Shown here one piece after another: positions 1 through 62,788 of a DNA stretch of 62,788 nucleotides. How positions within the stretch are numbered: position 1 is the stretch's first letter; each line of letters opens with the position of its first letter. The DNA is taken from positions 1 to 62,788 of the IMG/VR virus record IMGVR_UViG_3300044228_002718; one strand, written 5' to 3'. A program made the translations under genes and the position numbers. The stretch comes from a virus. Lineage: Duplodnaviria > Caudoviricetes. Under the pieces are notes generated by a model. The model was not told the DNA's origin and did no database searches. It was given only the letters and a program-made list of their open reading frames with translations.

Positions 1-186
1 CCTCTGTCAGATAAAACAGTAGAAATGCTATACGAAGAACTCACAGAGTGCGATATTGCTATGGAAATGATAATGGAGCAAATGAGTGAGTTAAGTCAAG
101 ATATGTTGGAAGTATTAAAACGATATGAACATATAAAGGAGCAAATAAAATGCAGAGAGAAGAACTCAGACTTAACAGAGAAGTAA
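1..186 (+). CDS. 5'-truncated hypothetical protein
   Basis: Frame 1 is open from the window start (PLSDKTVEMLYEELTEC...) to TAA at 184-186. Read by hand; not in the ORF track. Confidence 0.55.
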   Translation, partial: PLSDKTVEMLYEELTECDIAMEMIMEQMSELSQDMLEVLKRYEHIKEQIKCREKNSDLTEK

Positions 187-347
187 ATCTCGATATAGAG
201 TATTGGCATCGCAATGACTTTTGTGACGCTGATATACTAGATAATATCATTGAAGACCACGGGCTAACAAGAGCAGAAGCAGTGCAAATGCTAGTTAGTT
301 TCAAAACTAAAGTTGGCACACGAGACAACTTGGGGGAGATAATATGA
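150..347 (+). CDS. hypothetical protein
   Basis: AAGGAG upstream of ATG; ATGA overlap with the next gene. Confidence 0.6.
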   Translation: MQREELRLNREVNLDIEYWHRNDFCDADILDNIIEDHGLTRAEAVQMLVSFKTKVGTRDNLGEII

Positions 348-649
348 ACTATAGCCCAGAGCAGGTTAAGTATATGACCGAAAGATATTTAGAATCGCCT
401 GAACGAGAAACAGTAGAAGACTTAGCGCAAGAAATGGATAAGAGTGTAAAATCTATCATTGGTAAGCTAAGTAGGGAAGGCGTGTATAAAAGAACGATAT
501 ACACCACAAAATCAGGCGAGAAGCCTATAACTAAACTAGAGTTAGTTGAAATCATAGCGGGGTTGATAAAAGCAAAAAATCTCGAAGGACTCGACAAAAC
601 TCCAAAGCACACTTTGAAGGAGATGGTAAAATGCCTAAAGCAGTTGTAG
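344..649 (+). CDS. T5 A2-like pre-early DNA-binding (HTH) protein
   Basis: VEDLAQEMDKSVKSIIGKLSREGVY helix-turn-helix-like segment followed by TKLELVEIIA; resembles T5 A2 as recalled; GGGGGAG SD. Confidence 0.55.
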   Translation: MNYSPEQVKYMTERYLESPERETVEDLAQEMDKSVKSIIGKLSREGVYKRTIYTTKSGEKPITKLELVEIIAGLIKAKNLEGLDKTPKHTLKEMVKCLKQL

Positions 650-832
650 AAATCATAGGAAAAAGTGAGCGATTGAAGGAAGTCGTAGAAAAGCATGGAA
701 AGTATTTTTACCTACTCATGCAGAGAGATGTAGCGGGGTCACCCCATGTCACAGTCGGCGATGACGACATCACATTTACTACGAGTGTAAGAAACATTCG
801 TATTCTCGAAGATGACGACTCCTAGCGGGGTC
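555..832 (+). repeat. three direct copies of TAGCGGGGT (555, 731, 823)
   Basis: Identical GC-rich 9-mer three times within 280 bp of an AT-rich genome. Confidence 0.7.
631..825 (+). CDS. hypothetical protein
   Basis: AAGGAG upstream; overlaps the previous gene. Confidence 0.6.
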   Translation: MPKAVVEIIGKSERLKEVVEKHGKYFYLLMQRDVAGSPHVTVGDDDITFTTSVRNIRILEDDDS

Positions 833-835
833 GTT
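814..835 (+). terminator. hairpin at the end of the left cluster (no clear U-tract)
   Basis: GACGACTCC-TAGC-GGGGTCGTT spanning the stop codon. Confidence 0.4.
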
Positions 836-984
836 AACTCTTCCCAAATTCTAGGGATAACGCAGTAAATTATACATAAGGTTAAGCACTTGAAGTGAGG
901 AAAATAACCTTAAAAATAAAAAGAAATTGGAAGAAATTAGACAAAATTAAATGATAAGTGTAGTAATTAGTAGAAAATGTAGTA

Positions 985-1195
985 TTTAAGTAGGTTAAGC
1001 TTAACTTTCATTAAGCCATGAAGTTGTCATAAGAGTTTATGACTTGAAACTTCGTTTCTATGTTGTCTTCGCTTAAGCATAGATTCTTAGCGATAGCTGC
1101 ACTCCCATTACCATTCCCGTGCAGCAGTGCTAGAATTATGCTAACCTCAGACAGAGAAAAAATAGATGATTGACTAAGCTAATCATCATACTTAT
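985..1195 (-). ncRNA. candidate structured non-coding RNA (or structured DNA element)
   Basis: No ORF. Four consecutive stem-loops (1165-1187, 1077-1141, 1020-1053, 999-1016) lie directly downstream of a leftward sigma70-type promoter. Confidence 0.5.
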
Positions 1196-1201
1196 GTATA
1201 T

Positions 1202-1230
1202 ATTATATCACAACTTTGAGCAGATTGCAA
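1202..1230 (-). promoter_or_regulatory. sigma70-type promoter, leftward
   Basis: AAAAATAATAC-TTGCAA-17 bp-TATAAT on the - strand. Confidence 0.75.
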
Positions 1231-1289
1231 GTATTATTTTTCTCAGGTATAGAATTTGGTTTGCTGTGCAAGCATAGGTGAATGATAAT

Positions 1290-1556
1290 TTATTTTATTT
1301 TTCTATGTTGCTTCATAAAATGATTTCTTTCTTCAGGTGTGAAGGATTTACATTGCAGTTCCGCCTGTAATTTTAATTCGTTGTTACGCTTTGATTGCCT
1401 TCTTTTCGCGTAGTTGAGTTTCTCTTTTCGTCGCTGTGAAGGTTTAATATACTGTTGGCGTTCTCGAACCTCTTGTATCATTCCACTCGCAGTAACTTTT
1501 CTCTTAAACAAGCGAATTGCTTTTTCGAAAGGCATATTTTTACTATAGACTCTCAC
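1290..1556 (-). CDS. rpsU: ribosomal protein bS21 (S21)
   Basis: FEKAIRLFKRKV...GMIQEVRERQQYIKPSQRRKEK matches the S21 family pattern; AAGGAG SD before GTG. Confidence 0.9.
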   Translation of the reverse strand: MRVYSKNMPFEKAIRLFKRKVTASGMIQEVRERQQYIKPSQRRKEKLNYAKRRQSKRNNELKLQAELQCKSFTPEERNHFMKQHRKIK

Positions 1557-1674
1557 TTTTCTCCTTGTTCTCGTAATCTTCCCAGTCGTGAGGTGTTCCA
1601 GATTTTGGTTTTTTATTCTTCATGGCTCGTTCCCATGCTTGTTTTTGTAATAGCTTTTCAGGCTTATCTGTCAT
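1543..1674 (-). CDS. small hypothetical protein (43 aa)
   Basis: Read by hand: MTDKPEKLLQKQAWERAMKNKKPKSGTPHDWEDYENKEKSESL; GGAGG SD; ATGA overlap with the upstream gene. Confidence 0.6.
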   Translation of the reverse strand: MTDKPEKLLQKQAWERAMKNKKPKSGTPHDWEDYENKEKSESL

Positions 1675-1829
1675 TTGAACCTCCAACCTCGTTTTCGCAA
1701 GTAGTAAACTTGCGAGTGAATTTGTGCTTCTGATTTATTCAGTATCTTTGCTATCTCCTCCGTTGGCAACTTACCATAGTTCTGTTTCAAGAAATTTCTT
1801 TGATGATTTTGCCAACGGTGTGTAGTCAT
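1671..1829 (-). CDS. small HTH DNA-binding protein (52 aa)
   Basis: Read by hand: MTTHRWQNHQRNFLKQNYGKLPTEEIAKILNKSEAQIHSQVYYLRKRGWRFK; HTH pattern EEIAKILNKS. Confidence 0.7.
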   Translation of the reverse strand: MTTHRWQNHQRNFLKQNYGKLPTEEIAKILNKSEAQIHSQVYYLRKRGWRFK

Positions 1830-1837
1830 AAAGAGTT

Positions 1838-2218
1838 TCATAGTATGCTGTCCATATGCTTGGATTTGCTACCTTGCTCACCTGCTGAACAGTTTACTTT
1901 TATTTCCTCTTTTCTTAGTTTAAGATACCATTTTGCGCCACCTTTTCTTGCGTCTTCAAAAGTAGCCCATGTAAACCAAAGTGGTATAATGATGGAAAGG
2001 TGAACTATAAGACTCACTAATGAGTTATAGTATCCAAACCAACCACCCCAGTATGCTGCTATAAAGCCGAAGAAAAATGCCCACATGACAAACAATACAG
2101 TCATAAAGTATGCCTGTAAAGATGGCTCTGGTATATATTTCAACGGATTATACTTTGCGTTCATGACTGCGTTCCAGCAGTCGTAAATCCATAAAAATGT
2201 TTTTTGAATATTTCTCAT
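1838..2218 (-). CDS. membrane protein (2-3 TM), hypothetical
   Basis: Hydrophobic stretches; ATG lies 6 nt after the -10 box. Confidence 0.75.
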   Translation of the reverse strand: MRNIQKTFLWIYDCWNAVMNAKYNPLKYIPEPSLQAYFMTVLFVMWAFFFGFIAAYWGGWFGYYNSLVSLIVHLSIIIPLWFTWATFEDARKGGAKWYLKLRKEEIKVNCSAGEQGSKSKHMDSIL

Positions 2219-2224
2219 ACAAGT

Positions 2225-2253
2225 ATTATATCAAAAGAATAACCAAATGTCAA
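2225..2253 (-). promoter_or_regulatory. sigma70-type promoter, leftward (divergent pair)
   Basis: AAAAATAGTTC-TTGACA-17-TATAAT. Confidence 0.9.
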
Positions 2254-2284
2254 GAACTATTTTTAGGAATGTCAAAAATATTAC

Positions 2285-2313
2285 TTGACTTATGGTTAAA
2301 ATTTGTGTATAAT
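2285..2313 (+). promoter_or_regulatory. sigma70-type promoter
   Basis: AAAAATATTAC-TTGACT-17-TATAAT. Confidence 0.85.
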
Positions 2314-2319
2314 ATAACA

Positions 2320-2466
2320 ATGGATATATATTATTTAATAATTTTAATCGCAAGTAACATGTTCACTTACTTTTACACAAAAGAAGTGGTAATAAAGCAG
2401 ACTATTGACTTTCTAGAACGAACTGGAATGTTAGAATTTGATGACGACACCAAAAATAGTTCTTGA
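2320..2466 (+). CDS. small membrane protein (48 aa)
   Basis: MDIYYLIILIASNMF...; start re-called at ATG 2320 because the ORF-track start runs through two promoters. Confidence 0.65.
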   Translation: MDIYYLIILIASNMFTYFYTKEVVIKQTIDFLERTGMLEFDDDTKNSS

Positions 2467-2491
2467 CTTTTGCTGTCACTTGTGCTATAAT
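2463..2491 (+). promoter_or_regulatory. sigma70-type promoter for hsp20 and the lysis region
   Basis: AAAAATAGTTC-TTGACT-17-TATAAT. Confidence 0.85.
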
Positions 2492-2561
2492 AACTATGAA
2501 AACAATGATGTTTTCGCTCGCCATATCGAAAGAGTGGCTCATATTTTAAGGAGAATTAGAT

Positions 2562-2951
2562 ATGACAGACGCAATGTTAAGGCATTTTCTTGGGTTTGAC
2601 CCAGTAATGTTTAAAACCGTTGAGGGAAACTACCCTCGTTATAATTTAATAAAAGAAGAGGCAACTGACAGAGTTTCAGTTGAAATTGCAGTGCCAGGCT
2701 TTGATAAAGATGATATTAAAGTTAGTGTTGATGGTAGAAAATTAATCATTAGTGCTAATCCTGGCGATTGGTTAGAAGATGGAGAGGACTATCTTCACAA
2801 AGGTTTTTCTAGTAAAGGCTTCAATAAAGAGTTTATTCTAGGAGATTTTATGGAAGTTGATTCCGTAAGACTTCAGAATGGAGTTCTTTCTATTAATGTA
2901 GTCAAAGAGATACCTGAAGATAAAAGACCTAAAATCTTCGATATAGACTAA
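2562..2951 (+). CDS. small heat-shock protein Hsp20 (IbpA-like)
   Basis: NYPRYNLIK, EIAVPGF, YLHKG, LQNGVLSI, IPEDKRPK alpha-crystallin motifs; AAGGAG SD. Confidence 0.93.
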   Translation: MTDAMLRHFLGFDPVMFKTVEGNYPRYNLIKEEATDRVSVEIAVPGFDKDDIKVSVDGRKLIISANPGDWLEDGEDYLHKGFSSKGFNKEFILGDFMEVDSVRLQNGVLSINVVKEIPEDKRPKIFDID

Positions 2952-2957
2952 TGCAAT

Positions 2958-2983
2958 GCTTCTCCTTCGGGAGAAGCCCTTTT
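2958..2983 (+). terminator. intrinsic terminator
   Basis: GCTTCTCC-TTCG-GGAGAAGC followed by CCTTTT. Confidence 0.75.
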
Positions 2984-2996
2984 GAGGAAATAATAT

Positions 2997-3440
2997 ATGA
3001 AGATAAGTCAAGAGGGAATATCCCTAATTAAAAAATTTGAAGGATTTGAAAGTGACGCGTATCAATGTCCAGCAGGAGTTTGGACAATAGGATATGGTCA
3101 TACAAAAGGAGTCACCGCAGGTGATGTATGGAGTGAAGAACACGCCAGTCACATACTAGAAGTAGAATTAGAAGAATACGAAGAATATATAAATGAGTAT
3201 GTGGAAGTAAAATTAAACCAAAATCAATTCGATGCTTTGGTAGCATGGGTTTACAACCTAGGGCCAAGCAATCTAAAAAGTTCAACAATGTTAAAAGTTC
3301 TAAATGAGGAAGAATGGGAAGAAGTTCCTCGACAAATGAAAAGATGGAATAAAGCAGGAGGCGAAGTTCTTCGTGGATTAGTTCGTAGACGAGAAGCCGA
3401 AGCTATGTTATTTCAAGGCAAAGACTGGTATGATGTATAA
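2997..3440 (+). CDS. endolysin, GH24 phage lysozyme
   Basis: IKKFEG..AYQCPAGVWTIGYGHT, NQFDAL, GLVRRREAE; Glu-Cys-Thr catalytic arrangement. Confidence 0.95.
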   Translation: MKISQEGISLIKKFEGFESDAYQCPAGVWTIGYGHTKGVTAGDVWSEEHASHILEVELEEYEEYINEYVEVKLNQNQFDALVAWVYNLGPSNLKSSTMLKVLNEEEWEEVPRQMKRWNKAGGEVLRGLVRRREAEAMLFQGKDWYDV

Positions 3441-3651
3441 GTTTTGGCAGTGGTTGAAAAGCCTGTTCATAACCAGATACAGAATTACAGTAAGCTATAA
3501 TAATGAGTGGGGCGATAGTGATGATAAAGAATTTATATCCAAAAAAGTCATAACTCAGAAAGAAAAACATTTGAAATTTAGAGATAATGATGGAAAATTA
3601 ATTGAAATCAGGAGTGTACAAGGATTACACTATCGAATTGAGGAGTTATAA
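3430..3651 (+). CDS. hypothetical protein
   Basis: Overlaps both neighbours in the lysis operon. Confidence 0.7.
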   Translation: MMYKFWQWLKSLFITRYRITVSYNNEWGDSDDKEFISKKVITQKEKHLKFRDNDGKLIEIRSVQGLHYRIEEL

Positions 3652-3866
3652 TGTTAGAAAAGATTATATCAGAAAGATTAGGCTGTGAATTACACCAAGT
3701 AAAAGATAATTCACATTTCGTAGACGATTTAGGAGCTGATTCATTAGATACAGTAGAATTAGTACTAGATGTAGAGAAAGAGTATGGAATTCTCATACCT
3801 GACGAAGAAGTAGATAAATTAGTAACAGTTGCTTTACTAAAAGAATTTATAGAGGAAAATAAGTAA
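3651..3866 (+). CDS. acpP: acyl carrier protein
   Basis: FVDDLGADSLDTVELV phosphopantetheine-attachment motif; IPDEE; acidic 71 aa; GAGGAG SD. Confidence 0.93.
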   Translation: MLEKIISERLGCELHQVKDNSHFVDDLGADSLDTVELVLDVEKEYGILIPDEEVDKLVTVALLKEFIEENK

Positions 3867-4261
3867 TGTATCAATTTTTATTAGCATTAATAGTAGCATT
3901 GGGCGGAAGTACTTATTATCTATGGAATGAAAACCAAACACTAAAGGCAAATAATGCCAAACTAGAATACGCAGTAGAAACACAAGAGGAAACAATAACA
4001 AGTTTACAAAATGATTTTGCGTTGCAAGGTAAGAGTTTAATAGATATGCAAAGTAAAAATCAAGAAATAGAAGCAGAGATGAATCGCTACTTAGATATAT
4101 TTAAAAGACACGATTTAAGTAAGTTAGCAGCTGCAAAGCCAGGGCTTATAGAGCCAAGAGTAAATAAAGCAACTAAGGAAGTATTTAATGGAATTGAACA
4201 AGATAGCAGGGATATTGATAGTGCTGATGACGGTATCGAATTGCAGTCTACTCCCAACTAA
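3866..4261 (+). CDS. putative i-spanin (Rz-like)
   Basis: N-terminal TM helix plus coiled coil; downstream of the endolysin; overlaps a lipoprotein gene. Confidence 0.7.
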   Translation: MYQFLLALIVALGGSTYYLWNENQTLKANNAKLEYAVETQEETITSLQNDFALQGKSLIDMQSKNQEIEAEMNRYLDIFKRHDLSKLAAAKPGLIEPRVNKATKEVFNGIEQDSRDIDSADDGIELQSTPN

Positions 4262-4565
4262 ACAGATTGAGATTAGTGCAAAACCAATAGAAAGAACTAT
4301 CATACAACCAGTATTGCCCAGAGAAATAGATTTAAAAGAACCTTACTGGTATGTAGTATCAGAAAAGAACATAGATGAGTTTCTCGAAAGGGTAGAAAAG
4401 GAGCAAGGAGAAGTAGTCTTTTTTGCAATGAGTGTGCAAGATTATGAACTAATGGCATACAATATGCAAGAGTTAAAAAGATATATTCGTGAGCTCAAGG
4501 AGGTAGTAATCTACTACCGTAAGGTAACAGAAAATGGCGGAGATGAGTCAGGACAACAGCCGTAA
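4188..4565 (+). CDS. putative o-spanin lipoprotein (Rz1-like)
   Basis: Signal peptide with lipobox-like VSNC; overlaps the 3' end of the i-spanin in another frame. Confidence 0.7.
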   Translation: MELNKIAGILIVLMTVSNCSLLPTKQIEISAKPIERTIIQPVLPREIDLKEPYWYVVSEKNIDEFLERVEKEQGEVVFFAMSVQDYELMAYNMQELKRYIRELKEVVIYYRKVTENGGDESGQQP

Positions 4566-4902
4566 TGAAGTCCAAATAGATTTAGATAAGTATATGAAGT
4601 TAGTCGATAAACTCGACGCAGCTGAAGACTTAATCGAAAAAATGAAACAAGAACGAGGCAGGTTAAAGCCTGGTAAGCGAAAGTTTATGGACTTATTCCT
4701 AGATGACAATGATATAAACGAAAAAGCAATCATTGGCTTTATATCATTTTTCTTAATGACAGTATTTGGAATATGTGATTTAGTCACAGCATTTTTAGGA
4801 CAAGACTTAGTTATATCAGATACAATTTACACATCATTTGTGATAGTAACATTGGGAGCATTTGGTATATCAGAAGCAGGAAAAGCTTTTGGCGGTAAGT
4901 AA
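4534..4902 (+). CDS. two-TM membrane protein, holin candidate
   Basis: Two C-terminal hydrophobic helices; lysis cassette context. Confidence 0.5.
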   Translation: MAEMSQDNSRNEVQIDLDKYMKLVDKLDAAEDLIEKMKQERGRLKPGKRKFMDLFLDDNDINEKAIIGFISFFLMTVFGICDLVTAFLGQDLVISDTIYTSFVIVTLGAFGISEAGKAFGGK

Positions 4903-4905
4903 ACA

Positions 4906-5091
4906 ATGATTGAGTTTCTAAAGGCTTTATTTTGGAAAAGAAAACTTGAGAAAGCTTCTTCGTGGTTTGAAAAACACGAGTGGGTTCAAGAGAGATTTGA
5001 AGAGATTGAAGACTGGTTAGAAGAAGTAGATGAGAAATTAGACCTCATCATAGACCATCTAGAAATAGATGTCGATAAAGAAGGAGAGTAA
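4906..5091 (+). CDS. hypothetical protein
   Basis: ORF within the operon; acidic coiled-coil-like tail. Confidence 0.65.
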   Translation: MIEFLKALFWKRKLEKASSWFEKHEWVQERFEEIEDWLEEVDEKLDLIIDHLEIDVDKEGE

Positions 5092-5092
5092 A

Positions 5093-5269
5093 ATGCTAGA
5101 ATTTTTTGAATACATAGTGAGATGGCTAATGGTTATCCCTTGGATTGTAGCAGGAGCGTCTTTAATTGCGGCTCTAACACCTACACCGAAAGATGATGCT
5201 TGGGTAAAGAAAATTTACTGGGTAATCGACTGGTGTGCAATTAATGTTGGTAAAGCAAAAGACAAATGA
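5093..5269 (+). CDS. small membrane protein, holin-like
   Basis: TM helix followed by ALTPTPKDD; start re-called at ATG 5093 behind AAGGAG. Confidence 0.6.
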   Translation: MLEFFEYIVRWLMVIPWIVAGASLIAALTPTPKDDAWVKKIYWVIDWCAINVGKAKDK

Positions 5270-5277
5270 CTTTACGA

Positions 5278-5309
5278 AAGCTAGGGATTCCCGTCCCTAG
5301 CTTATTTTT
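5278..5309 (+). terminator. intrinsic terminator
   Basis: AAGCTAGGGA-TTCCCG-TCCCTAGCTT followed by ATTTTT. Confidence 0.8.
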
Positions 5310-5328
5310 AACATCGCAAAAATAGTTC

Positions 5329-5357
5329 TTGACTTTTGGTCAAAAGTTTAGTATAAT
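5329..5357 (+). promoter_or_regulatory. sigma70-type promoter
   Basis: AAAAATAGTTC-TTGACT-17-TATAAT; ATG 6 nt downstream. Confidence 0.88.
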
Positions 5358-5363
5358 ATAGTA

Positions 5364-5681
5364 ATGAAAATAATAAACATAATTTTAACAGTAGTATTCG
5401 TATCAGCTTGTAATTTACTTGATGAGGTAGATTGGTCAAGCTCACCGAAACCTATTGTCACACCTGAGCCTGAGCCTGTTCCTGTGCCGACACCAGCACC
5501 AACACCTGTGCCAACACCTGCGCCGACACCAGCACCAACACCAGCTCCAACACCAGGGCCTGTTCCTACACCTGCCCCTACACCAGTTCCAACACCAGCA
5601 CCAGTTAGTACAACAACTACAACCACAACTAGCTCTACAAGTTCTAGTTCATCTAGCTCTAGCAGCACCACAAACAACTGA
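5364..5681 (+). CDS. Pro/Thr/Ser-rich low-complexity lipoprotein
   Basis: Signal peptide II with VSAC lipobox, then (PAPT/PVPT)n and a poly-Thr/Ser tail. Confidence 0.8.
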   Translation: MKIINIILTVVFVSACNLLDEVDWSSSPKPIVTPEPEPVPVPTPAPTPVPTPAPTPAPTPAPTPGPVPTPAPTPVPTPAPVSTTTTTTTSSTSSSSSSSSSTTNN

Positions 5682-5691
5682 AAAATAATTC

Positions 5692-5720
5692 TTGACTTTT
5701 GGTTAATTTTTTTGTATAAT
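5692..5720 (+). promoter_or_regulatory. sigma70-type promoter
   Basis: AAAAATAATTC-TTGACT-17-TATAAT; ATG 7 nt downstream. Confidence 0.88.
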
Positions 5721-5727
5721 ATACTAT

Positions 5728-6327
5728 ATGAATTTATTTTACCTAGACGAAGATTTGGATAAGTGTGCGGAATACCATGTAGACAAACACATAGTAAAAA
5801 TGCCGTTAGAAGCTGCACAGCTTCTTTGTACGGCTATATGGGTGGACGACTTACTAGGTTTTATTCCAAGAGCATTGACCAAAGAAGAAAACTCGGTATT
5901 AAATGAAGCGAAAGCAAAAATAAAGCATTTACCTTTAGAGGAAAGACCCCTAACTCCGTATCTGCCGATGATGTATAATCACCCCTGCACGATATGGACT
6001 AGGTCTTCCCTTGATAACTTTGAATGGGTTCATTGCTATGCTAATGCTTTAAATGACGAGTATCATTATCGCTATGGTAAACAACATAAATCAGTAGTGG
6101 AAGTAATTAATAAATTACCTGAACCAAAAAATATGCCTCGCAAAGGTCAAACCCCTTTCGGTATGGCAATGCCAGACGAACTAAAGGACGAGAAAGATGT
6201 AGTTGGTTCTTATAGATTATACTATCACACAGACAAAGCAACCTTTGCTAAGTGGTCTCACCGTGATAAACCTTATTGGTGGGACGAAGGACTAGCTTGG
6301 TATGATAAAAGGATTACCAGTGGTTGA
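5728..6327 (+). CDS. pyrimidine-dimer DNA glycosylase / endonuclease V-like protein
   Basis: MNLFYLD..CAEYHVDKHIVKMPLEAAQLL, NHPCTIW, EYHYRYGKQH, AMPD motifs. Confidence 0.85.
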   Translation: MNLFYLDEDLDKCAEYHVDKHIVKMPLEAAQLLCTAIWVDDLLGFIPRALTKEENSVLNEAKAKIKHLPLEERPLTPYLPMMYNHPCTIWTRSSLDNFEWVHCYANALNDEYHYRYGKQHKSVVEVINKLPEPKNMPRKGQTPFGMAMPDELKDEKDVVGSYRLYYHTDKATFAKWSHRDKPYWWDEGLAWYDKRITSG

Positions 6328-6607
6328 ATATAAATATAACGAAAAACAAATAATACAAGATATTATAGAGCATATAGACTCTACATATACAAAACATTAT
6401 GGCTCAGGTAGTATACAGACTACAGAGTTTACAATTGACGCTGGTCATGGAGAAGGATTTTGTATAGGTAATATTATTAAATATGCTCAGAGATATGGAA
6501 AGAAAAACGGATATAACAAAGAGGACATATTGAAGATTATACATTATGCTATAATCTTATACTACATACATGAGAACGAAGAAAAGAGATTACGAAAAAT
6601 TAACTGA
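6302..6607 (+). CDS. DUF3310-like protein (T7 gp1.7 / SaV-related)
   Basis: KHYG..IQ...GFCIGNIIKYAQRYGKKNG..EDILKIIHY; true start may be GTG 6320. Confidence 0.75.
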   Translation: MIKGLPVVEYKYNEKQIIQDIIEHIDSTYTKHYGSGSIQTTEFTIDAGHGEGFCIGNIIKYAQRYGKKNGYNKEDILKIIHYAIILYYIHENEEKRLRKIN

Positions 6608-7253
6608 AGCTAATATTAGTCATGTAATAGAATTACTAGAGGCAGAAAAACCAATAACAAAGAAACAAGCCTGTGAAATATTAAACATAACATACAATAC
6701 AACTAGATTAGCAAATATAATAAAAGAACACAAAGAAGATATAGAATATAAGGCTAGAAGAAAAGCCGAGAAAAAAGGAACAGGGGCTACAGAAGATGAA
6801 ATAAAGTATGTAGCTCAATCATACATAGATGGCGATAATGTTTCAGATATTGCGAAAGGAATATTTCGTTCGCCTTCTTTTGTAAGAGGAATTATAGAAA
6901 GACTAGGAATTCCTAAAAAGTATGCTCAGACAGATTATGATGGAATACGAAACTCTGTCTTGCCTGACCAGTGTGTTTCTGACACATTTGAAGAGGGTGA
7001 AATCGTATGGGCAAGAAAGAAAAACTATCCTGCGATAGTAATAAGAGAACACACAAAACTAATGAAAGATGGTCGTACTTACGAACAAAAGTACGGCTGT
7101 AAGTGTTATCTACTGTATACCATAGAGTGTACAGACTTAAGTGAAACTCTATTTCCTCAATTAGAGTTTGCAGGTGGTTATCATTCTTGTATGGCATATG
7201 ATATAGGAAGCCTAAGACACTTAGAGAAGTATGTAAATGTACTATCTAAGTAG
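6570..7253 (+). CDS. T5 D2-like protein
   Basis: ITKKQACEILNI..NTTRL and SDIAKGIFRSPSFV HTH-like segments; position upstream of D3 as in T5. Confidence 0.7.
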   Translation: MRTKKRDYEKLTEANISHVIELLEAEKPITKKQACEILNITYNTTRLANIIKEHKEDIEYKARRKAEKKGTGATEDEIKYVAQSYIDGDNVSDIAKGIFRSPSFVRGIIERLGIPKKYAQTDYDGIRNSVLPDQCVSDTFEEGEIVWARKKNYPAIVIREHTKLMKDGRTYEQKYGCKCYLLYTIECTDLSETLFPQLEFAGGYHSCMAYDIGSLRHLEKYVNVLSK

Positions 7254-7269
7254 TATTAAGGAAAGACCA

Positions 7270-7521
7270 ATGGAAATATTTTTGGCAATTTATATAAGTG
7301 GTGTAATTACGGCTATGTACGCACTTTACTGGCCTGCTTGGAAAATTATTCGAGCAGTTAATCCAGATAACCTATTAGTTAGAAAATGGTTATTGTCTAC
7401 AATAGTTGTATTTATAATGTTTTTATTTACTTTTCCCGTATTTATACTTGCCTTACTTTTTCCAAATAAGACACAGCGTTTTATTAATGGTTTTGTAAAA
7501 GGAGCAAATGGAGAAGAATGA
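7270..7521 (+). CDS. membrane protein, hypothetical
   Basis: Two hydrophobic segments; start re-called behind AAGGA. Confidence 0.7.
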   Translation: MEIFLAIYISGVITAMYALYWPAWKIIRAVNPDNLLVRKWLLSTIVVFIMFLFTFPVFILALLFPNKTQRFINGFVKGANGEE

Positions 7522-7715
7522 ATAGTTTATTAGAAGCAATCATAAAGAAAGCGGAGGGAGAGATAGCAGTAGCAAAAGGAAATATATCAGTATATTTACG
7601 AAATCCTACAGCTATTGGCGACCACCCAAATATAGTAGAAGCTATTGAAACACAAATAGATAGAATAGCCGAAGCGCACGAGAAAATTGAAACTATCAAA
7701 GAGCATTTTAGTTAG
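7518..7715 (+). CDS. hypothetical protein
   Basis: GGAG SD, ATGA overlap; YLRNPTAIGDHPNI motif. Confidence 0.75.
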   Translation: MNSLLEAIIKKAEGEIAVAKGNISVYLRNPTAIGDHPNIVEAIETQIDRIAEAHEKIETIKEHFS

Positions 7716-7732
7716 GAACAAAAAAATAGTTC

Positions 7733-7761
7733 TTGACTTTTGGTTAAATTTTTCATATAAT
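7733..7761 (+). promoter_or_regulatory. sigma70-type promoter
   Basis: AAAAATAGTTC-TTGACT-17-TATAAT. Confidence 0.88.
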
Positions 7762-7783
7762 ATATATTAATGGAAATAAATCT

Positions 7784-8257
7784 ATGAGTGACAGATTTTA
7801 TCAACAAATGCTTAGTTCGACTGGTTGGTGTCCAGGCTATCGTGCCACGACATCAATCGAGGATTATGAAAACAAATTCGGAAAATTAAGGAGAAAAAGA
7901 AAAATGGCTTGGGAAGATTCAAGAAAACAAGAGGCAGTAGATATGTACACTAGTGCAGAACCTACTCCAGAGACCTCAATGGAAATTGTAGCAGATATCG
8001 CTGAACAGATGGGCGAATCTGTAAATGGTGTTAGAATGATACTAACTAAAGCTGGAGTTTATGTAAAGAAAACACCAGCAGCTAGAAGTTCATCTAACGG
8101 TAACGGTGGTGGAAGAGTTTCTGTTGCAGACGCACAGAATTCTTTAACTAATGCTCTTACTGACGCAGGTATTGATGTTGATTCAGCAATCATATCAAAA
8201 CTTACAGGTAAGGCAGCTGTTTACTTTACTTCTGTAATAGAAAAGCTAAACAATTAA
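7784..8257 (+). CDS. T5 D3-like DNA-binding protein (strong internal start at 7904)
   Basis: SMEIVADIAEQMGESVNGVRMILTKAGVYVKK and KLTGKAAVYF; T5 gene order. Confidence 0.75.
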   Translation: MSDRFYQQMLSSTGWCPGYRATTSIEDYENKFGKLRRKRKMAWEDSRKQEAVDMYTSAEPTPETSMEIVADIAEQMGESVNGVRMILTKAGVYVKKTPAARSSSNGNGGGRVSVADAQNSLTNALTDAGIDVDSAIISKLTGKAAVYFTSVIEKLNN

Positions 8258-8271
8258 TTTAGTATTTCTTA

Positions 8272-8299
8272 GCAGGGACAACTATGTCCCTGCATTTTT
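8272..8299 (+). terminator. intrinsic terminator
   Basis: GCAGGGACA-ACTA-TGTCCCTGC followed by ATTTTT. Confidence 0.82.
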
Positions 8300-8366
8300 A
8301 CATCTTTAAAAAGAACCAAAAGTTTAACAATTCAAAAAATTTTGTTAGATTAAACTGGAGGAACGA

Positions 8367-8630
8367 ATGACAAAAGATGATTTTAAAAAGAAAATGGACG
8401 ATGCTGGAGACGCATATGTCACATATCGAAGTAGAAATAGTAGAAAACTAAAATACAATATATGCACTAGGGATTTCTCAACTCCCTATATAAAAGCTAG
8501 AAAGAACAGGGCAAAGGAAGGCTCAGATACTGTGCTGCTCTTTTGTTGGGATACTGATTCTTATAGATTACTTAATTACAAAGATGTAACTAAAATTTTA
8601 CCTTTGAACAAGGTGGTGAAGAATGATTGA
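8367..8630 (+). CDS. conserved T5-like hypothetical protein
   Basis: GGAGG SD; position between D3 and the PC4-like gene as in T5. Confidence 0.75.
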   Translation: MTKDDFKKKMDDAGDAYVTYRSRNSRKLKYNICTRDFSTPYIKARKNRAKEGSDTVLLFCWDTDSYRLLNYKDVTKILPLNKVVKND

Positions 8631-8925
8631 TTTACAGGAACCACCATTTTATGAAAAAACCATCAACTATGATGAAAATAAACATATAAAAATATGTCTT
8701 ACAGTTCATACATTCAAAGGAGTTGAGTGGTTATCCATCAGAAAATATTACCAAGACTTTGACGAAGAGTGGAAGCCAGGTAATGAAGGAATAACTATGC
8801 CGTTGGACTTAGATAATGCAAGAGAAATGTTCCTAGGATTAGTAGAAATATTATCTCTAGCTGAAAGTAAAACGATACTCGAACAAGAGTTCAAAGAAAT
8901 TTTAGATAAAATTTACCTCAACTAA
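8623..8925 (+). CDS. PC4-like ssDNA-binding protein
   Basis: TFKGVEWLSIRKYYQD..EWKPGNEGITM fits the PC4/p15 fold; T5 encodes one at this position. Confidence 0.8.
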   Translation: MIDLQEPPFYEKTINYDENKHIKICLTVHTFKGVEWLSIRKYYQDFDEEWKPGNEGITMPLDLDNAREMFLGLVEILSLAESKTILEQEFKEILDKIYLN

Positions 8926-8934
8926 AAATATTTC

Positions 8935-8963
8935 TTGACTTTTGCTTATAATTTTGATATAAT
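8935..8963 (+). promoter_or_regulatory. sigma70-type promoter
   Basis: AAAAATATTTC-TTGACT-17-TATAAT; ATG 6 nt downstream. Confidence 0.88.
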
Positions 8964-8969
8964 ATATGT

Positions 8970-9263
8970 ATGATTATAAATGGAAGTTTAAATTACGATA
9001 TATATGGGAGAAGAAAGAAGTCTACTCCCAGAAAAAGAACAAACCGTCAAGGGGCTGTAGCTCAGATGGGAGAGCGTCGCGTTTGCACCGCGAAGGTCGC
9101 TGGTTCGACTCCAGTCAGCTCCACCAAACTGCCTAAGTATACCCCCGCAGAAGATACTTCTTACAAAAAGAAGATTAGTAGTAAGTATACTGTAGCTATA
9201 GCATATAACAAGGGAGCTTATCAAGTTATCCCTAAATCAGACATTAAAGATATAGGAAAATGA
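8970..9263 (+). CDS. basic hypothetical protein whose coding sequence contains a tRNA
   Basis: Leaderless-position ATG; C-terminal AYNKGAYQVI motif recalled from other phage hypotheticals; ATGA overlap with ligase A. Confidence 0.65.
   Translation: MIINGSLNYDIYGRRKKSTPRKRTNRQGAVAQMGERRVCTAKVAGSTPVSSTKLPKYTPAEDTSYKKKISSKYTVAIAYNKGAYQVIPKSDIKDIGK
9051..9126 (+). tRNA. tRNA-Ala(UGC)
   Basis: 76-nt cloverleaf: GGGGCTG/CAGCTCC acceptor with G3:U70, GCTC/GAGC D stem, TCGCG/CGCGA stem with anticodon TGC at 9084-9086, GGTTCGA T loop, encoded CCA. Confidence 0.95.
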
Positions 9264-10189
9264 AGTTACAAGAGTATATAGAGTATTGTGAAAAAATGTA
9301 TTACGAGGGAACACCTGTAATAGATGATGAAGTCTTTGACAGACTAAAAGTGCAATACGACTATGTAGGATTTAAAAGTGACGACAATAAAGTTCCTCAT
9401 GCTTTCAAACTTTATAGTTTACAAAAAGTTTTTGAAGGAGAGGATACTCCGCCATCTTGGGCAAAAGACGATGCATGCATTGTTACACCCAAGTTAGATG
9501 GAGCAGCTGTTAGTGTAAGTTACCATGGTGGTCTTACACTTGCTCTTACTAGAGGCGATGGAAAACATGGAGTAGATATTACCAATTTGGTTAAGCACCT
9601 AGTTCCTCCAACTATTCCATTACCATTTCTTCAAGTAGTAGGTGAAGTAGTTGCTCCGAAGAGCATACCAAATGCTAGAAACTATGCTGCTGGGGCATTG
9701 AACTTAAAGAATGAACAAGAGTTCCTCTCCAGAGACCTAGTATTCATAGCACATAGTTGTGAACCTGTAAATGGTAGCCCAACTTATTTAGAAGATATGA
9801 AAATGCTTTCAGAGTATGGATTTGAAACTGTACTGACTTGCGATGCTAGTATGTATCCTCAAGATGGCGAGGTTTTTAGAATTGACAGTAATGAAAAATA
9901 TCAAGAACTAGGATATACTTCACACCACCCGAGAGGAGCATTTGCTTTTAAAACTAGGGAAGAAGGAGTAGTAACTACTCTACTTGATGTGGAGTGGAAT
10001 GTTGGTAAGTCTGGAGCAGTTTCTCCAGTTGCAATTCTAGAGCCTATCGTAATTGATGACGCAAACATTACAAGAGCAACTCTACACAATGCTGGGTTTA
10101 TAAAAGGACTAGGCTTGGAGATAGGTTGCAAAGTAGAAGTTATACGAAGTGGCAAAATTATACCAAAGATAGTAAGGAGAGTAGAGTGA
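9260..10189 (+). CDS. ligA: NAD-dependent DNA ligase, subunit A (adenylation + OB domains)
   Basis: TPKLDG, LTRGDG, VVGEVV, RNYAAG, QDGEV, HHPRGAFAFK, ATLHN, RSGKIIP. Confidence 0.93.
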   Translation: MKLQEYIEYCEKMYYEGTPVIDDEVFDRLKVQYDYVGFKSDDNKVPHAFKLYSLQKVFEGEDTPPSWAKDDACIVTPKLDGAAVSVSYHGGLTLALTRGDGKHGVDITNLVKHLVPPTIPLPFLQVVGEVVAPKSIPNARNYAAGALNLKNEQEFLSRDLVFIAHSCEPVNGSPTYLEDMKMLSEYGFETVLTCDASMYPQDGEVFRIDSNEKYQELGYTSHHPRGAFAFKTREEGVVTTLLDVEWNVGKSGAVSPVAILEPIVIDDANITRATLHNAGFIKGLGLEIGCKVEVIRSGKIIPKIVRRVE

Positions 10190-10359
10190 TATTATACTCA
10201 GAAAGACAGTTAAAAACTGAATACGACTTATGGGTACATGAGCAACTAAGAATACAGAAACGAACAGGAGTCAAGTTTGAAATACCTGACATAGAGGTAT
10301 TCAGACGAGATGTATATGAACCAACATTAGAAGAGGTGTATAAAGACGATGCTTTTTGA
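10186..10359 (+). CDS. hypothetical protein
   Basis: GTG overlapping the ligA stop, behind AAGGAG. Confidence 0.6.
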   Translation: MILYSERQLKTEYDLWVHEQLRIQKRTGVKFEIPDIEVFRRDVYEPTLEEVYKDDAF

Positions 10360-10468
10360 AAGTAAATTACTAACAATTATTGTTATTATTCTAGCAGTCT
10401 TTGCATTTGTATTGTTCTTTTTTGACGATACAGACCCACCTGATATTAGTATGTGGAGAGATGACTAA
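10349..10468 (+). CDS. small membrane protein (39 aa)
   Basis: Read by hand: MLFESKLLTIIVIILAVFAFVLFFFDDTDPPDISMWRDD; overlaps both neighbours. Confidence 0.55.
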   Translation: MLFESKLLTIIVIILAVFAFVLFFFDDTDPPDISMWRDD

Positions 10469-10686
10469 TGGAAAAGCCAATATTATTACACTCTTACTGG
10501 AGAGATAAAAGAAAAGCAGAAGTATATAAATATCATGACCATTACATAGTGAGATGCTATGATGGTGATGAAATGTTAGGAACAAGAATTATAAAAGAAC
10601 ATAGTGAAAGATATGCGGAAGATGCCGCTGAAAACTATGTCGATGGATTATGGGAGTTAGAAGATAAAGAACATGGGATTTTTTAG
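10468..10686 (+). CDS. hypothetical protein
   Basis: GGAG SD; HSERYAEDAAENYV motif. Confidence 0.75.
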   Translation: MEKPILLHSYWRDKRKAEVYKYHDHYIVRCYDGDEMLGTRIIKEHSERYAEDAAENYVDGLWELEDKEHGIF

Positions 10687-10924
10687 TAGAGACAAAAGAA
10701 GTGTGAGAATACACAAGGAGTCTGCCTTTAGTATAGGCAGTGCTTTAATCACACAGTTTCCCTTAAATTACTTAATACTGTGGTTATGTATTGAGATTTG
10801 GGATATTACAAGTGCGTGGTCGCTGTCAGTTATATCAGTAGCATTTATGACAGTCACAGCATACATTCGAGTGTTTTATACACGATTATACTTTTCACAG
10901 AGGTATAAAGAGAATGATTTATAA
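10673..10924 (+). CDS. two-TM membrane protein
   Basis: Hydrophobic helices; operon overlap. Confidence 0.7.
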   Translation: MGFFSRDKRSVRIHKESAFSIGSALITQFPLNYLILWLCIEIWDITSAWSLSVISVAFMTVTAYIRVFYTRLYFSQRYKENDL

Positions 10925-11012
10925 TAAATTAAAATCAGCTCCATACGGAGATGGTTTTAGATGGTTTCGACTTGCTTATAGAATGAAATTGTGGTTATTC
11001 CGTGGCAGGTAA
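10914..11012 (+). CDS. small hypothetical protein (32 aa)
   Basis: Read by hand: MIYNKLKSAPYGDGFRWFRLAYRMKLWLFRGR; fills the gap and overlaps both neighbours. Confidence 0.4.
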   Translation: MIYNKLKSAPYGDGFRWFRLAYRMKLWLFRGR

Positions 11013-11391
11013 GTATAACGAAACCTACTTTAAGAACAGGCCTGAAGAAAAAGAGAAGCCTGGTATCTTATATTTAATTAAAATGATAAACCCTGAGACG
11101 GGCGAAAAGTTTATTAAAGTAGGGATAGCCAAAGGCAGAAAAGGAAAAACAGGCAGAGGAACACTCCAAAGAGGAGTTAGTGGTGACTTCTATTCACCAC
11201 AGTATAGACAAATGAGAGTTAGAGAGTGGTTTGGACCAATCTATGATTGTTGGAAAATGGAACAAGCCATTCATGAAAAATACAAGGAAGATTCATATAA
11301 ACCTTCCATAAAATTTGGTGGACATACCGAATGTTTTAACTTCGAATGTTTGCTAAAGATTAACCAAGACTTTCCAAAAAATAGTTCTTGA
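11002..11391 (+). CDS. GIY-YIG superfamily (T5orf172-like) endonuclease
   Basis: GILYLI...FIKVGI...MEQAIH...FGGHTECF. Confidence 0.7.
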   Translation: MAGKYNETYFKNRPEEKEKPGILYLIKMINPETGEKFIKVGIAKGRKGKTGRGTLQRGVSGDFYSPQYRQMRVREWFGPIYDCWKMEQAIHEKYKEDSYKPSIKFGGHTECFNFECLLKINQDFPKNSS

Positions 11392-11417
11392 CAAACGTTG
11401 GTGTTTTATTGTATAAT
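11388..11417 (+). promoter_or_regulatory. sigma70-type promoter upstream of ligase B
   Basis: AAAAATAGTTC-TTGACA-18-TATAAT. Confidence 0.8.
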
Positions 11418-11428
11418 ATACTTATATT

Positions 11429-12199
11429 TTGAAAAGACAGATGAAAGAAATAGATATACCAGTGAATTGTCCAGCTTGTGGCTCTGTGCTACAGCTAGTC
11501 AATGAACAGTTATTCTGTTACAACGATTCTTGTCATGCGAAGTCTTCGAAACAAGTAGAAAACTTTGCAAAGACTCTCAAAATTAAAGGACTTGGCCCTG
11601 CCACTATCAGTAGGTTGGGCATACAAGACCTTCACGATATTTATTCATTTTCACAGAATGAGTTATGTGACTTGCTAGGGTCGGAGAAATTGGGTATCAA
11701 GCTACACCATGAAATAGAGAAAAGTAAAGCTGTTGACCTCATTACTCTCTTACCTGCATTTAGCATTTCATTAATTGGTCGAACTGCGACTGAAAAGCTG
11801 TCTCGAGTAGTTTCGCACATAAGTGAGATTAATCCAGCAACTTGCTCAGAAGCAGGTCTCGGCCCTAAAGCTACGGATAGTCTAGTAGATTGGTTAGTTA
11901 ATAATTTTCATACTAACGAATACTATAAACTTCCCTTTTCTTTTAGTTGCAAAACTACTCAGCCAAAAGAAAATGTGAACGGCACAGTATGTATCACGGG
12001 TAAATTAAAGAGTTATCCAACTAAAGCTGCGGCAAAAGCAGTATTAGAAAAGTTGGGATACATAGTAAAAGACAACCTAACAAAAGAAGTTACTGTGCTA
12101 ATAAATGAAAGTGGATTAGAAAGTAGTAAAACCAAGACTGCTCGAGAACGAGGAGTCCAGATAATTGAAAATTTAAAAAAATTTATAGGAGAAAAATAA
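11429..12199 (+). CDS. ligB: NAD-dependent DNA ligase, subunit B (Zn finger, HhH, BRCT)
   Basis: CPACGS...CYNDSC Zn finger; IKGLGP HhH; VCITGKL...SSKTKTA BRCT. Confidence 0.9.
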   Translation: MKRQMKEIDIPVNCPACGSVLQLVNEQLFCYNDSCHAKSSKQVENFAKTLKIKGLGPATISRLGIQDLHDIYSFSQNELCDLLGSEKLGIKLHHEIEKSKAVDLITLLPAFSISLIGRTATEKLSRVVSHISEINPATCSEAGLGPKATDSLVDWLVNNFHTNEYYKLPFSFSCKTTQPKENVNGTVCITGKLKSYPTKAAAKAVLEKLGYIVKDNLTKEVTVLINESGLESSKTKTARERGVQIIENLKKFIGEK

Positions 12200-12200
12200 A

Positions 12201-12914
12201 ATGGCATTACCAAAATGGACAGACGAGAGAACACAATCTCTTGTTGATTTTGTAGGCGAAGGCCCTGTTTCTCAAGTTGTTGTTGCACAAGCGGCAGAAG
12301 AATTAGAAACTTCTTCAAGAAGTGTTTCTTCAAAACTTAGAAAAATGGGTTACGAAGTTGAATTAGCTTCAGCTTCAGCTTCTAAGTCTTTTTCAGACGA
12401 GCAAGAAGCAACATTAAATAACTTTGTTGTAGATAACAGCGGAGTTTATACTTATGCGGAAATCGCACAGAACTTTGAAGGCGGAGCATTTAGTGCTAAG
12501 TCTATTCAAGGTAAAATTCTTTCTATGGAACTTACAGAGCATGTTAAACCTGCTCCTAAGCCAGAAAGTGTTAGAACTTACACACCTCAAGAAGAGGAGC
12601 AGTTTGTATCAATGGTACAAGGTGGTTCTTTTGTTGAAGAGATTGCAGAAGCTCTCGGTAAGAGTGTAAATTCTATCAGAGGTAAAGCATTATCATTACT
12701 AAGAAGTGGTGACATCAATGCTATACCAAAGCAAAAAGAGACTAAGGGTTCAAGCAAGGCAGACGTCCTAGCTGACTTAGATATCTCAGGCATGTCAGTT
12801 GAAGATATTGCAAATGAAATCGGAAAGACTGTTAGAGGTGTTAAAACCATGCTAACAAGAAGAGGACTTCAGTGTGCAGACTACAACGGCGCTGCTAAAA
12901 AAGAAATCGGCTAG
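12201..12914 (+). CDS. T5 D5-like DNA-binding protein / transcription regulator
   Basis: Repeated HTH units; KTVRGVKTMLTRRGL; follows ligB as in T5. Confidence 0.85.
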   Translation: MALPKWTDERTQSLVDFVGEGPVSQVVVAQAAEELETSSRSVSSKLRKMGYEVELASASASKSFSDEQEATLNNFVVDNSGVYTYAEIAQNFEGGAFSAKSIQGKILSMELTEHVKPAPKPESVRTYTPQEEEQFVSMVQGGSFVEEIAEALGKSVNSIRGKALSLLRSGDINAIPKQKETKGSSKADVLADLDISGMSVEDIANEIGKTVRGVKTMLTRRGLQCADYNGAAKKEIG

Positions 12915-12928
12915 TTAAAATTTCTTTC

Positions 12929-12970
12929 GGGGGCTTCTATCACGAGTGATGGCCCCCACTTTATTATTTT
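12929..12970 (+). terminator. probable terminator
   Basis: GGGGGCT...ATCAC-GA-GTGAT-GGCCCCC followed by a T-rich run. Confidence 0.65.
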
Positions 12971-12982
12971 AGGGAGGTAGAA

Positions 12983-14344
12983 TTGAATCTTGCTTCGGCA
13001 CTTATAAAACAGATAATTATACAAGATGATATAGAAACTTGGAGTGCACTTAAGGAAAATTACCTAAGTGGAGACCTTCAAGGGATTTTTCGCGTCTTGA
13101 ATAATCATGTTGAGTTATATAAGAAACTTCCTACCTTTGAGGAGTTACACTTTGAAGTAAGAGATGAAGCTACCCTAGATAAAATTTATGCGATAGAGTC
13201 TGTAGAAACAGATATTGACGCATGGATGCTGTTAGATTATTTAAAGAACGAGTATACCCAAACAGAGATATTTAAAGAGCTAGAACAATTTATTGACACT
13301 AGCATAGGGTTTCAAACAGCAGAAGAAAATATAAATACTTTATCTGATATAGTATTAAACGTATCGGATAGAGTTGATTTAGTTCCGCCTGAGGAAAGTA
13401 TGCAAAGAATGAATATATTTGAGTCAGACGAAGAACTTTCAAGATATTTACCACTTGGATTAAATGCAGAGTATGATGCAGACTTTGCTTTTTCACCAAA
13501 TGATTTAGTATTAGTTGGTGGTAGAAGAGGAGCTGGTAAATCTTTGACTTGTTGTAATGTTGCAGTCAATGCTTATAATCAAAACAAGTCTTCAATCTAT
13601 TTTACTATCGAGATGGATAGTAGAGCAATACTACAAAGAATGTGTTCCATAGCAACTGGAATACCAATGAAAAGACTAAGAACAAAAGAAATGGCTCCAC
13701 TAGAGTGGCATGAATTAGCAAAGTGGTGGGCAGGAAGATATGAGAATGGATTAGAGATATTAGCTAAGTACTCTAACATAAAAGAAGAATTCAATGATTT
13801 TCATAGAGATTTAACAAGAGAGCCACTACACAAAGAAAGACAACTAGATATTGTTTATGACCCTGGGCTTACATTAGGAAGAATACAAGCAGAGCTAAAA
13901 CAAAAAGTAGAAGTTATAAAGCCAGGAGTAATTATAGTAGACTATCTAAACCAAGTAACAAGAAACAACAGACCAAGCCGATCGGGTCAGTACGATTGGA
14001 TAGAACAAGTAGAGATTAGTAAAACACTAAAATCATATGCACAAGAGTATGGAGCTATGGTATTCTCTCCGTATCAAACAGATTCAACAGGAGAAGCTAG
14101 ATTTGCAAAAGGCATACTAGATGCTGCCGATGCTGCTTACTCCTTGAATGTTTGGGAGCAAGAAGATAACTGTATGACATTCAATTGTGTAAAAATGAGG
14201 AGTAGAGAAATGAAATCGTTTACAAGTGCTGTGAATTGGGAAACATTAAGGATTGGTCCTGAATCAGCAATGAATCCAGAGGAGAAGTCGGCACTAAAAG
14301 AACAAATGTTTGAGGGAGAAGGAGCGCAAGAAGAAATTAGATGA
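12983..14344 (+). CDS. DnaB-like replicative helicase (T5 D6-like)
   Basis: GGRRGAGKS Walker A, FTIEM, IVDYLNQ, SPYQ, KMR; TTG start behind GGGAGG. Confidence 0.92.
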   Translation: MNLASALIKQIIIQDDIETWSALKENYLSGDLQGIFRVLNNHVELYKKLPTFEELHFEVRDEATLDKIYAIESVETDIDAWMLLDYLKNEYTQTEIFKELEQFIDTSIGFQTAEENINTLSDIVLNVSDRVDLVPPEESMQRMNIFESDEELSRYLPLGLNAEYDADFAFSPNDLVLVGGRRGAGKSLTCCNVAVNAYNQNKSSIYFTIEMDSRAILQRMCSIATGIPMKRLRTKEMAPLEWHELAKWWAGRYENGLEILAKYSNIKEEFNDFHRDLTREPLHKERQLDIVYDPGLTLGRIQAELKQKVEVIKPGVIIVDYLNQVTRNNRPSRSGQYDWIEQVEISKTLKSYAQEYGAMVFSPYQTDSTGEARFAKGILDAADAAYSLNVWEQEDNCMTFNCVKMRSREMKSFTSAVNWETLRIGPESAMNPEEKSALKEQMFEGEGAQEEIR

Positions 14345-15192
14345 ATGTAGAAGAGCTTCTTATAGAAAAAGATATAGAGTATACATCTAAAGGTAAAGAT
14401 TTTATAGTTAGATGTTTAAGTAAAGACCACGACGACCACAACCCCTCAATGAGAATAGATAAAGAAAGTGGTGTATTTCACTGCTTTTCTTGTGGTTATA
14501 AAGGTCAATTACATTTATTTTTTGGACTAAACCAAAATGTGCTAGACTCAACAAGAAGTAGATTAATAAATAAGATAAGATTAAAAAGACAATCAACTAC
14601 TGGAGTAGAAAAACCTAGTGGTTGGTTACCATACAAAAGTAATTTTAGAGGTATCTCAGCTGGTACTTTTGAAAAGTTTGAAACATTTACAGCAGTTATT
14701 AGCCCTTTCACAGATAGACTATGTTTTCCTGTGAGAGATATATCAACAAAGATTGTTGCCTTTGTTTGTAGAGGGAAGAGAGGTATGACTCCCAAATATT
14801 ATAACACTCCCGTTGGAGCCAACTTACCTCTCCACCCCATATCAGCAAGACCAATAAATGACACAGTTATTCTTACAGAGGGAATATTTGATGTTCTAAA
14901 GTTATGGGAAGGTGGATTAACAAATGCAATGTGTATATTTGGAGTACAAGGAGTAAACGAAGATAAGTTATCCTTGTTAAAATTAAAAGGAATTAGAAAA
15001 GTCGATGTACTACTAGATAGTGATACAGCTGGGCAGATGGGAGCAGAAAAGATAAAAACAATATGTGATAGGATTAACCTAGACGCAGAGATTAAACAAT
15101 TACCAGAGGGTATCAATGATGCTGGTGACCTTTCGGTAGAACAAGTGAGAAACATGAGGAGATTATATTATGGCAAGAATAGCATTAATTGA
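14341..15192 (+). CDS. DNA primase (CHC2 Zn finger + TOPRIM)
   Basis: CLSKDHDDHNPS...FHCFSCG; TEGIFD; DSDTAG. Confidence 0.92.
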   Translation: MNVEELLIEKDIEYTSKGKDFIVRCLSKDHDDHNPSMRIDKESGVFHCFSCGYKGQLHLFFGLNQNVLDSTRSRLINKIRLKRQSTTGVEKPSGWLPYKSNFRGISAGTFEKFETFTAVISPFTDRLCFPVRDISTKIVAFVCRGKRGMTPKYYNTPVGANLPLHPISARPINDTVILTEGIFDVLKLWEGGLTNAMCIFGVQGVNEDKLSLLKLKGIRKVDVLLDSDTAGQMGAEKIKTICDRINLDAEIKQLPEGINDAGDLSVEQVRNMRRLYYGKNSIN

Positions 15193-17425
15193 AACAAAAC
15201 CCTCCAGACAAAAACATCTGGAGTTTGATTTTGTTACAGATAGATTTGCTCTTTGTTCCGACCCAAGTAAGAAAAAAGTTCTAAAAGGAGATGTGGACTT
15301 AGAGATAGATGTAGATGACTTTGATTGGGTAATTCTTGTTGGGTCAGAGCCAACAAAATACTTTACAAAGATAACATCAGTTACAGAGTATAGTGGTAAA
15401 GTAGTAGATAAAAAATTTATACCACTAATTAATCCAGCGATGTTAAGTTTCAAACCTGAAATGAAACAAAAGTGGAAAGAAAGCATAGAAAGTGCAGAAC
15501 AGTATGTAACTGGCCAACTAAAACAAAAAGAATTATCGGAAGATAAAGTTTATGGAATAACAGATAGTAGAGACTTATATGTATTTTTAGATAAAGCAAT
15601 AGATTCAGACTATGACTTTATTGCACTCGACTGTGAGACAACAGCGTTATACCCCAGAGATGGTTATATGCTAGGCTTTAGTTTATCTTATGAGCCTGAG
15701 CATGGAGCGTATGTGTCAGCAGACTGTATTGATGAAAAAGCAGAACATCTCATGCAACTATTATTCGATAAGAAAAGAGTGGTATTTCATAATGCTAAAT
15801 TTGATTTAGGTTTCTTTGAGTTTCATTTTGGATTTAAGTTTCCAAGATTTGAAGATACAATGCTATTACACTACGTAAACAATGAACAACCAGGAACACA
15901 CGGGTTAAAACAACTATCACTTAAGTATACAGACTATGGTGATTATGAAAAACCTATGTATGATTGGATAGAACAGTATAGAAAACAACATGGAATATTA
16001 AAAGATAGTTTTCAATGGGAGATGATACCTTTTGATATTATGAAAAAGTATGCTGCGATGGACGCAGTATGTACTTTTATTTTATTTCAAAAGTTTGAAG
16101 AATATACTAAAGATAAAAAATTCTATAAAGTATATACAGACATACTCTTACCTGCTTGTAGGTTTTTAACAGATGTACAAGACAATGGTGTTCCATTTGA
16201 TAAAGAAAGACTATGGAAGTCCACAGAACTAATGCAAACAGATATAGAACAAGCTATAGAAAAGTTATATGAGTTCAAAGAAGTAAAAGAGTTTGAAGAA
16301 AAAGAACAAAAAGAGTTCAATCCAAACTCTACTATTCAGCTTCGTTCTTTACTTTTTGATTATTTAGGACTAGAGCCAACAAGCATAAAAACAAGTACAG
16401 GAGCAACCTCTACAAATCAAGAGGCTCTAAATATACTCTCGGAAAGCCATGATGTTCCAAAACTAATATTAGACATAAGACAGAAAGTCAAAATTAAAAA
16501 TACCTACTTAGATAAAATTATTCCCGCACTAAATCGTGATGGAAGATTAAGGACAAATTTCAATCTACATGGTACAACATCAGGAAGATTAAGTAGTAGT
16601 GGTAAACTTAATATGCAACAAATACCTAGAGATAACCCAATCGTTAAGGGTTGTATAAAAGCAAAACCAGGTAATAAAATTGTTGCAATGGACTTGACAA
16701 CAGCAGAGGTTTATGTTGCGGCTGTATTAGCCAATGATAAAAACCTTCAAGATGTTTTTCGACAAGGAGGCAACTTCCACTCTACAATTGCTAAACTAGT
16801 TTTTAATTTACCTTGTGAAGTAGATGATGTAGCGGAATATTACTCAGTAGAAAGACAACAAGCTAAAGCTGTTACATTTGGAATAATGTATGGTGCTGGT
16901 GCTTATAAGATTAGTGAACAAGTTACAAAGGACAGCGGTAAGTATTTTAGTAAATCCGAGGCAGAGGAAGTTATACGAGATTACTTTACAAAGTTTTATG
17001 GTCTAAAGAAATGGTTAGATGATAGAAAAGCTTTTATAAGTCAATATGCATATGACTTTTCTTATTTTGGAAGAAAGAGAAGGTTACCTAATGTTAAATC
17101 AGATAATAAAGGAATCGTCGCACACGAGATTCGTTCAGGAATTAATTCTTTAGTTCAATCGGCAGCTTCTGATATTAACTTACTTGGAGCAATAGACTGT
17201 CACAATCAACTAAAGAATGTAGACTACAAAGCAAATATTTTTGCACTTGTGCACGATTCAATACTTGCAGAAGTAGAAGAGGCAGGAGTTGATAAGTATA
17301 AAGAACTGCTCAGAGACTGTGTGCAAATAGATAGAGGATTAAGCATACCCGGTTGCCCAATAGGGTGTGACTTTGAAGTCGGTGACGACTATAGCATGGG
17401 CAAATTTGAGGAGAAATATCTATGA
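15170..17425 (+). CDS. family A DNA polymerase with 3'-5' exonuclease
   Basis: DCETT, FHNAKFD, YAAMD exonuclease motifs; TSGRLSS, DLTTAE, RQQAKAVTFGIMYG, VHDS. Confidence 0.97.
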   Translation: MARIALIETKPSRQKHLEFDFVTDRFALCSDPSKKKVLKGDVDLEIDVDDFDWVILVGSEPTKYFTKITSVTEYSGKVVDKKFIPLINPAMLSFKPEMKQKWKESIESAEQYVTGQLKQKELSEDKVYGITDSRDLYVFLDKAIDSDYDFIALDCETTALYPRDGYMLGFSLSYEPEHGAYVSADCIDEKAEHLMQLLFDKKRVVFHNAKFDLGFFEFHFGFKFPRFEDTMLLHYVNNEQPGTHGLKQLSLKYTDYGDYEKPMYDWIEQYRKQHGILKDSFQWEMIPFDIMKKYAAMDAVCTFILFQKFEEYTKDKKFYKVYTDILLPACRFLTDVQDNGVPFDKERLWKSTELMQTDIEQAIEKLYEFKEVKEFEEKEQKEFNPNSTIQLRSLLFDYLGLEPTSIKTSTGATSTNQEALNILSESHDVPKLILDIRQKVKIKNTYLDKIIPALNRDGRLRTNFNLHGTTSGRLSSSGKLNMQQIPRDNPIVKGCIKAKPGNKIVAMDLTTAEVYVAAVLANDKNLQDVFRQGGNFHSTIAKLVFNLPCEVDDVAEYYSVERQQAKAVTFGIMYGAGAYKISEQVTKDSGKYFSKSEAEEVIRDYFTKFYGLKKWLDDRKAFISQYAYDFSYFGRKRRLPNVKSDNKGIVAHEIRSGINSLVQSAASDINLLGAIDCHNQLKNVDYKANIFALVHDSILAEVEEAGVDKYKELLRDCVQIDRGLSIPGCPIGCDFEVGDDYSMGKFEEKYL

Positions 17426-17841
17426 AAGAGATGAAGTGGCCAGTTATAATATCCGTCTGTATGGCAGGGATAATATATTATGCAACACAAGATACTCCTC
17501 GTCAAGCAAGAGTGCAAGGGTGTTATGGAGAGTGTTATGAAGAATATAAAAGAATTCATGGCTCAGTAGTAGAAGAACTAAGAGTACAACAATTAGCTGC
17601 TGCAGAAGACCCCTTCTCTTCAATACGAGGATTATGGAGTGGTTGTGCTGCCTGTCATGGTTCAAATGGAGCAGGTGGAATAGGACCAGCGATTGCTGGT
17701 GTAGAGATTGCTGATATGCTTAGAGCATACAGAGCAAAAGAAACAAGAGGACCTCAATCAGTAATGATGTGGGGCCAAGCGAGTCAATTAAGTGACCAAG
17801 AAATTGAGTTACTAAGTAAATTTACAAAGGAGGAACTATGA
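17422..17841 (+). CDS. membrane-anchored class I cytochrome c (c553/c4-like)
   Basis: N-terminal hydrophobic helix; CAACHG haem motif; GPAIAG; distal Met (VMMW); LSDQEI. Confidence 0.85.
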   Translation: MKEMKWPVIISVCMAGIIYYATQDTPRQARVQGCYGECYEEYKRIHGSVVEELRVQQLAAAEDPFSSIRGLWSGCAACHGSNGAGGIGPAIAGVEIADMLRAYRAKETRGPQSVMMWGQASQLSDQEIELLSKFTKEEL

Positions 17842-18065
17842 TTGTTACAATTTATGGTAAAACCGATTGTTTATATTGCACTAAAGCAAAACAACTAGCA
17901 GAGATGAATAACTGCGAAGTAGAATATTTGTTGTTTGGAAAAGACTTTACTGCAAAAACTATGTTAGAAAAATTTCCTAATGCAAGAACATTTCCACAAA
18001 TAGTAGTAAATGGAGATAGCATTGGAGGGTATTTAGAGTTAAAAAGCATATTAGATGAAACCTGA
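17838..18065 (+). CDS. glutaredoxin
   Basis: CLYC, RTFPQI, IGGY. Confidence 0.93.
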   Translation: MIVTIYGKTDCLYCTKAKQLAEMNNCEVEYLLFGKDFTAKTMLEKFPNARTFPQIVVNGDSIGGYLELKSILDET

Positions 18066-18255
18066 ACAATTAGAGTTCCAATTGAATAAAACACAAGACG
18101 CAACTCCAGAGGAACAAAAAGAGTGGCTAGAAAAAGAACTCATTCCGTATGGAGAAGCTCAATTAAAATTTATAACCATTATGGCAATAGTACAGTTATT
18201 TACACTTATATTTATGTTAGTTGCATTTAAGGTGATTAGTCATGCAATTGAATGA
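18055..18255 (+). CDS. small membrane protein
   Basis: C-terminal TM helix. Confidence 0.65.
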   Translation: MKPEQLEFQLNKTQDATPEEQKEWLEKELIPYGEAQLKFITIMAIVQLFTLIFMLVAFKVISHAIE

Positions 18256-18715
18256 TGTAAGATTTCCACTTTTTGTTCTTCATGATGAATGTGAGGAACA
18301 AGATGGTTTATTGTGGTGTGATGGAATGGTAGTTGATGACCGTAATCAAAAGGGAGATACTCTCGGTAAAAGAAGATTACAGTCACCACATCAATTATAT
18401 CCACTAAAAAGAATGATAGAGGATTTTACAGCATTAATTAAACATAGAGGTAATAACTATGTAGATACTAATGGAAAGTATTTTCGTTACACTAAATCAA
18501 TAAAAGGAGATTTAATTTGTCATAAGATTAAGAAAACAGAAAGTAAAAATATTGGAACAGTAGTATGGCTAGAGGGTATTCCTTCTGCCTTCACAGAGAA
18601 AAGACCTTTACCTACAGAAATGAGATATGCAAGAGTATTATATCTAGGTAAAAATCCTTTTCTTGTGTATGACTATTGTACAAATAAGAAAAGAAAAACA
18701 TGGAGAAAAATATGA
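18242..18715 (+). CDS. conserved T5-like hypothetical protein (between polymerase and D10)
   Basis: VDDRNQKGDTLGKRRL, DTNGK, TWRKI; T5 gene order. Confidence 0.75.
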   Translation: MQLNDVRFPLFVLHDECEEQDGLLWCDGMVVDDRNQKGDTLGKRRLQSPHQLYPLKRMIEDFTALIKHRGNNYVDTNGKYFRYTKSIKGDLICHKIKKTESKNIGTVVWLEGIPSAFTEKRPLPTEMRYARVLYLGKNPFLVYDYCTNKKRKTWRKI

Positions 18716-19170
18716 ATAAGTTCAAAGCGCCACCAAATATAGCAACATTCTTTTTAAGAATACCGCTATCGGCTATGTTTTTACAACAGGGATTAAGTAA
18801 GTTACCTGTTGATGGAGCAGTTGCAGAGGCCTGGGGATTACCGTACATTGTATGGTGGTTTGTTACCTGGGGAGAGATTGGTGCTGCGATAGGACTTATG
18901 GTAGGTGGAGTCATAGGATTAATACCTTGGAATCATAGACACTTTTTTCTGTCACGAATAGGCAGATATTATCCTAGATTCAGATTGATAACTGAAGAAC
19001 TAGGAGATTTTATTACTAGATTTAGTGGTATTACTATGACTTGTGTTGTCACAGGAGTTATATGGCTTATGAGCCCTGCAAGTCTTTGGGACGTAATTTA
19101 TAAAGATTATCTACATGTAAGTTTATATGTAGGTGGACTTTATTTTGCATTGAGAGGTAATGTAAGATGA
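18712..19170 (+). CDS. DoxX-family membrane protein
   Basis: FFLRIPLSAMFLQQGLSK and WGEIGAAIGL; about 4 TM; GGAG SD before ATG 18712. Confidence 0.75.
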   Translation: MNKFKAPPNIATFFLRIPLSAMFLQQGLSKLPVDGAVAEAWGLPYIVWWFVTWGEIGAAIGLMVGGVIGLIPWNHRHFFLSRIGRYYPRFRLITEELGDFITRFSGITMTCVVTGVIWLMSPASLWDVIYKDYLHVSLYVGGLYFALRGNVR

Positions 19171-19730
19171 GGCATATAATGGAAACACCTATCTTTGTAG
19201 GACACAAAGCATTAGATACAAAATTAGTTGATATGTTTATTGAGAAAGGAAAAGAGCTTGTTATACAAGAAGCAGTAGTAAATCAAGAAGATTCAGTACT
19301 AAAAGATAATTCTTACAGACAAACAGATGTTGGATTTTTTCCAAAAGGACACATGGTAGAAACAATTATCAAAGCTCTAGTAACAAATGTAAATGATATA
19401 TCTTACAAATGTGAAATAACTGATGCAGAGAATATACAGTTTGGAATCTATAGAGAGGGATATTTCTATAAACCACATAGAGATTTTGACCCTAGCTGTC
19501 CAAATGTTCGTAAATTATCAGTAACCGTTCAACTTTCTGACAGTCATCACTATGAAGGCGGTGACTTTAGACTTTGGGATTTTTTCGGAAATGAAGTTGC
19601 AGACCCAAAGTGGAGAGATAAAGGTACAATACTTATCTTTCCGTCTTGTTTAAAACATGAGGTAACACCAGTTACCAAAGGCACTCGTATGTCGTTAGTA
19701 CAATGGTACATCGGCCCTGAGTGGAGATAA
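19167..19730 (+). CDS. 2OG-Fe(II) oxygenase (PKHD / P4H-like)
   Basis: YKPHRD (HxD), RKLSVTVQLS, YEGGDF, IFPS..HEVTPVTKGTRMSLVQW. Confidence 0.92.
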   Translation: MRHIMETPIFVGHKALDTKLVDMFIEKGKELVIQEAVVNQEDSVLKDNSYRQTDVGFFPKGHMVETIIKALVTNVNDISYKCEITDAENIQFGIYREGYFYKPHRDFDPSCPNVRKLSVTVQLSDSHHYEGGDFRLWDFFGNEVADPKWRDKGTILIFPSCLKHEVTPVTKGTRMSLVQWYIGPEWR

Positions 19731-19954
19731 ATATGGATTTAATAGAAAAATTAGAAAAAGGCATTGTTTTGATTACATTTGAAAGTCTAAATAGTGGTAA
19801 AATATATAGTAGAGAGTATACTCTCAAAGAAGAGTTTTTACCCACAAAAATAGAACATCAGTCAGGAGACAAAGTGATTTGTTTCAATGTAGACTTTCAA
19901 AAGTGGGAAGATATAGACATTGCTACTATTCGCGATTGGAAAGTTGTTGAATGA
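19721..19954 (+). CDS. hypothetical protein (WYL/SH3-like)
   Basis: LEKGIVLITF...YTL...CFNVDFQKWEDI. Confidence 0.6.
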   Translation: MEINMDLIEKLEKGIVLITFESLNSGKIYSREYTLKEEFLPTKIEHQSGDKVICFNVDFQKWEDIDIATIRDWKVVE

Positions 19955-21228
19955 AGGCAGTTTTACGCAATCGCATTTATATGGAGGTATCTCCCAGTCA
20001 GCAGGTAGACGTAGATGAAGAATTAACATATACTCTTCCACCTCGTAGACCTGGTGACCCTCCATTCGTAATAAAAAATATGGGAGTTATTAGAAAAGGG
20101 CTTGTTACACTTCCAATAGGAAGAACAGATTTAATACCTAGTGGACATGAAATAGAAGATAAAAGAGTGCTTTCCCCAATCGAACCCTTATCGTTTGGAT
20201 ACACACTTCGCGCCTCCCAACAAGCCGTATATAGCGAAGTGCTCGACTCCTGCATTATTAATGCTTGGGTTAGTTGGGGAAAGACTTTTACTGGATTAGC
20301 GATTGCTAATAAATTAGGACAAAGAACATTGATTGTTACACACACATTACAATTACGCAATCAGTGGGAAAAAGAGATAAAAAAAGTATTCGGGGTCGAT
20401 GCGGGTGTAATCGGCTCTGGAAAATTTGAAATAAAGGACTTTACTGTCGGAAATGTGCAGACATTGTATCGTCGAATTGACGACATCAAAGACAAGTTTG
20501 GAACACTTATACTTGATGAAATGCATCATGTAAGTAGTCCAACATTTAGTCGTATTATTGACGCAAGTCATGCACGATACAAAATTGGACTCACAGGAAC
20601 GATGGAGAGAAAAGATGGTAGGCATGTAACATTTCGTGACTATTTTAGTAATGATGTACACAGACCACCAAAAGAAAACTTTATGATACCTAGTGTAAAA
20701 CTTATAAAGTCTGGAATAAGATTTCCAGATGGTGCTCATGCGCCGTGGGCTAGTCGTATTAATGCGATTGCCTACAATCCTGAGTATCAAAATCAGGTGG
20801 CACTACTTGCGGCAAATTATGCAGCATTGGGTCATAAAGTACTACTTGTAAGTGATAGAGTTGATTTTCTAAGAGTCTGTCAAAGACTTATTGGGGATAA
20901 TGCAGTCTGTATCACAGGACAAATTCCGCACGAAGAGAGACCTGCACTACTCGCAACACTTGAACATGATAAAGATGTGTTGTGTGGTACACAGGCTATA
21001 TTTAGTGAAGGAATTTCATTGAATGCGCTGAGTTGCCTAATTTTGGCAACACCAATAAACAATGAGCCTCTCTTAACACAGCTTATTGGAAGAGTAATTA
21101 GAACACAAGAAGGAAAGAAGCAACCTGTAATCGTTGATATACATCTCGAAGGTAATACCGCAAGGAGACAGGCAAATGCCCGACTCGGATATTATATGAA
21201 GCAGGGGTACGATATTGAGACGATATAA
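19951..21228 (+). CDS. SF2 helicase (T5 D10 / UvsW-like)
   Basis: WGKT, DEMHH, LTGT, SEGIS, QLIGRV.R. Confidence 0.92.
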   Translation: MKAVLRNRIYMEVSPSQQVDVDEELTYTLPPRRPGDPPFVIKNMGVIRKGLVTLPIGRTDLIPSGHEIEDKRVLSPIEPLSFGYTLRASQQAVYSEVLDSCIINAWVSWGKTFTGLAIANKLGQRTLIVTHTLQLRNQWEKEIKKVFGVDAGVIGSGKFEIKDFTVGNVQTLYRRIDDIKDKFGTLILDEMHHVSSPTFSRIIDASHARYKIGLTGTMERKDGRHVTFRDYFSNDVHRPPKENFMIPSVKLIKSGIRFPDGAHAPWASRINAIAYNPEYQNQVALLAANYAALGHKVLLVSDRVDFLRVCQRLIGDNAVCITGQIPHEERPALLATLEHDKDVLCGTQAIFSEGISLNALSCLILATPINNEPLLTQLIGRVIRTQEGKKQPVIVDIHLEGNTARRQANARLGYYMKQGYDIETI

Positions 21229-21245
21229 GCATGGAAAAATACTTC

Positions 21246-21274
21246 TTGACAAATGGTTAAAATTTTGATATAAT
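21246..21274 (+). promoter_or_regulatory. sigma70-type promoter
   Basis: AAAAATACTTC-TTGACA-17-TATAAT; the -10 box overlaps the ATG at 21273. Confidence 0.8.
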
Positions 21275-21662
21275 GATAAAATATAATTGGAAAAGGATAT
21301 ATAGAGCAACTAACGGGAAAGTTCGTGATATTATTACGGTGGTACATTCCCTTACCTATAATCTTCAACCAAGAAATAAAAGAGATAGGCTTTACAAGTA
21401 TTATCAGAAAGACTTTACTGGACAAAGTTTCTTACTAAATCCAGAAAAGCTATTTTTACACCGAGAAGAATACGAGGATATCGAGATTGCACAGTATGTA
21501 GGTATTGCATCGCAGCGGTCTTATGCCAACTATAAACTCAGTAAAGATACCACATTAGACCTTTTCGAGTACGACGGAAAGGACATTATTTTATATAGTA
21601 ACAGACTTCTAACAGTAAGTGGTAATCGTATACACTTTAAGTTCGAAGACATTAAGGAGTAA
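21273..21662 (+). CDS. conserved T5-like hypothetical protein
   Basis: GQSFLLNP, YVGIASQR, NRLL...IHFKFE; lies between D10 and D11. Confidence 0.7.
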   Translation: MIKYNWKRIYRATNGKVRDIITVVHSLTYNLQPRNKRDRLYKYYQKDFTGQSFLLNPEKLFLHREEYEDIEIAQYVGIASQRSYANYKLSKDTTLDLFEYDGKDIILYSNRLLTVSGNRIHFKFEDIKE

Positions 21663-21665
21663 AAA

Positions 21666-22286
21666 ATGGCATTGACATTTAATCAATCTAAGGGCGAAGC
21701 CCAAAAAAGCAAAGTGAAAAGCTATACCTATGTAGACGGAGATAATCAAGTACGTCTAGTAGGAGATATATGCTCAAGATATGTTTACTGGCTAAAAGGA
21801 GAGAATGACAAAAACATTCCTATGGAGTGTCTTTCCTATGACAGAGAAAAAGAAACATTTAATAATCTTGAGAAAGACTGGGTCAGAGAATATAATCCTG
21901 ACCTAAAATGCACTTGGTCTTATGCAATACAATGTATTCATAATGGCGAATTACAAGTTTTTAATTTAAAGAAAAAATTATGGGAGCAAATTAGAGTTGC
22001 TGCTGAAGATTTAGGTGACCCAACAAACGCAGAAACAGGTTGGGATATATTCTTTAAAAGAGTAAAAACTGGACCTATGCCTTACAATGTGGAGTATCAG
22101 TTACAACCACTAAAAAGTAAGCCAAGAGCATTAAATGAATCAGAATTAGAATTAATTAAAGATTTAAAATCCATGGACGACGTTCTTCCAAGACCTACAC
22201 CTGACGCTCAAAAAGAGCTTCTTGACAGACTAAGAGAAGGTGCAGGAAACTCAAACAATGAGTCTATTGAGGAGGACTTTGCATGA
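21666..22286 (+). CDS. T5 D11-like ssDNA-binding protein
   Basis: RYVYW, LKKKLWEQI, LGDPT, KTGP..NVEY; acidic C-terminal tail. Confidence 0.85.
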   Translation: MALTFNQSKGEAQKSKVKSYTYVDGDNQVRLVGDICSRYVYWLKGENDKNIPMECLSYDREKETFNNLEKDWVREYNPDLKCTWSYAIQCIHNGELQVFNLKKKLWEQIRVAAEDLGDPTNAETGWDIFFKRVKTGPMPYNVEYQLQPLKSKPRALNESELELIKDLKSMDDVLPRPTPDAQKELLDRLREGAGNSNNESIEEDFA

Positions 22287-22783
22287 TTGGAATAGGAGAT
22301 ACATTTCCAGATTTTGACTTAAACGGAGTAGACTGTGAAAACACAATTGCAGAGTTTGCTATGAGTGAAGTTAATGGCTGGTCAATATTCTTCTTTTATC
22401 CAAAGGATTTCACTTTTATTTGTCCTACTGAGATAAGTGGGTTCAATATAATAGGTGATGAAGCCGAAGTCTACGGTATAAGTGGAGACAACGAATTTTG
22501 TAAACTTGCTTGGAAAGAAAGTAATGAACAAATCGAAGATATAAACTTCACTTTACTAGCAGATTGTGGATTAAATCTAGCAAAAGAATGCGGAGTAACA
22601 GACGGAAAAGTTTGTTATAGAGCAACTATCATAGTAGACCCTAAAGGGGAAGTTGCTCATGTATCAGCTAATAGAGATGATACAGGAAGAAATGCAGATG
22701 AAGTATTACGAACCCTTCAAGCACTAAAAGCAGGTGGACTCACAGGCTGTGCTTGGCAACCAGGTGATAACTTCGTTGTATGA
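22283..22783 (+). CDS. ahpC: peroxiredoxin (AhpC/TSA)
   Basis: FFYPKDFTFICPTE, RATIIVDP, GRNADEVLR. Confidence 0.93.
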   Translation: MIGIGDTFPDFDLNGVDCENTIAEFAMSEVNGWSIFFFYPKDFTFICPTEISGFNIIGDEAEVYGISGDNEFCKLAWKESNEQIEDINFTLLADCGLNLAKECGVTDGKVCYRATIIVDPKGEVAHVSANRDDTGRNADEVLRTLQALKAGGLTGCAWQPGDNFVV

Positions 22784-23736
22784 TTCTTTTTACCGCTGAT
22801 TGGCACATAAAGTTAGGTCAAAAAAATGTTCCGTTACCGTGGGCTTGCTCACGGTACGAACTTTTTTACCAACAAATACATGACGCCATCAAAAAACATA
22901 ATATAACCCTTCATATTATAGGTGGAGATTTATTTGATAGAGTTCCATCTATGGACGAACTCACTCTGTATTTTGACTTTGTAAAAGGTGTTAATGTACA
23001 GACTATTATATTTGATGGTAACCATGAAGCAACTAGAAAAAATAAAACATTCTTTACAAATTTAAAAAGAGTGACAGAAGAACTCAATCCAAAAGTAAAG
23101 GTTATAACAGAAACTTTTTATCTTCATGATTGGGCTATTCTACCCTATGCTGACTTACACAAAAAAGACAGTATAGAAGATATAGATGATGTAGACTATC
23201 TATTTACTCATGTGAGAGGAGAAATACCACCACATGTAACACCAGAAGTAGATTTAGAGAGATTTGATAAGTTTAAGACTGTTTTTGCAGGAGATTTACA
23301 TGCTCACGAGAATACTCAACGAAACATAGTATATCCTGGCAGTCCTATGACAACATCTTTTCATAGAAACCTAGTAAAGACAGGCTACATAGTGATAGAC
23401 CCAGATTGGTCTTGGACTTGGCATGAATTTAACTTGCCACAATTATTAAGAAAAACTGTGAGTAACCCAGACGAAATGGTACAAACAGATTTTCACCATA
23501 CTATCTATGAATTAGAGGGAGATATGGGCGATTTGAGTAATGTACAAAACTCAGATTTATTAGATAAAAAAGTTATAAAAAGAAAGACAGAGGCACAGCT
23601 AATTCTTGGCTCAGACATGACAATAGAAGAAGAGTTAGTAGAGTATCTCAGTTACATATTAGAATTAGAAGAACAAAAAATTAAAAATATTATAGGAGTA
23701 TTTAATGATAAAGCTAAAGAAGCTGAAGTGGAGTAA
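22780..23736 (+). CDS. SbcD/Mre11-like nuclease (T5 D12)
   Basis: ADWH, GGDLFD, GNHE, GDLH, YPGSP. Confidence 0.92.
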   Translation: MILFTADWHIKLGQKNVPLPWACSRYELFYQQIHDAIKKHNITLHIIGGDLFDRVPSMDELTLYFDFVKGVNVQTIIFDGNHEATRKNKTFFTNLKRVTEELNPKVKVITETFYLHDWAILPYADLHKKDSIEDIDDVDYLFTHVRGEIPPHVTPEVDLERFDKFKTVFAGDLHAHENTQRNIVYPGSPMTTSFHRNLVKTGYIVIDPDWSWTWHEFNLPQLLRKTVSNPDEMVQTDFHHTIYELEGDMGDLSNVQNSDLLDKKVIKRKTEAQLILGSDMTIEEELVEYLSYILELEEQKIKNIIGVFNDKAKEAEVE

Positions 23737-25486
23737 TTGTTTCAGCTACGGCGAAGGTAATGAGCTAGAATTAGGCTCTGATACTTTAACACAACTTGTA
23801 GGAACAAATGGAACAGGAAAAAGTTCTATCCCTATTATATTGGAAGAAGTTTTATTTAATAAAAACTCCAAAGGCATAAAGAAAGCAGATATTGCTAATC
23901 GTAAAGTTGGAAAAGGGTATGATATAACACTAGAGTTTAGTGTAAACTCAGACGAGTACGTTTTAGAGGTTATAAGAAAAGGAAATATAAAATGTAAACT
24001 GTGGGAAAATAACAAAGACATATCTTCTCATACTGCAACAAATACTTATAAAACACTAGAAGAAATTTTAGGTATAGATTTTAAAACATTTAGTCAAATA
24101 GTTTATCAAAATACAAATGCTAGTTTACAGTTTCTCACAGCTACCGATACTAACCGTAAAAAGTTTTTGATAGATTTATTACAACTTGATAACTACGTTA
24201 AGTACTTTGAAGTATTCAAAAACCTATCAAGGGAATGGAGTTCAGATATTTCCGTAGTGCAAGGGAAAGTAGCAACCATTGAAAAATGGTTAGTTGACAA
24301 CAAATTAGAAAATATGATACTACTTCCAAAGATAAATCTACCAATTTACTCGGAAGAAGAAGAGAAAACTTTACGTTCTTTACAATTAGAATATGCAAAT
24401 ATTTCGGAAAAGAACAAAAAAATTAATCAAAATAATTACTATAAAGAACGATTACAGTCAATAGATATATCTGACCAATCGTACGAAGATAAAGAGTTAC
24501 AAAGCTATGATAGCTTACAGTTAAAAGTAGGAGAACTACAAGCAATAGAGAGAAAACCAATATTTGCAGGAACAGACGAAAAGATATGTCCAACCTGCAA
24601 ACAAGAAGTTAATATGGAATTAGTAGAAAACATACAAAATGAACAAAGGGAAGCGAGACAAAAAGCGAAAAACGAACTTATCCAAATTAGAGATGAGATT
24701 GATTCTATTAAATTCCAGAACGAGAGAATTATTGAACACAGAAATAGAAAAAAGGAATTTGAGGAAGTCTACAGAAGTATCGACCAAAACCTCCCCTCAC
24801 TTGTCCTATCCGCAGAAGATTTACAAAACCGTATTGAATCTCTTTCAGAAATAATAAATGATAGAAAAGAAAAATTAGAAGAGGCAATAGAAGAAAACAA
24901 TAAAAGAGAAAGACACAATACCAGACTTTCAATAATAAAAGAACAAACAGAGAAATTTGAAACAGAACTAGAAGAATTATTTTTAAAGTTAGACCATCTC
25001 GAAGACAAACTTTCTTGTGCGGATATACTCAAGAAAGCATTTAGTACAAATGGATTACTAGCTTATAAGATAGAAAACTTAGTAAAAGATTTAGAAGAAT
25101 TAACAAACGAGTATCTTGCTGAGTTATCAGATGGTAGATTCAACTTACAATTTGTTGTAATTAATGATAAATTAAATGTTGAACTAGATGATGATGGAAA
25201 AGCTGTAGATATACTATCTCTTAGTGCAGGTGAACTCGCAAGAGTAAATACTTCCACGTTACTTGCAATTAGAAAACTAATGAGTAGTATATCAAAGTCA
25301 AGAATAAATGTACTTTTCTTAGATGAAGTTACAAACGTTCTTGATGAAGCAGGAAAAGAAAAACTAGTAGAGATATTATTAGGAGAGGAAGAATTAAACA
25401 CCTACATAGTATCTCATGGCTGGACTCACCCGTTACTCTCTAAAATCGAAGTAATAAAAGAAAACGATATAAGTAGATTGGAGTAA
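23705..25486 (+). CDS. SbcC/Rad50-like ATPase (T5 D13)
   Basis: GTNGTGKS, CPTC Zn hook, LSAGE, FLDE, VSH. Confidence 0.93.
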   Translation: MIKLKKLKWSNCFSYGEGNELELGSDTLTQLVGTNGTGKSSIPIILEEVLFNKNSKGIKKADIANRKVGKGYDITLEFSVNSDEYVLEVIRKGNIKCKLWENNKDISSHTATNTYKTLEEILGIDFKTFSQIVYQNTNASLQFLTATDTNRKKFLIDLLQLDNYVKYFEVFKNLSREWSSDISVVQGKVATIEKWLVDNKLENMILLPKINLPIYSEEEEKTLRSLQLEYANISEKNKKINQNNYYKERLQSIDISDQSYEDKELQSYDSLQLKVGELQAIERKPIFAGTDEKICPTCKQEVNMELVENIQNEQREARQKAKNELIQIRDEIDSIKFQNERIIEHRNRKKEFEEVYRSIDQNLPSLVLSAEDLQNRIESLSEIINDRKEKLEEAIEENNKRERHNTRLSIIKEQTEKFETELEELFLKLDHLEDKLSCADILKKAFSTNGLLAYKIENLVKDLEELTNEYLAELSDGRFNLQFVVINDKLNVELDDDGKAVDILSLSAGELARVNTSTLLAIRKLMSSISKSRINVLFLDEVTNVLDEAGKEKLVEILLGEEELNTYIVSHGWTHPLLSKIEVIKENDISRLE

Positions 25487-25489
25487 ACG

Positions 25490-26338
25490 ATGGCACTAGA
25501 ATTTTCAGATGTGATAAAACCACAACCAAAAGAAAATATTCTTATTGTAGACGGCTTAAATATAGCATTTAGATGGAGACATCAAGGAATACTTGACTTT
25601 AAGTGGGATTATATAAGAACTGTTGAGTCGTTGGCAAAATCTTATGAAGCGGGAACTATAATAATTACGGCAGATGGTGGGAGTTATTATAGAAAAGACA
25701 TATACCCTGAGTATAAAGCAAACCGTAAAGAAAGATTTGCCGACCAGACTGAACAAGAGCAGAAAGAGTTTGAAATATTCATGGCAGAATTTTCAGACAC
25801 ACTTTCAGAACTAAGAAATAAACATTTAGTATTTCAGTTCAGAGGAGTGGAAGCAGACGATATCGCTGCTTACATTACTAAAAATTTAGATAAGTATAGT
25901 TTCCAAGACTGTTGGTTAATATCATCAGATAAAGATTGGGATTTACTTATAAACGATAGAGTTTCGAGATTTAGTACTGTTACTCGAAAAGAAACAACAG
26001 TATATAACTGGGACGACCACTATGATTTTGATATACCTGATTATATTACTTATAAGTGTCTAACAGGAGATAAAGGAGACAACATACCAGGTATTACTGG
26101 AGTTGGTCCGAAAAGAGCTGTGCAGTTGATGCAACAGTATGGAAACGTGTTTGATATTTACGATGCTTGCCCTATAAATGACAGGTATAAATACATTCAG
26201 AATCTTAACGAACAATCAGAACAACTTCTGATGAACGTAGAACTAATGGATTTACTTACTTATTCAGAGGAAGCTATCGGAATTGACAACAAAGAAATAA
26301 TTGATAAGGAAATTATGAGGTATGTTGATGAAAATTGA
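25490..26338 (+). CDS. flap endonuclease / 5'-3' exonuclease (T5 D15)
   Basis: VDGLN, YPEYKANR, GVEADD, SSDKD, GDKGDNIPGITGVGPKRA. Confidence 0.95.
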   Translation: MALEFSDVIKPQPKENILIVDGLNIAFRWRHQGILDFKWDYIRTVESLAKSYEAGTIIITADGGSYYRKDIYPEYKANRKERFADQTEQEQKEFEIFMAEFSDTLSELRNKHLVFQFRGVEADDIAAYITKNLDKYSFQDCWLISSDKDWDLLINDRVSRFSTVTRKETTVYNWDDHYDFDIPDYITYKCLTGDKGDNIPGITGVGPKRAVQLMQQYGNVFDIYDACPINDRYKYIQNLNEQSEQLLMNVELMDLLTYSEEAIGIDNKEIIDKEIMRYVDEN

Positions 26339-28088
26339 TTATAGTAGAGACAAGTTATTAGATGATATGTCTATTCGTACTTTGTCGGATAGATATATGG
26401 TGGGAGATGAAAATAGCCCACAAGAAGCATTTGCTAGAGCAGCAAAAGCTTTTGCTGATGATGATGACCATGCACAAAGATTGTATGATTATGCTAGTCA
26501 GCATTGGTTTATGTTTGCAACTCCTGTATTATCAAATGGAGGGACTGATCGGGGTCTCCCAATCTCATGCTTTCTTAACTATGTTGAAGATAGTAGAGAG
26601 GGTATTACAGGACATTATGTAGAAAATGCATTTCTTTCGTCTTTCGGTGGAGGAATCGGAGGCTCTTGGTCTGATGTTCGTGCATCTGGAACAAGGACTT
26701 CTAAAGGCTCAGAATCCACTGGTGTTATACCTTTTGTGAAAGTAGTAGACGCTGAAATGTTAGCTTTTTCACAAGGAGTGACAAGAAGAGGAAGTTATGC
26801 AGGTTATTTACATATTTCTCACCCCGAGATAGAAGAGTTTCTTGATATGAGAAAACCTACAGGTGGTGACACAAATCGTAAGTGTCTAAACTTACATCAT
26901 GGAGTTGTTATTAATGACAAGTTTATGGAAGTTATACACAGAGCGACAAAAGAAAAAGACTTTGATGATTCGTGGGAACTAATAGACCCACACTCAAAAG
27001 AAGTAAAGAAAGTAATAAGTGCTAGAACAATATGGGTAAAACTGCTTCAAAATCGCATGGAAACTGGAGAGCCTTATGTTATGTTTGAAGATGCGGTAAA
27101 TGCAGATTTACCTGAGTTCCAAAAGAAAAAAGGATTAAGAGTTCATCACAGCAATTTATGCTCTGAGATTACTCTTGCAACAGATGATGAAAGAACAGCA
27201 GTATGTTGTCTATCGTCTGTAAATTTAGAATATTATGACGAGTGGAAGAAGATACCCGCATTTATACCAGACTTGGTAAGAATGTTGGATAACGTACTTT
27301 CACACTTTATAGAAAATGCTCCTGAACAACTAGAAAGAGCAAAGTTTAGTGCTATGCGAGAAAGAAGTATAGGATTAGGAGCGATGGGCTTTCATGCCTA
27401 TTTACAAAGAAACGGTATTCCTTTTGAGGGAGCTATAGCTGCTGCTGTGAATGAAGAAATGTTCTCACAGATAAAAGCTAGTGCGCAAACGGAAACAGAG
27501 AGACTTGCAGTAGAAAGAGGTGCTTGTCCAGACGATGATAGCTGTTCAGTTAGAAATGCTCATCTATTGGCGATTGCCCCTAATGCAAGTAGTTCTATTA
27601 TATGTGGAAATACAAGTCCAAGTATAGAGCCTTATCGGGCTAATGCATTCACTCAGAAAACTAAAAGTGGTTCGTTCTTGCAAAAGAATAAATACTTAGA
27701 AATGCTTTTAGAAAAGTATGGAAAGAATGATGAAAATACTTGGAAGGATATAGTCACCAATAAAGGAAGTGTACAACATCTTGATTTCTTAACAGAAACA
27801 GAAAAAGAGGTGTTTAAAACTGCTGTTGAAATAAATCAGTCTTGGATAATTGAACACGCGTCAGAAAGACAGAAGTATATCTGTCAGGCACAAAGTGTAA
27901 ACTTATTCTTTGCCCCTGATGTTCAGAAAAAAGAACTACATAACATTCATATGTTAGCATGGGCGAAGAATATGAAAACATTGTATTATCTAAGAAGTGA
28001 GGCTATTTCGAGAGCAGACAACGTATCAAATAAGATAAAAAGAGAGATAATCTTTGAGCAATCAGATTGTCTAAGTTGTGAGGGATAA
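26322..28088 (+). CDS. nrdA: ribonucleotide reductase class I alpha subunit (short, no ATP cone)
   Basis: TPVLSN, ISCF, SNLCSEI, CCLSS, APNASS, TLYY, C-terminal CLSC. Confidence 0.96.
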   Translation: MLMKIDYSRDKLLDDMSIRTLSDRYMVGDENSPQEAFARAAKAFADDDDHAQRLYDYASQHWFMFATPVLSNGGTDRGLPISCFLNYVEDSREGITGHYVENAFLSSFGGGIGGSWSDVRASGTRTSKGSESTGVIPFVKVVDAEMLAFSQGVTRRGSYAGYLHISHPEIEEFLDMRKPTGGDTNRKCLNLHHGVVINDKFMEVIHRATKEKDFDDSWELIDPHSKEVKKVISARTIWVKLLQNRMETGEPYVMFEDAVNADLPEFQKKKGLRVHHSNLCSEITLATDDERTAVCCLSSVNLEYYDEWKKIPAFIPDLVRMLDNVLSHFIENAPEQLERAKFSAMRERSIGLGAMGFHAYLQRNGIPFEGAIAAAVNEEMFSQIKASAQTETERLAVERGACPDDDSCSVRNAHLLAIAPNASSSIICGNTSPSIEPYRANAFTQKTKSGSFLQKNKYLEMLLEKYGKNDENTWKDIVTNKGSVQHLDFLTETEKEVFKTAVEINQSWIIEHASERQKYICQAQSVNLFFAPDVQKKELHNIHMLAWAKNMKTLYYLRSEAISRADNVSNKIKREIIFEQSDCLSCEG

Positions 28089-29042
28089 ATGTTATTAGAG
28101 GAAAGAAATTATTATAAACCTTTTAGTTATCCATGGGCTTTTGAGGCATACAAGAAGCAACAGCAGATGCACTGGTTGCCTGATGAAGTTCCTTTACAAG
28201 ATGATATAAAGGATTACAATGAAAAATTAAGTCCTGATAATAGATTACTTTTAGATAATATCTTTAAGTTTTTTACTCAGGCAGACGTTGATGTATGTTG
28301 TGGATATGCAAAGCACTATCTACCAACATTCAAACAACCAGAAGTAAGAATGATGTTAGTAAGTTTTGCTGCTATGGAAGCAGTACATCAGGAAGCATAT
28401 TCTTTGCTACTGGAAACTTTAGGTAAGTCTGACGATATGTACCAAGACTTTATGGATATTCAAGAAATGGTAGAAAAGCATGAATACTTAAGTGATTTCA
28501 ATATGCAAGATAAATTCAATATTGCTAAAACTATGGCAGTATATAGTGGATTCACAGAGGGTGTTCAACTTTTCAGTAGTTTTGCTATACTATTGAACTA
28601 TCCAAGACATAATTTAATGAAAGGTATGGGTCAGATTGTGACATGGAGTATTCGAGATGAATCTCTCCATGTAGAGAATGTATCGAAACTATTTCGAACA
28701 TTTATAGCAGAGAATCCAGAGTTATGGACAGATAAGTTAAAGTATGAAATATACTGTGCTGCAGAAAGAGTTGTAGAACTAGAGGACAAATTTATTGATG
28801 TTTGTTTTGCAAATGCAGACATTCCTGATTTAACAGCAAAAGAAGTAAAAGAGTATATTCGTTATATTGCGGATAGAAGATTACTTGGACTAGGAATGAA
28901 GAATATATTTCATAGTACTGAAAATCCATTGCCTTGGATTGATATGCAAGTTAATGCGGTTGAGCATACCAACTTTTTTGAAAACAGAGCTACCGAGTAT
29001 GCTAAGAGTAGCACCCAAGGAAATTGGGAAGATGTATTCTAA
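28089..29042 (+). CDS. nrdB: ribonucleotide reductase class Ia beta subunit
   Basis: FFTQAD, EAVHQEAY (radical Tyr), EGVQLFSSF, RDESLH, NFFE..ATEY. Confidence 0.96.
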   Translation: MLLEERNYYKPFSYPWAFEAYKKQQQMHWLPDEVPLQDDIKDYNEKLSPDNRLLLDNIFKFFTQADVDVCCGYAKHYLPTFKQPEVRMMLVSFAAMEAVHQEAYSLLLETLGKSDDMYQDFMDIQEMVEKHEYLSDFNMQDKFNIAKTMAVYSGFTEGVQLFSSFAILLNYPRHNLMKGMGQIVTWSIRDESLHVENVSKLFRTFIAENPELWTDKLKYEIYCAAERVVELEDKFIDVCFANADIPDLTAKEVKEYIRYIADRRLLGLGMKNIFHSTENPLPWIDMQVNAVEHTNFFENRATEYAKSSTQGNWEDVF

Positions 29043-29051
29043 GGAGAAATA

Positions 29052-29303
29052 ATGAGTACTCAAGAAACTAAAAACGAACCAGTATTAATGCTGGACGATA
29101 AGAAATACCTTATAGAAAATCTTTCCGATGATGCAAAACTGGTTATAGCTGCTTTGCAAAATCTTGGTGTTCAACAACAAGAACATCAAATGCAAGGACT
29201 ACAGTTACAAGCTGCATCAGAATCATTATCTAATAAATTAAAAGAATTAGTTGAGGATTCCCCATCGGAAGATGAGATTGGAGAAGATACTCCAGTAATG
29301 TAA
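29052..29303 (+). CDS. hypothetical protein
   Basis: AAGGAG SD; coiled-coil-like. Confidence 0.75.
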   Translation: MSTQETKNEPVLMLDDKKYLIENLSDDAKLVIAALQNLGVQQQEHQMQGLQLQAASESLSNKLKELVEDSPSEDEIGEDTPVM

Positions 29304-29304
29304 C

Positions 29305-29328
29305 AAAGGGGCGAAAGCCCCTTTTTTT
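29305..29328 (+). terminator. terminator between convergent transcription units (possibly bidirectional)
   Basis: AAAGGGGC-GAAA-GCCCCTTTTTTT. Confidence 0.9.
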
Positions 29329-29333
29329 CTCCA

Positions 29334-31673
29334 TCAACCACAATATAATACGCAAGATACCAATTTAACTCCAGTATCTGAATTACCTATTGTAACTTTT
29401 CCTATTGTTTTACTTCTAATAATATCATCTGATTGTACTTTAGCAGTACCATCACCATTTGATTCTAATAAGTCGCCACCATTACAAGCACCAGTCACAA
29501 GAATAGTACCTAAACCTACAGAAGCTATTAAAGGTTTATTGTCTGCTTCTGTTCTACTTTGTAAAACACCATATACTCTTGAATCACCAACTGAATCACT
29601 TACTTTTACTTTAGGGTGTTCTGCTCTTGTCTGACCACTTTTTGAACCAGAAACATAAGTATCTAATTCGTCTATTGTAGATACAACTGTGCCAATTGCA
29701 GTGTCGTCAGCTATACCAGATGTTTCATGTGTACCTGTAAAACCTTGTAAAGATACAGTTGCACCACTTACATTGATACTGCCTTCTTGTGACCCTGCTT
29801 GTTTAAATCTTATCATTTCTCCATCACTTCCTTGTCGCAATACAGAAAGTGCTGCTCCACCATTTCTTCCACAAACTGTATCAGCCCCTCTTTCGTGATA
29901 GAAACCAACTCCTGATGAAGAGTTAATTATGTTACCTGTCTCGGCTCCACCTAAACCTACATCACCATCAGAAAATATTCTGACTCGCTCTGAGCCACCA
30001 ACAGTAAACCCTAAATCATTTGCATTTTGTCTAAAAATACCAGTAGTAGATGATGAGTTAAGTAAAAAACCCTCTCCATTACTTGCATTTACTTTGATAT
30101 TTCCTGCGACCTCTAATTTTTGTGCAGGTGTGTCAGTTCCAATTCCAACATTGCCATTTGTATCTAAATATAATTGGGCACCAACACCAGCTCGAATGTT
30201 TATGTCGTGATAACCTCCACCAGTCTGCTTATATCCAACAATTTCAGCTAAAGATGTAGTGCTACTACTACCTTGTATGACTAATCCCGCAGCGGTACTT
30301 TCAAAAGCTGCTACTCCTTGACCAGAAGATTTTACATGCAATTCTCTAGCTGGACTTGTTGTTCCTATTCCTAAACCTGTAGAGGTTAATCTCATTCTTT
30401 CATTTTCATATGTAGCCACAAAAAATCCTAAGTCACTACCTAATTGAGCAAGTCTTGATGAAGATGTGTCGTTTTTTAAAACTAAGGCTGTAGCATTAGA
30501 ACCAAATAAAGTTAGAACTCCATCGTGACCACCAAGATCAACTGGACTTGTTGTCCCAATCCCAACATTTTTTGCTGAATTTATAGTAAGGGCAACACCA
30601 CTTGATAAATCAGAATTATTGGCAATCATAAATTTATCCGAGTCAGAATCTCTAGCACCAACTGCCCAATGGGTTGTGTTATTTACTAAGAAGTTTATAA
30701 ATGGGTCTGCACCACCTTCACCTTCTATCTGTACTTTTGCTTCTGCTCCTGTACCAGTACCAAAGAAGGTAGCAACACCACCTGCTGAACTTGATATACC
30801 TACAGATAGCCTTCCTGACGAGTCAATCCTCATGCGTTCTGTTGGATTATCAGTAGTTGCTGAACCAGAAGCTAGAGTTCTAAATATTAACCGACCACCA
30901 TTAGCCATTCCTGAATCTGCTTGAAAATCTATAGAGCTATGAACATAACTTCTAGCACGACCTATAATTCTGCCACCATGTCTACCATTAGCAGTATTGT
31001 CTGAACTTAAAACAAGTGTTCCACCTACACCAGAACCAAAACCAGGTTCATGTATTTCAAGTAAATTTCCTGTTAAAGCACCTTGAGTTTGAACAGAGCT
31101 TATACCAATACTTACATTGCCTGAACTGTCTATTCTTAGTCTTTCAGAAGCATTAACACGAAACTGCAATGCATCTGAAGCATGAAGATAGGATATCCAA
31201 CCCCTATCATCATCTCCTGAATCACCAAAGACTAAATAACCTGCACCTGTACCTGAAGAGGTGTTTATTCTTACTTGTGGATTTGTAGAGGTTGATTGTA
31301 TTATTCCTGCTACGTCTAGCTTTTGCGAAGGTGATGTAGTTCCTATACCTAAACGACCATTTACATCAAATCTAGCCCTCTCTGTTGATGCTGTAAAAAA
31401 TCCTACAGAACCTGCTGAACTATCATTAGACTTAAGAGCCAACATATTTGGTGTTGAACCATGAGTAGACCCATAAGCAATCATAAATTTTTCAGAGCCA
31501 CCATCTTTGCCGTCCATAATAAGTTGTGCAAAGTCTGAAGCATTGTTTGTAACAAAAGTAAATTTAAGGTCATTATCAGTAGAGTTTCTAATAAAACTTG
31601 AACTGTCAGATGTAACCTCTATGTTAGATGAACTAAAATCTAAAAATGTTCCTAATATCTTTGTTCTTGCCAT
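29334..31673 (-). CDS. tail fibre-like protein
   Basis: Repeated ERxRIDSSGNVGIGTTSP modules; C-terminal domain resembling an intramolecular chaperone after GFTGTH. Confidence 0.8.
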   Translation of the reverse strand: MARTKILGTFLDFSSSNIEVTSDSSSFIRNSTDNDLKFTFVTNNASDFAQLIMDGKDGGSEKFMIAYGSTHGSTPNMLALKSNDSSAGSVGFFTASTERARFDVNGRLGIGTTSPSQKLDVAGIIQSTSTNPQVRINTSSGTGAGYLVFGDSGDDDRGWISYLHASDALQFRVNASERLRIDSSGNVSIGISSVQTQGALTGNLLEIHEPGFGSGVGGTLVLSSDNTANGRHGGRIIGRARSYVHSSIDFQADSGMANGGRLIFRTLASGSATTDNPTERMRIDSSGRLSVGISSSAGGVATFFGTGTGAEAKVQIEGEGGADPFINFLVNNTTHWAVGARDSDSDKFMIANNSDLSSGVALTINSAKNVGIGTTSPVDLGGHDGVLTLFGSNATALVLKNDTSSSRLAQLGSDLGFFVATYENERMRLTSTGLGIGTTSPARELHVKSSGQGVAAFESTAAGLVIQGSSSTTSLAEIVGYKQTGGGYHDINIRAGVGAQLYLDTNGNVGIGTDTPAQKLEVAGNIKVNASNGEGFLLNSSSTTGIFRQNANDLGFTVGGSERVRIFSDGDVGLGGAETGNIINSSSGVGFYHERGADTVCGRNGGAALSVLRQGSDGEMIRFKQAGSQEGSINVSGATVSLQGFTGTHETSGIADDTAIGTVVSTIDELDTYVSGSKSGQTRAEHPKVKVSDSVGDSRVYGVLQSRTEADNKPLIASVGLGTILVTGACNGGDLLESNGDGTAKVQSDDIIRSKTIGKVTIGNSDTGVKLVSCVLYCG

Positions 31674-34600
31674 TATTTAATTAACCACTCCTCTACGGTA
31701 TCACTCATATCTCTTAACTTTATCCAAGATGTTGATTTTTGTTGTTCTTTTCTTAATCTTACTTTACCCATAATTCCTACACATTCCCATTCTTTTCTTT
31801 CACTTCTTGGTACATAAGTAAGTGATTCATCATAGTTAGGATTTAATTTTCTTCTTCTAAGATTGTTTCCGTTTTCATCTACTGTAATTACAACTGCATT
31901 TTCTGGCACAGTTACGTCACTTGGTATTTTATCTGTATGATACATTATTTTTTCTCTTTTTGGAGTATCACTCTCATCACTTGTCTCTTTTATCCACTCA
32001 GTTGCTGTATAATCTTCTTCGATATATCTTCCAAACTCGTCTTTTAAGAATTTACCTTGCCACTCTAGTTCTTGACTGTCACCAGTTACAGATGGATTTG
32101 CAGAAGTTACACCTATGATTGTCTCTCCTGACTCTGCTATTTTTATTTTTCCGTTTACAAGACTAACTGAGTATCCTATTCTATCTTCATTATTTGGATT
32201 GCCATCTTGCCACTCAAAGTATTCTGCATAGTCAGCACCCCCTCCACTAAAGCTACCATCAGCAGAGACTTCTCCATCTCCACGAACTTTAAATTTAGGG
32301 TCTGAAGCAAAGTTTGCATAGGCTTGAATTAAACTATATGCACTACTTGATGGTCTTTTTGCTTGAAGCTGTAGTAAGTTTCCATTAAATGATGTACTTG
32401 CTTGTGTAGCTCTAAGTGCTGGGTTTCCATCTCCTGTACCGACACCACTTGAAAAACCTATATCAACATTACCGTGTCTTGTGATTTGTAAAAGGTCAGT
32501 TCCGTATCGTGAAAATAAGAAACCTGCTCCACCTGTAGAAGCATAGTCTGAACCATCATTCTCTCGAATATTGAACTCGATATCAAAGTTAGCACCATTT
32601 GCTGTAGCTGCTCTAAACTGTGTTCGACCACCATCTCCTTTCATCATAATTGCAGGAACTACACTTGAGCCATCTGTGTTACCAAATATAACACTTCCAT
32701 TTGCTTGTGTAGAAGCAGAAGCATTTACTCCTCCACTTGTTCCTGTATTTATACCAAATTTTCCTGTAGCTGTTGTAGTACCAAATAGAGACCTTGTAGA
32801 ACTAAATCTAGCACACTCTGTGCTACCCTCTAGTATTCTAACATTTACACCATCATCTAGTTCAATTTTTGGTGAGCCTCCAAATCCGACAAGTGTTAAA
32901 CTTTCATCATCATCTGCAACTGAGCCTATTCTGAAACCTCCACTATACTCTATAAAATCTATAGAATTTACAACCATAGCAATATTTGTAGGCGCTCTAA
33001 AAGGCCCAGTAGAAGTAACACCTGTAGCGTCTATTCTGGCTCTTTCTGTACCCGCAGTATCAAATCTGATTTTATCTTCGTCTGAGCTTTCCTCGACTTG
33101 TATCTTGGTATCGCCATCAGCGTCAGTTATAGAATCAGATGAGCCTCCACTACCACCGAGTGCTGAAGGTGTAACTGTAATAGTTGTTCCTGAAGGTGCT
33201 GTTCCACCAGTATTTGTTCCATCATGTGTCCATGTTCCATTAGCATGTTCTACTGTATAGAATGAAGCATTTCCTGTATAATTACCAAATTTGCCATAAA
33301 ATTCATATTCAGTTGTTGAGTTTTGTTTTACAATGACTATTGCTGGCGCTCCCGTACTTACTCCAAATCTAAATGCTTGAGCGTCTCCATAGAAACCACT
33401 TTGATTAGAACTGTTGTTAGATGTTTTAAATCTAATAATTGTATTTTGATTCTGTGCATCGCTTGCATTAAATCCAACATTACTGTATACATTTATAGCA
33501 AGAGAGTGTCCTGCTTGAGAAGTTGTAAAAGTACCAAATTTAATATATTGGTCACTATTACCAGCTGTGTCTGCAATCGTATACCCAAGACCGCTAGTGG
33601 CTCGTAAGTTTCCTGTAACAGTTGCTCCAGTACTTGTAGTTTCGATTTTTTTACTATTACCATGATAAAGTTCAACTGCTTGAGAATTATTAATATTTAT
33701 TGCAGTCGTATTATTTGTACCAATATTTAAGTTGTGACTTGATGTTGTACCTACAAAAGCATTACTGTCTTGTGCATATGCTTTAAATGTTACATTGTTT
33801 GTTGTATCTTTTAATTCAAATGTAGGTGAACTTGCATGTTCTATTGACGCATTTCCTGATGTTTGTGTATATCCTGCAATATTTACTAACTCTCTTGATG
33901 AATTTAGAAAAGTTGTTCCATTGAGAGCTAAATCGGGTGTACCACTAACCTTTTTAAAGTTGATGGTATTACCAGTTAAAACTAAAGTGCCACTAGCAGT
34001 ACCAATTTTTTCAGTACCCCCATCATATAATCTGATTTTACTTTCACTATGTGACGCTTGAAAAACAAGACCATCGGCTGCTTGTCCAATTTCTACTGAC
34101 CCACCGCTAGGTTGTAATTTTAATCGTCTATAAGCAACACCCTGCTCAACTGCTTGTATTGTTCCATAATCTGATGAATGAAAACCAAGTATTAGTTGTT
34201 CATTAGTATTTGATTCTCTTTTGATAACAAGTTGCTCATTACCGCCATCTGTTTGTATAGTATGTATACCACGAACATCAAAGCCTCCTGCTATTTTTGC
34301 AGAACCATAAACTTCAAATTCTTCAGGATTATTTGTGTATCTACCAAATCTAGCTATTGCAGAGTGTGAGTTTGCAGTACCTTCTGTTCTATCAACAAAT
34401 AAAGGTATTCCACCACCTAAATCATTTTTTCTAAATCTGTGTTCATATCTACCATCTGAGTAAGTACCTGCTGCTGTAAAAGTTAGCCCTGTATCATCAG
34501 TAGTTACTGCATCTAATCCTACAAAAAGTTGCACATTTTTACCAGCACTTGTTTGACCTACTGTAAATGTTCCATTCGGTACAGTTACATTTGAATATCT

Positions 34601-37600
34601 ATCAACAATAAGACCAGTTGTAGATGTACCACCGTCTAAAGTATTTATATGAAAGAACTCATCATTGTTACTGTTATATTGAAGTTGAGCACCAAAGTTT
34701 GCACTTTCTCTAAGCCATAATCTTGCTTGATTATCAGAACCACTTGTGTCATTTAAAATTAATGTTGGGTCAGACTTACTAACTGTTATATCACCAGCAC
34801 CACTATAAGTGCCTATATTGGTTAAGTTTCTTGAACTGTCTATAACAGTAGTGCCACCCATCTGAATGTTGCCTGACCCAGTAATCCTAACTTTTTCTGT
34901 AGTTGAATCAGAAGCTCTTGTGTAGAACGATAAAGCAGAATCTACATTGTCGCTATTTTCTGGTGTCATTTCTATAATAGCTGCTTCTTTAGAAGTGCCG
35001 ACAGTATCAGTTCCTTTGAAGAATAGTCTTGGTCGTTTTGAAGTGCTATTTGCTGTGCTAGTGTTTTCTATGGTTATACCATCTACATCGCTTGAAGTGC
35101 TTACTTGAAGTTTCTTAGCAGGACTGGTTGTGCCAATACCTACGTTTCCAGCATTATCAAGTCGCATTTTTTCACTACCATCAATAGAAAAATTAATTAT
35201 TGAATTACTTACTTCATTATTATCATCAGCAAAGAAAGATAGCGTTCCTCCATTAGCTTGAATGTAACCATCAGAGTTATCATCAGAATCAAAAAAATGT
35301 ATTGATGGAGTAGAACGTGCTAGTAATAATTCACCTGTCGCTTCTAATGTACCTGTAACTTTTACACCACTTGATTGTGTTTCTAGTTTAGTTGTTCCAC
35401 CTGTTTGTATTAAAACATGATTTGCTGAATTAACTAATATATTTTCACCACTAGATGAAGCTATTGCTAAGTTATCGTTGCCATCGTCACCAATAGTGTG
35501 ACTATCACCAACAGTTATAGAGCCACCTATTGTTGCATTATTAATATTTGTTAAGTTTCTTGAAGTGTCTATGACGGTTGTGCCGCCTTGTTGAAAGTTT
35601 CCGTTTGCCAGTACAGCACCAAGATTTAAGTTTGCTGTGCTATATGTTATATTGCCTGTTGCGTCTGCTGTTGCAGTTGTAGTTCCTAATGCAAAATGGT
35701 CTCCACTTTCGTCCCATATAAATAGTGCATTATCTCCTGTTGAGCCTCTTTCTATAATTATACCTGAATCGTTTGCATTTGAAGAAGCTCCACTATTTAA
35801 TTCAAGTAATGTGTCTGTGAGTGTTGTGTTTGTAGAACTTACTGTAGTTGTGCTACCTTGTACGGTTAAACTTCCACCTACAGTTAAGTTATGACTAGTT
35901 GTAATATTACCGTCTGATTGAACGGTTAGTCTATTTGAACCTGCTGTTCCTAGTGTGATGCTTCCGCCAGATTCTTCATTCATTATATTGAAGACGTCAT
36001 TACTTCCACCAAATCCTACGTAAGCATGACGGTCACCACTTCTATTATATGATACATAAATTGGACCATCATCTGTTACATTTAGATAAGCGATTGTATC
36101 TGTTGTACCATTAATACTTAGTTGATTTGTAACTGAAACTGTTCCTCCAAAACTAGCATTTTGTGAGCTATTTATAGTTAAAGCAATTTGGTCGTTTGTT
36201 CTGAAGGACATTTCATTATTGGTATGGTCATAAAAAACTTCACCACTATTTGGGTCAGCATTATCACCAAAAGCCAGTACTCCATATCGCTTACCATTAC
36301 CTCTAAGAGTAATACCCACACCATCATCTGCTGAGTTACCACCTAAAATAACCAAATCTTCCGCAAAACTATAACCCTGTGCATCAGGGTCAGTAGTATT
36401 AATACCTACTTTGCCTGTGCCTGTTATACTACCTGTTACTGCTACACCCCCACTTGCAGTTGCTAATTTAGTGCTTCCACTATGATTAAGAGAAACTACT
36501 CCATCATCAATAACTATTGCATCTGCGGAGCCTTCTTTTAGTTTAAGCGCTCCTGTTCCATTATGATGAATAAATGAATGTGAGCCATCATGAAATAATA
36601 ACATATCTCCAGAAGTTGCACCAAATTTTAAATTTATATTATCTGCTAATGAAATGTCTTTTTGAAATGTAGTGTGTGCCGCACTACCATCTAATGTTAG
36701 ATATGCAGTAACTCCACCACTTCCATCGTCACATCTAAGAACTATATCTTTATCGTCAGCGGTATTTGTTATATAAAAATGACCTGTATTATTTGCTTGA
36801 AAAGTATCTGTGCCATTATGTGAAACATTCCAATCGTTACTTGCACCAACAGCCAGTACAGTATTATCTACTCTAACTCGTAAAGGTTTCACAGCATCTA
36901 TTACGTTAGCACCACCATCAAACTTCATATAATTAGTTACACTACCAGAGCCATCATCTGTTTGTATTAGAATATCTTTATCATCTGCATTATTTATCAA
37001 TATTAAATCGCCTGTTGAATTTTCTAATATTGAATGTGTGCCATTATGATAAATTTTTAAATCACCAGCACCTGAATTATCTCCTATTCTTAGCTCTACA
37101 TTATCAAACAACAAAGTATTTTTAGCGATTGTCATTCTGGAATGACTACCATCAATAGTTAGATATGGAGTTACTCCACCACTTCCGTCATCTGATTTAA
37201 AAATAACATCTTTATCATCTAAACTATTTTGTATAATTAAATCACCTGTTGCATTTTCAATAAGAGTATTAGTACCATTGTGATAAATAGACATATCGCC
37301 ATCACCACCAACTTGTAGTCTTACATTATCATCTGCTCTTAAATTTTTATGTAAATTTATTCTCTCATTAGTACCATCTACTCTAAGATATGTTGAGACT
37401 CCGCCAGAGCCATCATCTGTTTGTAGTGTTATATCTCCATCATTTGCATCATTTCTAATATTTAAATCACCTGTTGCATTTTCAATAAGAGTATTAGTAC
37501 CATTATGATAGATTTGTAAATCTTGACTAGCACCTGCCATAAATTTAGCGTTATCAGGAATACGAACATCAGTATTAAATATTGCCGCACCCCCTGCTGA

Positions 37601-39595
37601 CATATCAAGAGTAAGAGCTGTAATTGCAGAACCGCCATCATTACCATGAAATGTAATATCACCATCTTGGATAGAAGCCATGAGTTGTAGATTGTTTCCA
37701 TTCTTTCTAATAGAACCAAATTGTGTGCCACCATCTTTAAATAAAATATCTTGTCCATCAGCATCTAAAGTAATATCTCCTGCTGAATCTATTATGAAGT
37801 TTCCAGTTGCATTATTAATTTCACCATTTGCCCCATTATGGAAAATCTGCATATCATTATCTGCACCAAACTGAAGCTGTCCTGAATCTGAATTGACATC
37901 AATATTTCCTGAAGAGGTAATTGTGCCACTACTGATAGTACCGATATTTGTTAGGTTACGAGAGCTATCTATTACAGTTGTTGAACCAATACGATAGCCA
38001 GAAGCATATACATTATTGATATTGGTTAAGTTTGCTGACGAATCAAGTATTGTGCCATTTGTGGTTTGTGTAATTGTTCCAATATTTGAAAAGTTTCTGG
38101 AGCTATCTAATAACTGACTTCCACCCACATCAATACGACCATCATTTCTAATACTAAATAATGCTGTACTTGATGAATTTCTAACAATTAAAGTATGATC
38201 TGAAGTGTCTGCTGTACCACCTTTTAGAGTTGTAGTACCACCATTATCTATAGTTAAAGCTGTAAAGTTAGTGCCAGAACCATTATCTACATTCACTAAA
38301 AGGTTATTACTTGATGCAAAGATTCTTGGGTAATGATTTGTTCCTCTAAATTTTATTTGACCATCAGAAGGTAAAGTTATATTTCCTGCAACTTCCAACT
38401 TTGTTGCGGGTGATGTAGTGCCTATACCAATATTACCGTCTGAGGCAACTGTTAATCGTGCTAATGTATCTGTTCCATCAAATGTTTTTAAAGAAACAGT
38501 ACCATGACTTGTTCCATTTTGTGAAATAAGTGTTAAATCTGCTCCACTTTTATCTATGAAAGCATGTTGAGTTGTTCCATCTTGATCTTTTAGCATTATT
38601 CTAGCAAAATTACTAGAAGCTCCTTGTATTTGTAAATCAGCAGAACTATGTAGTGAACTATTTGTTCCAATTAAAACTGCTCCATCTACTATTCTTGCAG
38701 TTTCGGAATTATTTACACTAAATTGTATTTCTCCTGCACTAGCATTTGCTACAGTTTTAATATGTATATCTTCGCTAGAAGCATTTGAAAAAATTATAGA
38801 ACTTGGACTGCTACTATATTTTATTGAACCGTTTGTATTAAATTGAAGTGAATTTGTTCCTTCTATTTTAGTAACCCCAGTACTTAATATGGAAAGTCTT
38901 TGACTTCCTGCAGTATCAAATCTTATAGTATCTTCATCAGATGATTCTTCTACTTGAATTTTTGTATCTCCATCTCCATCTTCGAATGTTGTAACTACTG
39001 TGTTTCTAAAAGTTACACATTCTACTTTTGCACTATTTGAAGGTGCTGAAGCAAAAGTTAAAGTTGTTCCTGATATTGAGTATGTGTCTTTATGTTGTAC
39101 AACTCCATCGATTGTGACAAAAGTTTGATTTTCTGATTGTGGACTTACAGAAAGAGTAAGAGTTGTATCTGAGCCATCTCCTGTCATTGTATCTATAGCA
39201 GGAGCTGTTCCTATTAGACCACCTCTAAAGTGGTGAACTAATATATCTGTTCCATTATCAGGAGCAGTATCAAATGTAAGCGTAGTTCCGCTTATTGCAT
39301 AAGAATCTTTATTTTGATATGCTCCTCCAATAAATACTAGAAGTGCATTTTCATCTGTTGGAGTTGCTGATAGAGTGAAAGCTGTCGTGCTTCCATTCCC
39401 AGAGAATTGTTGAGTTTGTAATTCGCCTGCCTGAGCAGATGATAGAGCTACGATACTTTCTGTACCGCTTACACTTTTCTTTATATATAACTTACCATCA
39501 GTAGTATTTATAGCTAACTCACCGAGTTCTAAATCTGATGTTGTAGGCGCTCTACCAGCAACGGCAGAACGTTTTAATTTTAATGTTTGTGTCAT
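31673..39595 (-). CDS. giant tail fibre (2640 aa) with C-terminal autocleaving chaperone (Peptidase_G2/S74-like)
   Basis: N-terminal LKRS...GELAINTTDGKLY; GIGTTSP and IDSSRNLTNI repeats; GGADYAEYFEW...YVPRSERKEW..VGIMGK. Confidence 0.85.
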   Translation of the reverse strand: MTQTLKLKRSAVAGRAPTTSDLELGELAINTTDGKLYIKKSVSGTESIVALSSAQAGELQTQQFSGNGSTTAFTLSATPTDENALLVFIGGAYQNKDSYAISGTTLTFDTAPDNGTDILVHHFRGGLIGTAPAIDTMTGDGSDTTLTLSVSPQSENQTFVTIDGVVQHKDTYSISGTTLTFASAPSNSAKVECVTFRNTVVTTFEDGDGDTKIQVEESSDEDTIRFDTAGSQRLSILSTGVTKIEGTNSLQFNTNGSIKYSSSPSSIIFSNASSEDIHIKTVANASAGEIQFSVNNSETARIVDGAVLIGTNSSLHSSADLQIQGASSNFARIMLKDQDGTTQHAFIDKSGADLTLISQNGTSHGTVSLKTFDGTDTLARLTVASDGNIGIGTTSPATKLEVAGNITLPSDGQIKFRGTNHYPRIFASSNNLLVNVDNGSGTNFTALTIDNGGTTTLKGGTADTSDHTLIVRNSSSTALFSIRNDGRIDVGGSQLLDSSRNFSNIGTITQTTNGTILDSSANLTNINNVYASGYRIGSTTVIDSSRNLTNIGTISSGTITSSGNIDVNSDSGQLQFGADNDMQIFHNGANGEINNATGNFIIDSAGDITLDADGQDILFKDGGTQFGSIRKNGNNLQLMASIQDGDITFHGNDGGSAITALTLDMSAGGAAIFNTDVRIPDNAKFMAGASQDLQIYHNGTNTLIENATGDLNIRNDANDGDITLQTDDGSGGVSTYLRVDGTNERINLHKNLRADDNVRLQVGGDGDMSIYHNGTNTLIENATGDLIIQNSLDDKDVIFKSDDGSGGVTPYLTIDGSHSRMTIAKNTLLFDNVELRIGDNSGAGDLKIYHNGTHSILENSTGDLILINNADDKDILIQTDDGSGSVTNYMKFDGGANVIDAVKPLRVRVDNTVLAVGASNDWNVSHNGTDTFQANNTGHFYITNTADDKDIVLRCDDGSGGVTAYLTLDGSAAHTTFQKDISLADNINLKFGATSGDMLLFHDGSHSFIHHNGTGALKLKEGSADAIVIDDGVVSLNHSGSTKLATASGGVAVTGSITGTGKVGINTTDPDAQGYSFAEDLVILGGNSADDGVGITLRGNGKRYGVLAFGDNADPNSGEVFYDHTNNEMSFRTNDQIALTINSSQNASFGGTVSVTNQLSINGTTDTIAYLNVTDDGPIYVSYNRSGDRHAYVGFGGSNDVFNIMNEESGGSITLGTAGSNRLTVQSDGNITTSHNLTVGGSLTVQGSTTTVSSTNTTLTDTLLELNSGASSNANDSGIIIERGSTGDNALFIWDESGDHFALGTTTATADATGNITYSTANLNLGAVLANGNFQQGGTTVIDTSRNLTNINNATIGGSITVGDSHTIGDDGNDNLAIASSSGENILVNSANHVLIQTGGTTKLETQSSGVKVTGTLEATGELLLARSTPSIHFFDSDDNSDGYIQANGGTLSFFADDNNEVSNSIINFSIDGSEKMRLDNAGNVGIGTTSPAKKLQVSTSSDVDGITIENTSTANSTSKRPRLFFKGTDTVGTSKEAAIIEMTPENSDNVDSALSFYTRASDSTTEKVRITGSGNIQMGGTTVIDSSRNLTNIGTYSGAGDITVSKSDPTLILNDTSGSDNQARLWLRESANFGAQLQYNSNNDEFFHINTLDGGTSTTGLIVDRYSNVTVPNGTFTVGQTSAGKNVQLFVGLDAVTTDDTGLTFTAAGTYSDGRYEHRFRKNDLGGGIPLFVDRTEGTANSHSAIARFGRYTNNPEEFEVYGSAKIAGGFDVRGIHTIQTDGGNEQLVIKRESNTNEQLILGFHSSDYGTIQAVEQGVAYRRLKLQPSGGSVEIGQAADGLVFQASHSESKIRLYDGGTEKIGTASGTLVLTGNTINFKKVSGTPDLALNGTTFLNSSRELVNIAGYTQTSGNASIEHASSPTFELKDTTNNVTFKAYAQDSNAFVGTTSSHNLNIGTNNTTAININNSQAVELYHGNSKKIETTSTGATVTGNLRATSGLGYTIADTAGNSDQYIKFGTFTTSQAGHSLAINVYSNVGFNASDAQNQNTIIRFKTSNNSSNQSGFYGDAQAFRFGVSTGAPAIVIVKQNSTTEYEFYGKFGNYTGNASFYTVEHANGTWTHDGTNTGGTAPSGTTITVTPSALGGSGGSSDSITDADGDTKIQVEESSDEDKIRFDTAGTERARIDATGVTSTGPFRAPTNIAMVVNSIDFIEYSGGFRIGSVADDDESLTLVGFGGSPKIELDDGVNVRILEGSTECARFSSTRSLFGTTTATGKFGINTGTSGGVNASASTQANGSVIFGNTDGSSVVPAIMMKGDGGRTQFRAATANGANFDIEFNIRENDGSDYASTGGAGFLFSRYGTDLLQITRHGNVDIGFSSGVGTGDGNPALRATQASTSFNGNLLQLQAKRPSSSAYSLIQAYANFASDPKFKVRGDGEVSADGSFSGGGADYAEYFEWQDGNPNNEDRIGYSVSLVNGKIKIAESGETIIGVTSANPSVTGDSQELEWQGKFLKDEFGRYIEEDYTATEWIKETSDESDTPKREKIMYHTDKIPSDVTVPENAVVITVDENGNNLRRRKLNPNYDESLTYVPRSERKEWECVGIMGKVRLRKEQQKSTSWIKLRDMSDTVEEWLIK
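36540..37880 (-). repeat. six degenerate modules (mostly about 75 aa) in the giant fibre
   Basis: DxxIYHNGTN..IENATGD..DDGSGGV units; identical 43-bp copies at 37237-37279 and 37462-37504. Confidence 0.75.
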
Positions 39596-39640
39596 ATATA
39601 TGTCCTAGTATTGCCTATATAGGCAAGATGAAGGGTCTAA

Positions 39641-41326
39641 TTAAAAAGACCCACCATCAATAATGTTTGACCATTGTGCAGCACCACTTGTATTCATAGA
39701 TAATAAGTATGTATGAGCAGTTGCGTCTCCACTTGGTTTTGTTAATCTAGTATATCCAGCATTTGCGGCTGCACCAATGAGTAAGTCACCGACAGCAGTT
39801 GCTGATATACCTTTAATTCTTAAGTTATCGCTGTTTACTTCTAAAGTAATATTATCGTCATTTACATTTAGAGTATTACCTGATTTACTTAGTGCGTCAC
39901 CTGCAGAAATACTTCCTGCACCTGAGAACTGTGTAAATGTTAAAGAAGTTGAGTCAAGAGTAATAGTATCATTTGTAGTTAATACATATCCATTATCTGC
40001 ATTACTTGTACCTTCTTCAACAAATACAAAAAGTCCTGCAGTAACCTTTGCACTAGTATTTGCGTCTGTTGACCTAGCTGGGGTTGAGCCAACTACATAA
40101 ATACCGTTTTCACTTCCAGTTGATTGGTCTTTAACAAGAACTCTATCACCATTTGCAAGAGTTACTCCATCAAGAGTATCTCCATTATTAAGAGCTGTTG
40201 CTATTGTAATATTAGCAGTTGTAGCCGCTCTTACAGAATCTTTAATATCAAGAGCTTGTTTTACTGCATCAACATATGCTTTAGTTGCTGCATCTTGGTC
40301 GCCTGTTGGGTCTGTAACGTTTACTATTCTTGATGTATTTACATCAACAGTTCCAGCACCATTTGGATTAAGTGAAACATTTCCATCAGTATTTAGTGAA
40401 GATATTTCGTTTCCATCTATTCTTAAATTATCTACATTTACTTGTGCTAAACCACTAAGTATTGTTTGAGTTGCTCCCAAACTAACTGATGTAGAACCAA
40501 TTGTTACGGCACTATTTACTAGCTCTGCATTTGCAACACCACCGTCTTTAATTGTGACTGCACCGCTGGATACTGCAAAGTTATCTGAACTAAATGACGC
40601 TACACCTTTATTAGAAGCTGTTGCATCTTCTGCTGCGATTGTGATTGTTGTTGTTGTTCCACTATCAGAAACAGTTGTGTCTATTCCTTCTCCCGCAGTA
40701 AATTGTAAGTTATCACTTGTTAAAGTAACAGCTACATCTGAGCCACTACTTGCTCCTACTGTTAAACTTGTTGAAACAGTAGCAAATGAAACTGAACCAG
40801 AACCATTTGTTACAAGTGCTTGTCCGTTTGAACCGTCTGAAGTTGGCAATGTATATGCACTGCTAACATTTAATTGTTTGTGTGTAATGATTTGTTCAGA
40901 AGAGTTAGAAGTCTTAAATGTTAAATAAGCATTATTACCCTCTGTAATTACTAGCGCTGTTGCAGAGTTATCTATAATATCAAATTCTGCAGCTGCGGCT
41001 GATAAGTCTATTGACCCACTTGCTGGAGTAATTGCTATATCACCAGAGCCTGATGAAATTGCATTTCCATTAAGTTGTAGATTATCAACAAGTAAATTAT
41101 CAATCTTACTATTTGAATCTACTATAATCGCTGAACTTGCTGTGAGTGTACCCGCCGTATGGTCGAGCATATTCATGAATACCTCACCACCAATTATATC
41201 ATTGTTTGAGCCATCACCAATAAATAACTTACTCGAGTTAAATGAATAAGCTAACTCACCTTGCGCTAATGCACTCGATGGGGCGGCATTACTGGTACTT
41301 CTTTTAATTTTTAACGTTTGTGCCAT
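39641..41326 (-). CDS. tail fibre / virion structural protein
   Basis: N-terminal IKRS...GELAYS; DAATKAYVD; DRVLVKDQ...ENGIY. Confidence 0.8.
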   Translation of the reverse strand: MAQTLKIKRSTSNAAPSSALAQGELAYSFNSSKLFIGDGSNNDIIGGEVFMNMLDHTAGTLTASSAIIVDSNSKIDNLLVDNLQLNGNAISSGSGDIAITPASGSIDLSAAAAEFDIIDNSATALVITEGNNAYLTFKTSNSSEQIITHKQLNVSSAYTLPTSDGSNGQALVTNGSGSVSFATVSTSLTVGASSGSDVAVTLTSDNLQFTAGEGIDTTVSDSGTTTTITIAAEDATASNKGVASFSSDNFAVSSGAVTIKDGGVANAELVNSAVTIGSTSVSLGATQTILSGLAQVNVDNLRIDGNEISSLNTDGNVSLNPNGAGTVDVNTSRIVNVTDPTGDQDAATKAYVDAVKQALDIKDSVRAATTANITIATALNNGDTLDGVTLANGDRVLVKDQSTGSENGIYVVGSTPARSTDANTSAKVTAGLFVFVEEGTSNADNGYVLTTNDTITLDSTSLTFTQFSGAGSISAGDALSKSGNTLNVNDDNITLEVNSDNLRIKGISATAVGDLLIGAAANAGYTRLTKPSGDATAHTYLLSMNTSGAAQWSNIIDGGSF

Positions 41327-41339
41327 TTTTTATTTTCCC

Positions 41340-41732
41340 TTAAAACAATCCTCCATCGAGATTGTCCATTGTGCCAGTTGCTTGAGCAAGTGGTACGAAT
41401 TCAAAATTATTAGAAGAAGTCTCTCTATATACTTTTAGCTGATCATCATCAGTGTCGTACCATAGGTCGCCTTCCTCTAAGTTGCTCCCGGAGGGAGCGT
41501 CTGTCCCTCTAAAAAATTGGTCTGCTAAAGTTTCAATAGCAGATTGAACAGTTCCTGTGGATACTGTTCCGTGTCCCTGCACTTGTATATTCGATGCAGT
41601 TCCACCAACAAGTGCTAAACTTGTTTCTACAGTGATAGGATTATCTGCCCTATCTATTGTTATATCTTGGCTGTTTTGTGTAACGTCTACAAAAAACTTA
41701 TTGTTTGTTACTTCTACTGAAATCTGACTCAT
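41340..41732 (-). CDS. virion structural protein (fibre-associated)
   Basis: EGDLWYDTDDDQLKVY; ends LDGGLF, similar to IDGGSF in the neighbour. Confidence 0.65.
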   Translation of the reverse strand: MSQISVEVTNNKFFVDVTQNSQDITIDRADNPITVETSLALVGGTASNIQVQGHGTVSTGTVQSAIETLADQFFRGTDAPSGSNLEEGDLWYDTDDDQLKVYRETSSNNFEFVPLAQATGTMDNLDGGLF

Positions 41733-42064
41733 CTTGTTACCTCAGGAGTTACAGTAACTTTTCCTTGTATTAATCTGGTTACCACTCCTCCGCTTGATTC
41801 CATTTCAACATCATACACATAAATTCCTTCTTCTATAGCTGCTGTTTGTGAATCAGTTGCTGAAATAGTTATTTTTCCAGCTGATGCATTACTTACAGAT
41901 GCTGTAAAAGAAAGAGCAATAGATGACGAGTCATGTGTAGACCTCATCTGTGACCGTGCACCATACCCAGTCAAATTAATTGCAGTACCGTCTTGCTTGA
42001 CAGTAATTTCTTTGCTGAAAGTTGTGCCTTGTTCTAATGTAAAATTGTGTATTCCTGCTGACAT
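41729..42064 (-). CDS. fibre collar/adaptor protein (T5 p132-like beta-sandwich)
   Basis: EQGTTF, INLTGY, YVYDVEM, RLIQGKVTVTPEVT; precedes the fibre genes. Confidence 0.65.
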   Translation of the reverse strand: MSAGIHNFTLEQGTTFSKEITVKQDGTAINLTGYGARSQMRSTHDSSSIALSFTASVSNASAGKITISATDSQTAAIEEGIYVYDVEMESSGGVVTRLIQGKVTVTPEVTR

Positions 42065-42087
42065 TTATTTATAACTCCAATATCTTA

Positions 42088-42116
42088 ATTATACCAAAAT
42101 TTTGACCTCGTGTCAA
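42088..42116 (-). promoter_or_regulatory. sigma70-type promoter for the fibre genes
   Basis: AAAAATATACC-TTGACA-17-TATAAT on the - strand. Confidence 0.85.
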
Positions 42117-42140
42117 GGTATATTTTTCTATGGTATATTT

Positions 42141-42329
42141 TTAACCTGAAGGATACTTGTCTTTAACTGCTTTTAATTCCGTATAAAAATTTCCAGTTTT
42201 TGCGGTTTCGCCAAATTTACCATCGTCAATATCATGCCATAGTAAGTCCAGTTGCTCTTGTATGCTAGGATAATATCCAGCTCTTTTATCTTTATAGCTT
42301 GTTCCAGCTAATTCTAAATTAACATTCAT
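42141..42329 (-). CDS. small tail-associated protein
   Basis: YPSIQEQLDLLWHD...VKDKYP. Confidence 0.7.
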   Translation of the reverse strand: MNVNLELAGTSYKDKRAGYYPSIQEQLDLLWHDIDDGKFGETAKTGNFYTELKAVKDKYPSG

Positions 42330-42760
42330 TCTCCTCTCCTCTTAACCTGTAAAGACATCTCTCCTTGAAAGTAATTATCTTTTTCAAATATTAATCTCCA
42401 TATACCCGCTTGTGTTGCGGTTAAAACTAAACTAGAATCTGAGTTCATAGTAGTAAGTAAACTAGAGTTTGCATAAACTTTTGTTCCCTCTGGAACACCT
42501 GTGAGAGTAAATGTTTCATCTACTGCACGAATTCCATCAGAAGGTGATACAGATATGCTAAACTCAGATTTCTTTATGATTCCTGTTTCATCTGCATTTA
42601 TATAATAGTGATTAGTAGGAATTACATCTGAAGAAGTGGCATTTACCCAACTTCTTCCATTACCTGCCTCAGCGTCTTTTTGGGCCTGAGGTGCATCGCC
42701 CATTACAGTATAAAGTATTTCTTTAGTTGTACTGTCATAAAATACCGTTTGTGTACTCAT
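42326..42760 (-). CDS. tail-associated hypothetical protein
   Basis: Beta-rich; ATGA overlaps on both sides. Confidence 0.65.
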   Translation of the reverse strand: MSTQTVFYDSTTKEILYTVMGDAPQAQKDAEAGNGRSWVNATSSDVIPTNHYYINADETGIIKKSEFSISVSPSDGIRAVDETFTLTGVPEGTKVYANSSLLTTMNSDSSLVLTATQAGIWRLIFEKDNYFQGEMSLQVKRRGE

Positions 42761-43374
42761 ATTTTTACTCCTATATCTTCTTGGTCAAAAACTACATAAG
42801 CGTAGTATATTGTTCTTCCTGTATAAATTGTTCTTGTTACTGTTCTTGTTGAATCTAAAGCTCTCATTCCACACTCATAACTTAAAAAGTATATATAGTT
42901 GGAATCGACTTCAAAATCAAAACCTAATCCGATTTGATTATTTAATAATTTTTGTGCTGAAAAATCAAAGTTACCTTGTTGTACTATTCTACTACCAAAA
43001 GCATTGCTTAAATGTTTCATTGGTGGAAATGATATTTGTGCTCTATTACTTCCATCTAGGTCATCAGCATATGACCATCTTACAGCAACTAGCGGTGTAA
43101 AAGATTGATTGTGCGATACTCTACCTACTTGTGATGCTGTGTTATTATTTGTATAATAAGTTTTTGCGTCCTGTCCATATAATGAAGCTACTTTACCGTC
43201 TACTGTTTGATGTGCATTTATACTTCCTTGCCCATAAGCTATTGGTTTTAAATCAAACGCAGCCCTTGAATCAAATGCAAGAGCATTACTAGTAGTAACA
43301 ACATCATCTCCACTTTTAGATACAAATAAACCAAAATCACTTCCTCTTTTACCAACTAAAACTCTATTTGCCAT
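42757..43374 (-). CDS. tail-tip accessory protein (RVLVGK paralog)
   Basis: MANRVLVGKRGSDFGLFVSKSG...FDS. Confidence 0.65.
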   Translation of the reverse strand: MANRVLVGKRGSDFGLFVSKSGDDVVTTSNALAFDSRAAFDLKPIAYGQGSINAHQTVDGKVASLYGQDAKTYYTNNNTASQVGRVSHNQSFTPLVAVRWSYADDLDGSNRAQISFPPMKHLSNAFGSRIVQQGNFDFSAQKLLNNQIGLGFDFEVDSNYIYFLSYECGMRALDSTRTVTRTIYTGRTIYYAYVVFDQEDIGVKI

Positions 43375-43781
43375 TAGAACAACTCCTTTATGTTAATTAC
43401 TGTAAAACTAACAGTACTTGGATTAGTATGAGTTATTCCTCTTAAACTATTAGAAGCTGATGTAGTAATAGAAACAGTTCCTCCAGTAGTACTATTTGTT
43501 TCTATAAACCCTCCATCAGTTGGAACTGCTACACCTAAATTTTGTCCCAATGAACCTACTGTTTGATTAGAAGATGCATTTGAATTTTGTGACCCAGTTG
43601 TACTTGTATTTGTTCCACTTGTAAAACCAAACTGAAACATTCCTAAATCTGCTCCAGTGCTTTGATTTGTATTAAAAATTAATTCATCTTCACTAGCAGT
43701 AGTAACATCAACTGTTGGCTTACTAACAAAGACTCCAAAAACATTTGTATCTTTTTTTCCTACTAATACTCTATTTGCCAT
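43374..43781 (-). CDS. tail-tip accessory protein (RVLVGK paralog)
   Basis: MANRVLVGKKDTNVFGVFVSKP...IFNT. Confidence 0.65.
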   Translation of the reverse strand: MANRVLVGKKDTNVFGVFVSKPTVDVTTASEDELIFNTNQSTGADLGMFQFGFTSGTNTSTTGSQNSNASSNQTVGSLGQNLGVAVPTDGGFIETNSTTGGTVSITTSASNSLRGITHTNPSTVSFTVINIKELF

Positions 43782-43782
43782 A

Positions 43783-44523
43783 CTAAAATCCCATAAATGT
43801 TGAGTTCATAAATCCATAACCACAAGGAATCTTTAGTAAAGCTCCTCTTGCATTTGTGACAGGAAATGTAGCTTGGTCTGCTCCTGATAAAGTATAACTA
43901 CTACCAGTACTTACTGCAAAAGTATTACTTGTAAGAGAACCATCTCCTGCTCTAAATCCAAGTGTTAAATCTGTATTAGTAGTATATGCTGTAAGTCTAT
44001 TTGCTCTTGCTCCATGTTCTCCAGCAAATCCTTTGAAACCTACAGAGATTGCTCTTATTCTATTTCCTCCAGAGGCAGTAAAGTCTTTTTCTAGTAATAT
44101 TCCACCTGCGTGATATTCTTGTTCATCTAATATAGTATCATTCGAAGTTAGTTGAACATTCGCTCCATCACTTAGTCTGCTCAAATATGAAGTAGATGTT
44201 TTACTATAGTAGTCATCTTTATTTGTTCCAAACTTTCTTATCTCTTGTCTGTAATGTTTTTCAAAAAATAAATGTAGTGGTAAATATACAGTTCCATTTA
44301 CATTTGGTCTATTTGCCTCTCCGTTGTCTACAAAAAAGTTAAAACCTGAAGATGAACTCTGTGTTGAATGTATTATGCCATGTCTATTTTGTTTACTGTC
44401 AAATAGCATATCTTTTGACTCAGGTGCTGGAGAATCTGCAAAAGATACTCCAGGTTTTGTTACCTGTAATCCAAAATTTGAGCCATCAAGTTTTCCTACT
44501 CTTACTCTTTCGTCACCAGACAT
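43783..44523 (-). CDS. tail-tip accessory / receptor-binding candidate (RVRVGK paralog)
   Basis: ERVRVGKLDGSNFGLQVTKPG...LFDS. Confidence 0.6.
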   Translation of the reverse strand: MSGDERVRVGKLDGSNFGLQVTKPGVSFADSPAPESKDMLFDSKQNRHGIIHSTQSSSSGFNFFVDNGEANRPNVNGTVYLPLHLFFEKHYRQEIRKFGTNKDDYYSKTSTSYLSRLSDGANVQLTSNDTILDEQEYHAGGILLEKDFTASGGNRIRAISVGFKGFAGEHGARANRLTAYTTNTDLTLGFRAGDGSLTSNTFAVSTGSSYTLSGADQATFPVTNARGALLKIPCGYGFMNSTFMGF

Positions 44524-45512
44524 TTTATTCTCCTATTTGTGCTTTCTTGGTCATAGCATAAATATTGTTCACAATACCATGCTAAAAATTGTCTACTCTT
44601 TAGTTTATCCCACCACGATAAATCATCTATATGTCTATCTATATCGGGTAGATGTCTTACATCTTTTGTTATCCAATGATACTCAGGATAACCGTAGCTA
44701 ATTATTGGAACATCGTGTATCATGCACTCGACTCCTGCTGTACTGTTCTCAACAATAGCTACTTTTGTTTTTGGAAGTACATCATGTAAACTTTCTTTTC
44801 CGTATAAAACATTTATTCCGTCTTTTTTCCAAATCTCTATCTGTTTACGATACATCTCCCAGTTTCCCTCTTTTGTTATTTCTTCTTCGAGTGTAGGGTG
44901 TAGTTTGATAACTAAAGGATATTTTCCATATAGTTGCCATACTACTGCTATCAATTTTTCCCAATGACTACCAAAAGATTGTTTTAATACAGTATCATCT
45001 CCTGGCATTTGTCCCATAATCAAAACATGATTATTAGGAATACTTACATCTAGATCAACTGACTTAAGGTCATTTCTATCTGACCATTTGTTTTGTTTTT
45101 CTTTAATTAATTGTTTACTTGTTTTACGAAAGTTTGAAACATAACTTTCATATTGTGGTTTTTCGTAAGCTAAACTAGAGTAACTTGCATAACCTAACTC
45201 ATCTATTGAAAAATGATTAGGAGTTGGTCCTGTTGGCTTTAGTATCAAACATTGCTTTCCAAAATAATGCTCGTTTCTTTTTAGCTCAGAAACATTTGTA
45301 TGGTTATAGACATAGATTGCATCTTCTTCGTCTGTTATTCCAATTTTACCAAAACTTAGTTTTGCTAGTTTTCCATCAGCTTCTAGTGCTAAATGTGGAC
45401 TAATCTGTATATCTGCTCCTAAATCGTAAAAACATTTAAGGACTCTTTGATACATTGTAGACCAGTTGCCCGTAATTCTTTTATATTTAAAACCACAAAA
45501 TTTAACTTTCAT
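44502..45512 (-). CDS. KpsS/Capsule_synth-like glycosyltransferase
   Basis: LIMGQMPGDDTV, VIKLHP, ENSTAGVECMIHDVPIISYG..Y, the C-terminal pattern of capsule-modification GTs; start re-called at ATG 45512. Confidence 0.7.
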   Translation of the reverse strand: MKVKFCGFKYKRITGNWSTMYQRVLKCFYDLGADIQISPHLALEADGKLAKLSFGKIGITDEEDAIYVYNHTNVSELKRNEHYFGKQCLILKPTGPTPNHFSIDELGYASYSSLAYEKPQYESYVSNFRKTSKQLIKEKQNKWSDRNDLKSVDLDVSIPNNHVLIMGQMPGDDTVLKQSFGSHWEKLIAVVWQLYGKYPLVIKLHPTLEEEITKEGNWEMYRKQIEIWKKDGINVLYGKESLHDVLPKTKVAIVENSTAGVECMIHDVPIISYGYPEYHWITKDVRHLPDIDRHIDDLSWWDKLKSRQFLAWYCEQYLCYDQESTNRRIKCLVTKE

Positions 45513-46128
45513 TAAACCACCCACTAATTGCTATTCGTTGATGTGTAGCATACTGTGATACTTCACTTACATAGTGGGATAGTCCACCATCTCCAAGTTC
45601 CATTATTACTAATGAATTAAATTTTGGATAGACTACTTCTATTCCTTCATCTCTTGAGATGTGTAACATTCCACCGTATTCTGGCTTCCAGTTCTTTGTT
45701 AAATTAAATATAAATGCAATACCTCTTTGTTCATCAGTATGTGAACTTAAAAAATCACCTCTATCATAAATACTTACAAATGATTCATATTTATAAGGGT
45801 TTTCTAAAAAAGTATTATTCTTTAACCACTCAACAAATTCATTATTTAAGTAGTCATTGAACTTACATTCATAACACTTGCATGTATCTACATGCTTCAT
45901 GCTTCTTTTAAATTTGTAAGAAAAATTTCCTTCTTGAAAACTTCTCTCTACAGCTTCATCTAATTTTCTCTTTGCATTTAAACCTGTGAGTGTATGTTGC
46001 ATATACACTGGTTTTTCATCAAAGTATTTGTACGCATAAGTCCACCAATTATCAGGGGTCTTATATATTTCGTCATGCAGTTCTTCTGCTAGTTCCTGAG
46101 GAAGAAAGTCCTCGTATATTTTTATCAT
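45502..46128 (-). CDS. 2OG-Fe(II) oxygenase, Tpa1/OGFOD1-like (prolyl hydroxylase family)
   Basis: YDRGDFLSSHTD (HxD), IAFIFNLTKNWKPEYGGMLH, PKFNSLVI, HYVSEV, RIAISGW. Confidence 0.88.
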   Translation of the reverse strand: MIKIYEDFLPQELAEELHDEIYKTPDNWWTYAYKYFDEKPVYMQHTLTGLNAKRKLDEAVERSFQEGNFSYKFKRSMKHVDTCKCYECKFNDYLNNEFVEWLKNNTFLENPYKYESFVSIYDRGDFLSSHTDEQRGIAFIFNLTKNWKPEYGGMLHISRDEGIEVVYPKFNSLVIMELGDGGLSHYVSEVSQYATHQRIAISGWFNES

Positions 46129-46129
46129 T

Positions 46130-49100
46130 TTAATCCTTAATTATTATTCTACTATTTACACCATCAAAAATTATATTACCATTGTTACTACCAACACCAC
46201 CTCCAGATACTACTGAAGTTATTTCTGCAAAATCTGAATTTGCTGTTCCACTTCCATCATACTCAAAACTTCTTAAACTTGGTAAGTGAAAGAATACATC
46301 TCCTGCAATTGGATTATTTCCTGAGCCTCTTAAGTTACTAATTGCAGTATGCATTTGGGAGCCAGTTGGTACTGCTCCTGCAGCCAGACCTGAAGTTGTA
46401 GCATCAAATGCTATAGCTTTTCCAGCTGCTCCTTGCGGACCTGTTGGTCCTACGCTACCTGTTGGACCTTGTGGTCCTTGTGTTCCTACTCCACCTTGTG
46501 GGCCTGTTGGACCTGCTGCACCTGTTGGTCCTCCTGGACCTTGTGGACCTACTCCGCCTTGTGGACCTGTTGGACCTGCTGCACCTGTTGGGCCTCCAGG
46601 ACCTTGTGGACCTACTGGGCCTCCAGGACCTTGTGGGCCTGTTGGACCTCCACTACCTGTTGGACCTGCTGGGCCTACTGGACCTGCAGGACCTGCTCCT
46701 CCTGTTGGACCTGCCGCACCTGTTGGACCTGCTGGTCCTTGTGGGCCTGGTGTTGTTCCTGCTGGACCTGCTGGGCCAGGTGCACCTGCTGGACCTTGCG
46801 GTCCTTGTGGCCCGGGAGTAGTTCCTGCCGGACCTGTTGGGCCTGCTGCACCTGCGGGCCCTACTGGACCTTGCGGTCCTTGTGTTCCTGCTGCACCTGC
46901 TGGACCTGCTGCACCTGTTGGACCTGCTGCTCCTCCAGGACCTTGTGGACCTTGTGGTCCTTGTGGTCCTGCTGCACCTGTCGGCCCTTGTGCACCTGCG
47001 GGACCTCCTGGGCCTTGTGGACCTGCTCCTCCGCTTGGTCCTGTTGGGCCTCTAGTTCCTGGCGCACCTCCAGGTCCTTGTGGACCTGCTGGGCCTGTTG
47101 CTCCTTGTGGTCCTGTTGGTCCTACGGCACCTCCAGGTCCTTGTGGACCTTGTGGTCCTTGTGGGCCTGATGGACCTGTTGGTCCTTCTCCAGATTCTGA
47201 TTGTCCTATTACTCCATTACCTGTTGGGTGAAAGTCTGAAAATAAAGTTATTACTTCATTTGAACTTGGTGTTCTTGTTGTTTTTCTTCTAGTTCTAATC
47301 CAAAAATACTTTGTTGAAGCTGCTCCAAGAGATAACTCAAAAGAAGTTGTTTGGTCTAAAGTTCTTAATAAACTTCTAGAAGAGTTGGAAGCTGAATCAC
47401 TTGACCATATCTCTGTACTATCACTTGGCTCATGAAAGTTTGTATGGTTTGCCCAGTTAAGTATAATATCTCCAGGTTTTGCATTTGCTGAAGTACTATT
47501 TGTTGCAGTTAAGCTTCCTGGGCTTCCTGGTTTATCAAGTTGATAATTACTTCCTGTACCATCAACTCTTGTTTCTTGTTTTCTTTGATGAGTAACTATA
47601 TAGATAGTGTCATCATATTCTCTTGCTTTTACTTGTACATTACAATTTGCTTGGAAAGTTAAATTTTCTATTCTAAATCTTTTATTTTCAAATCCAAAAG
47701 GTTCGTAATTAACTGATATAACTTGACCTGCTTTTAGTAAAAGACCTCTTGGTCCTAAAGTAAATGTTATTTCTTTACTGTATCTACTTTGTATTAATTC
47801 TTTTTCTACCAAGATTCTAGCATTGTAGTAGTTAATAATTCCTGTAACAACAGAGTTTCCTGTTTTAACAACATTTCTATCGGCTTTTAAGAAGTCCGAA
47901 TTAAAGAAAGTTACCGACCTTGCTCCCCAGTTATTTTGAGGGTCAAAGATACTCGACTTAATAGTATTTCGGCTATTTCTAGAAGAATTATCGACCAGTG
48001 ATATACTACCAATGATATCTGAATTATCAATATACTCGGGATTAGACTGGATTCCATTAGTTACACTTGCGACTGGTGCGTCTGTTTGTGTTTCTAAATC
48101 GAGAACATATTTTCCATTTGAATATGAAAGTATGCCATTAAAATGGGCTAACATCAAGTTTACATTGTCAAATAAAGATTTATTTGTATCAATAATATGA
48201 CTTGTTTGATGTCTTGTTACCCATATCTGGTCATGACTCTCCCAACCCATATATCTCCAGTATTTAATAAAGTCTGCGTCATAAAGTGAATAAGTTAATG
48301 CTCCAACTTTAGCTATTGCTTTTGTTGAGTCTCCTGTTCCACTTACTTTTGTTAAATTTATAGCTGTTCCATCTGTTTGTGTAGCAATAAATTTAGTACC
48401 GTTTGTAAAACTGGTATTTGTATGAGTTGGCTCTGTTGATACGTGTCCATCACTTTCAACTTCATAGTATCTAAGTACTCCACCACTTATATTATAAATT
48501 AAACTACCTGCATCGTAAGATACGTAATCATAGTATCTTCTAATAAACTGACCAGAACATTTATGGAAAGTAACAGAAGGTAATCCTGAACTATTTACAT
48601 CTGATACAACTGATTTTACAACACCTGACCACAGATGGTTTCCATTACTATCTGTATATTTATAAATTGCTCCTGCTGTTGGTGTAGTAGAAAATGCACT
48701 ACCAAATATTATTGTAACATCAGAGCGAGTATCACAAGCTTCTGCGGTACTTATAAAACTTGATAAGTCAATATCTGTATCAATATCTAAATCTTTTCCG
48801 TATCTATCATCAGTTAGATAGTCTAAAAGCTGTATTGCAGGATTTATTGTTGCTCTTTTATCTTGTCCAATACCTACTATTGTAAACTTTGAACTATTAC
48901 TTAGTTGTGTTGCTGGTCTTGTTGTTTTAATTCTACTATCACTTGCAGTGAAAGACTGTATTTCAAGTTCTTCTATAATTTCTCCAGAATCACCTCTTAA
49001 TTGAAAAACTCCTCCTGTGAGTGCATCATTACTTGTTAAGTTTGATATTGATGTAAACCCACCTAAGAAAAAGCTATTTACTTTTGTCAATTTTACATGA

Positions 49101-51664
49101 GAAGCATTATTTTGCAAAAGAGTTGCTTGAGCAACACTTATAAAAGTATCATCTAGCAGTACAGTATCTGATGTCCAAGTACCTCTCATAACTTTATCTT
49201 GTAGACTTCTTATTCTTCTTGCGTCACTTGTATTGCTTGGAAAAGAGTCAGTAAATAAGAAAGTATACAATGGAGTTTCTGAAGCTCCATATCCTGCCTT
49301 CAATAAGGTTGCATCAGAATTACTAAAAGTTAATTTTGCTGCTCCACTACTGCTACCTAGTAGGGTTGAGACTGCAGTAGGATTCTTACCATATAAAGGT
49401 AATGCAGTATTGCTATCAACAGGGCTGAAATTATAGGTAACCATATGCCAAAAATTCGACCCACTTTTTAGTCTTAATTCAGTAAAACTACCTAGCGTTG
49501 GTTTTGAATCGAGTATAAATCTGTAATGAGTTGAAGCTCTTGAGGTATGAAAAAGGTATTTATGTAAAATTCTAAAATCTTTTCCATCAGATTCTGTTGT
49601 TGATACTGTTCCATCAGCTTTTAAGAATTTATATGTGCCTGAGTCTTTAACTTGTACTTTTACTGTATCCCCATTCTTAAAGTTTGTATGTGCTGCGTTT
49701 GTCTCTGTTGGATTTGGTTTGTATGTTCCATCATAGTTGTAAGATTCTACAACTCTACCTTTTATAACATAGTCTAAATCAGGTATAGAAGTTTGTTCTG
49801 CACTAAGTTGAGTTGCGACAACCATGTAAGAGGTATCAAATAATCTATGAGCAGGTGACCAGTAAGGTAAGTCATCTGTATAATAATCTACTTGTCTTTT
49901 AAACTTTTGTCCTGCAGAAGCATTTGCTCTTGTTGTTAATAAGTTTGAAGCCACTTGATCTGACCTTCCCGCAAAAAATGTAAATGACATATTATGAGGA
50001 CTACTAATAGTTCCAAACTCCTCATGTTGCATACCAAAACCTGCTGAACTTGCATCTATCGTTTGACTATTTACTGCACTTTGAGTTAATTCTCCATACT
50101 GTCTTTCTAAGTAAGCTATTTGTGCTGCTAATCTATCTACTCTTTCAAAGTCTCCTAAACTTTCTGCTATTATTAATTCTTCGTAAAGATCAGCAATTTG
50201 TTGTTGTTGAGTGGTTAAAGATCCATCTGAATTATCTCCTGTTCCACCTAATGTGTCTCCTTTATCTGCTCTTCCATAACATTGTAGTGTTGCATCGTCT
50301 CTTGTACTTGTTGCTGAACTATTATCTGCTCCCCTTAAATTAGAGTCTGCTAAATCAGTACAAATAAGTGGTGCGTCATCAATATATAAGTTTAGTAGTC
50401 CATGTATTTCTCCTTCTGCTATTGCATCAATAAAATATACTAATTTACTATCTTCCTCTGCTGTATCAGCAAATATTGGCGCTCCCTCTATTCTTTGCAC
50501 TCCGTAAACAACAGGAAGTGTTTTAGCTTGTAAGAATATATTTATATTTACATTATTATCTACTGCTTCCTGATATTCTCTATATGCATCTTTCTTTTGT
50601 CCTAGCCAACTCCCAAGCCAACCACCTCTTCTTACTCTTTCTTTTCTATATTTAGTTACATAGGTTTTATAAACTGCTTGTTGTGATAGTGATGTTTCTG
50701 AGTGCATAAATCCAAGGTCATATGCATATTGTCGTCTTACTGCAACATCTGGTTGAGGATTTCCTTGTCCATCAAGTGCTCTGTGCACTTCATCTGTCAT
50801 TAATCTTCCTTGAACATGTGTAAAATCTCCCCAATGACTTGTGAGATTCCATTTTACTTGAGTTTTATTTATTGATTCTTGTATGTTACAAGAAGAGATT
50901 ATTCCTTTAAATACAAGTACAGAAGTGTTTCCTATAACTGCTCCTGTTTCTGGATTTATAAATATTTTGTGGATAAATACTTCTCTATTTAAAAAAGAAG
51001 GATTCGTTGCATTAGTTCCTCTTTCAAGAGTAGCTGATTTTAATTCTTCAGAATCTAATTCTATTGTTACTGCAACAGAAGTATCTGTCGGTACTGAACT
51101 ATCATCTGAATCATTACCTGTTGTTAGTAGTGTTATTGTTTTGTTTGCATCGCCAAATGCTGAAATTACAAAAGTTTCTGAGGAGTTGCCAGTAGAAAAG
51201 TTTCCAGAGTTTTTAGTAATTTTAATTTTATCGCCTTCACGAAAACCTTCTTCAACTAAGTCTACAACATTTCCATTTAGTACAGATGTTGAAACTGTAA
51301 AAGTATTACTACTAAAACTACCTGAAACAGAACTAGCGATACCTAAACTTTCTGCAGATAAAGTAAGAGACATACTTGTGGCTCTAGCAGTAATTGTTTC
51401 TGAATAACTTCCTATTGCCTCTATTCTATTTGCTCTATAAATTTGTGAGCCGTTAGAGTTTCCATCATGGTCTACTGAGCCATCATCAAAAGAAAAATCT
51501 CTACTGCCATCTGTCAGATAAACATATCTATTTGCATTAGTTCTATACTTTCCATCACTATCAGGCGCAAAAGGTCTTTCAAATTTAATTAAGTGTGCAT
51601 ATTCAAACGGTTCATTATTAATTAAGGCCGTTTCTATGTTTGAATTAATACTTCTTTTTGCCAT
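46130..51664 (-). CDS. central tail-tip / baseplate hub protein (T5 pb3 / lambda J-like) with FnIII and collagen domains
   Basis: Follows Dit; [29 protein letters not shown]...YG; FnIII-like PGSPGSL...YFWIR; Gly-X-Y tract. Confidence 0.88.
46415..47185 (-). repeat. collagen-like (Gly-X-Y)85 tract
   Basis: Counted from the translation: 85 triplets, 59 with Pro at X, 20 GPQ, 16 GPT, two one-residue interruptions (GTTP). Confidence 0.95.
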
Positions 51665-52380
51665 TATGGTTGTGCTTCCTCTAGTTGTAAACTGAATTGA
51701 AATAAATTGTTGTTTCCTAAATCATACTCTATTACATCTGAGGTCATAATAACTCTTATTAATACATTTTCAAAGTTAATAGTAGAATCATTAGAGACAG
51801 CTTTCTCTATTGGTGGTGAAGTGTAAATTATTCTTTCTCCACTATTTGGTTGAGAGCCTGAAAGATAGTTTGAATTAGTTAGTACTTTTATAATCTTATA
51901 TGCTTTTAAATGATTAGAATTACTACTATCAGTAAAAGTTATCATATCTCCTGGTCTTAAACCTTCTGAAGCATTATCAGAACTAAATCCATCGGCAGTA
52001 AAACTTCTTGCTCCTGCACTTATAGCTCCATCAACGCTTACAGTTCCAGTAAATCCTGAAGTTCTTGTATCTGCATATTGAGGTAAAGATATAAAGAAAG
52101 GTCTAATTTTTCCATACTCTAAAAGAAAGTTATGAATAGGTTCAAACTCATCTCGTGTCATTGGATTATAGGAAATGTTAATATTCCACTTTTGATTTGC
52201 AATCGCACGAGTAATCACACGACCACTATTAGTTCTTGAAATTGCTACAGGTCTTTGACTTGCAAATCTTACTGATGCAAATCCTGGTCCTGTAACTCTT
52301 GTTCCTGTTGCGCTTCCGTCCTCTGCTATTCCAAAGTTAGGGTCTGGTAATCTGTTTGCAAAACTACTAAACTGTGCCAT
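51664..52380 (-). CDS. distal tail protein (T5 pb9-like)
   Basis: LPDP, GPGFASV, SLPQY; lies between TMP and hub. Confidence 0.82.
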
Positions 52381-55300
52381 TATGTATCTCCTCCACTACT
52401 TCCGTATGCCATGGTATCTACATTCTCTAAAAAGTTTTCTCCATTTTGATTGGCTGCTTGTCTTATCATTTTAATTATATTTCCTTGTTGATTCATAAGT
52501 ACATCTTCAACACCTGCTGAGTCTAGTGCTGAAATAGAGAAGTTTACATTCATAGTTCCTCCTCCTAAAGCATAATTAGGAGTTACATCTATATCTGAAG
52601 AAGCAGATACAATCTCAGGTCCTCTTTCTCCAACCACTATTCCACCATCTGAGTAAGATTTTCTACCCATTGCTCCACCTGGGAATGATGCTCCTGCTCC
52701 ACCTATATCTTGTCCTGTTGTTCTGCCACCTCTTAAATATGCGAGTTCACTTGCAGTTGCTCTTTGAGACACATCAACTGCGCTTCCTCTATTTCCAATA
52801 TTAAGATTTGTTTGAGGAGTTTCTATATTACTTGAAGTACTTTGATACTTAGTTTTTGCTATAATTGCTAACTGAGCCGCACCTAATGCAGCCATCATTG
52901 CAGAAAGTGCTATATTAAATGGTGGCGGTGCTGAAGCAAGTGCTTGAACTATAGCAGCTGAAGTATTAACAACTGTTTGAGCCATTTGAAGTTTCTTATT
53001 TGTTTCAAAAGACTTTCTTGCTATGGCATCTTTCTTTGCTTCCATAGCTCTTATTTTATTTAAAGATTCAGCAGATTTACCATCTCTTTTCTTTTCTGCC
53101 GCTATTTGATTGTCTATTTCTGCAACTTGTTGTCTTGTTGAAGCCTGTAATACCATACTAACTTGTGCAAGTATATTTCCTACAGCTTGAAGTCCTTCAG
53201 CAGATTTAAGACCCTCCATTGACATAATATTAAATGCATCAGCAATACCTAGTATTCCAGTAGTTGCAGCAGCTACAAACTCTCCCTCTGGCCCAAGTCC
53301 TTTTAGTTGTTCAATCATTGGGTTTAAAATACCTTCTGTTGCTTTTAGTTTTTCTTGAGCACTTCCACCAACTGCTTCTGTAAGTAAGTTACCTGTTGTT
53401 GCATCAAATGTTGCCTCTTGACGTTTTTCAAAAACTCCTCTACCTGCTGCTGCTCCTATTCTGTCAATTGTTGTTCCTGTTTGTTCTGCGGTTGCAAATG
53501 CTCCAAACATTGTGCTTCTAGCTCCAGTTATAGTTCTGCTTAGAGCATTTCGAGCGCTTTGTGTTTGTGCTAGCAGTAATTCTTCCTGCAGTTGAATCAA
53601 TCTTACTCTTTCATCAGGATCTAAATTTTTATTGGCGTTTATTTTTTCTATAGCTATTTTCTTTTCTAGGCCTAGTATTTCTAATTTAAGTTTGAGTTCT
53701 TCTCTCGCAGCGTTAATTGTAAGTTCTGCTTGTTTTTTGGCATTTTCTACAGCTTGTTCTCCAGTTAGTGTAAAAGTACCTCTTTTTCTAAGAGTTTCTA
53801 ATTTTTGATTTAGAGTAAATAAAGCTCCCTCTGCCTGTGCTGCTGATTTTGCTGCTGATATCAAAGCTGAACTCAGCTTTTTCTCTTCAGCAAGTTTATT
53901 TGCTTCGTCTGATAACTCTCTGAATTGCTTAGCAAGTGCTTCAATTCTAGTTGTTGTGCCTCCAGCACCATCATCTATTTCCTCAAATAAATTTTTTGTA
54001 GTTATTCCAAACTTCGCTAGTGTTGCAATCTCTTTATCGCTAATCTCTCCTAGTAACTGTTCTATAGCTTTTTCTTCGCCTAGTTGAGTTGATAAATTAA
54101 CAAAACTATTTACTATAGAATCTACTTGATCTGCTAAAACTGTAAACTCATTTTTCTTTTTCAATCTATTTAAAAACTCACTAAATACTTTATCGGTTTG
54201 TAATAATCCTTTTCCAAAACTTTGAATCTCTCCTTCAGCACCTTGAACACCACTATTAAGTTGATTAACAATAGACTCTATTACTCTAAGAACTTCTGAT
54301 GATTTTACTCCTGAGTCTATTAACAGTTGTATATATTCTGTAAAACCTGAATTTGGGCCAAAGAAATCATTTACAACTATAGCTCCTATTTCTGCTTCTT
54401 CTTTAATTTGTCTGATTCCCTCTGCTGCTTCTTCAAAAATTTTAGTAACATCAGATTCATTAATAGTTTCTACAAATTTTTCTGTTGGTTTGAAGAAAAA
54501 ATCTACTGTGGCTTTACCAAAATTTCCAATAGCTTCTATACTGTCTCCTATAAAACTACCTATACCATCAAAAACAGTTTTTACACCTGTAGGTATTATA
54601 AATCCTGCATCATATAATTCTTTTATTACCATAGAAACTCTTTTCATTCCTAGTTCAAATTTACTTATCTTTTTTTCTTGTCCTAATTCATTAATTGCGG
54701 CATTTACTGCTGCGGTTAATTCATCAAATGCTCCAGCTGCAAAAGTAGTATTTTGTCTAAGTTCAAATAAAGTTTCTGTTATAGCATCAAATCCGTCTTT
54801 TTGATTTCTTAATAACTGTGCTGTTTCTTTTACACCTATATTAAAATCCTTTAAGTTATCATCAAACTCTTTTACTGTTGTTTGAAGTTTTTGAATTCCA
54901 CTATCAGCATCTTTTGAACTTCTAAATACATTAATTAAAAATTCTACTAGCAGTCCTCCAATAAATATAATTTGTCCTGCTAATGGAATAGCATTTACTA
55001 AGGCGGCTCCAAATAATCTTATACCACCTGCTGCTAGTTTAGAGCCAACTTTTACTTGTGTTCCAAAATCTTTAAATCTTCTTTGATTGCCTTTTCCAGT
55101 TAGATTTCCTAACTTTCTTTCTGTAAGATTTACTTCTCCTCTTAGTTTACCAAATGCTTTATTAGCCTCTTTAAAACCTCCAAGTCCACCAGTTGCCCCA
55201 ATAGCTACAACTCCTTTTGAAAGTTGACCTTCTTCTCTAGCAGCTCTGTTTGCTATCATAGCCTTTTGTTGAGAAGCTGCTCTTCCTGCTTCTGCTGCTT

Positions 55301-56573
55301 TTAACTCTTCGACTTCTCTTTTTAATTTTCGTATAGCTTCTAGTTCTCGTTCCTTTCTTTTCAATTCTTTGCCTGAGAAGTTTGTTAAATTTCTTTCTCT
55401 AAGTTTTTCTGATTTACTTAGACTTCCCAGTGCTTTATCATAATTTTTTATTTGTGTGTTTTGTGCTAGTTGATTTCTTAGTTGTTTAACTCCTGCTCCT
55501 CCAAGATTGGAAGCAATTACTGCTTTTTTCCTTGCTTGTATAATTCTATTTGAAGATTCTTCTTGTTTTGATGCTGCTATTTTTGCTTTTTCTGCCGCCT
55601 CTAAAGATTTATCGCCTAATTGTGTTAAGGCTGGGAACATTTGACCAACAATAGTACTTGCAAAGGCAACTAGAGTTCCTAGTAATATAGCTGAGTTAGC
55701 AGTAAGTAATTTAATGAGGGGTGTTATTGCAACGTTTGCAAAACCAATTAGTTGTTTTGTTAAGTCAGCAAATGATGCTGCTAGTTGGTCATACGGATTG
55801 GGGTCTATTTGGTCTGCTATTCTACCATATTTTAGTTCGCCTTGTTCTATTGCGGCATTTAAAAATGCTTGTCGTCTTTCAAAGTCCGATAACTCACTTG
55901 CAGCCTTTCCTAAACTAGCTGCATAGTTTTCTGTTGCAGTATCTAATCTTACAAGAATACCTAATTCATCAAGAATTTCAGGTTCTAGTTTTGCGACCCC
56001 TCGGAAGAGCCTGTCAATAGAGTCTCCTAAATTTCTACCTAAAGATATAGAAGCATTACGAGCAACTTGACCTAATCTTTCTATACTTTCTGTTGAGAAT
56101 CCTGCAGTAAGTGCTACTGCAGAAGCTCTAGTAGCATCTTCAAATGACAGTGCTTGATTTGTAATTTCTCTTAATTTGTCAGTAATTACTGAACCAGTTC
56201 TACCTACTTGAGCAGCTAAAAAATCAAAACCTTTTGCTAAAGTTTCTACTTGTGCTGCACTTCGTAAAGCATTAAAAGCAGCTGTTGCCGCAAAGACGTT
56301 AGCTGCTAATGTTGCATAAGCACCAACAAGGCCAGAACTTCCCGACCCTATGGTTTGATTCATTTTTGAAAAAGATTTTGCTGAACTTAAGTTGCTTTGA
56401 AATAGTGATTTATTCTGCTTATCATAATCTTTTGCAGTTTTACCAGCTTTCTTTGTTCTTTGTGAAGTCTTTTCTACTTCTTCACCAAGACGAGCAGTAT
56501 CCTTAGCTACGACACTAATATTCTTGCCCGATGCTACTACTTCAAACGAAGCTACTACTCTTTTATTGCTCAT
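52380..56573 (-). CDS. tape measure protein (T5 pb2-like)
   Basis: 1397 aa, Ala-rich and helical; GLVGAYATLAANVFA, KLEPEILDELGI. Confidence 0.92.
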   Translation of the reverse strand: MSNKRVVASFEVVASGKNISVVAKDTARLGEEVEKTSQRTKKAGKTAKDYDKQNKSLFQSNLSSAKSFSKMNQTIGSGSSGLVGAYATLAANVFAATAAFNALRSAAQVETLAKGFDFLAAQVGRTGSVITDKLREITNQALSFEDATRASAVALTAGFSTESIERLGQVARNASISLGRNLGDSIDRLFRGVAKLEPEILDELGILVRLDTATENYAASLGKAASELSDFERRQAFLNAAIEQGELKYGRIADQIDPNPYDQLAASFADLTKQLIGFANVAITPLIKLLTANSAILLGTLVAFASTIVGQMFPALTQLGDKSLEAAEKAKIAASKQEESSNRIIQARKKAVIASNLGGAGVKQLRNQLAQNTQIKNYDKALGSLSKSEKLRERNLTNFSGKELKRKERELEAIRKLKREVEELKAAEAGRAASQQKAMIANRAAREEGQLSKGVVAIGATGGLGGFKEANKAFGKLRGEVNLTERKLGNLTGKGNQRRFKDFGTQVKVGSKLAAGGIRLFGAALVNAIPLAGQIIFIGGLLVEFLINVFRSSKDADSGIQKLQTTVKEFDDNLKDFNIGVKETAQLLRNQKDGFDAITETLFELRQNTTFAAGAFDELTAAVNAAINELGQEKKISKFELGMKRVSMVIKELYDAGFIIPTGVKTVFDGIGSFIGDSIEAIGNFGKATVDFFFKPTEKFVETINESDVTKIFEEAAEGIRQIKEEAEIGAIVVNDFFGPNSGFTEYIQLLIDSGVKSSEVLRVIESIVNQLNSGVQGAEGEIQSFGKGLLQTDKVFSEFLNRLKKKNEFTVLADQVDSIVNSFVNLSTQLGEEKAIEQLLGEISDKEIATLAKFGITTKNLFEEIDDGAGGTTTRIEALAKQFRELSDEANKLAEEKKLSSALISAAKSAAQAEGALFTLNQKLETLRKRGTFTLTGEQAVENAKKQAELTINAAREELKLKLEILGLEKKIAIEKINANKNLDPDERVRLIQLQEELLLAQTQSARNALSRTITGARSTMFGAFATAEQTGTTIDRIGAAAGRGVFEKRQEATFDATTGNLLTEAVGGSAQEKLKATEGILNPMIEQLKGLGPEGEFVAAATTGILGIADAFNIMSMEGLKSAEGLQAVGNILAQVSMVLQASTRQQVAEIDNQIAAEKKRDGKSAESLNKIRAMEAKKDAIARKSFETNKKLQMAQTVVNTSAAIVQALASAPPPFNIALSAMMAALGAAQLAIIAKTKYQSTSSNIETPQTNLNIGNRGSAVDVSQRATASELAYLRGGRTTGQDIGGAGASFPGGAMGRKSYSDGGIVVGERGPEIVSASSDIDVTPNYALGGGTMNVNFSISALDSAGVEDVLMNQQGNIIKMIRQAANQNGENFLENVDTMAYGSSGGDT

Positions 56574-56894
56574 TTATCTTTTTCTTTTTATTTTATTAAT
56601 TTCTTCTTTGAGTTTCTTTTGTGAAGCCTCTATAGCTCTTCTTTCTAGCCAAAGACACATTTCAAAAACAAATTCTCTATTAATATCTTTATTTTGTTTA
56701 ATTAGAAACTCAAAATTTGTGTAGTCTTTTCCTACAAATCCAACTTCAGAATAAACTCTATCTCCTAATGAATGATAGATATTTACAGCATCTATCACTG
56801 CTTGTGGAAAGTCTTCCCACTCTGCTGGACATTTTTCCCAATCAGGTTCTTCATTCATCTGTTCGCACATTTCCAAGTATTGAGACTTGGTCAT
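56574..56894 (-). CDS. tail assembly chaperone, downstream (T-like) part
   Basis: Directly upstream of TMP; its frame stays open upstream to 56969. Confidence 0.75.
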   Translation of the reverse strand: MTKSQYLEMCEQMNEEPDWEKCPAEWEDFPQAVIDAVNIYHSLGDRVYSEVGFVGKDYTNFEFLIKQNKDINREFVFEMCLWLERRAIEASQKKLKEEINKIKRKR

Positions 56895-56910
56895 GCCAAC
56901 ATCTTGATTA

Positions 56911-57354
56911 TCAAGAAGAACTTTCAGCTTTTGGTATATTAGCTCCTTGGCCTCCGCTACGAAAGTTTTCTAAGTCAAAGACTACCTCGTTGAGCCAATT
57001 ATCAAATTCGTTAGAATTTTCTACTAATACTCTAGCGTTCTCAAAAGTAAATTCCATTAATTTTTCGGGGTCTTGACCTTTTAAATCAACAAGCATCAAG
57101 TCTTCTAAGTAACTTAACTTTAACCCTTTCCAATTTTTAATAGTTGCTTCTGTAAATTCTTTTACAAATTTAACTTCATCTAAATCTTCTTCAAACATTC
57201 TAGTTTTTCTATTGAACTTATTTGTTGTGCTTCTCTTTCTAAGAGAAGTTAATTCTTTTCTGGAAAGATTAGCAAGTTCAACACTAAATCCCTCCATGCC
57301 TGGAAAATCTACCCATGCAGTTTTACTATCTACTAATAATGATTTTAATTCCAC
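56911..57354 (-). CDS. tail assembly chaperone (G-like)
   Basis: IKNWKGL, FDNWL..VFDLENFR; position as in T5. Confidence 0.8.
   Translation of the reverse strand: MELKSLLVDSKTAWVDFPGMEGFSVELANLSRKELTSLRKRSTTNKFNRKTRMFEEDLDEVKFVKEFTEATIKNWKGLKLSYLEDLMLVDLKGQDPEKLMEFTFENARVLVENSNEFDNWLNEVVFDLENFRSGGQGANIPKAESSS
56959..56967 (-). other. candidate programmed +1 frameshift site AAC-UUU-CGU
   Basis: The +1 frame opens two codons before UUC and runs without a stop into the T ORF. Confidence 0.6.
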
Positions 57355-57364
57355 TTTTTTCTCC

Positions 57365-58267
57365 TTATATTGTGTTATATGTTATAACAGACCCTAAGTT
57401 CGCAGGGCTGTCTTTTAATCTAAAATCAAAAGTTTGAGTTAAGGCTTCTGCCACACTCATTCTTTTCGTAAAGATGCAACCTGTTAAGTTTGCATCAAAA
57501 TGTGTCGAACCTTCCACTAAAGTTTTTAATCTAAAACTTGAGTTTGTATCAAAGTTTTGGAAAGTTCCATAGTTACTACTAGTCATATATTGTGTTATGT
57601 TTCCTGAGACAACTCTTCTATTTAGAGTATGCTTGTTAGGATACATAGCATTATCTTGATTCGTAACTGAAAGACTATTTTGTAATGTTTCAAAAGGAGT
57701 CCAGTCTGGATTGTTTTGTACACTCAGTGTTGCAGAGATAAGCCTTGATATATCAGAGCCACCTCTCTCAACATCTAAAATCGGAACTACTGGAGTTCTT
57801 GTTGAGCTTTGTGAAGCTGTGCTACCAGGAATGGTAAAGGATTGATTACCTGCTCTTGTTAGCCTTTTTGCTTGTCCACTTATATTTACTAAACTAGGAC
57901 TACTTCTATTGAAATCAAAATTTCCTTCAATTATGACAGCGCCTTCTAATTTAAAAGTACTATCATTGGTTTGTATATACAAATCAAATTCTTTTAGAAT
58001 ATCGTTTGTAGTAGTCAATAAAAGATCTAGCACAATACTTTCGTGTTTCTCTTTAGTTAAGTGAACCGCAAAACTAAAATTTGCAGGGTTCGCTTTCGTT
58101 ATACTAGAACCTTGAAACATTTTTGTTTGATCGTGCAAAGTCTTTACTTCGTATGCATCTTCCGCAAATGTTTGGTCAAACGAAAGGTTGGGAGTCGTAA
58201 ATATCCTATACGACTCCCCATTGTATACTATGTATACCTTACTTTCTCTAAGAAAGTTAACGCTCAT
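57365..58267 (-). CDS. baseplate-proximal tube protein (T5 p140-like)
   Basis: N-terminus NFLRESKVY is paralogous to the tube protein's NLSRETKVY; RVVSGNITQY. Confidence 0.8.
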   Translation of the reverse strand: MSVNFLRESKVYIVYNGESYRIFTTPNLSFDQTFAEDAYEVKTLHDQTKMFQGSSITKANPANFSFAVHLTKEKHESIVLDLLLTTTNDILKEFDLYIQTNDSTFKLEGAVIIEGNFDFNRSSPSLVNISGQAKRLTRAGNQSFTIPGSTASQSSTRTPVVPILDVERGGSDISRLISATLSVQNNPDWTPFETLQNSLSVTNQDNAMYPNKHTLNRRVVSGNITQYMTSSNYGTFQNFDTNSSFRLKTLVEGSTHFDANLTGCIFTKRMSVAEALTQTFDFRLKDSPANLGSVITYNTI

Positions 58268-58269
58268 TT

Positions 58270-59868
58270 TTATACAGTTCTATCAGTTGCGTATTTTGAA
58301 TCAGAATGAGATGTACTACCCACATAGACTACTTTCAACTCGTCCTGGTCACTAATAGTTGTACCTTGCGCTGTGAATTCAATAGTTGTTGAAATCACAT
58401 CAGCAACATCAATTGTTGGGATTGATACATGGGCTTTGTCAAGTTGAAAATCAACTCTTGGTGTAGCTGAAGAGCCACCACCCATGAATAAATTCATGTC
58501 AAAAGCATTATTAACAAGGGTTGTTGCTCCTTGTAAATCTTTTAACAGTTGGTTTGATCCATTATTCTTAGTATCTAAGTAACAAGTTAATGAGCCTGTA
58601 ACCTGTCTTGTACCAGTAAATGAACCTATAGATTTATCAACCAAGCCTAATGTCTCAGGTGTTAAATAAGTAATATTATTAGCTATTGTAATGTTTCCAC
58701 CAGTAATCGCTATACTGTAAGTTCTTGAGTCTAAACCACCAGCTGATGCTCCACCACCTTGTGCGGCTGCGGATAAGGTTAGTGTTGAAAGTTTATTCTT
58801 TAAGTAATCAGCATCATCGACACCACTTACATTAACGTAGTCAAAACTTTCTACATCATCTTCTGTTGCATTAGCTGAGTATGCTCTTGCACTTTCACTA
58901 CTATCAGAATGGAAGGCTACGTTTGGATCTTCCATCGGTACAGATATTTGGTCAATGGTTGTACAGTTTCCTGACCAAGTAATTGTTCCAATACCATCGA
59001 TTGAGAAATCAATCTCTGCTTGGTTTACTTGACACTCATTCAATCTGTATGTTGTATTTTCAAGTACAAAATAAATTTGGAATTTTAATAATTCGTGTTT
59101 ATCTGACTCTTCAAAATCAACAGACCAATTACTGCTTGAAGGTGTTGCAGCACTACCTGTACTAGTTAGAGCTGTTCCTGCCATTGCTGACCATAGTATA
59201 TCTTCTACAGCGCCATGATTATTTTCAGTTCCATAACTGTTTGCTCCATGAACAAACGGTCTTACATATGTTTGGAAAGACCATTCACCAGCGTCTAAAG
59301 CATCGTTAAATCTTTTTGATCCTCTAACAGGTGATGTTCCTGCCTCTGTTAGTGTAACATCAGTACTTGTGTTAGCTTGTGAGAAAGAGTATCCATCTAA
59401 TACACCAATTCTAAATGTATTCGCATTAGTACTATTTCCTCTAAACAAACCTAACCCAGTTCTTGCTCCATCTACAGTAGCATTATCAGCTCCTACAGCA
59501 TCAACATCAAGTTGAACTGTTCCAGAAACTGTAGCAGAATTTCCTGTTCCTTTTACAACTTGTGCTGTTGGAAAAGTAATTCTATCAGCCGCAGCATGAC
59601 CACGACCTCTACCGTTATTAAAAGCAACGACTTTAGTTACGACACCACTACTTACAGCGGCAACATATACTCTTGCACCAACTCCACTACCAGTAGAATC
59701 AGAAGCTGAGTTTTGAACTAATAAATCACCTACTTCATAACCACTAGTTCCACCTGCGTGAACACTAATAGTTTGAATTCCACCTTTATTCGTCCCAGCA
59801 CTTGTAGCGTGTACGCCATTAACGGTACTGAGATAAACTTTGGTTTCTCTTGATAAATTAATTGCCAT
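58270..59868 (-). CDS. major tail tube protein (T5 pb6-like)
   Basis: VLDGYSFSQ, RGSKRFND, EWSFQTY, QVNQAEIDFSIDGI, NNITYLTP. Confidence 0.9.
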   Translation of the reverse strand: MAINLSRETKVYLSTVNGVHATSAGTNKGGIQTISVHAGGTSGYEVGDLLVQNSASDSTGSGVGARVYVAAVSSGVVTKVVAFNNGRGRGHAAADRITFPTAQVVKGTGNSATVSGTVQLDVDAVGADNATVDGARTGLGLFRGNSTNANTFRIGVLDGYSFSQANTSTDVTLTEAGTSPVRGSKRFNDALDAGEWSFQTYVRPFVHGANSYGTENNHGAVEDILWSAMAGTALTSTGSAATPSSSNWSVDFEESDKHELLKFQIYFVLENTTYRLNECQVNQAEIDFSIDGIGTITWSGNCTTIDQISVPMEDPNVAFHSDSSESARAYSANATEDDVESFDYVNVSGVDDADYLKNKLSTLTLSAAAQGGGASAGGLDSRTYSIAITGGNITIANNITYLTPETLGLVDKSIGSFTGTRQVTGSLTCYLDTKNNGSNQLLKDLQGATTLVNNAFDMNLFMGGGSSATPRVDFQLDKAHVSIPTIDVADVISTTIEFTAQGTTISDQDELKVVYVGSTSHSDSKYATDRTV

Positions 59869-59928
59869 TTCGTTCTCCTATTTGCTTCGGAAAGGGTCTA
59901 GCAAGATTATTATCTGCCATGCCGTCTC

Positions 59929-60378
59929 CTAATATCGTACTTCGACAGCCATCTCTCCAATTCCTAAAGGTTTTATTACTCCTTCATCTGTACTAAAATT
60001 TAGTATAGTGAATTGAGTTGTCTTTAAACTTGGATTGACACTATCATCATACACCAGTGCATCATTGTCGTCAATTATTTTCTCCACATCTTCAAACAAT
60101 AATGCTAGTTCTTCTTGGGGATCTTCTTCATTTCTGACATATCCCCTAATTGTTAAAGTTAAAAATCTCCATTTGTAGTTATCGGGAAGATATTCACGAG
60201 TTTCATCTCCCGCAACCACACATAACTTAGGATATTCTTCGATTTCATCTAAGAACACCATATTTGCCTTTACATTTCCAAATACATTAGAAAGAAAAGG
60301 GTGATTCCCATCAATGTCTTTTAGTTTTTCAACTAAAGCATCTACTATCTTTTTTCTTTTTGTTCTATATACTGCCAT
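59929..60378 (-). CDS. tail terminator (T5 p142-like)
   Basis: FLDEI..YP, ETREYLP, TDEGVIKPLGIGE; gene order. Confidence 0.8.
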   Translation of the reverse strand: MAVYRTKRKKIVDALVEKLKDIDGNHPFLSNVFGNVKANMVFLDEIEEYPKLCVVAGDETREYLPDNYKWRFLTLTIRGYVRNEEDPQEELALLFEDVEKIIDDNDALVYDDSVNPSLKTTQFTILNFSTDEGVIKPLGIGEMAVEVRY

Positions 60379-61835
60379 TATATTGCAGCTTTCCTCAAGG
60401 TAAATTTAGCACCTAAAGCCTTAGTTGCAAGTTCTCTTATACTTTTAGTAATAAGTGGTTTTGGATTATATCCATTTGGCCATCTACCACTATTCTCAAA
60501 TGTTGAGTATGGGTCCTCTTGGTATGAGTATTCTCCAATTATAGTATTTGGTCCTTGAACTAAACTATCTAATTTTACACTTCCCGCAAAAGTTCCTGTT
60601 CTAGGTTCTAGTGCTGGTCGTACCATGTTCTTTGTTACAGCTGCTTTTAATTTTGCATTAATATTTTCTTTAAAAATATTTAATTTTCTTTGTCCATCTG
60701 GTCTTCTTCTTTTAGTCTTTTTTATACCTGCTGCAAGTGCAAAAGTCTTTATTTCTTTTGCTATGTTTCTTTGTGTTTTAGCAATTGAAGCTGCTTTACC
60801 TCTTTTTACTTTTATTCTTTTTGTTCTTACTTTTTTCTTACTGTTTGTTTTTTGTACTTTCTTTTTTCTTCTAAGAAAGGCATCTTCTAATTGTTGAAGC
60901 AATGCTGCATCAATTCTTTTTGATCCAGTAACTTGAAGTGTAGAGCCAAGTAGAGTATCAAGTTGATATTGTAAGTCATTAGATAAATCAAAACTAGCGC
61001 CTGTTAGTTTTGCTCTCAGTATTCCTGCTTCTTTTTGTCTTGCTCCTTTTATGTCTCTATTAAAAGTTGGTGTTTCAAATCTAAAAACTGCATCAGCTCT
61101 TCCGTCCATTGCGTCAATATATTTTTGTTTATCTAGTGTAATTACACCACCTTCGCCTTCTAGTTCTGCTATTACATCTTCAAAAGATTCACTTTCTCCA
61201 GTCTGATTCATGTTATATTGCATTCTTTCTGAGACTGCTAAAAGTTTTTGTAACTCAGTTATTGCGTTTTGTATATTATCTCTTGGAGCACCTTCTCCTA
61301 CACCTAATACACCTTTTCGACCTTCAAGTATCTGTTGCCTTCTCATACCTACGGCTCCTGCTGATGACGCTCCCCCTAAGTCTTTCTCTGCATCATACGG
61401 TTCACCAAAGTCTGCCTCATCTTGATATCCTTGCAGGCCTTTGTCAAATACTTTTAATGCTCCTTGTAAAACATTTATAGTAAGGGCTATTCTACTATTT
61501 ACAAAAGTAATTTCTCTATGGTCTATATCGTAACCACTCATAGCTTCTACTGCTGAGGAAATACTATTTAAATGAGTTCTTAAAGCATCTTTATTCATTG
61601 CAGGTGTGCTATCTATTATATAATCCCAATTTACTTTTGCTATTCCTTGTAAATTAGCATACCATGCTCCTGCTTTTTGTAGTTTTCCCTCTATAGCTTC
61701 ATCTATTTTGTCTTTTACTTCTGTTGATCGTCTATTATAAGTTGCTATTATACTTTCACTTATATCTGCCCACTTCTCTCCGCCTTGAAGTGGGGCATTT
61801 GTTACAATATAATTAAAAGGACCTTTTACTGCCAT
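60378..61835 (-). CDS. tail completion / neck protein (T5 p143-like, extended)
   Basis: C-terminal PALEPRTGTFAGSV..Y..PYSTFE..PKPLI..SIRELA; gene order. Confidence 0.7.
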   Translation of the reverse strand: MAVKGPFNYIVTNAPLQGGEKWADISESIIATYNRRSTEVKDKIDEAIEGKLQKAGAWYANLQGIAKVNWDYIIDSTPAMNKDALRTHLNSISSAVEAMSGYDIDHREITFVNSRIALTINVLQGALKVFDKGLQGYQDEADFGEPYDAEKDLGGASSAGAVGMRRQQILEGRKGVLGVGEGAPRDNIQNAITELQKLLAVSERMQYNMNQTGESESFEDVIAELEGEGGVITLDKQKYIDAMDGRADAVFRFETPTFNRDIKGARQKEAGILRAKLTGASFDLSNDLQYQLDTLLGSTLQVTGSKRIDAALLQQLEDAFLRRKKKVQKTNSKKKVRTKRIKVKRGKAASIAKTQRNIAKEIKTFALAAGIKKTKRRRPDGQRKLNIFKENINAKLKAAVTKNMVRPALEPRTGTFAGSVKLDSLVQGPNTIIGEYSYQEDPYSTFENSGRWPNGYNPKPLITKSIRELATKALGAKFTLRKAAI

Positions 61836-62464
61836 TATTTATAAACCTTATACATATCAAGTATTCTCTTGATATAATCTGGGAAATCTATATTATCCCT
61901 TATAGAACTACTAATTTGATTTTGAATAGTAGCTCCACCAATATTTAATCTTTCTTTTCTTTCATCTTTTAAGTAGTATTTTACCAAATCAAAACATGCA
62001 AGTTGTATATCTGACGGTGTTGAAGCGTAACCAGCTTTATACACTACTTTTACTGCTTTTCTTCCTTTCGGAAACATTTTATCTGCTGTGTCTGTTGTTC
62101 TAAAAATTGTGTCTGACTCAAAGTCTACTGTAAAGTCATATTTTCCACTTGAATCTGAGTTTTCGCTTATTAATGTAACATAGCTATCAGCTTGTGAACC
62201 TCTCTCTTCTACTGACACTATGGAGACAAGTGGGCTTTCATCTAACATAACTGCATTTGTCATGTTATCTTTTATATCAAAAAATTCTGTTTTATTTGAA
62301 CTATAGTAGTCCAAAAATGACATACCGCAGTATCTTTTTACAGACTGACTAATTGCTGGTATAATAGTATTGATTCTTGCATCATCTGACATACCAGATA
62401 ACCCAGCAAAGTCTTTATACTGCTGTAAGGTTATTAAATTTGTTCCGCCTGTTATTACTGCCAT
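61835..62464 (-). CDS. head completion / head-tail adaptor (T5 p144-like)
   Basis: LITLQQYK, VKVVYKAGY..PSDIQLA, FPDYIKRILDMY. Confidence 0.82.
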   Translation of the reverse strand: MAVITGGTNLITLQQYKDFAGLSGMSDDARINTIIPAISQSVKRYCGMSFLDYYSSNKTEFFDIKDNMTNAVMLDESPLVSIVSVEERGSQADSYVTLISENSDSSGKYDFTVDFESDTIFRTTDTADKMFPKGRKAVKVVYKAGYASTPSDIQLACFDLVKYYLKDERKERLNIGGATIQNQISSSIRDNIDFPDYIKRILDMYKVYK

Positions 62465-62469
62465 ATCTC

Positions 62470-62499
62470 AAAAAGTGTGGGGTTTAAGGTAACCCCACA
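62470..62499 (-). terminator. terminator/attenuator after the capsid gene
   Basis: - strand TGTGGGGTT-ACCTTA-AACCCCACA-CTTTTT. Confidence 0.75.
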
Positions 62500-62516
62500 A
62501 AACCGTAGTAAAGCTA

Positions 62517-62788
62517 TTAAGAAGCTTTGTACATGTGTCCCCACTTAGAAGTTGCACCATCGATTAGGTCAATAAAACCTAGTCTCTGAGAAGCCACTAG
62601 GACTCTTCTTTGGTTTGCTACTTCGTAGTCAGACTCGATTGTAACTCCTCTTAATCTTGGAATTACATAGTTTCTTGGGTACACAGCGATAGCTGCGAAC
62701 TTACTAACTGCTGGTGAAGCGAATTCATCACAAAGGATAACTCTTGAACCGAACACTTGTCCGATTTCACCAGATAGCTTAGTTGCTC
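62517..62788 (-). CDS. major capsid protein, C-terminal fragment (HK97 fold, T5 pb8-like); 5' end lies beyond the window
   Basis: GEIGQVFGSRV...NYVIPRLRGVTIESD...QRRVLVASQRLGF. Confidence 0.88.
   Translation of the reverse strand, partial: ATKLSGEIGQVFGSRVILCDEFASPAVSKFAAIAVYPRNYVIPRLRGVTIESDYEVANQRRVLVASQRLGFIDLIDGATSKWGHMYKAS

Follow-up and report, generated by a model that had tools for sequence, protein, structure and literature searches.

Directly 3′ of a phage gene for ribosomal protein bS21 lies a structured noncoding RNA gene, which represents a previously undescribed family of phage RNAs. The DNA analysed, hereafter the window, comprises an entire viral record (62,788 bases; estimated completeness 64%). 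Cultured T5-like phages that infect Vibrio and Providencia have DNA polymerases with 43% identity to the one encoded here, so that this virus can be regarded as a distant relative of the T5-like group. The original prediction, a noncoding minus-strand RNA some 200 nt long, is borne out by a conserved promoter, by substitutions that preserve base pairing, by G-U pairs that suit one strand only, and by contigs of 198 and 204 nt from RNA libraries. It is highly probable that the element is a real, transcribed gene for a structured RNA. The strict linkage of this RNA to bS21 is the main result of the analysis, and a new point beyond that prediction.

The noncoding gap behind the bS21 operon

The element occupies a gap of 465 nt (826-1290), where rightward genes end at 825 and a leftward operon (2218 to 1290) faces them. 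The bS21 gene is the final gene of this operon, which starts near 2218, and its product scores above the curated cut-off of the Pfam family (Table 1). No terminator-like site was called in 1157-1290, between bS21 and the RNA promoter. Positions 901-1050, with 24% G+C, form the most A+T-rich stretch nearby, and a tRNA-Ala at 9051-9126 is the sole tRNA or tmRNA call. The element had also been placed beside an "A2-like cluster", a description that found no confirmation: neither of the two neighbour proteins, of 101 and 56 aa, shows significant likeness to T5 A2, and the 101-aa protein found no match among phage records.

The leftward promoter proposed at 1230-1202 proved to be well founded. It is a near-consensus sigma-70 promoter (10 of 12 matches, with TG ahead of the -10 box) whose expected start lies near 1195, and it is conserved in relatives. 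Sites of this grade, defined by at least four of six matches in the -35 box, a perfect TATAAT and a TG, number eight in the whole window, as against 1.12 on average, and 4 at most, in 50 shuffles. Likeness to the promoter ahead of tRNA-Ala (8925-8967) amounts to 77% over 44 nt. Elsewhere, 29 viral contig stretches share the core CTTGC-N9-AAAGTTGTGRTATAAT, always with a member of the RNA family after it; the promoter lies from 58 nt (in the window) to 123 nt past the bS21 stop codon. Together with the first transcribed bases, it resembles the early promoter of a cultured T5-like Salmonella phage (T5 early type), and in Salmonella phage S126 the matching promoter drives a protein gene. Blastn searches with two other family members recovered the promoter and first transcribed bases only, in 16 records for one and 6 for the other, all from T5-like phages of Salmonella and E. 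coli; one additional match of 30 nt was obtained at the 3′ end. A generalised regular expression for the promoter matched unrelated places and was dropped.

Close relatives were retrieved by means of the bS21 protein and a pattern for the rod flanks, from three viral and four metagenome contigs, and form a set of seven distinct sequences in three lineages (A-C). The element, promoter included, is found at the same place in all of these contigs. As had been claimed, no plausible protein gene follows the promoter, with no minus-strand ORF of at least 25 aa in 826-1289. A by-eye reading places the start of a 17-codon frame at the AUGAUG of the leader, which corresponds to 8 codons in locus L003 and 14 in L004 and L010; this frame is not kept, since its lengths are 17, 14 and 8 codons across lineages A-C. 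Locus L021 carries a frame of 52 aa in a different register, some family members have no AUG in the leader, and no Shine-Dalgarno sequence was found ahead of the leader frame. With a frame that is not kept and no ribosome-binding site, a gene for a small protein or leader peptide was rejected.

Among the 24 sequencing runs listed, 17 seawater DNA runs contain all sampled words of the stretch, and three RNA runs contain part of them. Two metatranscriptome contigs, from different studies, cover 966-1163 (198 nt, depth 4.3) and 960-1163 (204 nt, depth 2.6), both with 0 mismatches and no loose ends, and they share the end at 1163, just after hairpin 1, where AAUCAUCU is followed by AUUUUUU. The third RNA run gave contigs at 1201-1424, from the 3′ part of bS21 up to the -10 box, and at 400-621; within the region compared (400-2000), no contig from the three RNA runs covers 622-959 or 1164-1200, and the 55% of the DNA run X1 that was read does not cover the element either; these gaps are given no weight here. 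The two contigs suggest, weakly to moderately, that an RNA some 200 nt long exists as a discrete species with its 5′ end past the first hairpin. The end at 1163 lies in an A/U-rich single strand and is read here as a 5′ end produced by processing. A discrete minus-strand transcript starting near 1195 had been expected in metatranscriptomes: discrete contigs of about 200 nt do exist, but their common end is 1163 and they carry no strand. At depths of 2.6-4.3, DNA carry-over is a possible source of such strandless contigs in RNA libraries. A shared end at 1163 is also attainable by a strain difference that splits the assembly graph.

Table 1. Features of the bS21-RNA locus, with their positions in the window and the data that define them
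Feature	Positions	Strand	Basis
Promoter: A-rich upstream stretch, -35 box TTGCAA (1230-1225), 17-nt spacer, TG, -10 box TATAAT (1207-1202)	1202-1245	-	Consensus scan
Leader with hairpin 1 (GAUGAUU-AGCUUAGUC-AAUCAUC, 1165-1187), then U6 (1162-1157)	1157-1201	-	Fold, inverted-repeat search
Putative mature form of the RNA, about 200 nt, discrete in RNA libraries	960-1163	-	Metatranscriptome contigs, which carry no strand
Long irregular rod of about 90 nt	1064-1153	-	Helices 1-3: 30 pairs, 11 changed on both sides, 99-100% of cells paired
Apical module GGGA-AU-GGUA-AU-GGGA: symmetric purine-rich internal loop, 2-bp helix, tetraloop	1103-1118	-	Covariation
Small hairpin GAAAC-GAA-GUUUC	1046-1058	-	5 pairs, one compensatory (A-U to U-A), 100% paired
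Hairpin GUCAUAA-ACUC-UUAUGAC	1026-1043	-	7 pairs, invariant in lineages A-C
Hairpin GCUUAAU-GAAA-GUUAAGC, a lineage-specific form	999-1016	-	Relatives have two short hairpins at the site
UUACUAC word, at the end of the RNA contigs	960-966	-	UUACUA(C/A) at the same relative place family-wide (by-eye reading)
Conserved block AAUUUCUUCCAAUU, past the RNA contigs	925-938	-	Alignments of relatives
Match to the family profile (36 diverse members)	917-1200	-	nhmmer, profile positions 2-265, E = 1.3e-24
Phage ribosomal protein bS21 gene, 88 aa	1290-1556	-	Pfam Ribosomal_S21 1.8e-14, PHROG 21469 1.9e-11

Fold and covariation of the RNA

The minus strand of 960-1200 folds with -63.9 kcal/mol (z = -4.22), and 0 of 200 shuffles were as good; for the plus strand of the same interval z is -3.08, with 1 of 200 shuffles as good. 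Perfect inverted repeats of 7 nt were confirmed at 1165-1171/1181-1187, 1096-1102/1119-1125 and 1026-1032/1037-1043. The first of them is the predicted hairpin GATGATT/AATCATC and the second the predicted stem GCTGCAC/GTGCAGC of the rod, whose helices covary in relatives. The two other hairpins put forward held in part: GTCATAA/TTATGAC is present, but the outer stem GAAGTT/AACTTC drawn around it gives way to a short hairpin that covaries (GAAAC-GAA-GUUUC in the window, GAUAC-GAA-GUAUC in relatives), and the GNRA hairpin GCTTAAT-GAAA-GTTAAGC exists in the window but is restricted to its own lineage.

An intrinsic terminator consists of a G+C-rich stem with a U run directly after it. Hairpin 1 has a stem of 7 bp with two G-C pairs, U6 starts 2 nt after it, and RNA contigs exist downstream; the terminator scan did not call it because three G-C pairs are required, and hairpin and U6 are possibly a weak terminator or a processing signal. 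The leader that contains them is the most conserved segment among lineages A-C, with 87-95% nucleotide identity. The internal loops of the rod are invariant, namely tandem G-A at 1148-1147 opposite 1070-1069, and ACU opposite UAUC, and the 2-bp helix of the tip covaries, being U-A in lineages A and C and C-G in B. The hairpin at 1026-1043 is neutral with regard to pairing because it is invariant in lineages A-C, and helices 6 and 7 are about 90% paired, with minus-strand G-U pairs among them. Past the RNA, the conserved block at 925-938 may act at the DNA level; its counterpart in the family, GCG(C/U)CCAAUUC, is followed by A4-U6 and, in many lineages, by a two-way terminator.

The consensus fold of the close relatives comprises 64 pairs, 14 of which are changed on both sides. 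After trimming of the alignment, 52 pairs remain with 97.7% of their cells paired, as against 89.5% in shuffles, and 14 of these 52 pairs are compensatory, a count that none of 500 shuffles equalled and that was 0-3 in slid controls. Nucleotide identity among lineages A-C is 75-89% in the RNA core versus 78-82% in the bS21 coding sequence; the two being about the same, the signal is therefore to be found in the pattern of change and not in a lower rate. Helices 1-5 contain no G-U pair in lineages A-C, so that within these lineages alone the strand is set by the promoter and not by the pairs. A search for the exact apical pattern of 30 nt gave 0 matches in viral contigs.

In distant contigs, whose bS21 is 31-46% identical, the same promoter follows bS21 and leads into a long rod of different appearance with the same tip layout. 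In one distant lineage, a block that begins some 35 nt ahead of the -35 box and runs as far as the two-way terminator shows one change in about 365 nt, and its flanks diverge, the spacer next to bS21 included. A scan of the viral collection with the promoter core yielded 29 stretches, each with the RNA after it, and 22 distinct sequences among the 27 that were long enough. Eleven diverse members were aligned with MAFFT, no structure being used in the fitting, and RNAalifold found 22 pairs in this alignment, 12 of them compensatory. Its cells are 96.7% paired versus 84.6% in shuffled alignments, 0 of 500 shuffles equalled it, and slid controls gave 0-5. The original prediction had named structural conservation in relatives as a check, and such conservation is found both among close relatives and across the family. 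The alignment also contains 18 G-U cells, which the opposite strand, or a cruciform, would turn into A-C mismatches; the conserved promoter and the purine-rich loops likewise point to the minus strand. When the 11 members were made into a covariance model, it found seven members of other lineages at E ≤ 2.5e-4, its sensitivity being limited, in that these are 7 of the 18 known non-seed loci and the window's own, more derived lineage is missed.

In most lineages the leader pairs with the segment after the rod and thereby closes it, according to a partly by-eye reading, and in the window's lineage those same leader words form the local hairpin 1. In the family, the rod is followed by two to four short hairpins, and conserved but unstructured blocks (UUACUA, GCGCCAAUUC and A4T6) are found past the RNA. 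The commonest tip of the family, GAAYGAAGCG(U)AAGCGRGARUGA, reads from its letters as a GNRA-like or 3-nt loop on top of Watson-Crick steps of 2 bp that take turns with tandem G-A, and the layout recurs in other letters as GAA-GC-GUAA-GC-GAGA, GAGA-GC-CUAA-GC-GGGA and GGGGGA-GC-GACA-GC-GGGGGA. A first structural regular expression for the tip matched 21 of 70 loci against a background of 0.09 per 380 nt; this was too strict, and its place was taken by an nhmmer profile, whose only match in the window is the one at the RNA.

Linkage to bS21 and comparison with known RNAs

Thirty loci carry the promoter pattern (the 29 matches and the window itself), and at 29 of them a bS21 ORF ends 44-123 nt upstream on the same strand; the thirtieth has only 213 nt of upstream sequence, and its contig is a bS21 locus. 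Starting from bS21 instead, with the best 80 of 274 bS21 relatives, the nhmmer profile of 36 members matches 58 of these 80 loci at E ≤ 3.4e-13, every match being nearly full-length and lying 3′ of bS21 on the same strand. This profile was built partly from the loci scanned, and several of the positives are non-seed (L106, L108-L110, L134-L139 and L144). When only loci with at least 420 nt downstream are considered, among the same best 80 of 274, 56 of 70 are positive and 14 of 70 negative, so bS21 does not depend on the RNA in all phages. The 82 loci fetched via other genes (643,072 nt) contain four profile matches, with bS21 just upstream in 4 of 4, and L013, a close relative by its Hsp20 gene, has neither bS21 nor the RNA at the matching place. 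The neighbour genes on either side of the bS21-RNA pair vary between lineages. The bS21 link is one of adjacency only, which passive inheritance within a single phage clade can also produce.

Comparison with Rfam 15 (4227 models, with the gathering threshold of each family as the criterion) gave tRNA-Ala only in the whole window and tRNAs only in 11 loci of relatives; at E values up to 10, positions 700-1500 showed chance matches only, of 15-17 bits versus cut-offs of 41-80. Thus, the Infernal search suggested with the original prediction matched no described family in the window or in the relatives' loci, and the opinion that this is not a tRNA, SRP RNA, tmRNA or RNase P RNA stands, there being no tRNA or tmRNA call at the element and no Rfam match. 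No match to 826-1290 was found by blastn among 50,697 phage records, and in a collection of bacterial and archaeal genomes exact patterns for the rod flanks and for the apical motif gave 0 matches each. A first covariance model found 0 of 4 when applied to T5 and three T5-like phages, and the 11-member model, with its limited sensitivity, 0 of 5 in cultured T5-like phages, T5 included. Among the papers listed in literature searches, none describes an RNA linked to phage bS21, and the main text of PMC9723584 contains no mention of non-coding RNA, ncRNA, intergenic or promoter.

Two of the roles initially guessed for the RNA, a CsrA/RsmA-like sponge and a 6S-like polymerase decoy, find no support. 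CsrA sponges of the CsrB/RsmZ type have many hairpins with GGA in their loops. In the window, GGA is confined to one apical loop, and in most of the family GAAGCG(U)AAGCGRGA takes the place of this loop; since the GGA-rich loop is not conserved across the family, this candidate, which has no Rfam match either, was judged unlikely. 6S RNA mimics an open promoter by means of a large central bubble in a rod some 180 nt long. The internal loops found here measure 2-4 nt per side, with no large central bubble and no match to 6S in Rfam, and this candidate is likewise not supported.

Small RNAs of the MicL/DapZ type arise from the 3′ end of an operon, with a promoter of their own and trimming by RNase E, and they have a short seed, used with Hfq, and a standard terminator end. 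Like them, the phage RNA comes after the last gene of an operon, combines its own promoter with expected read-through, and has an apparent mature 5′ end in an A/U-rich single strand past a hairpin. Unlike them, it shows a long covarying rod, invariant non-canonical loops, no clear 3′ terminator and no target found. The pRNA of phi29 and the stable RNAs of T4 are stable structured RNAs encoded by phages. The new RNA has in common with these its origin from a phage gene, its structure, a probable binding of protein, a length of 100-200 nt and a strong early promoter, and it differs in matching no Rfam family, pRNA included, in sequence or structure, and in its setting, always after bS21.

The nearest precedent in function is a bacterial RNA called OLE. 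According to PMC12054373, bS21 binds this structured, non-ribosomal RNA at a defined helix, and the site is a mimic of Shine-Dalgarno/anti-Shine-Dalgarno pairing with conserved G-C pairs. Both OLE and the phage RNA are structured noncoding RNAs associated with bS21 outside the ribosome (here by gene position only), and both have purine-rich, kink-prone internal loops as candidate protein sites. OLE is about 600 nt long, bacterial (Bacillota), membrane-associated and not encoded next to rpsU, whereas the phage RNA is about 200 nt long and adjacent to bS21; binding of bS21 is proven for OLE and guessed for the phage RNA, which has no match to OLE in Rfam. Some family members have a UUCC/GGAA helix that is Shine-Dalgarno/anti-Shine-Dalgarno-like, and a by-eye reading finds UAUC/GAUA in its place in others; because of this replacement, the OLE feature bound by bS21 is not conserved here.

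Possible roles of the RNA and rival explanations

The T5-type early sigma-70 promoter after bS21 drives the RNA, and read-through from the bS21 operon should add to it since no terminator lies between. A cut in the A/U-rich segment past the leader hairpin, by endonucleolytic trimming of the RNase E type, would then yield one mature RNA from short and long transcripts alike. The conserved purine-rich tip with its internal loops looks, on the modelled fold, like a putative protein-binding site, and the RNA would act by binding protein at this tip and at the internal loops, and not by base-pairing. The most likely partner and pathway would be bS21 and the small ribosomal subunit, because the RNA was never found apart from a bS21 gene. 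The RNA could thus be a carrier, a decoy or an assembly helper, by which phage bS21 would replace host bS21 in a takeover of translation. In this overall explanation, a bS21-linked structured RNA that binds protein and serves the takeover of translation, our confidence is evenly divided. Taken on its own, the proposal that the function is tied to bS21 or to translation is tentative and leans towards the doubtful side. Direct, putative binding of bS21 by the RNA appears rather doubtful, and the same reserve applies to a two-gene module in which the RNA would bind phage bS21 via its tip and deliver it to the 30S subunit, or would soak up host bS21.

A strong promoter of its own and an A/U-rich 5′ end beside a stem would also suit a trans-acting regulatory RNA unrelated to bS21, either a base-pairing sRNA or a sponge for CsrA, Hfq or ProQ, which would be adjacent to bS21 by descent. 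The UUACUA word near the 3′ end, conserved and unpaired, and the GGA words in the window's apical loop point in the same direction. Such a role seems unlikely: the GGA words are not conserved at the family tip, Rfam gave no CsrB/Rsm match, and the phage's own 62.8 kb holds no target above chance, the best complementarity (14 nt, E = 0.045, in a non-conserved part) being not beyond chance. Moreover, bS21 and the RNA stay together in lineages whose genes on either side of the pair differ. The RNA could also be the by-product of a cis-acting 3′ module of the bS21 operon, whose hairpins would end, process or stabilise the message. No terminator separates bS21 from the element, hairpin 1 with its U6 lies in the most conserved segment among lineages A-C, and the RNA-library contigs break on either side of this hairpin, at 1163 and 1201, all of which is consistent with such a module. 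It is nevertheless quite improbable, given the dedicated and strongly conserved promoter between bS21 and the element, some 200 nt of covarying structure with invariant internal loops, far beyond the needs of a terminator or stabiliser, and the near-invariant block of one lineage, which runs from the promoter to the far terminator as the spacer on the bS21 side diverges.

The original prediction had offered as an alternative DNA stem-loops analogous to the injection-stop signal of T5, and more generally the hairpins could work as DNA, in an injection stop, a terminal-repeat boundary, a nick or packaging, with incidental transcription. The position of the element favours this idea: it is a conserved noncoding gap rich in inverted repeats, where gene blocks converge as they do at the T5 injection-stop region, the untranslated Repeat Region 3 at the inner end of the left terminal repeat of T5. 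The conserved unstructured blocks past the RNA, the lack of G-U pairs in helices 1-5 of lineages A-C, and several assemblies that end within about 1 kb of the element are likewise in its favour. According to 10.1101/866236, the T5 signal comprises about 1.2 kb of nested direct and inverted repeats, palindromes and paired DnaA boxes (TTWTNCACA), with a major nick. In contrast, the 465-nt gap of the window has 0 DnaA boxes in 826-1290 (the whole window has 8, versus 10.8 expected by chance) and no 1.2-kb repeat nest, only short repeats whose longest inverted arms are 15 nt at 73-80%. It carries instead a conserved promoter and RNA-type covariation, with G-U cells that neither the other strand nor a cruciform would pair, and the RNA-library contigs match the borders of the element. 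The analogy with T5 has positional support but lacks the hallmark of that signal, the DnaA boxes, and a DNA-level signal is considered very unlikely. A last reading, a primer or activator transcript of a replication origin, whose promoter would fire into an A+T-rich unwinding region, would account for the strength of the promoter, for the low G+C content of the stretch after it (24% at 901-1050, the lowest nearby) and for the conserved A4-T6 block downstream. It appears extremely improbable, with no iterons or DnaA boxes at the element, and with T5 origins reported near mid-genome in 10.1101/866236; priming, moreover, explains neither a covarying rod with invariant loops nor the linkage to bS21.

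The results add a new RNA family, which has a defined promoter, covaries among close relatives and again across the wider family, and yielded at least 58 members in a bounded search; it comes from a marine phage group without a cultured representative in the collections searched. Genes for bS21 are the commonest ribosomal genes in viruses, and an RNA linked to bS21 is a concrete candidate for how viral bS21 helps the virus. Ribosomes with viral bS21 were inactive in vitro, and the authors of that work suggest that a further factor may be missing (PMC6375957); a role of the RNA together with bS21 is therefore testable. The two-gene module, if true, could account for the inactivity of ribosomes that contain viral bS21 alone. 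It would reprogramme which messages the ribosome starts on, and no earlier case of an RNA cofactor for a ribosomal protein encoded by a virus would precede it.

Promoter and possible alternative fold of the RNA

The promoter that precedes the tRNA-Ala gene of the window (8925-8967, plus strand; gene at 9051-9126) shares 77% identity across 44 nt with that of the structured noncoding RNA, and this likeness takes in the A-rich upstream part as well as the bases past the -10 box, so that both stable-RNA genes have one promoter type. In a different member of the family, four tRNA genes in tandem (L182, 2723-3029, plus strand) are found about 700 nt from its own pair of bS21 gene and RNA. With regard to the fold, a short hairpin competes with the base of the rod, the long irregular hairpin of the RNA (see table). 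Lineages B and C, which are closely related to that of the window, admit variants of this alternative hairpin, so that a two-state fold is possible.

Features in and around the region of the RNA and the bS21 operon
Feature	Position	Strand	Remarks
Alternative hairpin, CUAUG / loop CUUAAGCGAAGACAA / CAUAG	1062-1082	-	In competition with rod base
Conserved unstructured blocks past the RNA	925-938 and 869-905; L021 3330-3440; L153 3060-3170	- (window)	Sequence conservation
Extended -10 box, TGTATAAT	869-876	-	Common to lineages A and B
126-aa membrane protein	1838-2218	-	First in bS21 operon; relatives in 74 viral contig loci
Back-to-back consensus promoters	2225-2313 and 2463-2491		12/12 and 11/12

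Conserved blocks downstream of the RNA

Past the RNA, the blocks UUACUA, GCG(C/U)CCAAUUC and A4-U6 follow one another in this order, their sequence being kept without structure, and in many lineages a two-way terminator comes after the A4-U6 block. These blocks may act at the DNA level. The nicks of phage T5 fall at GCGC-type words, and T5 carries a major nick in the gap that corresponds to the noncoding gap in which the RNA of the window lies. The extended -10 box, for which no -35 box is evident, faces left, so that its direction is antisense to the rightward genes ending at 825. The most A+T-rich part of the noncoding gap lies at 826-985 (24% G+C at 901-1050), where conservation among relatives is weak and short direct repeats occur, namely GAAATT-type words spaced by 10 and 20 nt and two copies of TGTAGTAWTTA.

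Gene neighbourhood of bS21

Neither Pfam nor PHROG has a family that matches the membrane protein heading the bS21 operon, and the relatives of this protein (36-78% identity) mostly lack a nearby bS21. The back-to-back promoters lie in a gap of 23% G+C that has the leftward bS21 operon on one side and the rightward Hsp20/lysozyme genes on the other, with a third promoter (11/12) just downstream. The Hsp20 gene of the window (2562-2951) lies 1 kb from bS21, with a divergent promoter region in between. L013, the closest relative as judged by Hsp20 (86% identity), carries at 2000-5300 another gene set where the window encodes the membrane protein and the bS21-RNA pair, and neither bS21 nor the RNA is present there. 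Among the 14 bS21 loci without the RNA, five were inspected (L101, L112, L128, L130 and L133), and in these the gene directly after bS21 resembles, by eye, a small heat-shock protein gene of the Hsp20 type. In marine phages, bS21 and Hsp20 seem to travel as companions.

Follow-up and report, generated by a model that had tools for sequence, protein, structure and literature searches.

A tail hub gene with a collagen-like fiber region in a marine T5-like siphophage is followed by genes for a prolyl-hydroxylase-type oxygenase and a KpsC-like transferase homologue

Organization of the locus

The window, i.e. the whole stretch of 62,788 nucleotides analyzed here, comes from a marine T5-like siphophage that is uncultured. 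Two enzyme genes lie directly behind its collagen-bearing tail hub gene, raising the question of whether the enzymes act on the fiber that the hub carries. All genes described below are on the minus strand. The gene for a T5 pb9-type distal tail protein (51664–52380; PF21425, 9e-7; phrog_1302, 1.6e-15) is directly upstream of the hub gene (46130–51664, 1844 amino acids). The ATG of a single-domain 2OG/Fe(II) oxygenase gene (45502–46128, 208 amino acids) is one base past the hub stop codon. The transferase ORF spans 44502–45524 (340 amino acids) if it starts from GTG. The ATG at 45512 (44502–45512, 336 amino acids) is the likelier start, since the 99%-identical homologue P0001 has that length and the Atlas form starts there. 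The transferase start overlaps the 3′ end of the oxygenase gene by 11–23 nt, and the transferase end is overlapped by 22 nt by the next tail-tip gene (43783–44523, 246 amino acids), assigned from the ORF layout and N-terminal similarity. No terminator-like site was found on the minus strand from the hub to the transferase gene. The coordinates and overlaps agree with the tight operon, running from the hub to the next tail-tip gene, that the initial annotation had proposed. The 246-residue product has no match in Pfam or PHROG; its gene is the first of three consecutive genes whose products (246, 135, and 205 amino acids) have a common N-terminal motif, and this similarity extends to the counterparts in the related loci L002 and L003.

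The hub, its collagen-like region, and the C-terminal domain

The N-terminal 1490 residues of the hub, used with two relatives as a profile, match T5 pb3 (7zhj; E = 1e-113), which makes this baseplate hub protein a true pb3 homologue. The collagen-like region (residues 1494–1750; 46415–47185) contains 85 Gly-X-Y triplets in three runs, residues 1494–1616 (41 triplets), 1618–1638 (7), and 1640–1750 (37), separated by two single-residue breaks. The region matches Pfam Collagen with E = 5e-20, so the assignment is not due to chance. The GC content is 0.449 in 46001–48000, where the region lies, versus 0.325–0.336 in the flanking segments. Pro occupies X in 59 of the 85 triplets and Y in 2; 16 triplets are GPT and 20 are GPQ, and the charged residues counted are one Arg and one Lys. 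This recount is identical to the initial figures for triplets, Pro at both positions, and GPT, and to the description of the region as charge-poor.

The hub gene does not end in collagen, contrary to the initial description. A non-collagen C-terminal domain (CTD) of 94 residues (residues 1751–1844; 46133–46414) comes after the triplets. All 12 collagen genes aligned from beside a transferase gene encode a homologous CTD, and the domain is kept in every collagen gene found next to one. Its amino acid identity to L002/L003 is 88–92%, while DNA identity over the collagen and CTD stretch is ~69–70%, and 80% in L165 over 342 nt including the CTD. It has no Pfam family, and its only Atlas matches are viral hypothetical clusters. 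The CTD is probably a trimerization or nucleation knob and the distal tip of the fiber.

The oxygenase

The oxygenase matches 2OG-FeII_Oxy_4 (PF13661, 1.1e-16), PF13640 (3.7e-11), and the sequence of OGFOD1 (4nhx, 2.1e-9). In the VIA comparison, its AF2 model (pLDDT 94.2) superimposes on OGFOD1 with Z = 19.7 and an rmsd of 2.2 over 169 residues at 27% identity. Protein prolyl hydroxylases make up eight of its 12 top-ranking fold matches; among them are OGFOD1, Tpa1, PPHD, PHDs, and the chlorovirus enzyme vCPH (Z = 16.1), a viral collagen-type prolyl hydroxylase according to its PDB title. The HxD...H iron triad and the 2OG-binding Arg are intact, and His130, Asp132, His185, and Arg198 are invariant in the alignment. 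From its fold and catalytic motifs, the enzyme is predicted to be of the protein prolyl-hydroxylase type (OGFOD1/Tpa1/PHD-like). The double-stranded β-helix, the triad, and the Arg are shared with OGFOD1/Tpa1/Ofd1, PHD/PPHD, and vCPH. However, OGFOD1 and Tpa1 have two domains, the 27% identity is to the OGFOD1 catalytic domain, and the OGFOD1/Tpa1/Ofd1 and PHD/PPHD hydroxylases are known to act on ribosomal protein S23, EF-Tu, and HIF rather than on collagen. A cluster, H79-x3-C83-x-C85-x2-C88, is conserved in the oxygenase and missing from the distant homologues P0137–P0140.

The transferase

The transferase matches Capsule_synth (PF05159; 2.7e-6, 27.5 bits against a cut-off of 20). The VIA ranks 1–14 for its AF2 model (pLDDT 91.6) are all retaining Kdo transferases, headed by KpsC (6mgc, Z = 17.1); WbbB (GT99) and KrkA (GT140), which have the same modified GT-B fold, give Z of 15.9 and 12.1. 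By profile alignment, Q172-x3-D176 corresponds to the QXXXD motif of KpsC, whose Asp is the nucleophile D160, and H209-P210 to the HP motif; both motifs and PF05159 are shared with the retaining β-Kdo transferases. In KpsC, the D160N and D160C variants trap a sugar adduct. Gln172, Asp176, His209, Pro210, and many other residues in the active-site region do not vary among 22 sequences with identities as low as 40%. Identity to KpsC/KpsS, WbbB, and KrkA is 13–16%. Residues 6–328 align end to end with KpsC-N, leaving a bare catalytic module that has no second module and is missing the C-terminal membrane-anchoring region attributed to KpsC and KrkA. Judged from sequence and modelled fold, the protein is best described as a single-module KpsC-like (GT107-like) homologue of retaining ulosonic-acid (Kdo-type) transferases. 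The fold matches and motifs thus bear out both enzyme types claimed at the outset; the transferase is nearer to KpsC (GT107) than the label "KpsS-like" implies. Its homologues are viral, with only two matches from genome collections, both MAG contigs, and no match in GenBank phages.

Linkage of the enzymes to collagen genes

The 163 transferase loci surveyed form 76 clusters at 90% identity. One clade, which comprises 42 clusters and has an SH-aLRT of 92 in a quick tree, contains the window and every collagen-adjacent case. A collagen/CTD gene lies within 1.5 kb in 29 of its 34 evaluable clusters, usually less than 100 nt away, with an oxygenase gene in 14 and without one in 15. The collagen gene is on the opposite strand in four of the 29, where the 3′ ends are 18–41 nt apart. 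In four of the five exceptions, collagen is encoded at another place in the locus or contig. Outside the clade, adjacency to collagen and CTD is found in none of the 28 evaluable clusters; ~34 clusters there are on T4-like myovirus contigs, where the neighboring genes are gp23/UvsW or RNR/RNaseH/PhoH and the fetched locus contains no collagen. The adjacency is kept down to ~44% transferase identity, across three carrier architectures and strand inversion. Since all the collagen-adjacent transferases are in one clade, the linkage may go back to a single event and have been retained by inheritance.

The oxygenase gene is directly behind a collagen and CTD gene in eight of 20 evaluable oxygenase clusters, four of them without a transferase, and is not collagen-adjacent in the other 12. 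One collagen-following cluster, L115/L256, has 19 GPP in 102 collagen triplets.

In the unbiased hub sample, which comprises 36 evaluable pb3-type loci, the 28 hubs without collagen, for each of which 1.7 kb or more was available downstream, have neither enzyme. Of the eight collagen-bearing hubs, seven lack both enzymes within 1.7–8.5 kb downstream, and neither enzyme is found anywhere in five such contigs that are 53–87% complete, one of which (L103) has a Pro-rich, charge-poor collagen. The enzyme pair is therefore accessory. The co-occurrence expected at the outset is seen in the transferase clade, in the four clusters with oxygenase alone, and in the collagen-free hubs, but not in these seven collagen hubs. 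Nor is the pair a fixed system, as either enzyme occurs without its partner. The expectation that the enzymes disappear with the collagen agrees with the 28 hubs but not with the T4-like transferase paralogues, as far as the fetched loci extend, or with L019, where both enzymes are encoded behind a 2579-residue collagen-free fiber protein. In some relatives, one or both enzyme genes are at the end of a ribonucleotide-reductase (RNR) operon, and in one contig the transferase, oxygenase, and 726-residue collagen genes are dispersed, ~16 kb and ~10 kb apart.

Over the span from the collagen region to the transferase gene, the window DNA shares 68–71% identity with L002 and L169, whereas the N-terminal part of the hub has no DNA similarity. 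Collagen, CTD, oxygenase, and transferase are thus, as far as DNA identity indicates, inherited as one block.

Without correction for phylogeny, collagen composition differs with the presence of the oxygenase. In all oxygenase-associated collagens, the fraction of triplets with Pro at X is 0.38 or more, whereas seven of 14 transferase-only collagens fall under this value (naive p = 0.0003; for low charge, naive p = 0.0009). Only two state changes occur on the tree, giving two independent pairs, and the correlation is therefore without significance. The groups show no difference in Thr per triplet.

Discussion

We tentatively favor the reading in which the oxygenase and the transferase are accessory tailoring enzymes decorating the collagen fiber. 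The trimeric pb3-type hub would be prolonged into a central fiber of ~70 nm, formed by the 85 triplets and capped by the CTD. The oxygenase would hydroxylate prolines of still unfolded Gly-Pro-Y chains, presumptively as 3-hydroxylation at X, a position and stereochemistry that we infer. The transferase would use a host-derived, CMP-activated ulosonic acid, most likely CMP-Kdo and less likely a pseudaminic-acid-type sugar, and pass it through a covalent Asp176 adduct to fiber hydroxyls, either Thr of GPT, giving a putative Thr-Kdo linkage, or CTD residues. The supposed benefit would be a fiber that is more stable, through helix stabilization, and/or sugar-coated and negatively charged. The identities of the enzymes, the linkage of each to collagen, the 28 enzyme-free collagen-free hubs, the block inheritance, the collagen composition, and the missing membrane anchor count for fiber decoration. 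The dispensability of the enzymes for collagen hubs, the T4-like paralogues, L019, the single clade, the correlation without significance, and the equal Thr content count against it.

A precedent also supports fiber decoration. In Clostridioides difficile, sgtA is immediately upstream of bclA3, and O-glycosylation of Thr in GPT collagen repeats is carried out by SgtA (PMC7157674), so that a GPT-rich collagen adjoins a glycosyltransferase gene, as here (cf. the Bacillus BclA-type exosporium collagens). SgtA, however, is a GT-A-type UDP-GlcNAc transferase, whereas the phage enzyme is of the KpsC-like CMP-ulosonic-acid type, and BclA3 is a spore surface protein without a described oxygenase partner, whereas the phage carrier is a tail hub. 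A 2OG oxygenase and a glycosyltransferase are combined in mimivirus L230/R699 and animal LH3/COLGALT1, where collagen is hydroxylated and then glycosylated; L230 is bifunctional. In these systems Lys is hydroxylated and Glc/Gal is placed on hydroxylysine, whereas the phage collagen has one Lys; the transferase families differ, and Z for the phage oxygenase against the lysyl hydroxylase L230 (6ax6) and LH3 (8zgc) is 12.9, compared with 19.7 for OGFOD1. Collagen-like segments in phage and prophage tail fibers are well known, for example the Escherichia coli O157 prophage collagens (PMC3368898). Fibers so far described are treated as unmodified, and collagen-fiber decoration by such enzymes has been shown for no tailed phage so far. 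Mycobacteriophage glycosylation falls on capsid and tail-tube extensions, is not known to target collagen, and involves other transferase families. Virion proteins are reportedly glycosylated there by phage-encoded enzymes, in work attributed to Freeman et al. in 2023.

The main rival, which we regard as unlikely, is remodelling of the host surface tied to the receptor-binding tip. The transferase would place Kdo or a related sugar on host LPS or capsule intermediates, masking the receptor recognized by the CTD and causing superinfection exclusion or sparing progeny from debris; the oxygenase would either serve that glycan pathway as well or have a separate role. The transferase would travel with the collagen and CTD gene because receptor binding and receptor masking must match. 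The characterized relatives KpsC, KpsS, WbbB, and KrkA all build LPS or capsule glycans; their acceptors are glycans or lipid-linked (phosphatidylglycerol, poly-Kdo, O-antigen, or capsule) and in no case a protein, which also weighs against fiber decoration. The transferase co-varies with the CTD and not with the hub body, block homology covering collagen to transferase only, and adjoins the CTD end of the collagen gene even across strands. The T5 receptor-blocking lipoprotein gene llp likewise adjoins the receptor-binding gene. The place of the enzyme genes as the last in the early RNR operon of several relatives suits an early, host-directed role and counts against fiber decoration; the T4-like paralogues are also among early or replication genes. 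KdoO, a 2OG oxygenase, hydroxylates Kdo, and the high-carbon sugar nucleoside oxygenases PasI/PolD reach Z = 18.4, ~1.3 below the best prolyl hydroxylase. Nevertheless, the oxygenase is nearest in sequence and fold to protein prolyl hydroxylases, and Pfam reports no Kdo-hydroxylase family for it at E ≤ 0.01. A role in a Kdo pathway is hard to fit to the four clusters with oxygenase but no transferase behind collagen and CTD genes. The transferase is without the membrane-association region attributed to KpsC and KrkA, and its gene usually belongs to the late tail operon, where reading frames overlap.

Rather improbable, in our view, is that the two are unrelated accessory genes inserted at a site that is permissive and prone to recombination, with the oxygenase acting on uS12, EF-Tu, or another host protein and the transferase on some other acceptor. 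A shared function would then not be behind the adjacency, which would stem from mobilization via the repetitive collagen DNA and from vertical retention. The best oxygenase matches, which are ribosomal-protein and EF-Tu prolyl hydroxylases, fit this explanation, as do the two different locations (after the collagen gene or at the RNR/tail junction), the occurrence of each enzyme without the other, the contig with dispersed genes, the single clade, and the 12 oxygenase clusters away from collagen. Against it, two unrelated enzyme families have the same adjacency to the collagen and CTD 3′ end, singly and together; this survives divergence, changes of carrier, and strand inversion, and neither enzyme is found with the 28 hubs of this family that lack collagen. 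That the transferase-like protein serves the fiber without catalysis, as an assembly factor or chaperone, and that the oxygenase is incidental is very improbable: the transferase gene is directly behind the fiber gene, where chaperone genes are often found, but motifs invariant in 22 sequences are unexpected if catalysis is lost.

Under fiber decoration, a protein would be the acceptor of a KpsC/KpsS/WbbB/KrkA-type transferase, which would be new.

Organization of the tail-tip genes and the collagen-containing hub

The tail-tip genes of the window lie in a row on the minus strand. The place of the tape measure is taken by a 1397-aa ORF (52380-56573), which is followed by the gene for a pb9-type distal tail protein (51664-52380; PF21425, phrog_1302), which is directly upstream of the hub gene (46130-51664; 1844 aa, pb3 profile match). 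The profile of the N-terminal part of the hub matches T5 pb3 (7zhj) with an E value of 1e-113. Based on this match, the window is assigned to an uncultured T5-like marine siphophage in which a collagen fibre lengthens the pb3 hub. The completeness of the 62.8-kb IMG/VR virus record is estimated to be 64%. A T5-type tail tube protein, a DnaB-like helicase, a primase, a family A polymerase, a flap endonuclease, and a class I ribonucleotide reductase (RNR) are also encoded. The NAD-dependent DNA ligase appears to be split (9260-12199, plus strand); one ORF of 309 aa has the adenylation and OB domains, and the BRCT domain is encoded separately by a 256-aa ORF located 1.2 kb further downstream. A 129-aa ORF separates the two.

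The ATG of the oxygenase gene (45502-46128, minus strand; 208 aa) is located one base past the hub stop codon. The transferase gene (44502-45524, minus strand) is open from a GTG. The ATG at 45512, giving 336 aa, is likely to be the start, since it yields the same length as P0001, a homologue with 99% identity, and corresponds to the start of the Atlas form. The gene for a 246-aa protein (43783-44523, minus strand) overlaps the transferase stop by 22 nt, and no terminator-like site separates the hub from the transferase on the minus strand. The ORF calls agree with the initial annotation, in which the oxygenase begins one base after the hub gene and the subsequent genes overlap. Its statement that the hub ends with collagen should be corrected, because residues 1751-1844 form a non-collagen C-terminal domain (CTD) of 94 aa.

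The collagen region comprises 85 Gly-X-Y triplets by script count, arranged in runs of 41, 7, and 37 with two one-residue breaks, and matches PF01391 (E=5e-20). The long Gly-X-Y runs place the repeat in the collagen triple-helix repeat class, and a triple helix is predicted. Pro occupies position X in 59 triplets and position Y in 2. The region contains 16 GPT and 20 GPQ triplets, one Arg, and one Lys. The triplet, Pro, and GPT counts reported initially were exactly reproduced by this recount.

Three consecutive genes past the transferase (42757-44523, minus strand) encode proteins of 246, 135, and 205 aa sharing an N-terminal motif of approximately 40 residues (M-x-x-R-V-x-V-G-K...). The same N-terminal similarity is observed in genes past the transferase in the related loci L002 and L003, and the three products may be side-fibre or tip proteins with one common anchoring module. 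Further along (31673-41326, minus strand), 2640-aa and 561-aa proteins start with another common motif (M-x-Q-T-L-K-[LI]-K-R-S ... G-E-L-A), and relatives of these N-termini are found downstream of the transferase in several loci. The two proteins look like two fibres with one common attachment module. In the short gap ahead of a 111-aa gene (41729-42064), positions 42088-42116 (minus strand) match the sigma-70 consensus perfectly; TTGACA and TATAAT are spaced by 17 nt, and a TG is present upstream. This is the sole 12/12 match within the 12 kb scanned.

Structural features of the oxygenase

The oxygenase matches the Pfam families 2OG-FeII_Oxy_4 (PF13661, 1.1e-16) and Oxy_3 (PF13640, 3.7e-11), and its only solved relatives found by sequence are human OGFOD1 (2.1e-9) and Pseudomonas PPHD (2.3e-3). 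The HxD...H iron triad (H130, D132, and H185) and R198, the residue for the C5 carboxylate of 2OG, are invariant in 19 sequences and line up with those of OGFOD1 and PPHD. The AF2 model (pLDDT 94.2) was compared with 48,161 PDB representative chains. OGFOD1 gives the highest score (Z 19.7; rmsd 2.2, 169 aa, 27% identity), followed by Tpa1 (19.2), PPHD (19.0), and Trichoplax PHD (19.0). The sugar-nucleoside oxygenases PasI and PolD come close, with 18.4 (a difference of about one Z unit), which leaves the assignment to the OGFOD1/Tpa1/PHD/PPHD subfamily non-exclusive. Collagen-modifying hydroxylases have the same fold and are ranked below the OGFOD1/PHD group; the Z scores are 16.1 for the chlorovirus collagen hydroxylase vCPH, 14.2 for Chlamydomonas P4H, 12.9 each for LH3 and mimivirus L230, and 12.2 each for P3H1 and C-P4H-II. 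The label of a prolyl hydroxylase-like enzyme given initially is thus borne out by the intact iron/2OG site and the best-matching folds. By these features, the product is an intact protein prolyl hydroxylase-type enzyme, although the fold does not name the substrate. A KdoO-type Kdo hydroxylase was considered and rejected, as this type gives no Pfam match at E<=0.01 and is absent from the 50 best folds, though a similar function is possible.

No close relatives of the oxygenase alone were found in viral contigs, and the only match among GenBank phages is unannotated (27% identity). A cluster of potential metal ligands, H79-x3-C83-x-C85-x2-C88 (45865-45894, minus strand; oxygenase residues 79-88), should also be noted. 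The four residues are invariant in 12 close phage homologues and missing from four distant ones, and may form a structural zinc site undescribed for OGFOD1/PHD enzymes.

Structural features of the transferase

The transferase scores 27.5 bits (E=2.7e-6) with PF05159 (Capsule_synth; cut-off, 20 bits), and most of its homologues carry the same family in precomputed annotation. Its profile finds only KpsC in the PDB, and weakly (E=0.023). With the AF2 model (pLDDT 91.6), the best Foldseek match is KpsC (8fuw, E=2.2e-8). The retaining β-Kdo transferases KpsC, WbbB, and KrkA occupy ranks 1-14 in VIA-align (Z 17.1-11.8), with respective scores of 17.1 (rmsd 3.7, 262 aa), 15.9, and 12.1, whereas ordinary GT-B enzymes give Z scores of at most 11.7. 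The model thus points to a modified GT-B architecture distinct from that of ordinary GT-B enzymes. It is a bare module that aligns end to end with the N-terminal module of KpsC (KpsC-N), and it does not have the membrane-anchoring C-terminal region known from descriptions of KpsC and KrkA.

In a 22-sequence profile, G-Q172-M-P-G-D176 is aligned with D-Q-T-F-N-D160 of KpsC (the QXXXD motif), and the KpsC D160N and D160C mutant chains differ precisely at the D176 column. K-L-H209-P210 is aligned with K-V-H-P of KpsC, the HP motif common to CMP-sugar-dependent transferases. Q172, D176, H209, and P210 are invariant in the 22 sequences. Such invariance of catalytic residues makes it highly improbable that the transferase-like protein is a non-catalytic chaperone. 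Conserved residues of the N-domain include Y73, N74, and H75; the general acid/base residues of KpsC are His94 and Glu66. According to PMC10148158, in which the HP motif is also described, the Asp residue of QXXXD is the nucleophile of a double displacement via a covalent Kdo adduct. The KpsS-like label proposed initially is therefore supported as regards the family by Foldseek, VIA-align, and the motifs, all with KpsC as the nearest enzyme. The donor is not fixed as Kdo, because one KpsC homologue transfers pseudaminic acid, and the known acceptors named in the same source are phosphatidylglycerol, poly-Kdo, O-antigen, and capsule (PMC12887879). No genes for Kdo or nonulosonic-acid synthesis were found among the 20 other window proteins scanned.

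All 222 transferase homologues are metagenomic. No match was obtained among GenBank phages either by tblastn with the transferase or by megablast with the 8-kb region, and the only two matches among 185,579 species genomes are both MAG contigs. The nearest Atlas clusters are 63-100% viral, and the family as a whole is essentially viral. No fused forms (homologues >595 aa) were found, which is weak evidence. A predicted complex of three CTD copies with the transferase scored 0.00 against a mark of 0.32 and is uninformative either way.

Linkage of the two enzymes to collagen genes

The 162 loci from IMG/VR, JGI metagenome, and genome scans, with the window added (163), form 76 clusters at 90% identity. 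In a quick IQ-TREE tree of the transferases, one clade of 42 clusters (SH-aLRT 92) includes the window and every collagen-adjacent case. In 14 of these clusters, a collagen and/or CTD gene lies within 1.5 kb of the transferase with an oxygenase gene between them; in 15, such a gene lies within the same distance without an oxygenase; 5 are evaluable and have no adjacent collagen gene; and 8 are not evaluable owing to contig ends. The gap between transferase and collagen genes is mostly <100 nt. Four of the 15 oxygenase-free clusters are convergent, with the transferase last in an RNR operon, the collagen+CTD gene on the opposite strand, and the 3' ends 18-41 nt apart. Among the five exceptions, the collagen genes are 5-9 kb off in L019 and L026/27; in L036, a gene whose 2637-aa product has collagen triplets ends 1.6 kb upstream; and a 726-aa collagen gene is located approximately 26 kb from the transferase on the same contig in L029/30. 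The fifth is L021. None of the 28 evaluable clusters outside the clade is collagen-adjacent; their contigs are those of T4-like myoviruses, in which the transferase gene follows gp23 and precedes UvsW or is surrounded by genes for RNR, RNase H, and PhoH. All collagen genes adjoining the transferase have the same CTD, as detected with a local HMM on the fetched loci.

The oxygenase gives a similar picture from its own side. A 12-row alignment retrieved 40 IMG/VR loci in 25 clusters. Eight clusters are directly behind a collagen+CTD gene, four with the transferase and four without it (L253, L256=L115, L261-264, and L266-268). Twelve evaluable clusters are not in this position, and five further clusters could not be judged. 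One non-adjacent group ends the RNR operon (L245-252, plus L254 with the transferase), and the other non-adjacent oxygenases are distant relatives (32-39% identity) on contigs of 50-200 kb. The adjacency counts from both scans place each enzyme alone, and both jointly, at the 3' end of collagen+CTD genes.

A second site is recognizable in relatives, where the oxygenase and/or the transferase end the RNR operon at its convergent junction with the tail operon (L179, L185, L187, L197, L245-L252, L254, and L021). Neither enzyme gene is present at the same junction in the window (about 29.0-29.3 kb). In L023 (1-1005) and L024, an oxygenase (32% identity) and a transferase follow a 335-aa ORF fragment with repeated Y-V-Y-D-T-T-Y-V motifs. 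The C-terminus of the fragment resembles what we take to be a gliding/T9SS-type C-terminal domain of Bacteroidota, which hints at a Bacteroidota host or origin for these two loci.

From the side of the hub, among the best 80 of 171 IMG/VR loci found with the hub N-terminal profile, in which the enzymes were sought with local HMMs, the transferase occurs in 0/80 and the oxygenase in 1/80 (L115). Complete hubs with at least 1.7 kb downstream are found at 36 of these best 80 of 171 loci, not deduplicated; the 8 with collagen (at least 20 triplets) include one with the oxygenase and none with the transferase. Neither enzyme was detected when the entire contigs of five phages with collagen hubs (35-42 kb, 53-87% complete) were searched. 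The co-occurrence expected in the initial annotation thus stands in part: 29 of 34 evaluable clade clusters are collagen-adjacent, and 0 of 28 collagen-free hubs from the best 80 of 171 have either enzyme, but 7 of 8 collagen hubs are without both. Both enzymes are accessory, being missing from collagen-free hubs but from most collagen hubs too.

Inheritance of the cassette and conservation of the CTD

The DNA of the window is 68-71% identical to that of L002 and L169 from the collagen start through the transferase end, and no DNA match to these loci is found in the hub N-terminal part. The hub bodies nearest to that of the window are those of L014 and L018 (34-37% identity), whose CTDs and enzymes are more distant. 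We conclude that the collagen, the CTD, and the two enzyme genes move together as one block. The N-terminal parts of the carriers are of one hub family (12 clusters), short all-collagen fibres (L004/L010 and L008), and a 920-aa type (L186). Carriers as many unrelated proteins were discarded, as single-linkage BLAST joins 12 into the hub family; carrier diversity amounts to about three architectures plus the convergent arrangement. At L002:8822-9409, a 196-aa ORF lies between the collagen hub and the oxygenase. Its V-L-D-V-G-S-G motif looks, by eye, like the glycine-rich motif of class I SAM-methyltransferases, and the product is possibly a third tailoring enzyme of the same cassette.

The conservation of the CTD (46133-46414, minus strand) should be noted. 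The protein identity to L002 and L003 is 88-92%, against about 60% for the surrounding cassette. The DNA identity to L002 and L003 over the collagen and CTD is only about 69-70%, and that to L165 is 80% over 342 nt including the CTD. Such high protein identity despite low DNA identity indicates what would be unusually strong purifying selection on the CTD, that is, on the fibre tip. Recent lateral exchange of the CTD fits less well with DNA identities of only about 69-80%. The selection is consistent with a role of the CTD as a folding nucleus, as a receptor-binding tip, or as both; collagen folding nucleates C-terminally according to PMC11923368.

Composition of the collagens

The composition was compared in 26 clusters with at least 25 triplets, 12 with the oxygenase and 14 without it. 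The median of Pro at X per triplet is 0.59 with the oxygenase versus 0.32 without (Mann-Whitney p=0.0003, kinship ignored), and that of charged residues is 0.08 versus 0.38 (p=0.0009, kinship ignored). The median of Thr per triplet (0.32 versus 0.35) does not differ significantly. The apparently strong association was set aside, since the tree requires only two changes of oxygenase state, corresponding to two independent pairs with no statistical power. Therefore, the occurrence of the oxygenase with Pro-rich, charge-poor collagen is a suggestive pattern only. Pro at X is at least 0.38 of triplets in all oxygenase-associated collagens and below 0.38 in 7 of 14 transferase-only collagens. The collagen of L115, with the oxygenase only, has Pro at X in 0.64 and at Y in 0.29 of triplets, with 19 GPP in 102 triplets, and the remaining oxygenase-only collagens have Pro at X of 0.38-0.46. 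The L103 hub has a Pro-rich, charge-poor collagen, yet neither enzyme.

Possible functions of the two enzymes

Hydroxylation and glycosylation of collagen are known in animals and giant viruses, and glycosylation alone is known in the spore-surface collagens of Firmicutes. To our knowledge, the collagen-like fibres of phages have so far been treated as unmodified. The literature searched, supplementary files aside, describes neither a collagen modification system of a tailed phage nor any phage in which a Kdo-type transferase adjoins a fibre gene, in line with the initial remark that such a system is uncharacterized in tailed phages. The closest proven analogue of the phage collagen with its adjoining transferase is the SgtA/BclA3 pair of Clostridioides difficile, in which sgtA is immediately upstream of bclA3 and SgtA adds O-GlcNAc to Thr in GPT repeats (PMC7157674). 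Mimivirus and animal systems modify collagen Lys, whereas the phage collagen is nearly without Lys. As for the oxygenase, the virion proteome of a cyanomyovirus was reported, without explanation, to contain an Ofd1-like prolyl dihydroxylase (PMC12801897), and viral use of prolyl 4-hydroxylase "remains cryptic" according to a Baltic virome paper (PMC9301287).

Modification of the collagen fibre by both enzymes, as proposed initially, is the best reading, to which we give a little short of an even chance. The oxygenase would hydroxylate Pro in unfolded Gly-Pro-Y chains, and the transferase would pass a Kdo or Pse-type sugar from the host CMP-sugar pool via Asp176 to hydroxyl groups of the fibre. 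Evidence for peptidyl Pro as the oxygenase substrate is indirect and comes from the adjacency to collagen genes and from Pro at X in at least 0.38 of the triplets of every associated collagen. A more specific joint form is doubtful as a whole. The GT107-type transferase, recruited in marine phages, would act as a protein O-glycosyltransferase and draw on the CMP-sugar pool of the host to cover the collagen-like central fibre of the phage itself in an acidic sugar of eight or nine carbons. The OGFOD1-like enzyme would hydroxylate the X-position Pro of Gly-Pro-Thr/Gln triplets, and the nearly charge-free triple helix would be stabilized by one modification or both. In peptide work on vent-worm collagen, the (Gly-Pro-Thr)n helix is reportedly stable if Thr is glycosylated or the X-position Pro is 4-hydroxylated, so that either enzyme sufficing alone would fit.

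In the main alternative, the transferase may remodel the LPS or capsule of the host and so conceal the receptor that the fibre tip recognizes. We consider this rather unlikely, though the acceptors known for the family, the linkage to the CTD end of the collagen gene, and the RNR-operon location of the enzymes all speak for it. It is unlikely, too, that the two are unrelated accessory genes which have settled next to recombination-prone collagen repeats, and that the oxygenase has translation factors as its substrates, like OGFOD1 and PPHD.

If the joint form of fibre modification is true, the Kdo-transferase families would have their first member directed at protein, and tailed phages would have their first pathway of collagen maturation. 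If the transferase instead remodels host glycans, a receptor-masking function would be genetically tied to the receptor-binding tip, which would still be useful. If the enzymes act on the collagen fibre, the Kdo-transferase fold would gain a protein acceptor, and small soluble enzymes would become available for tailoring recombinant bacterial collagens. Many orphan 2OG oxygenase/"P4H" genes of marine viruses would also be given a concrete role, and tailed phages would be seen to chemically finish their host-recognition organelle.
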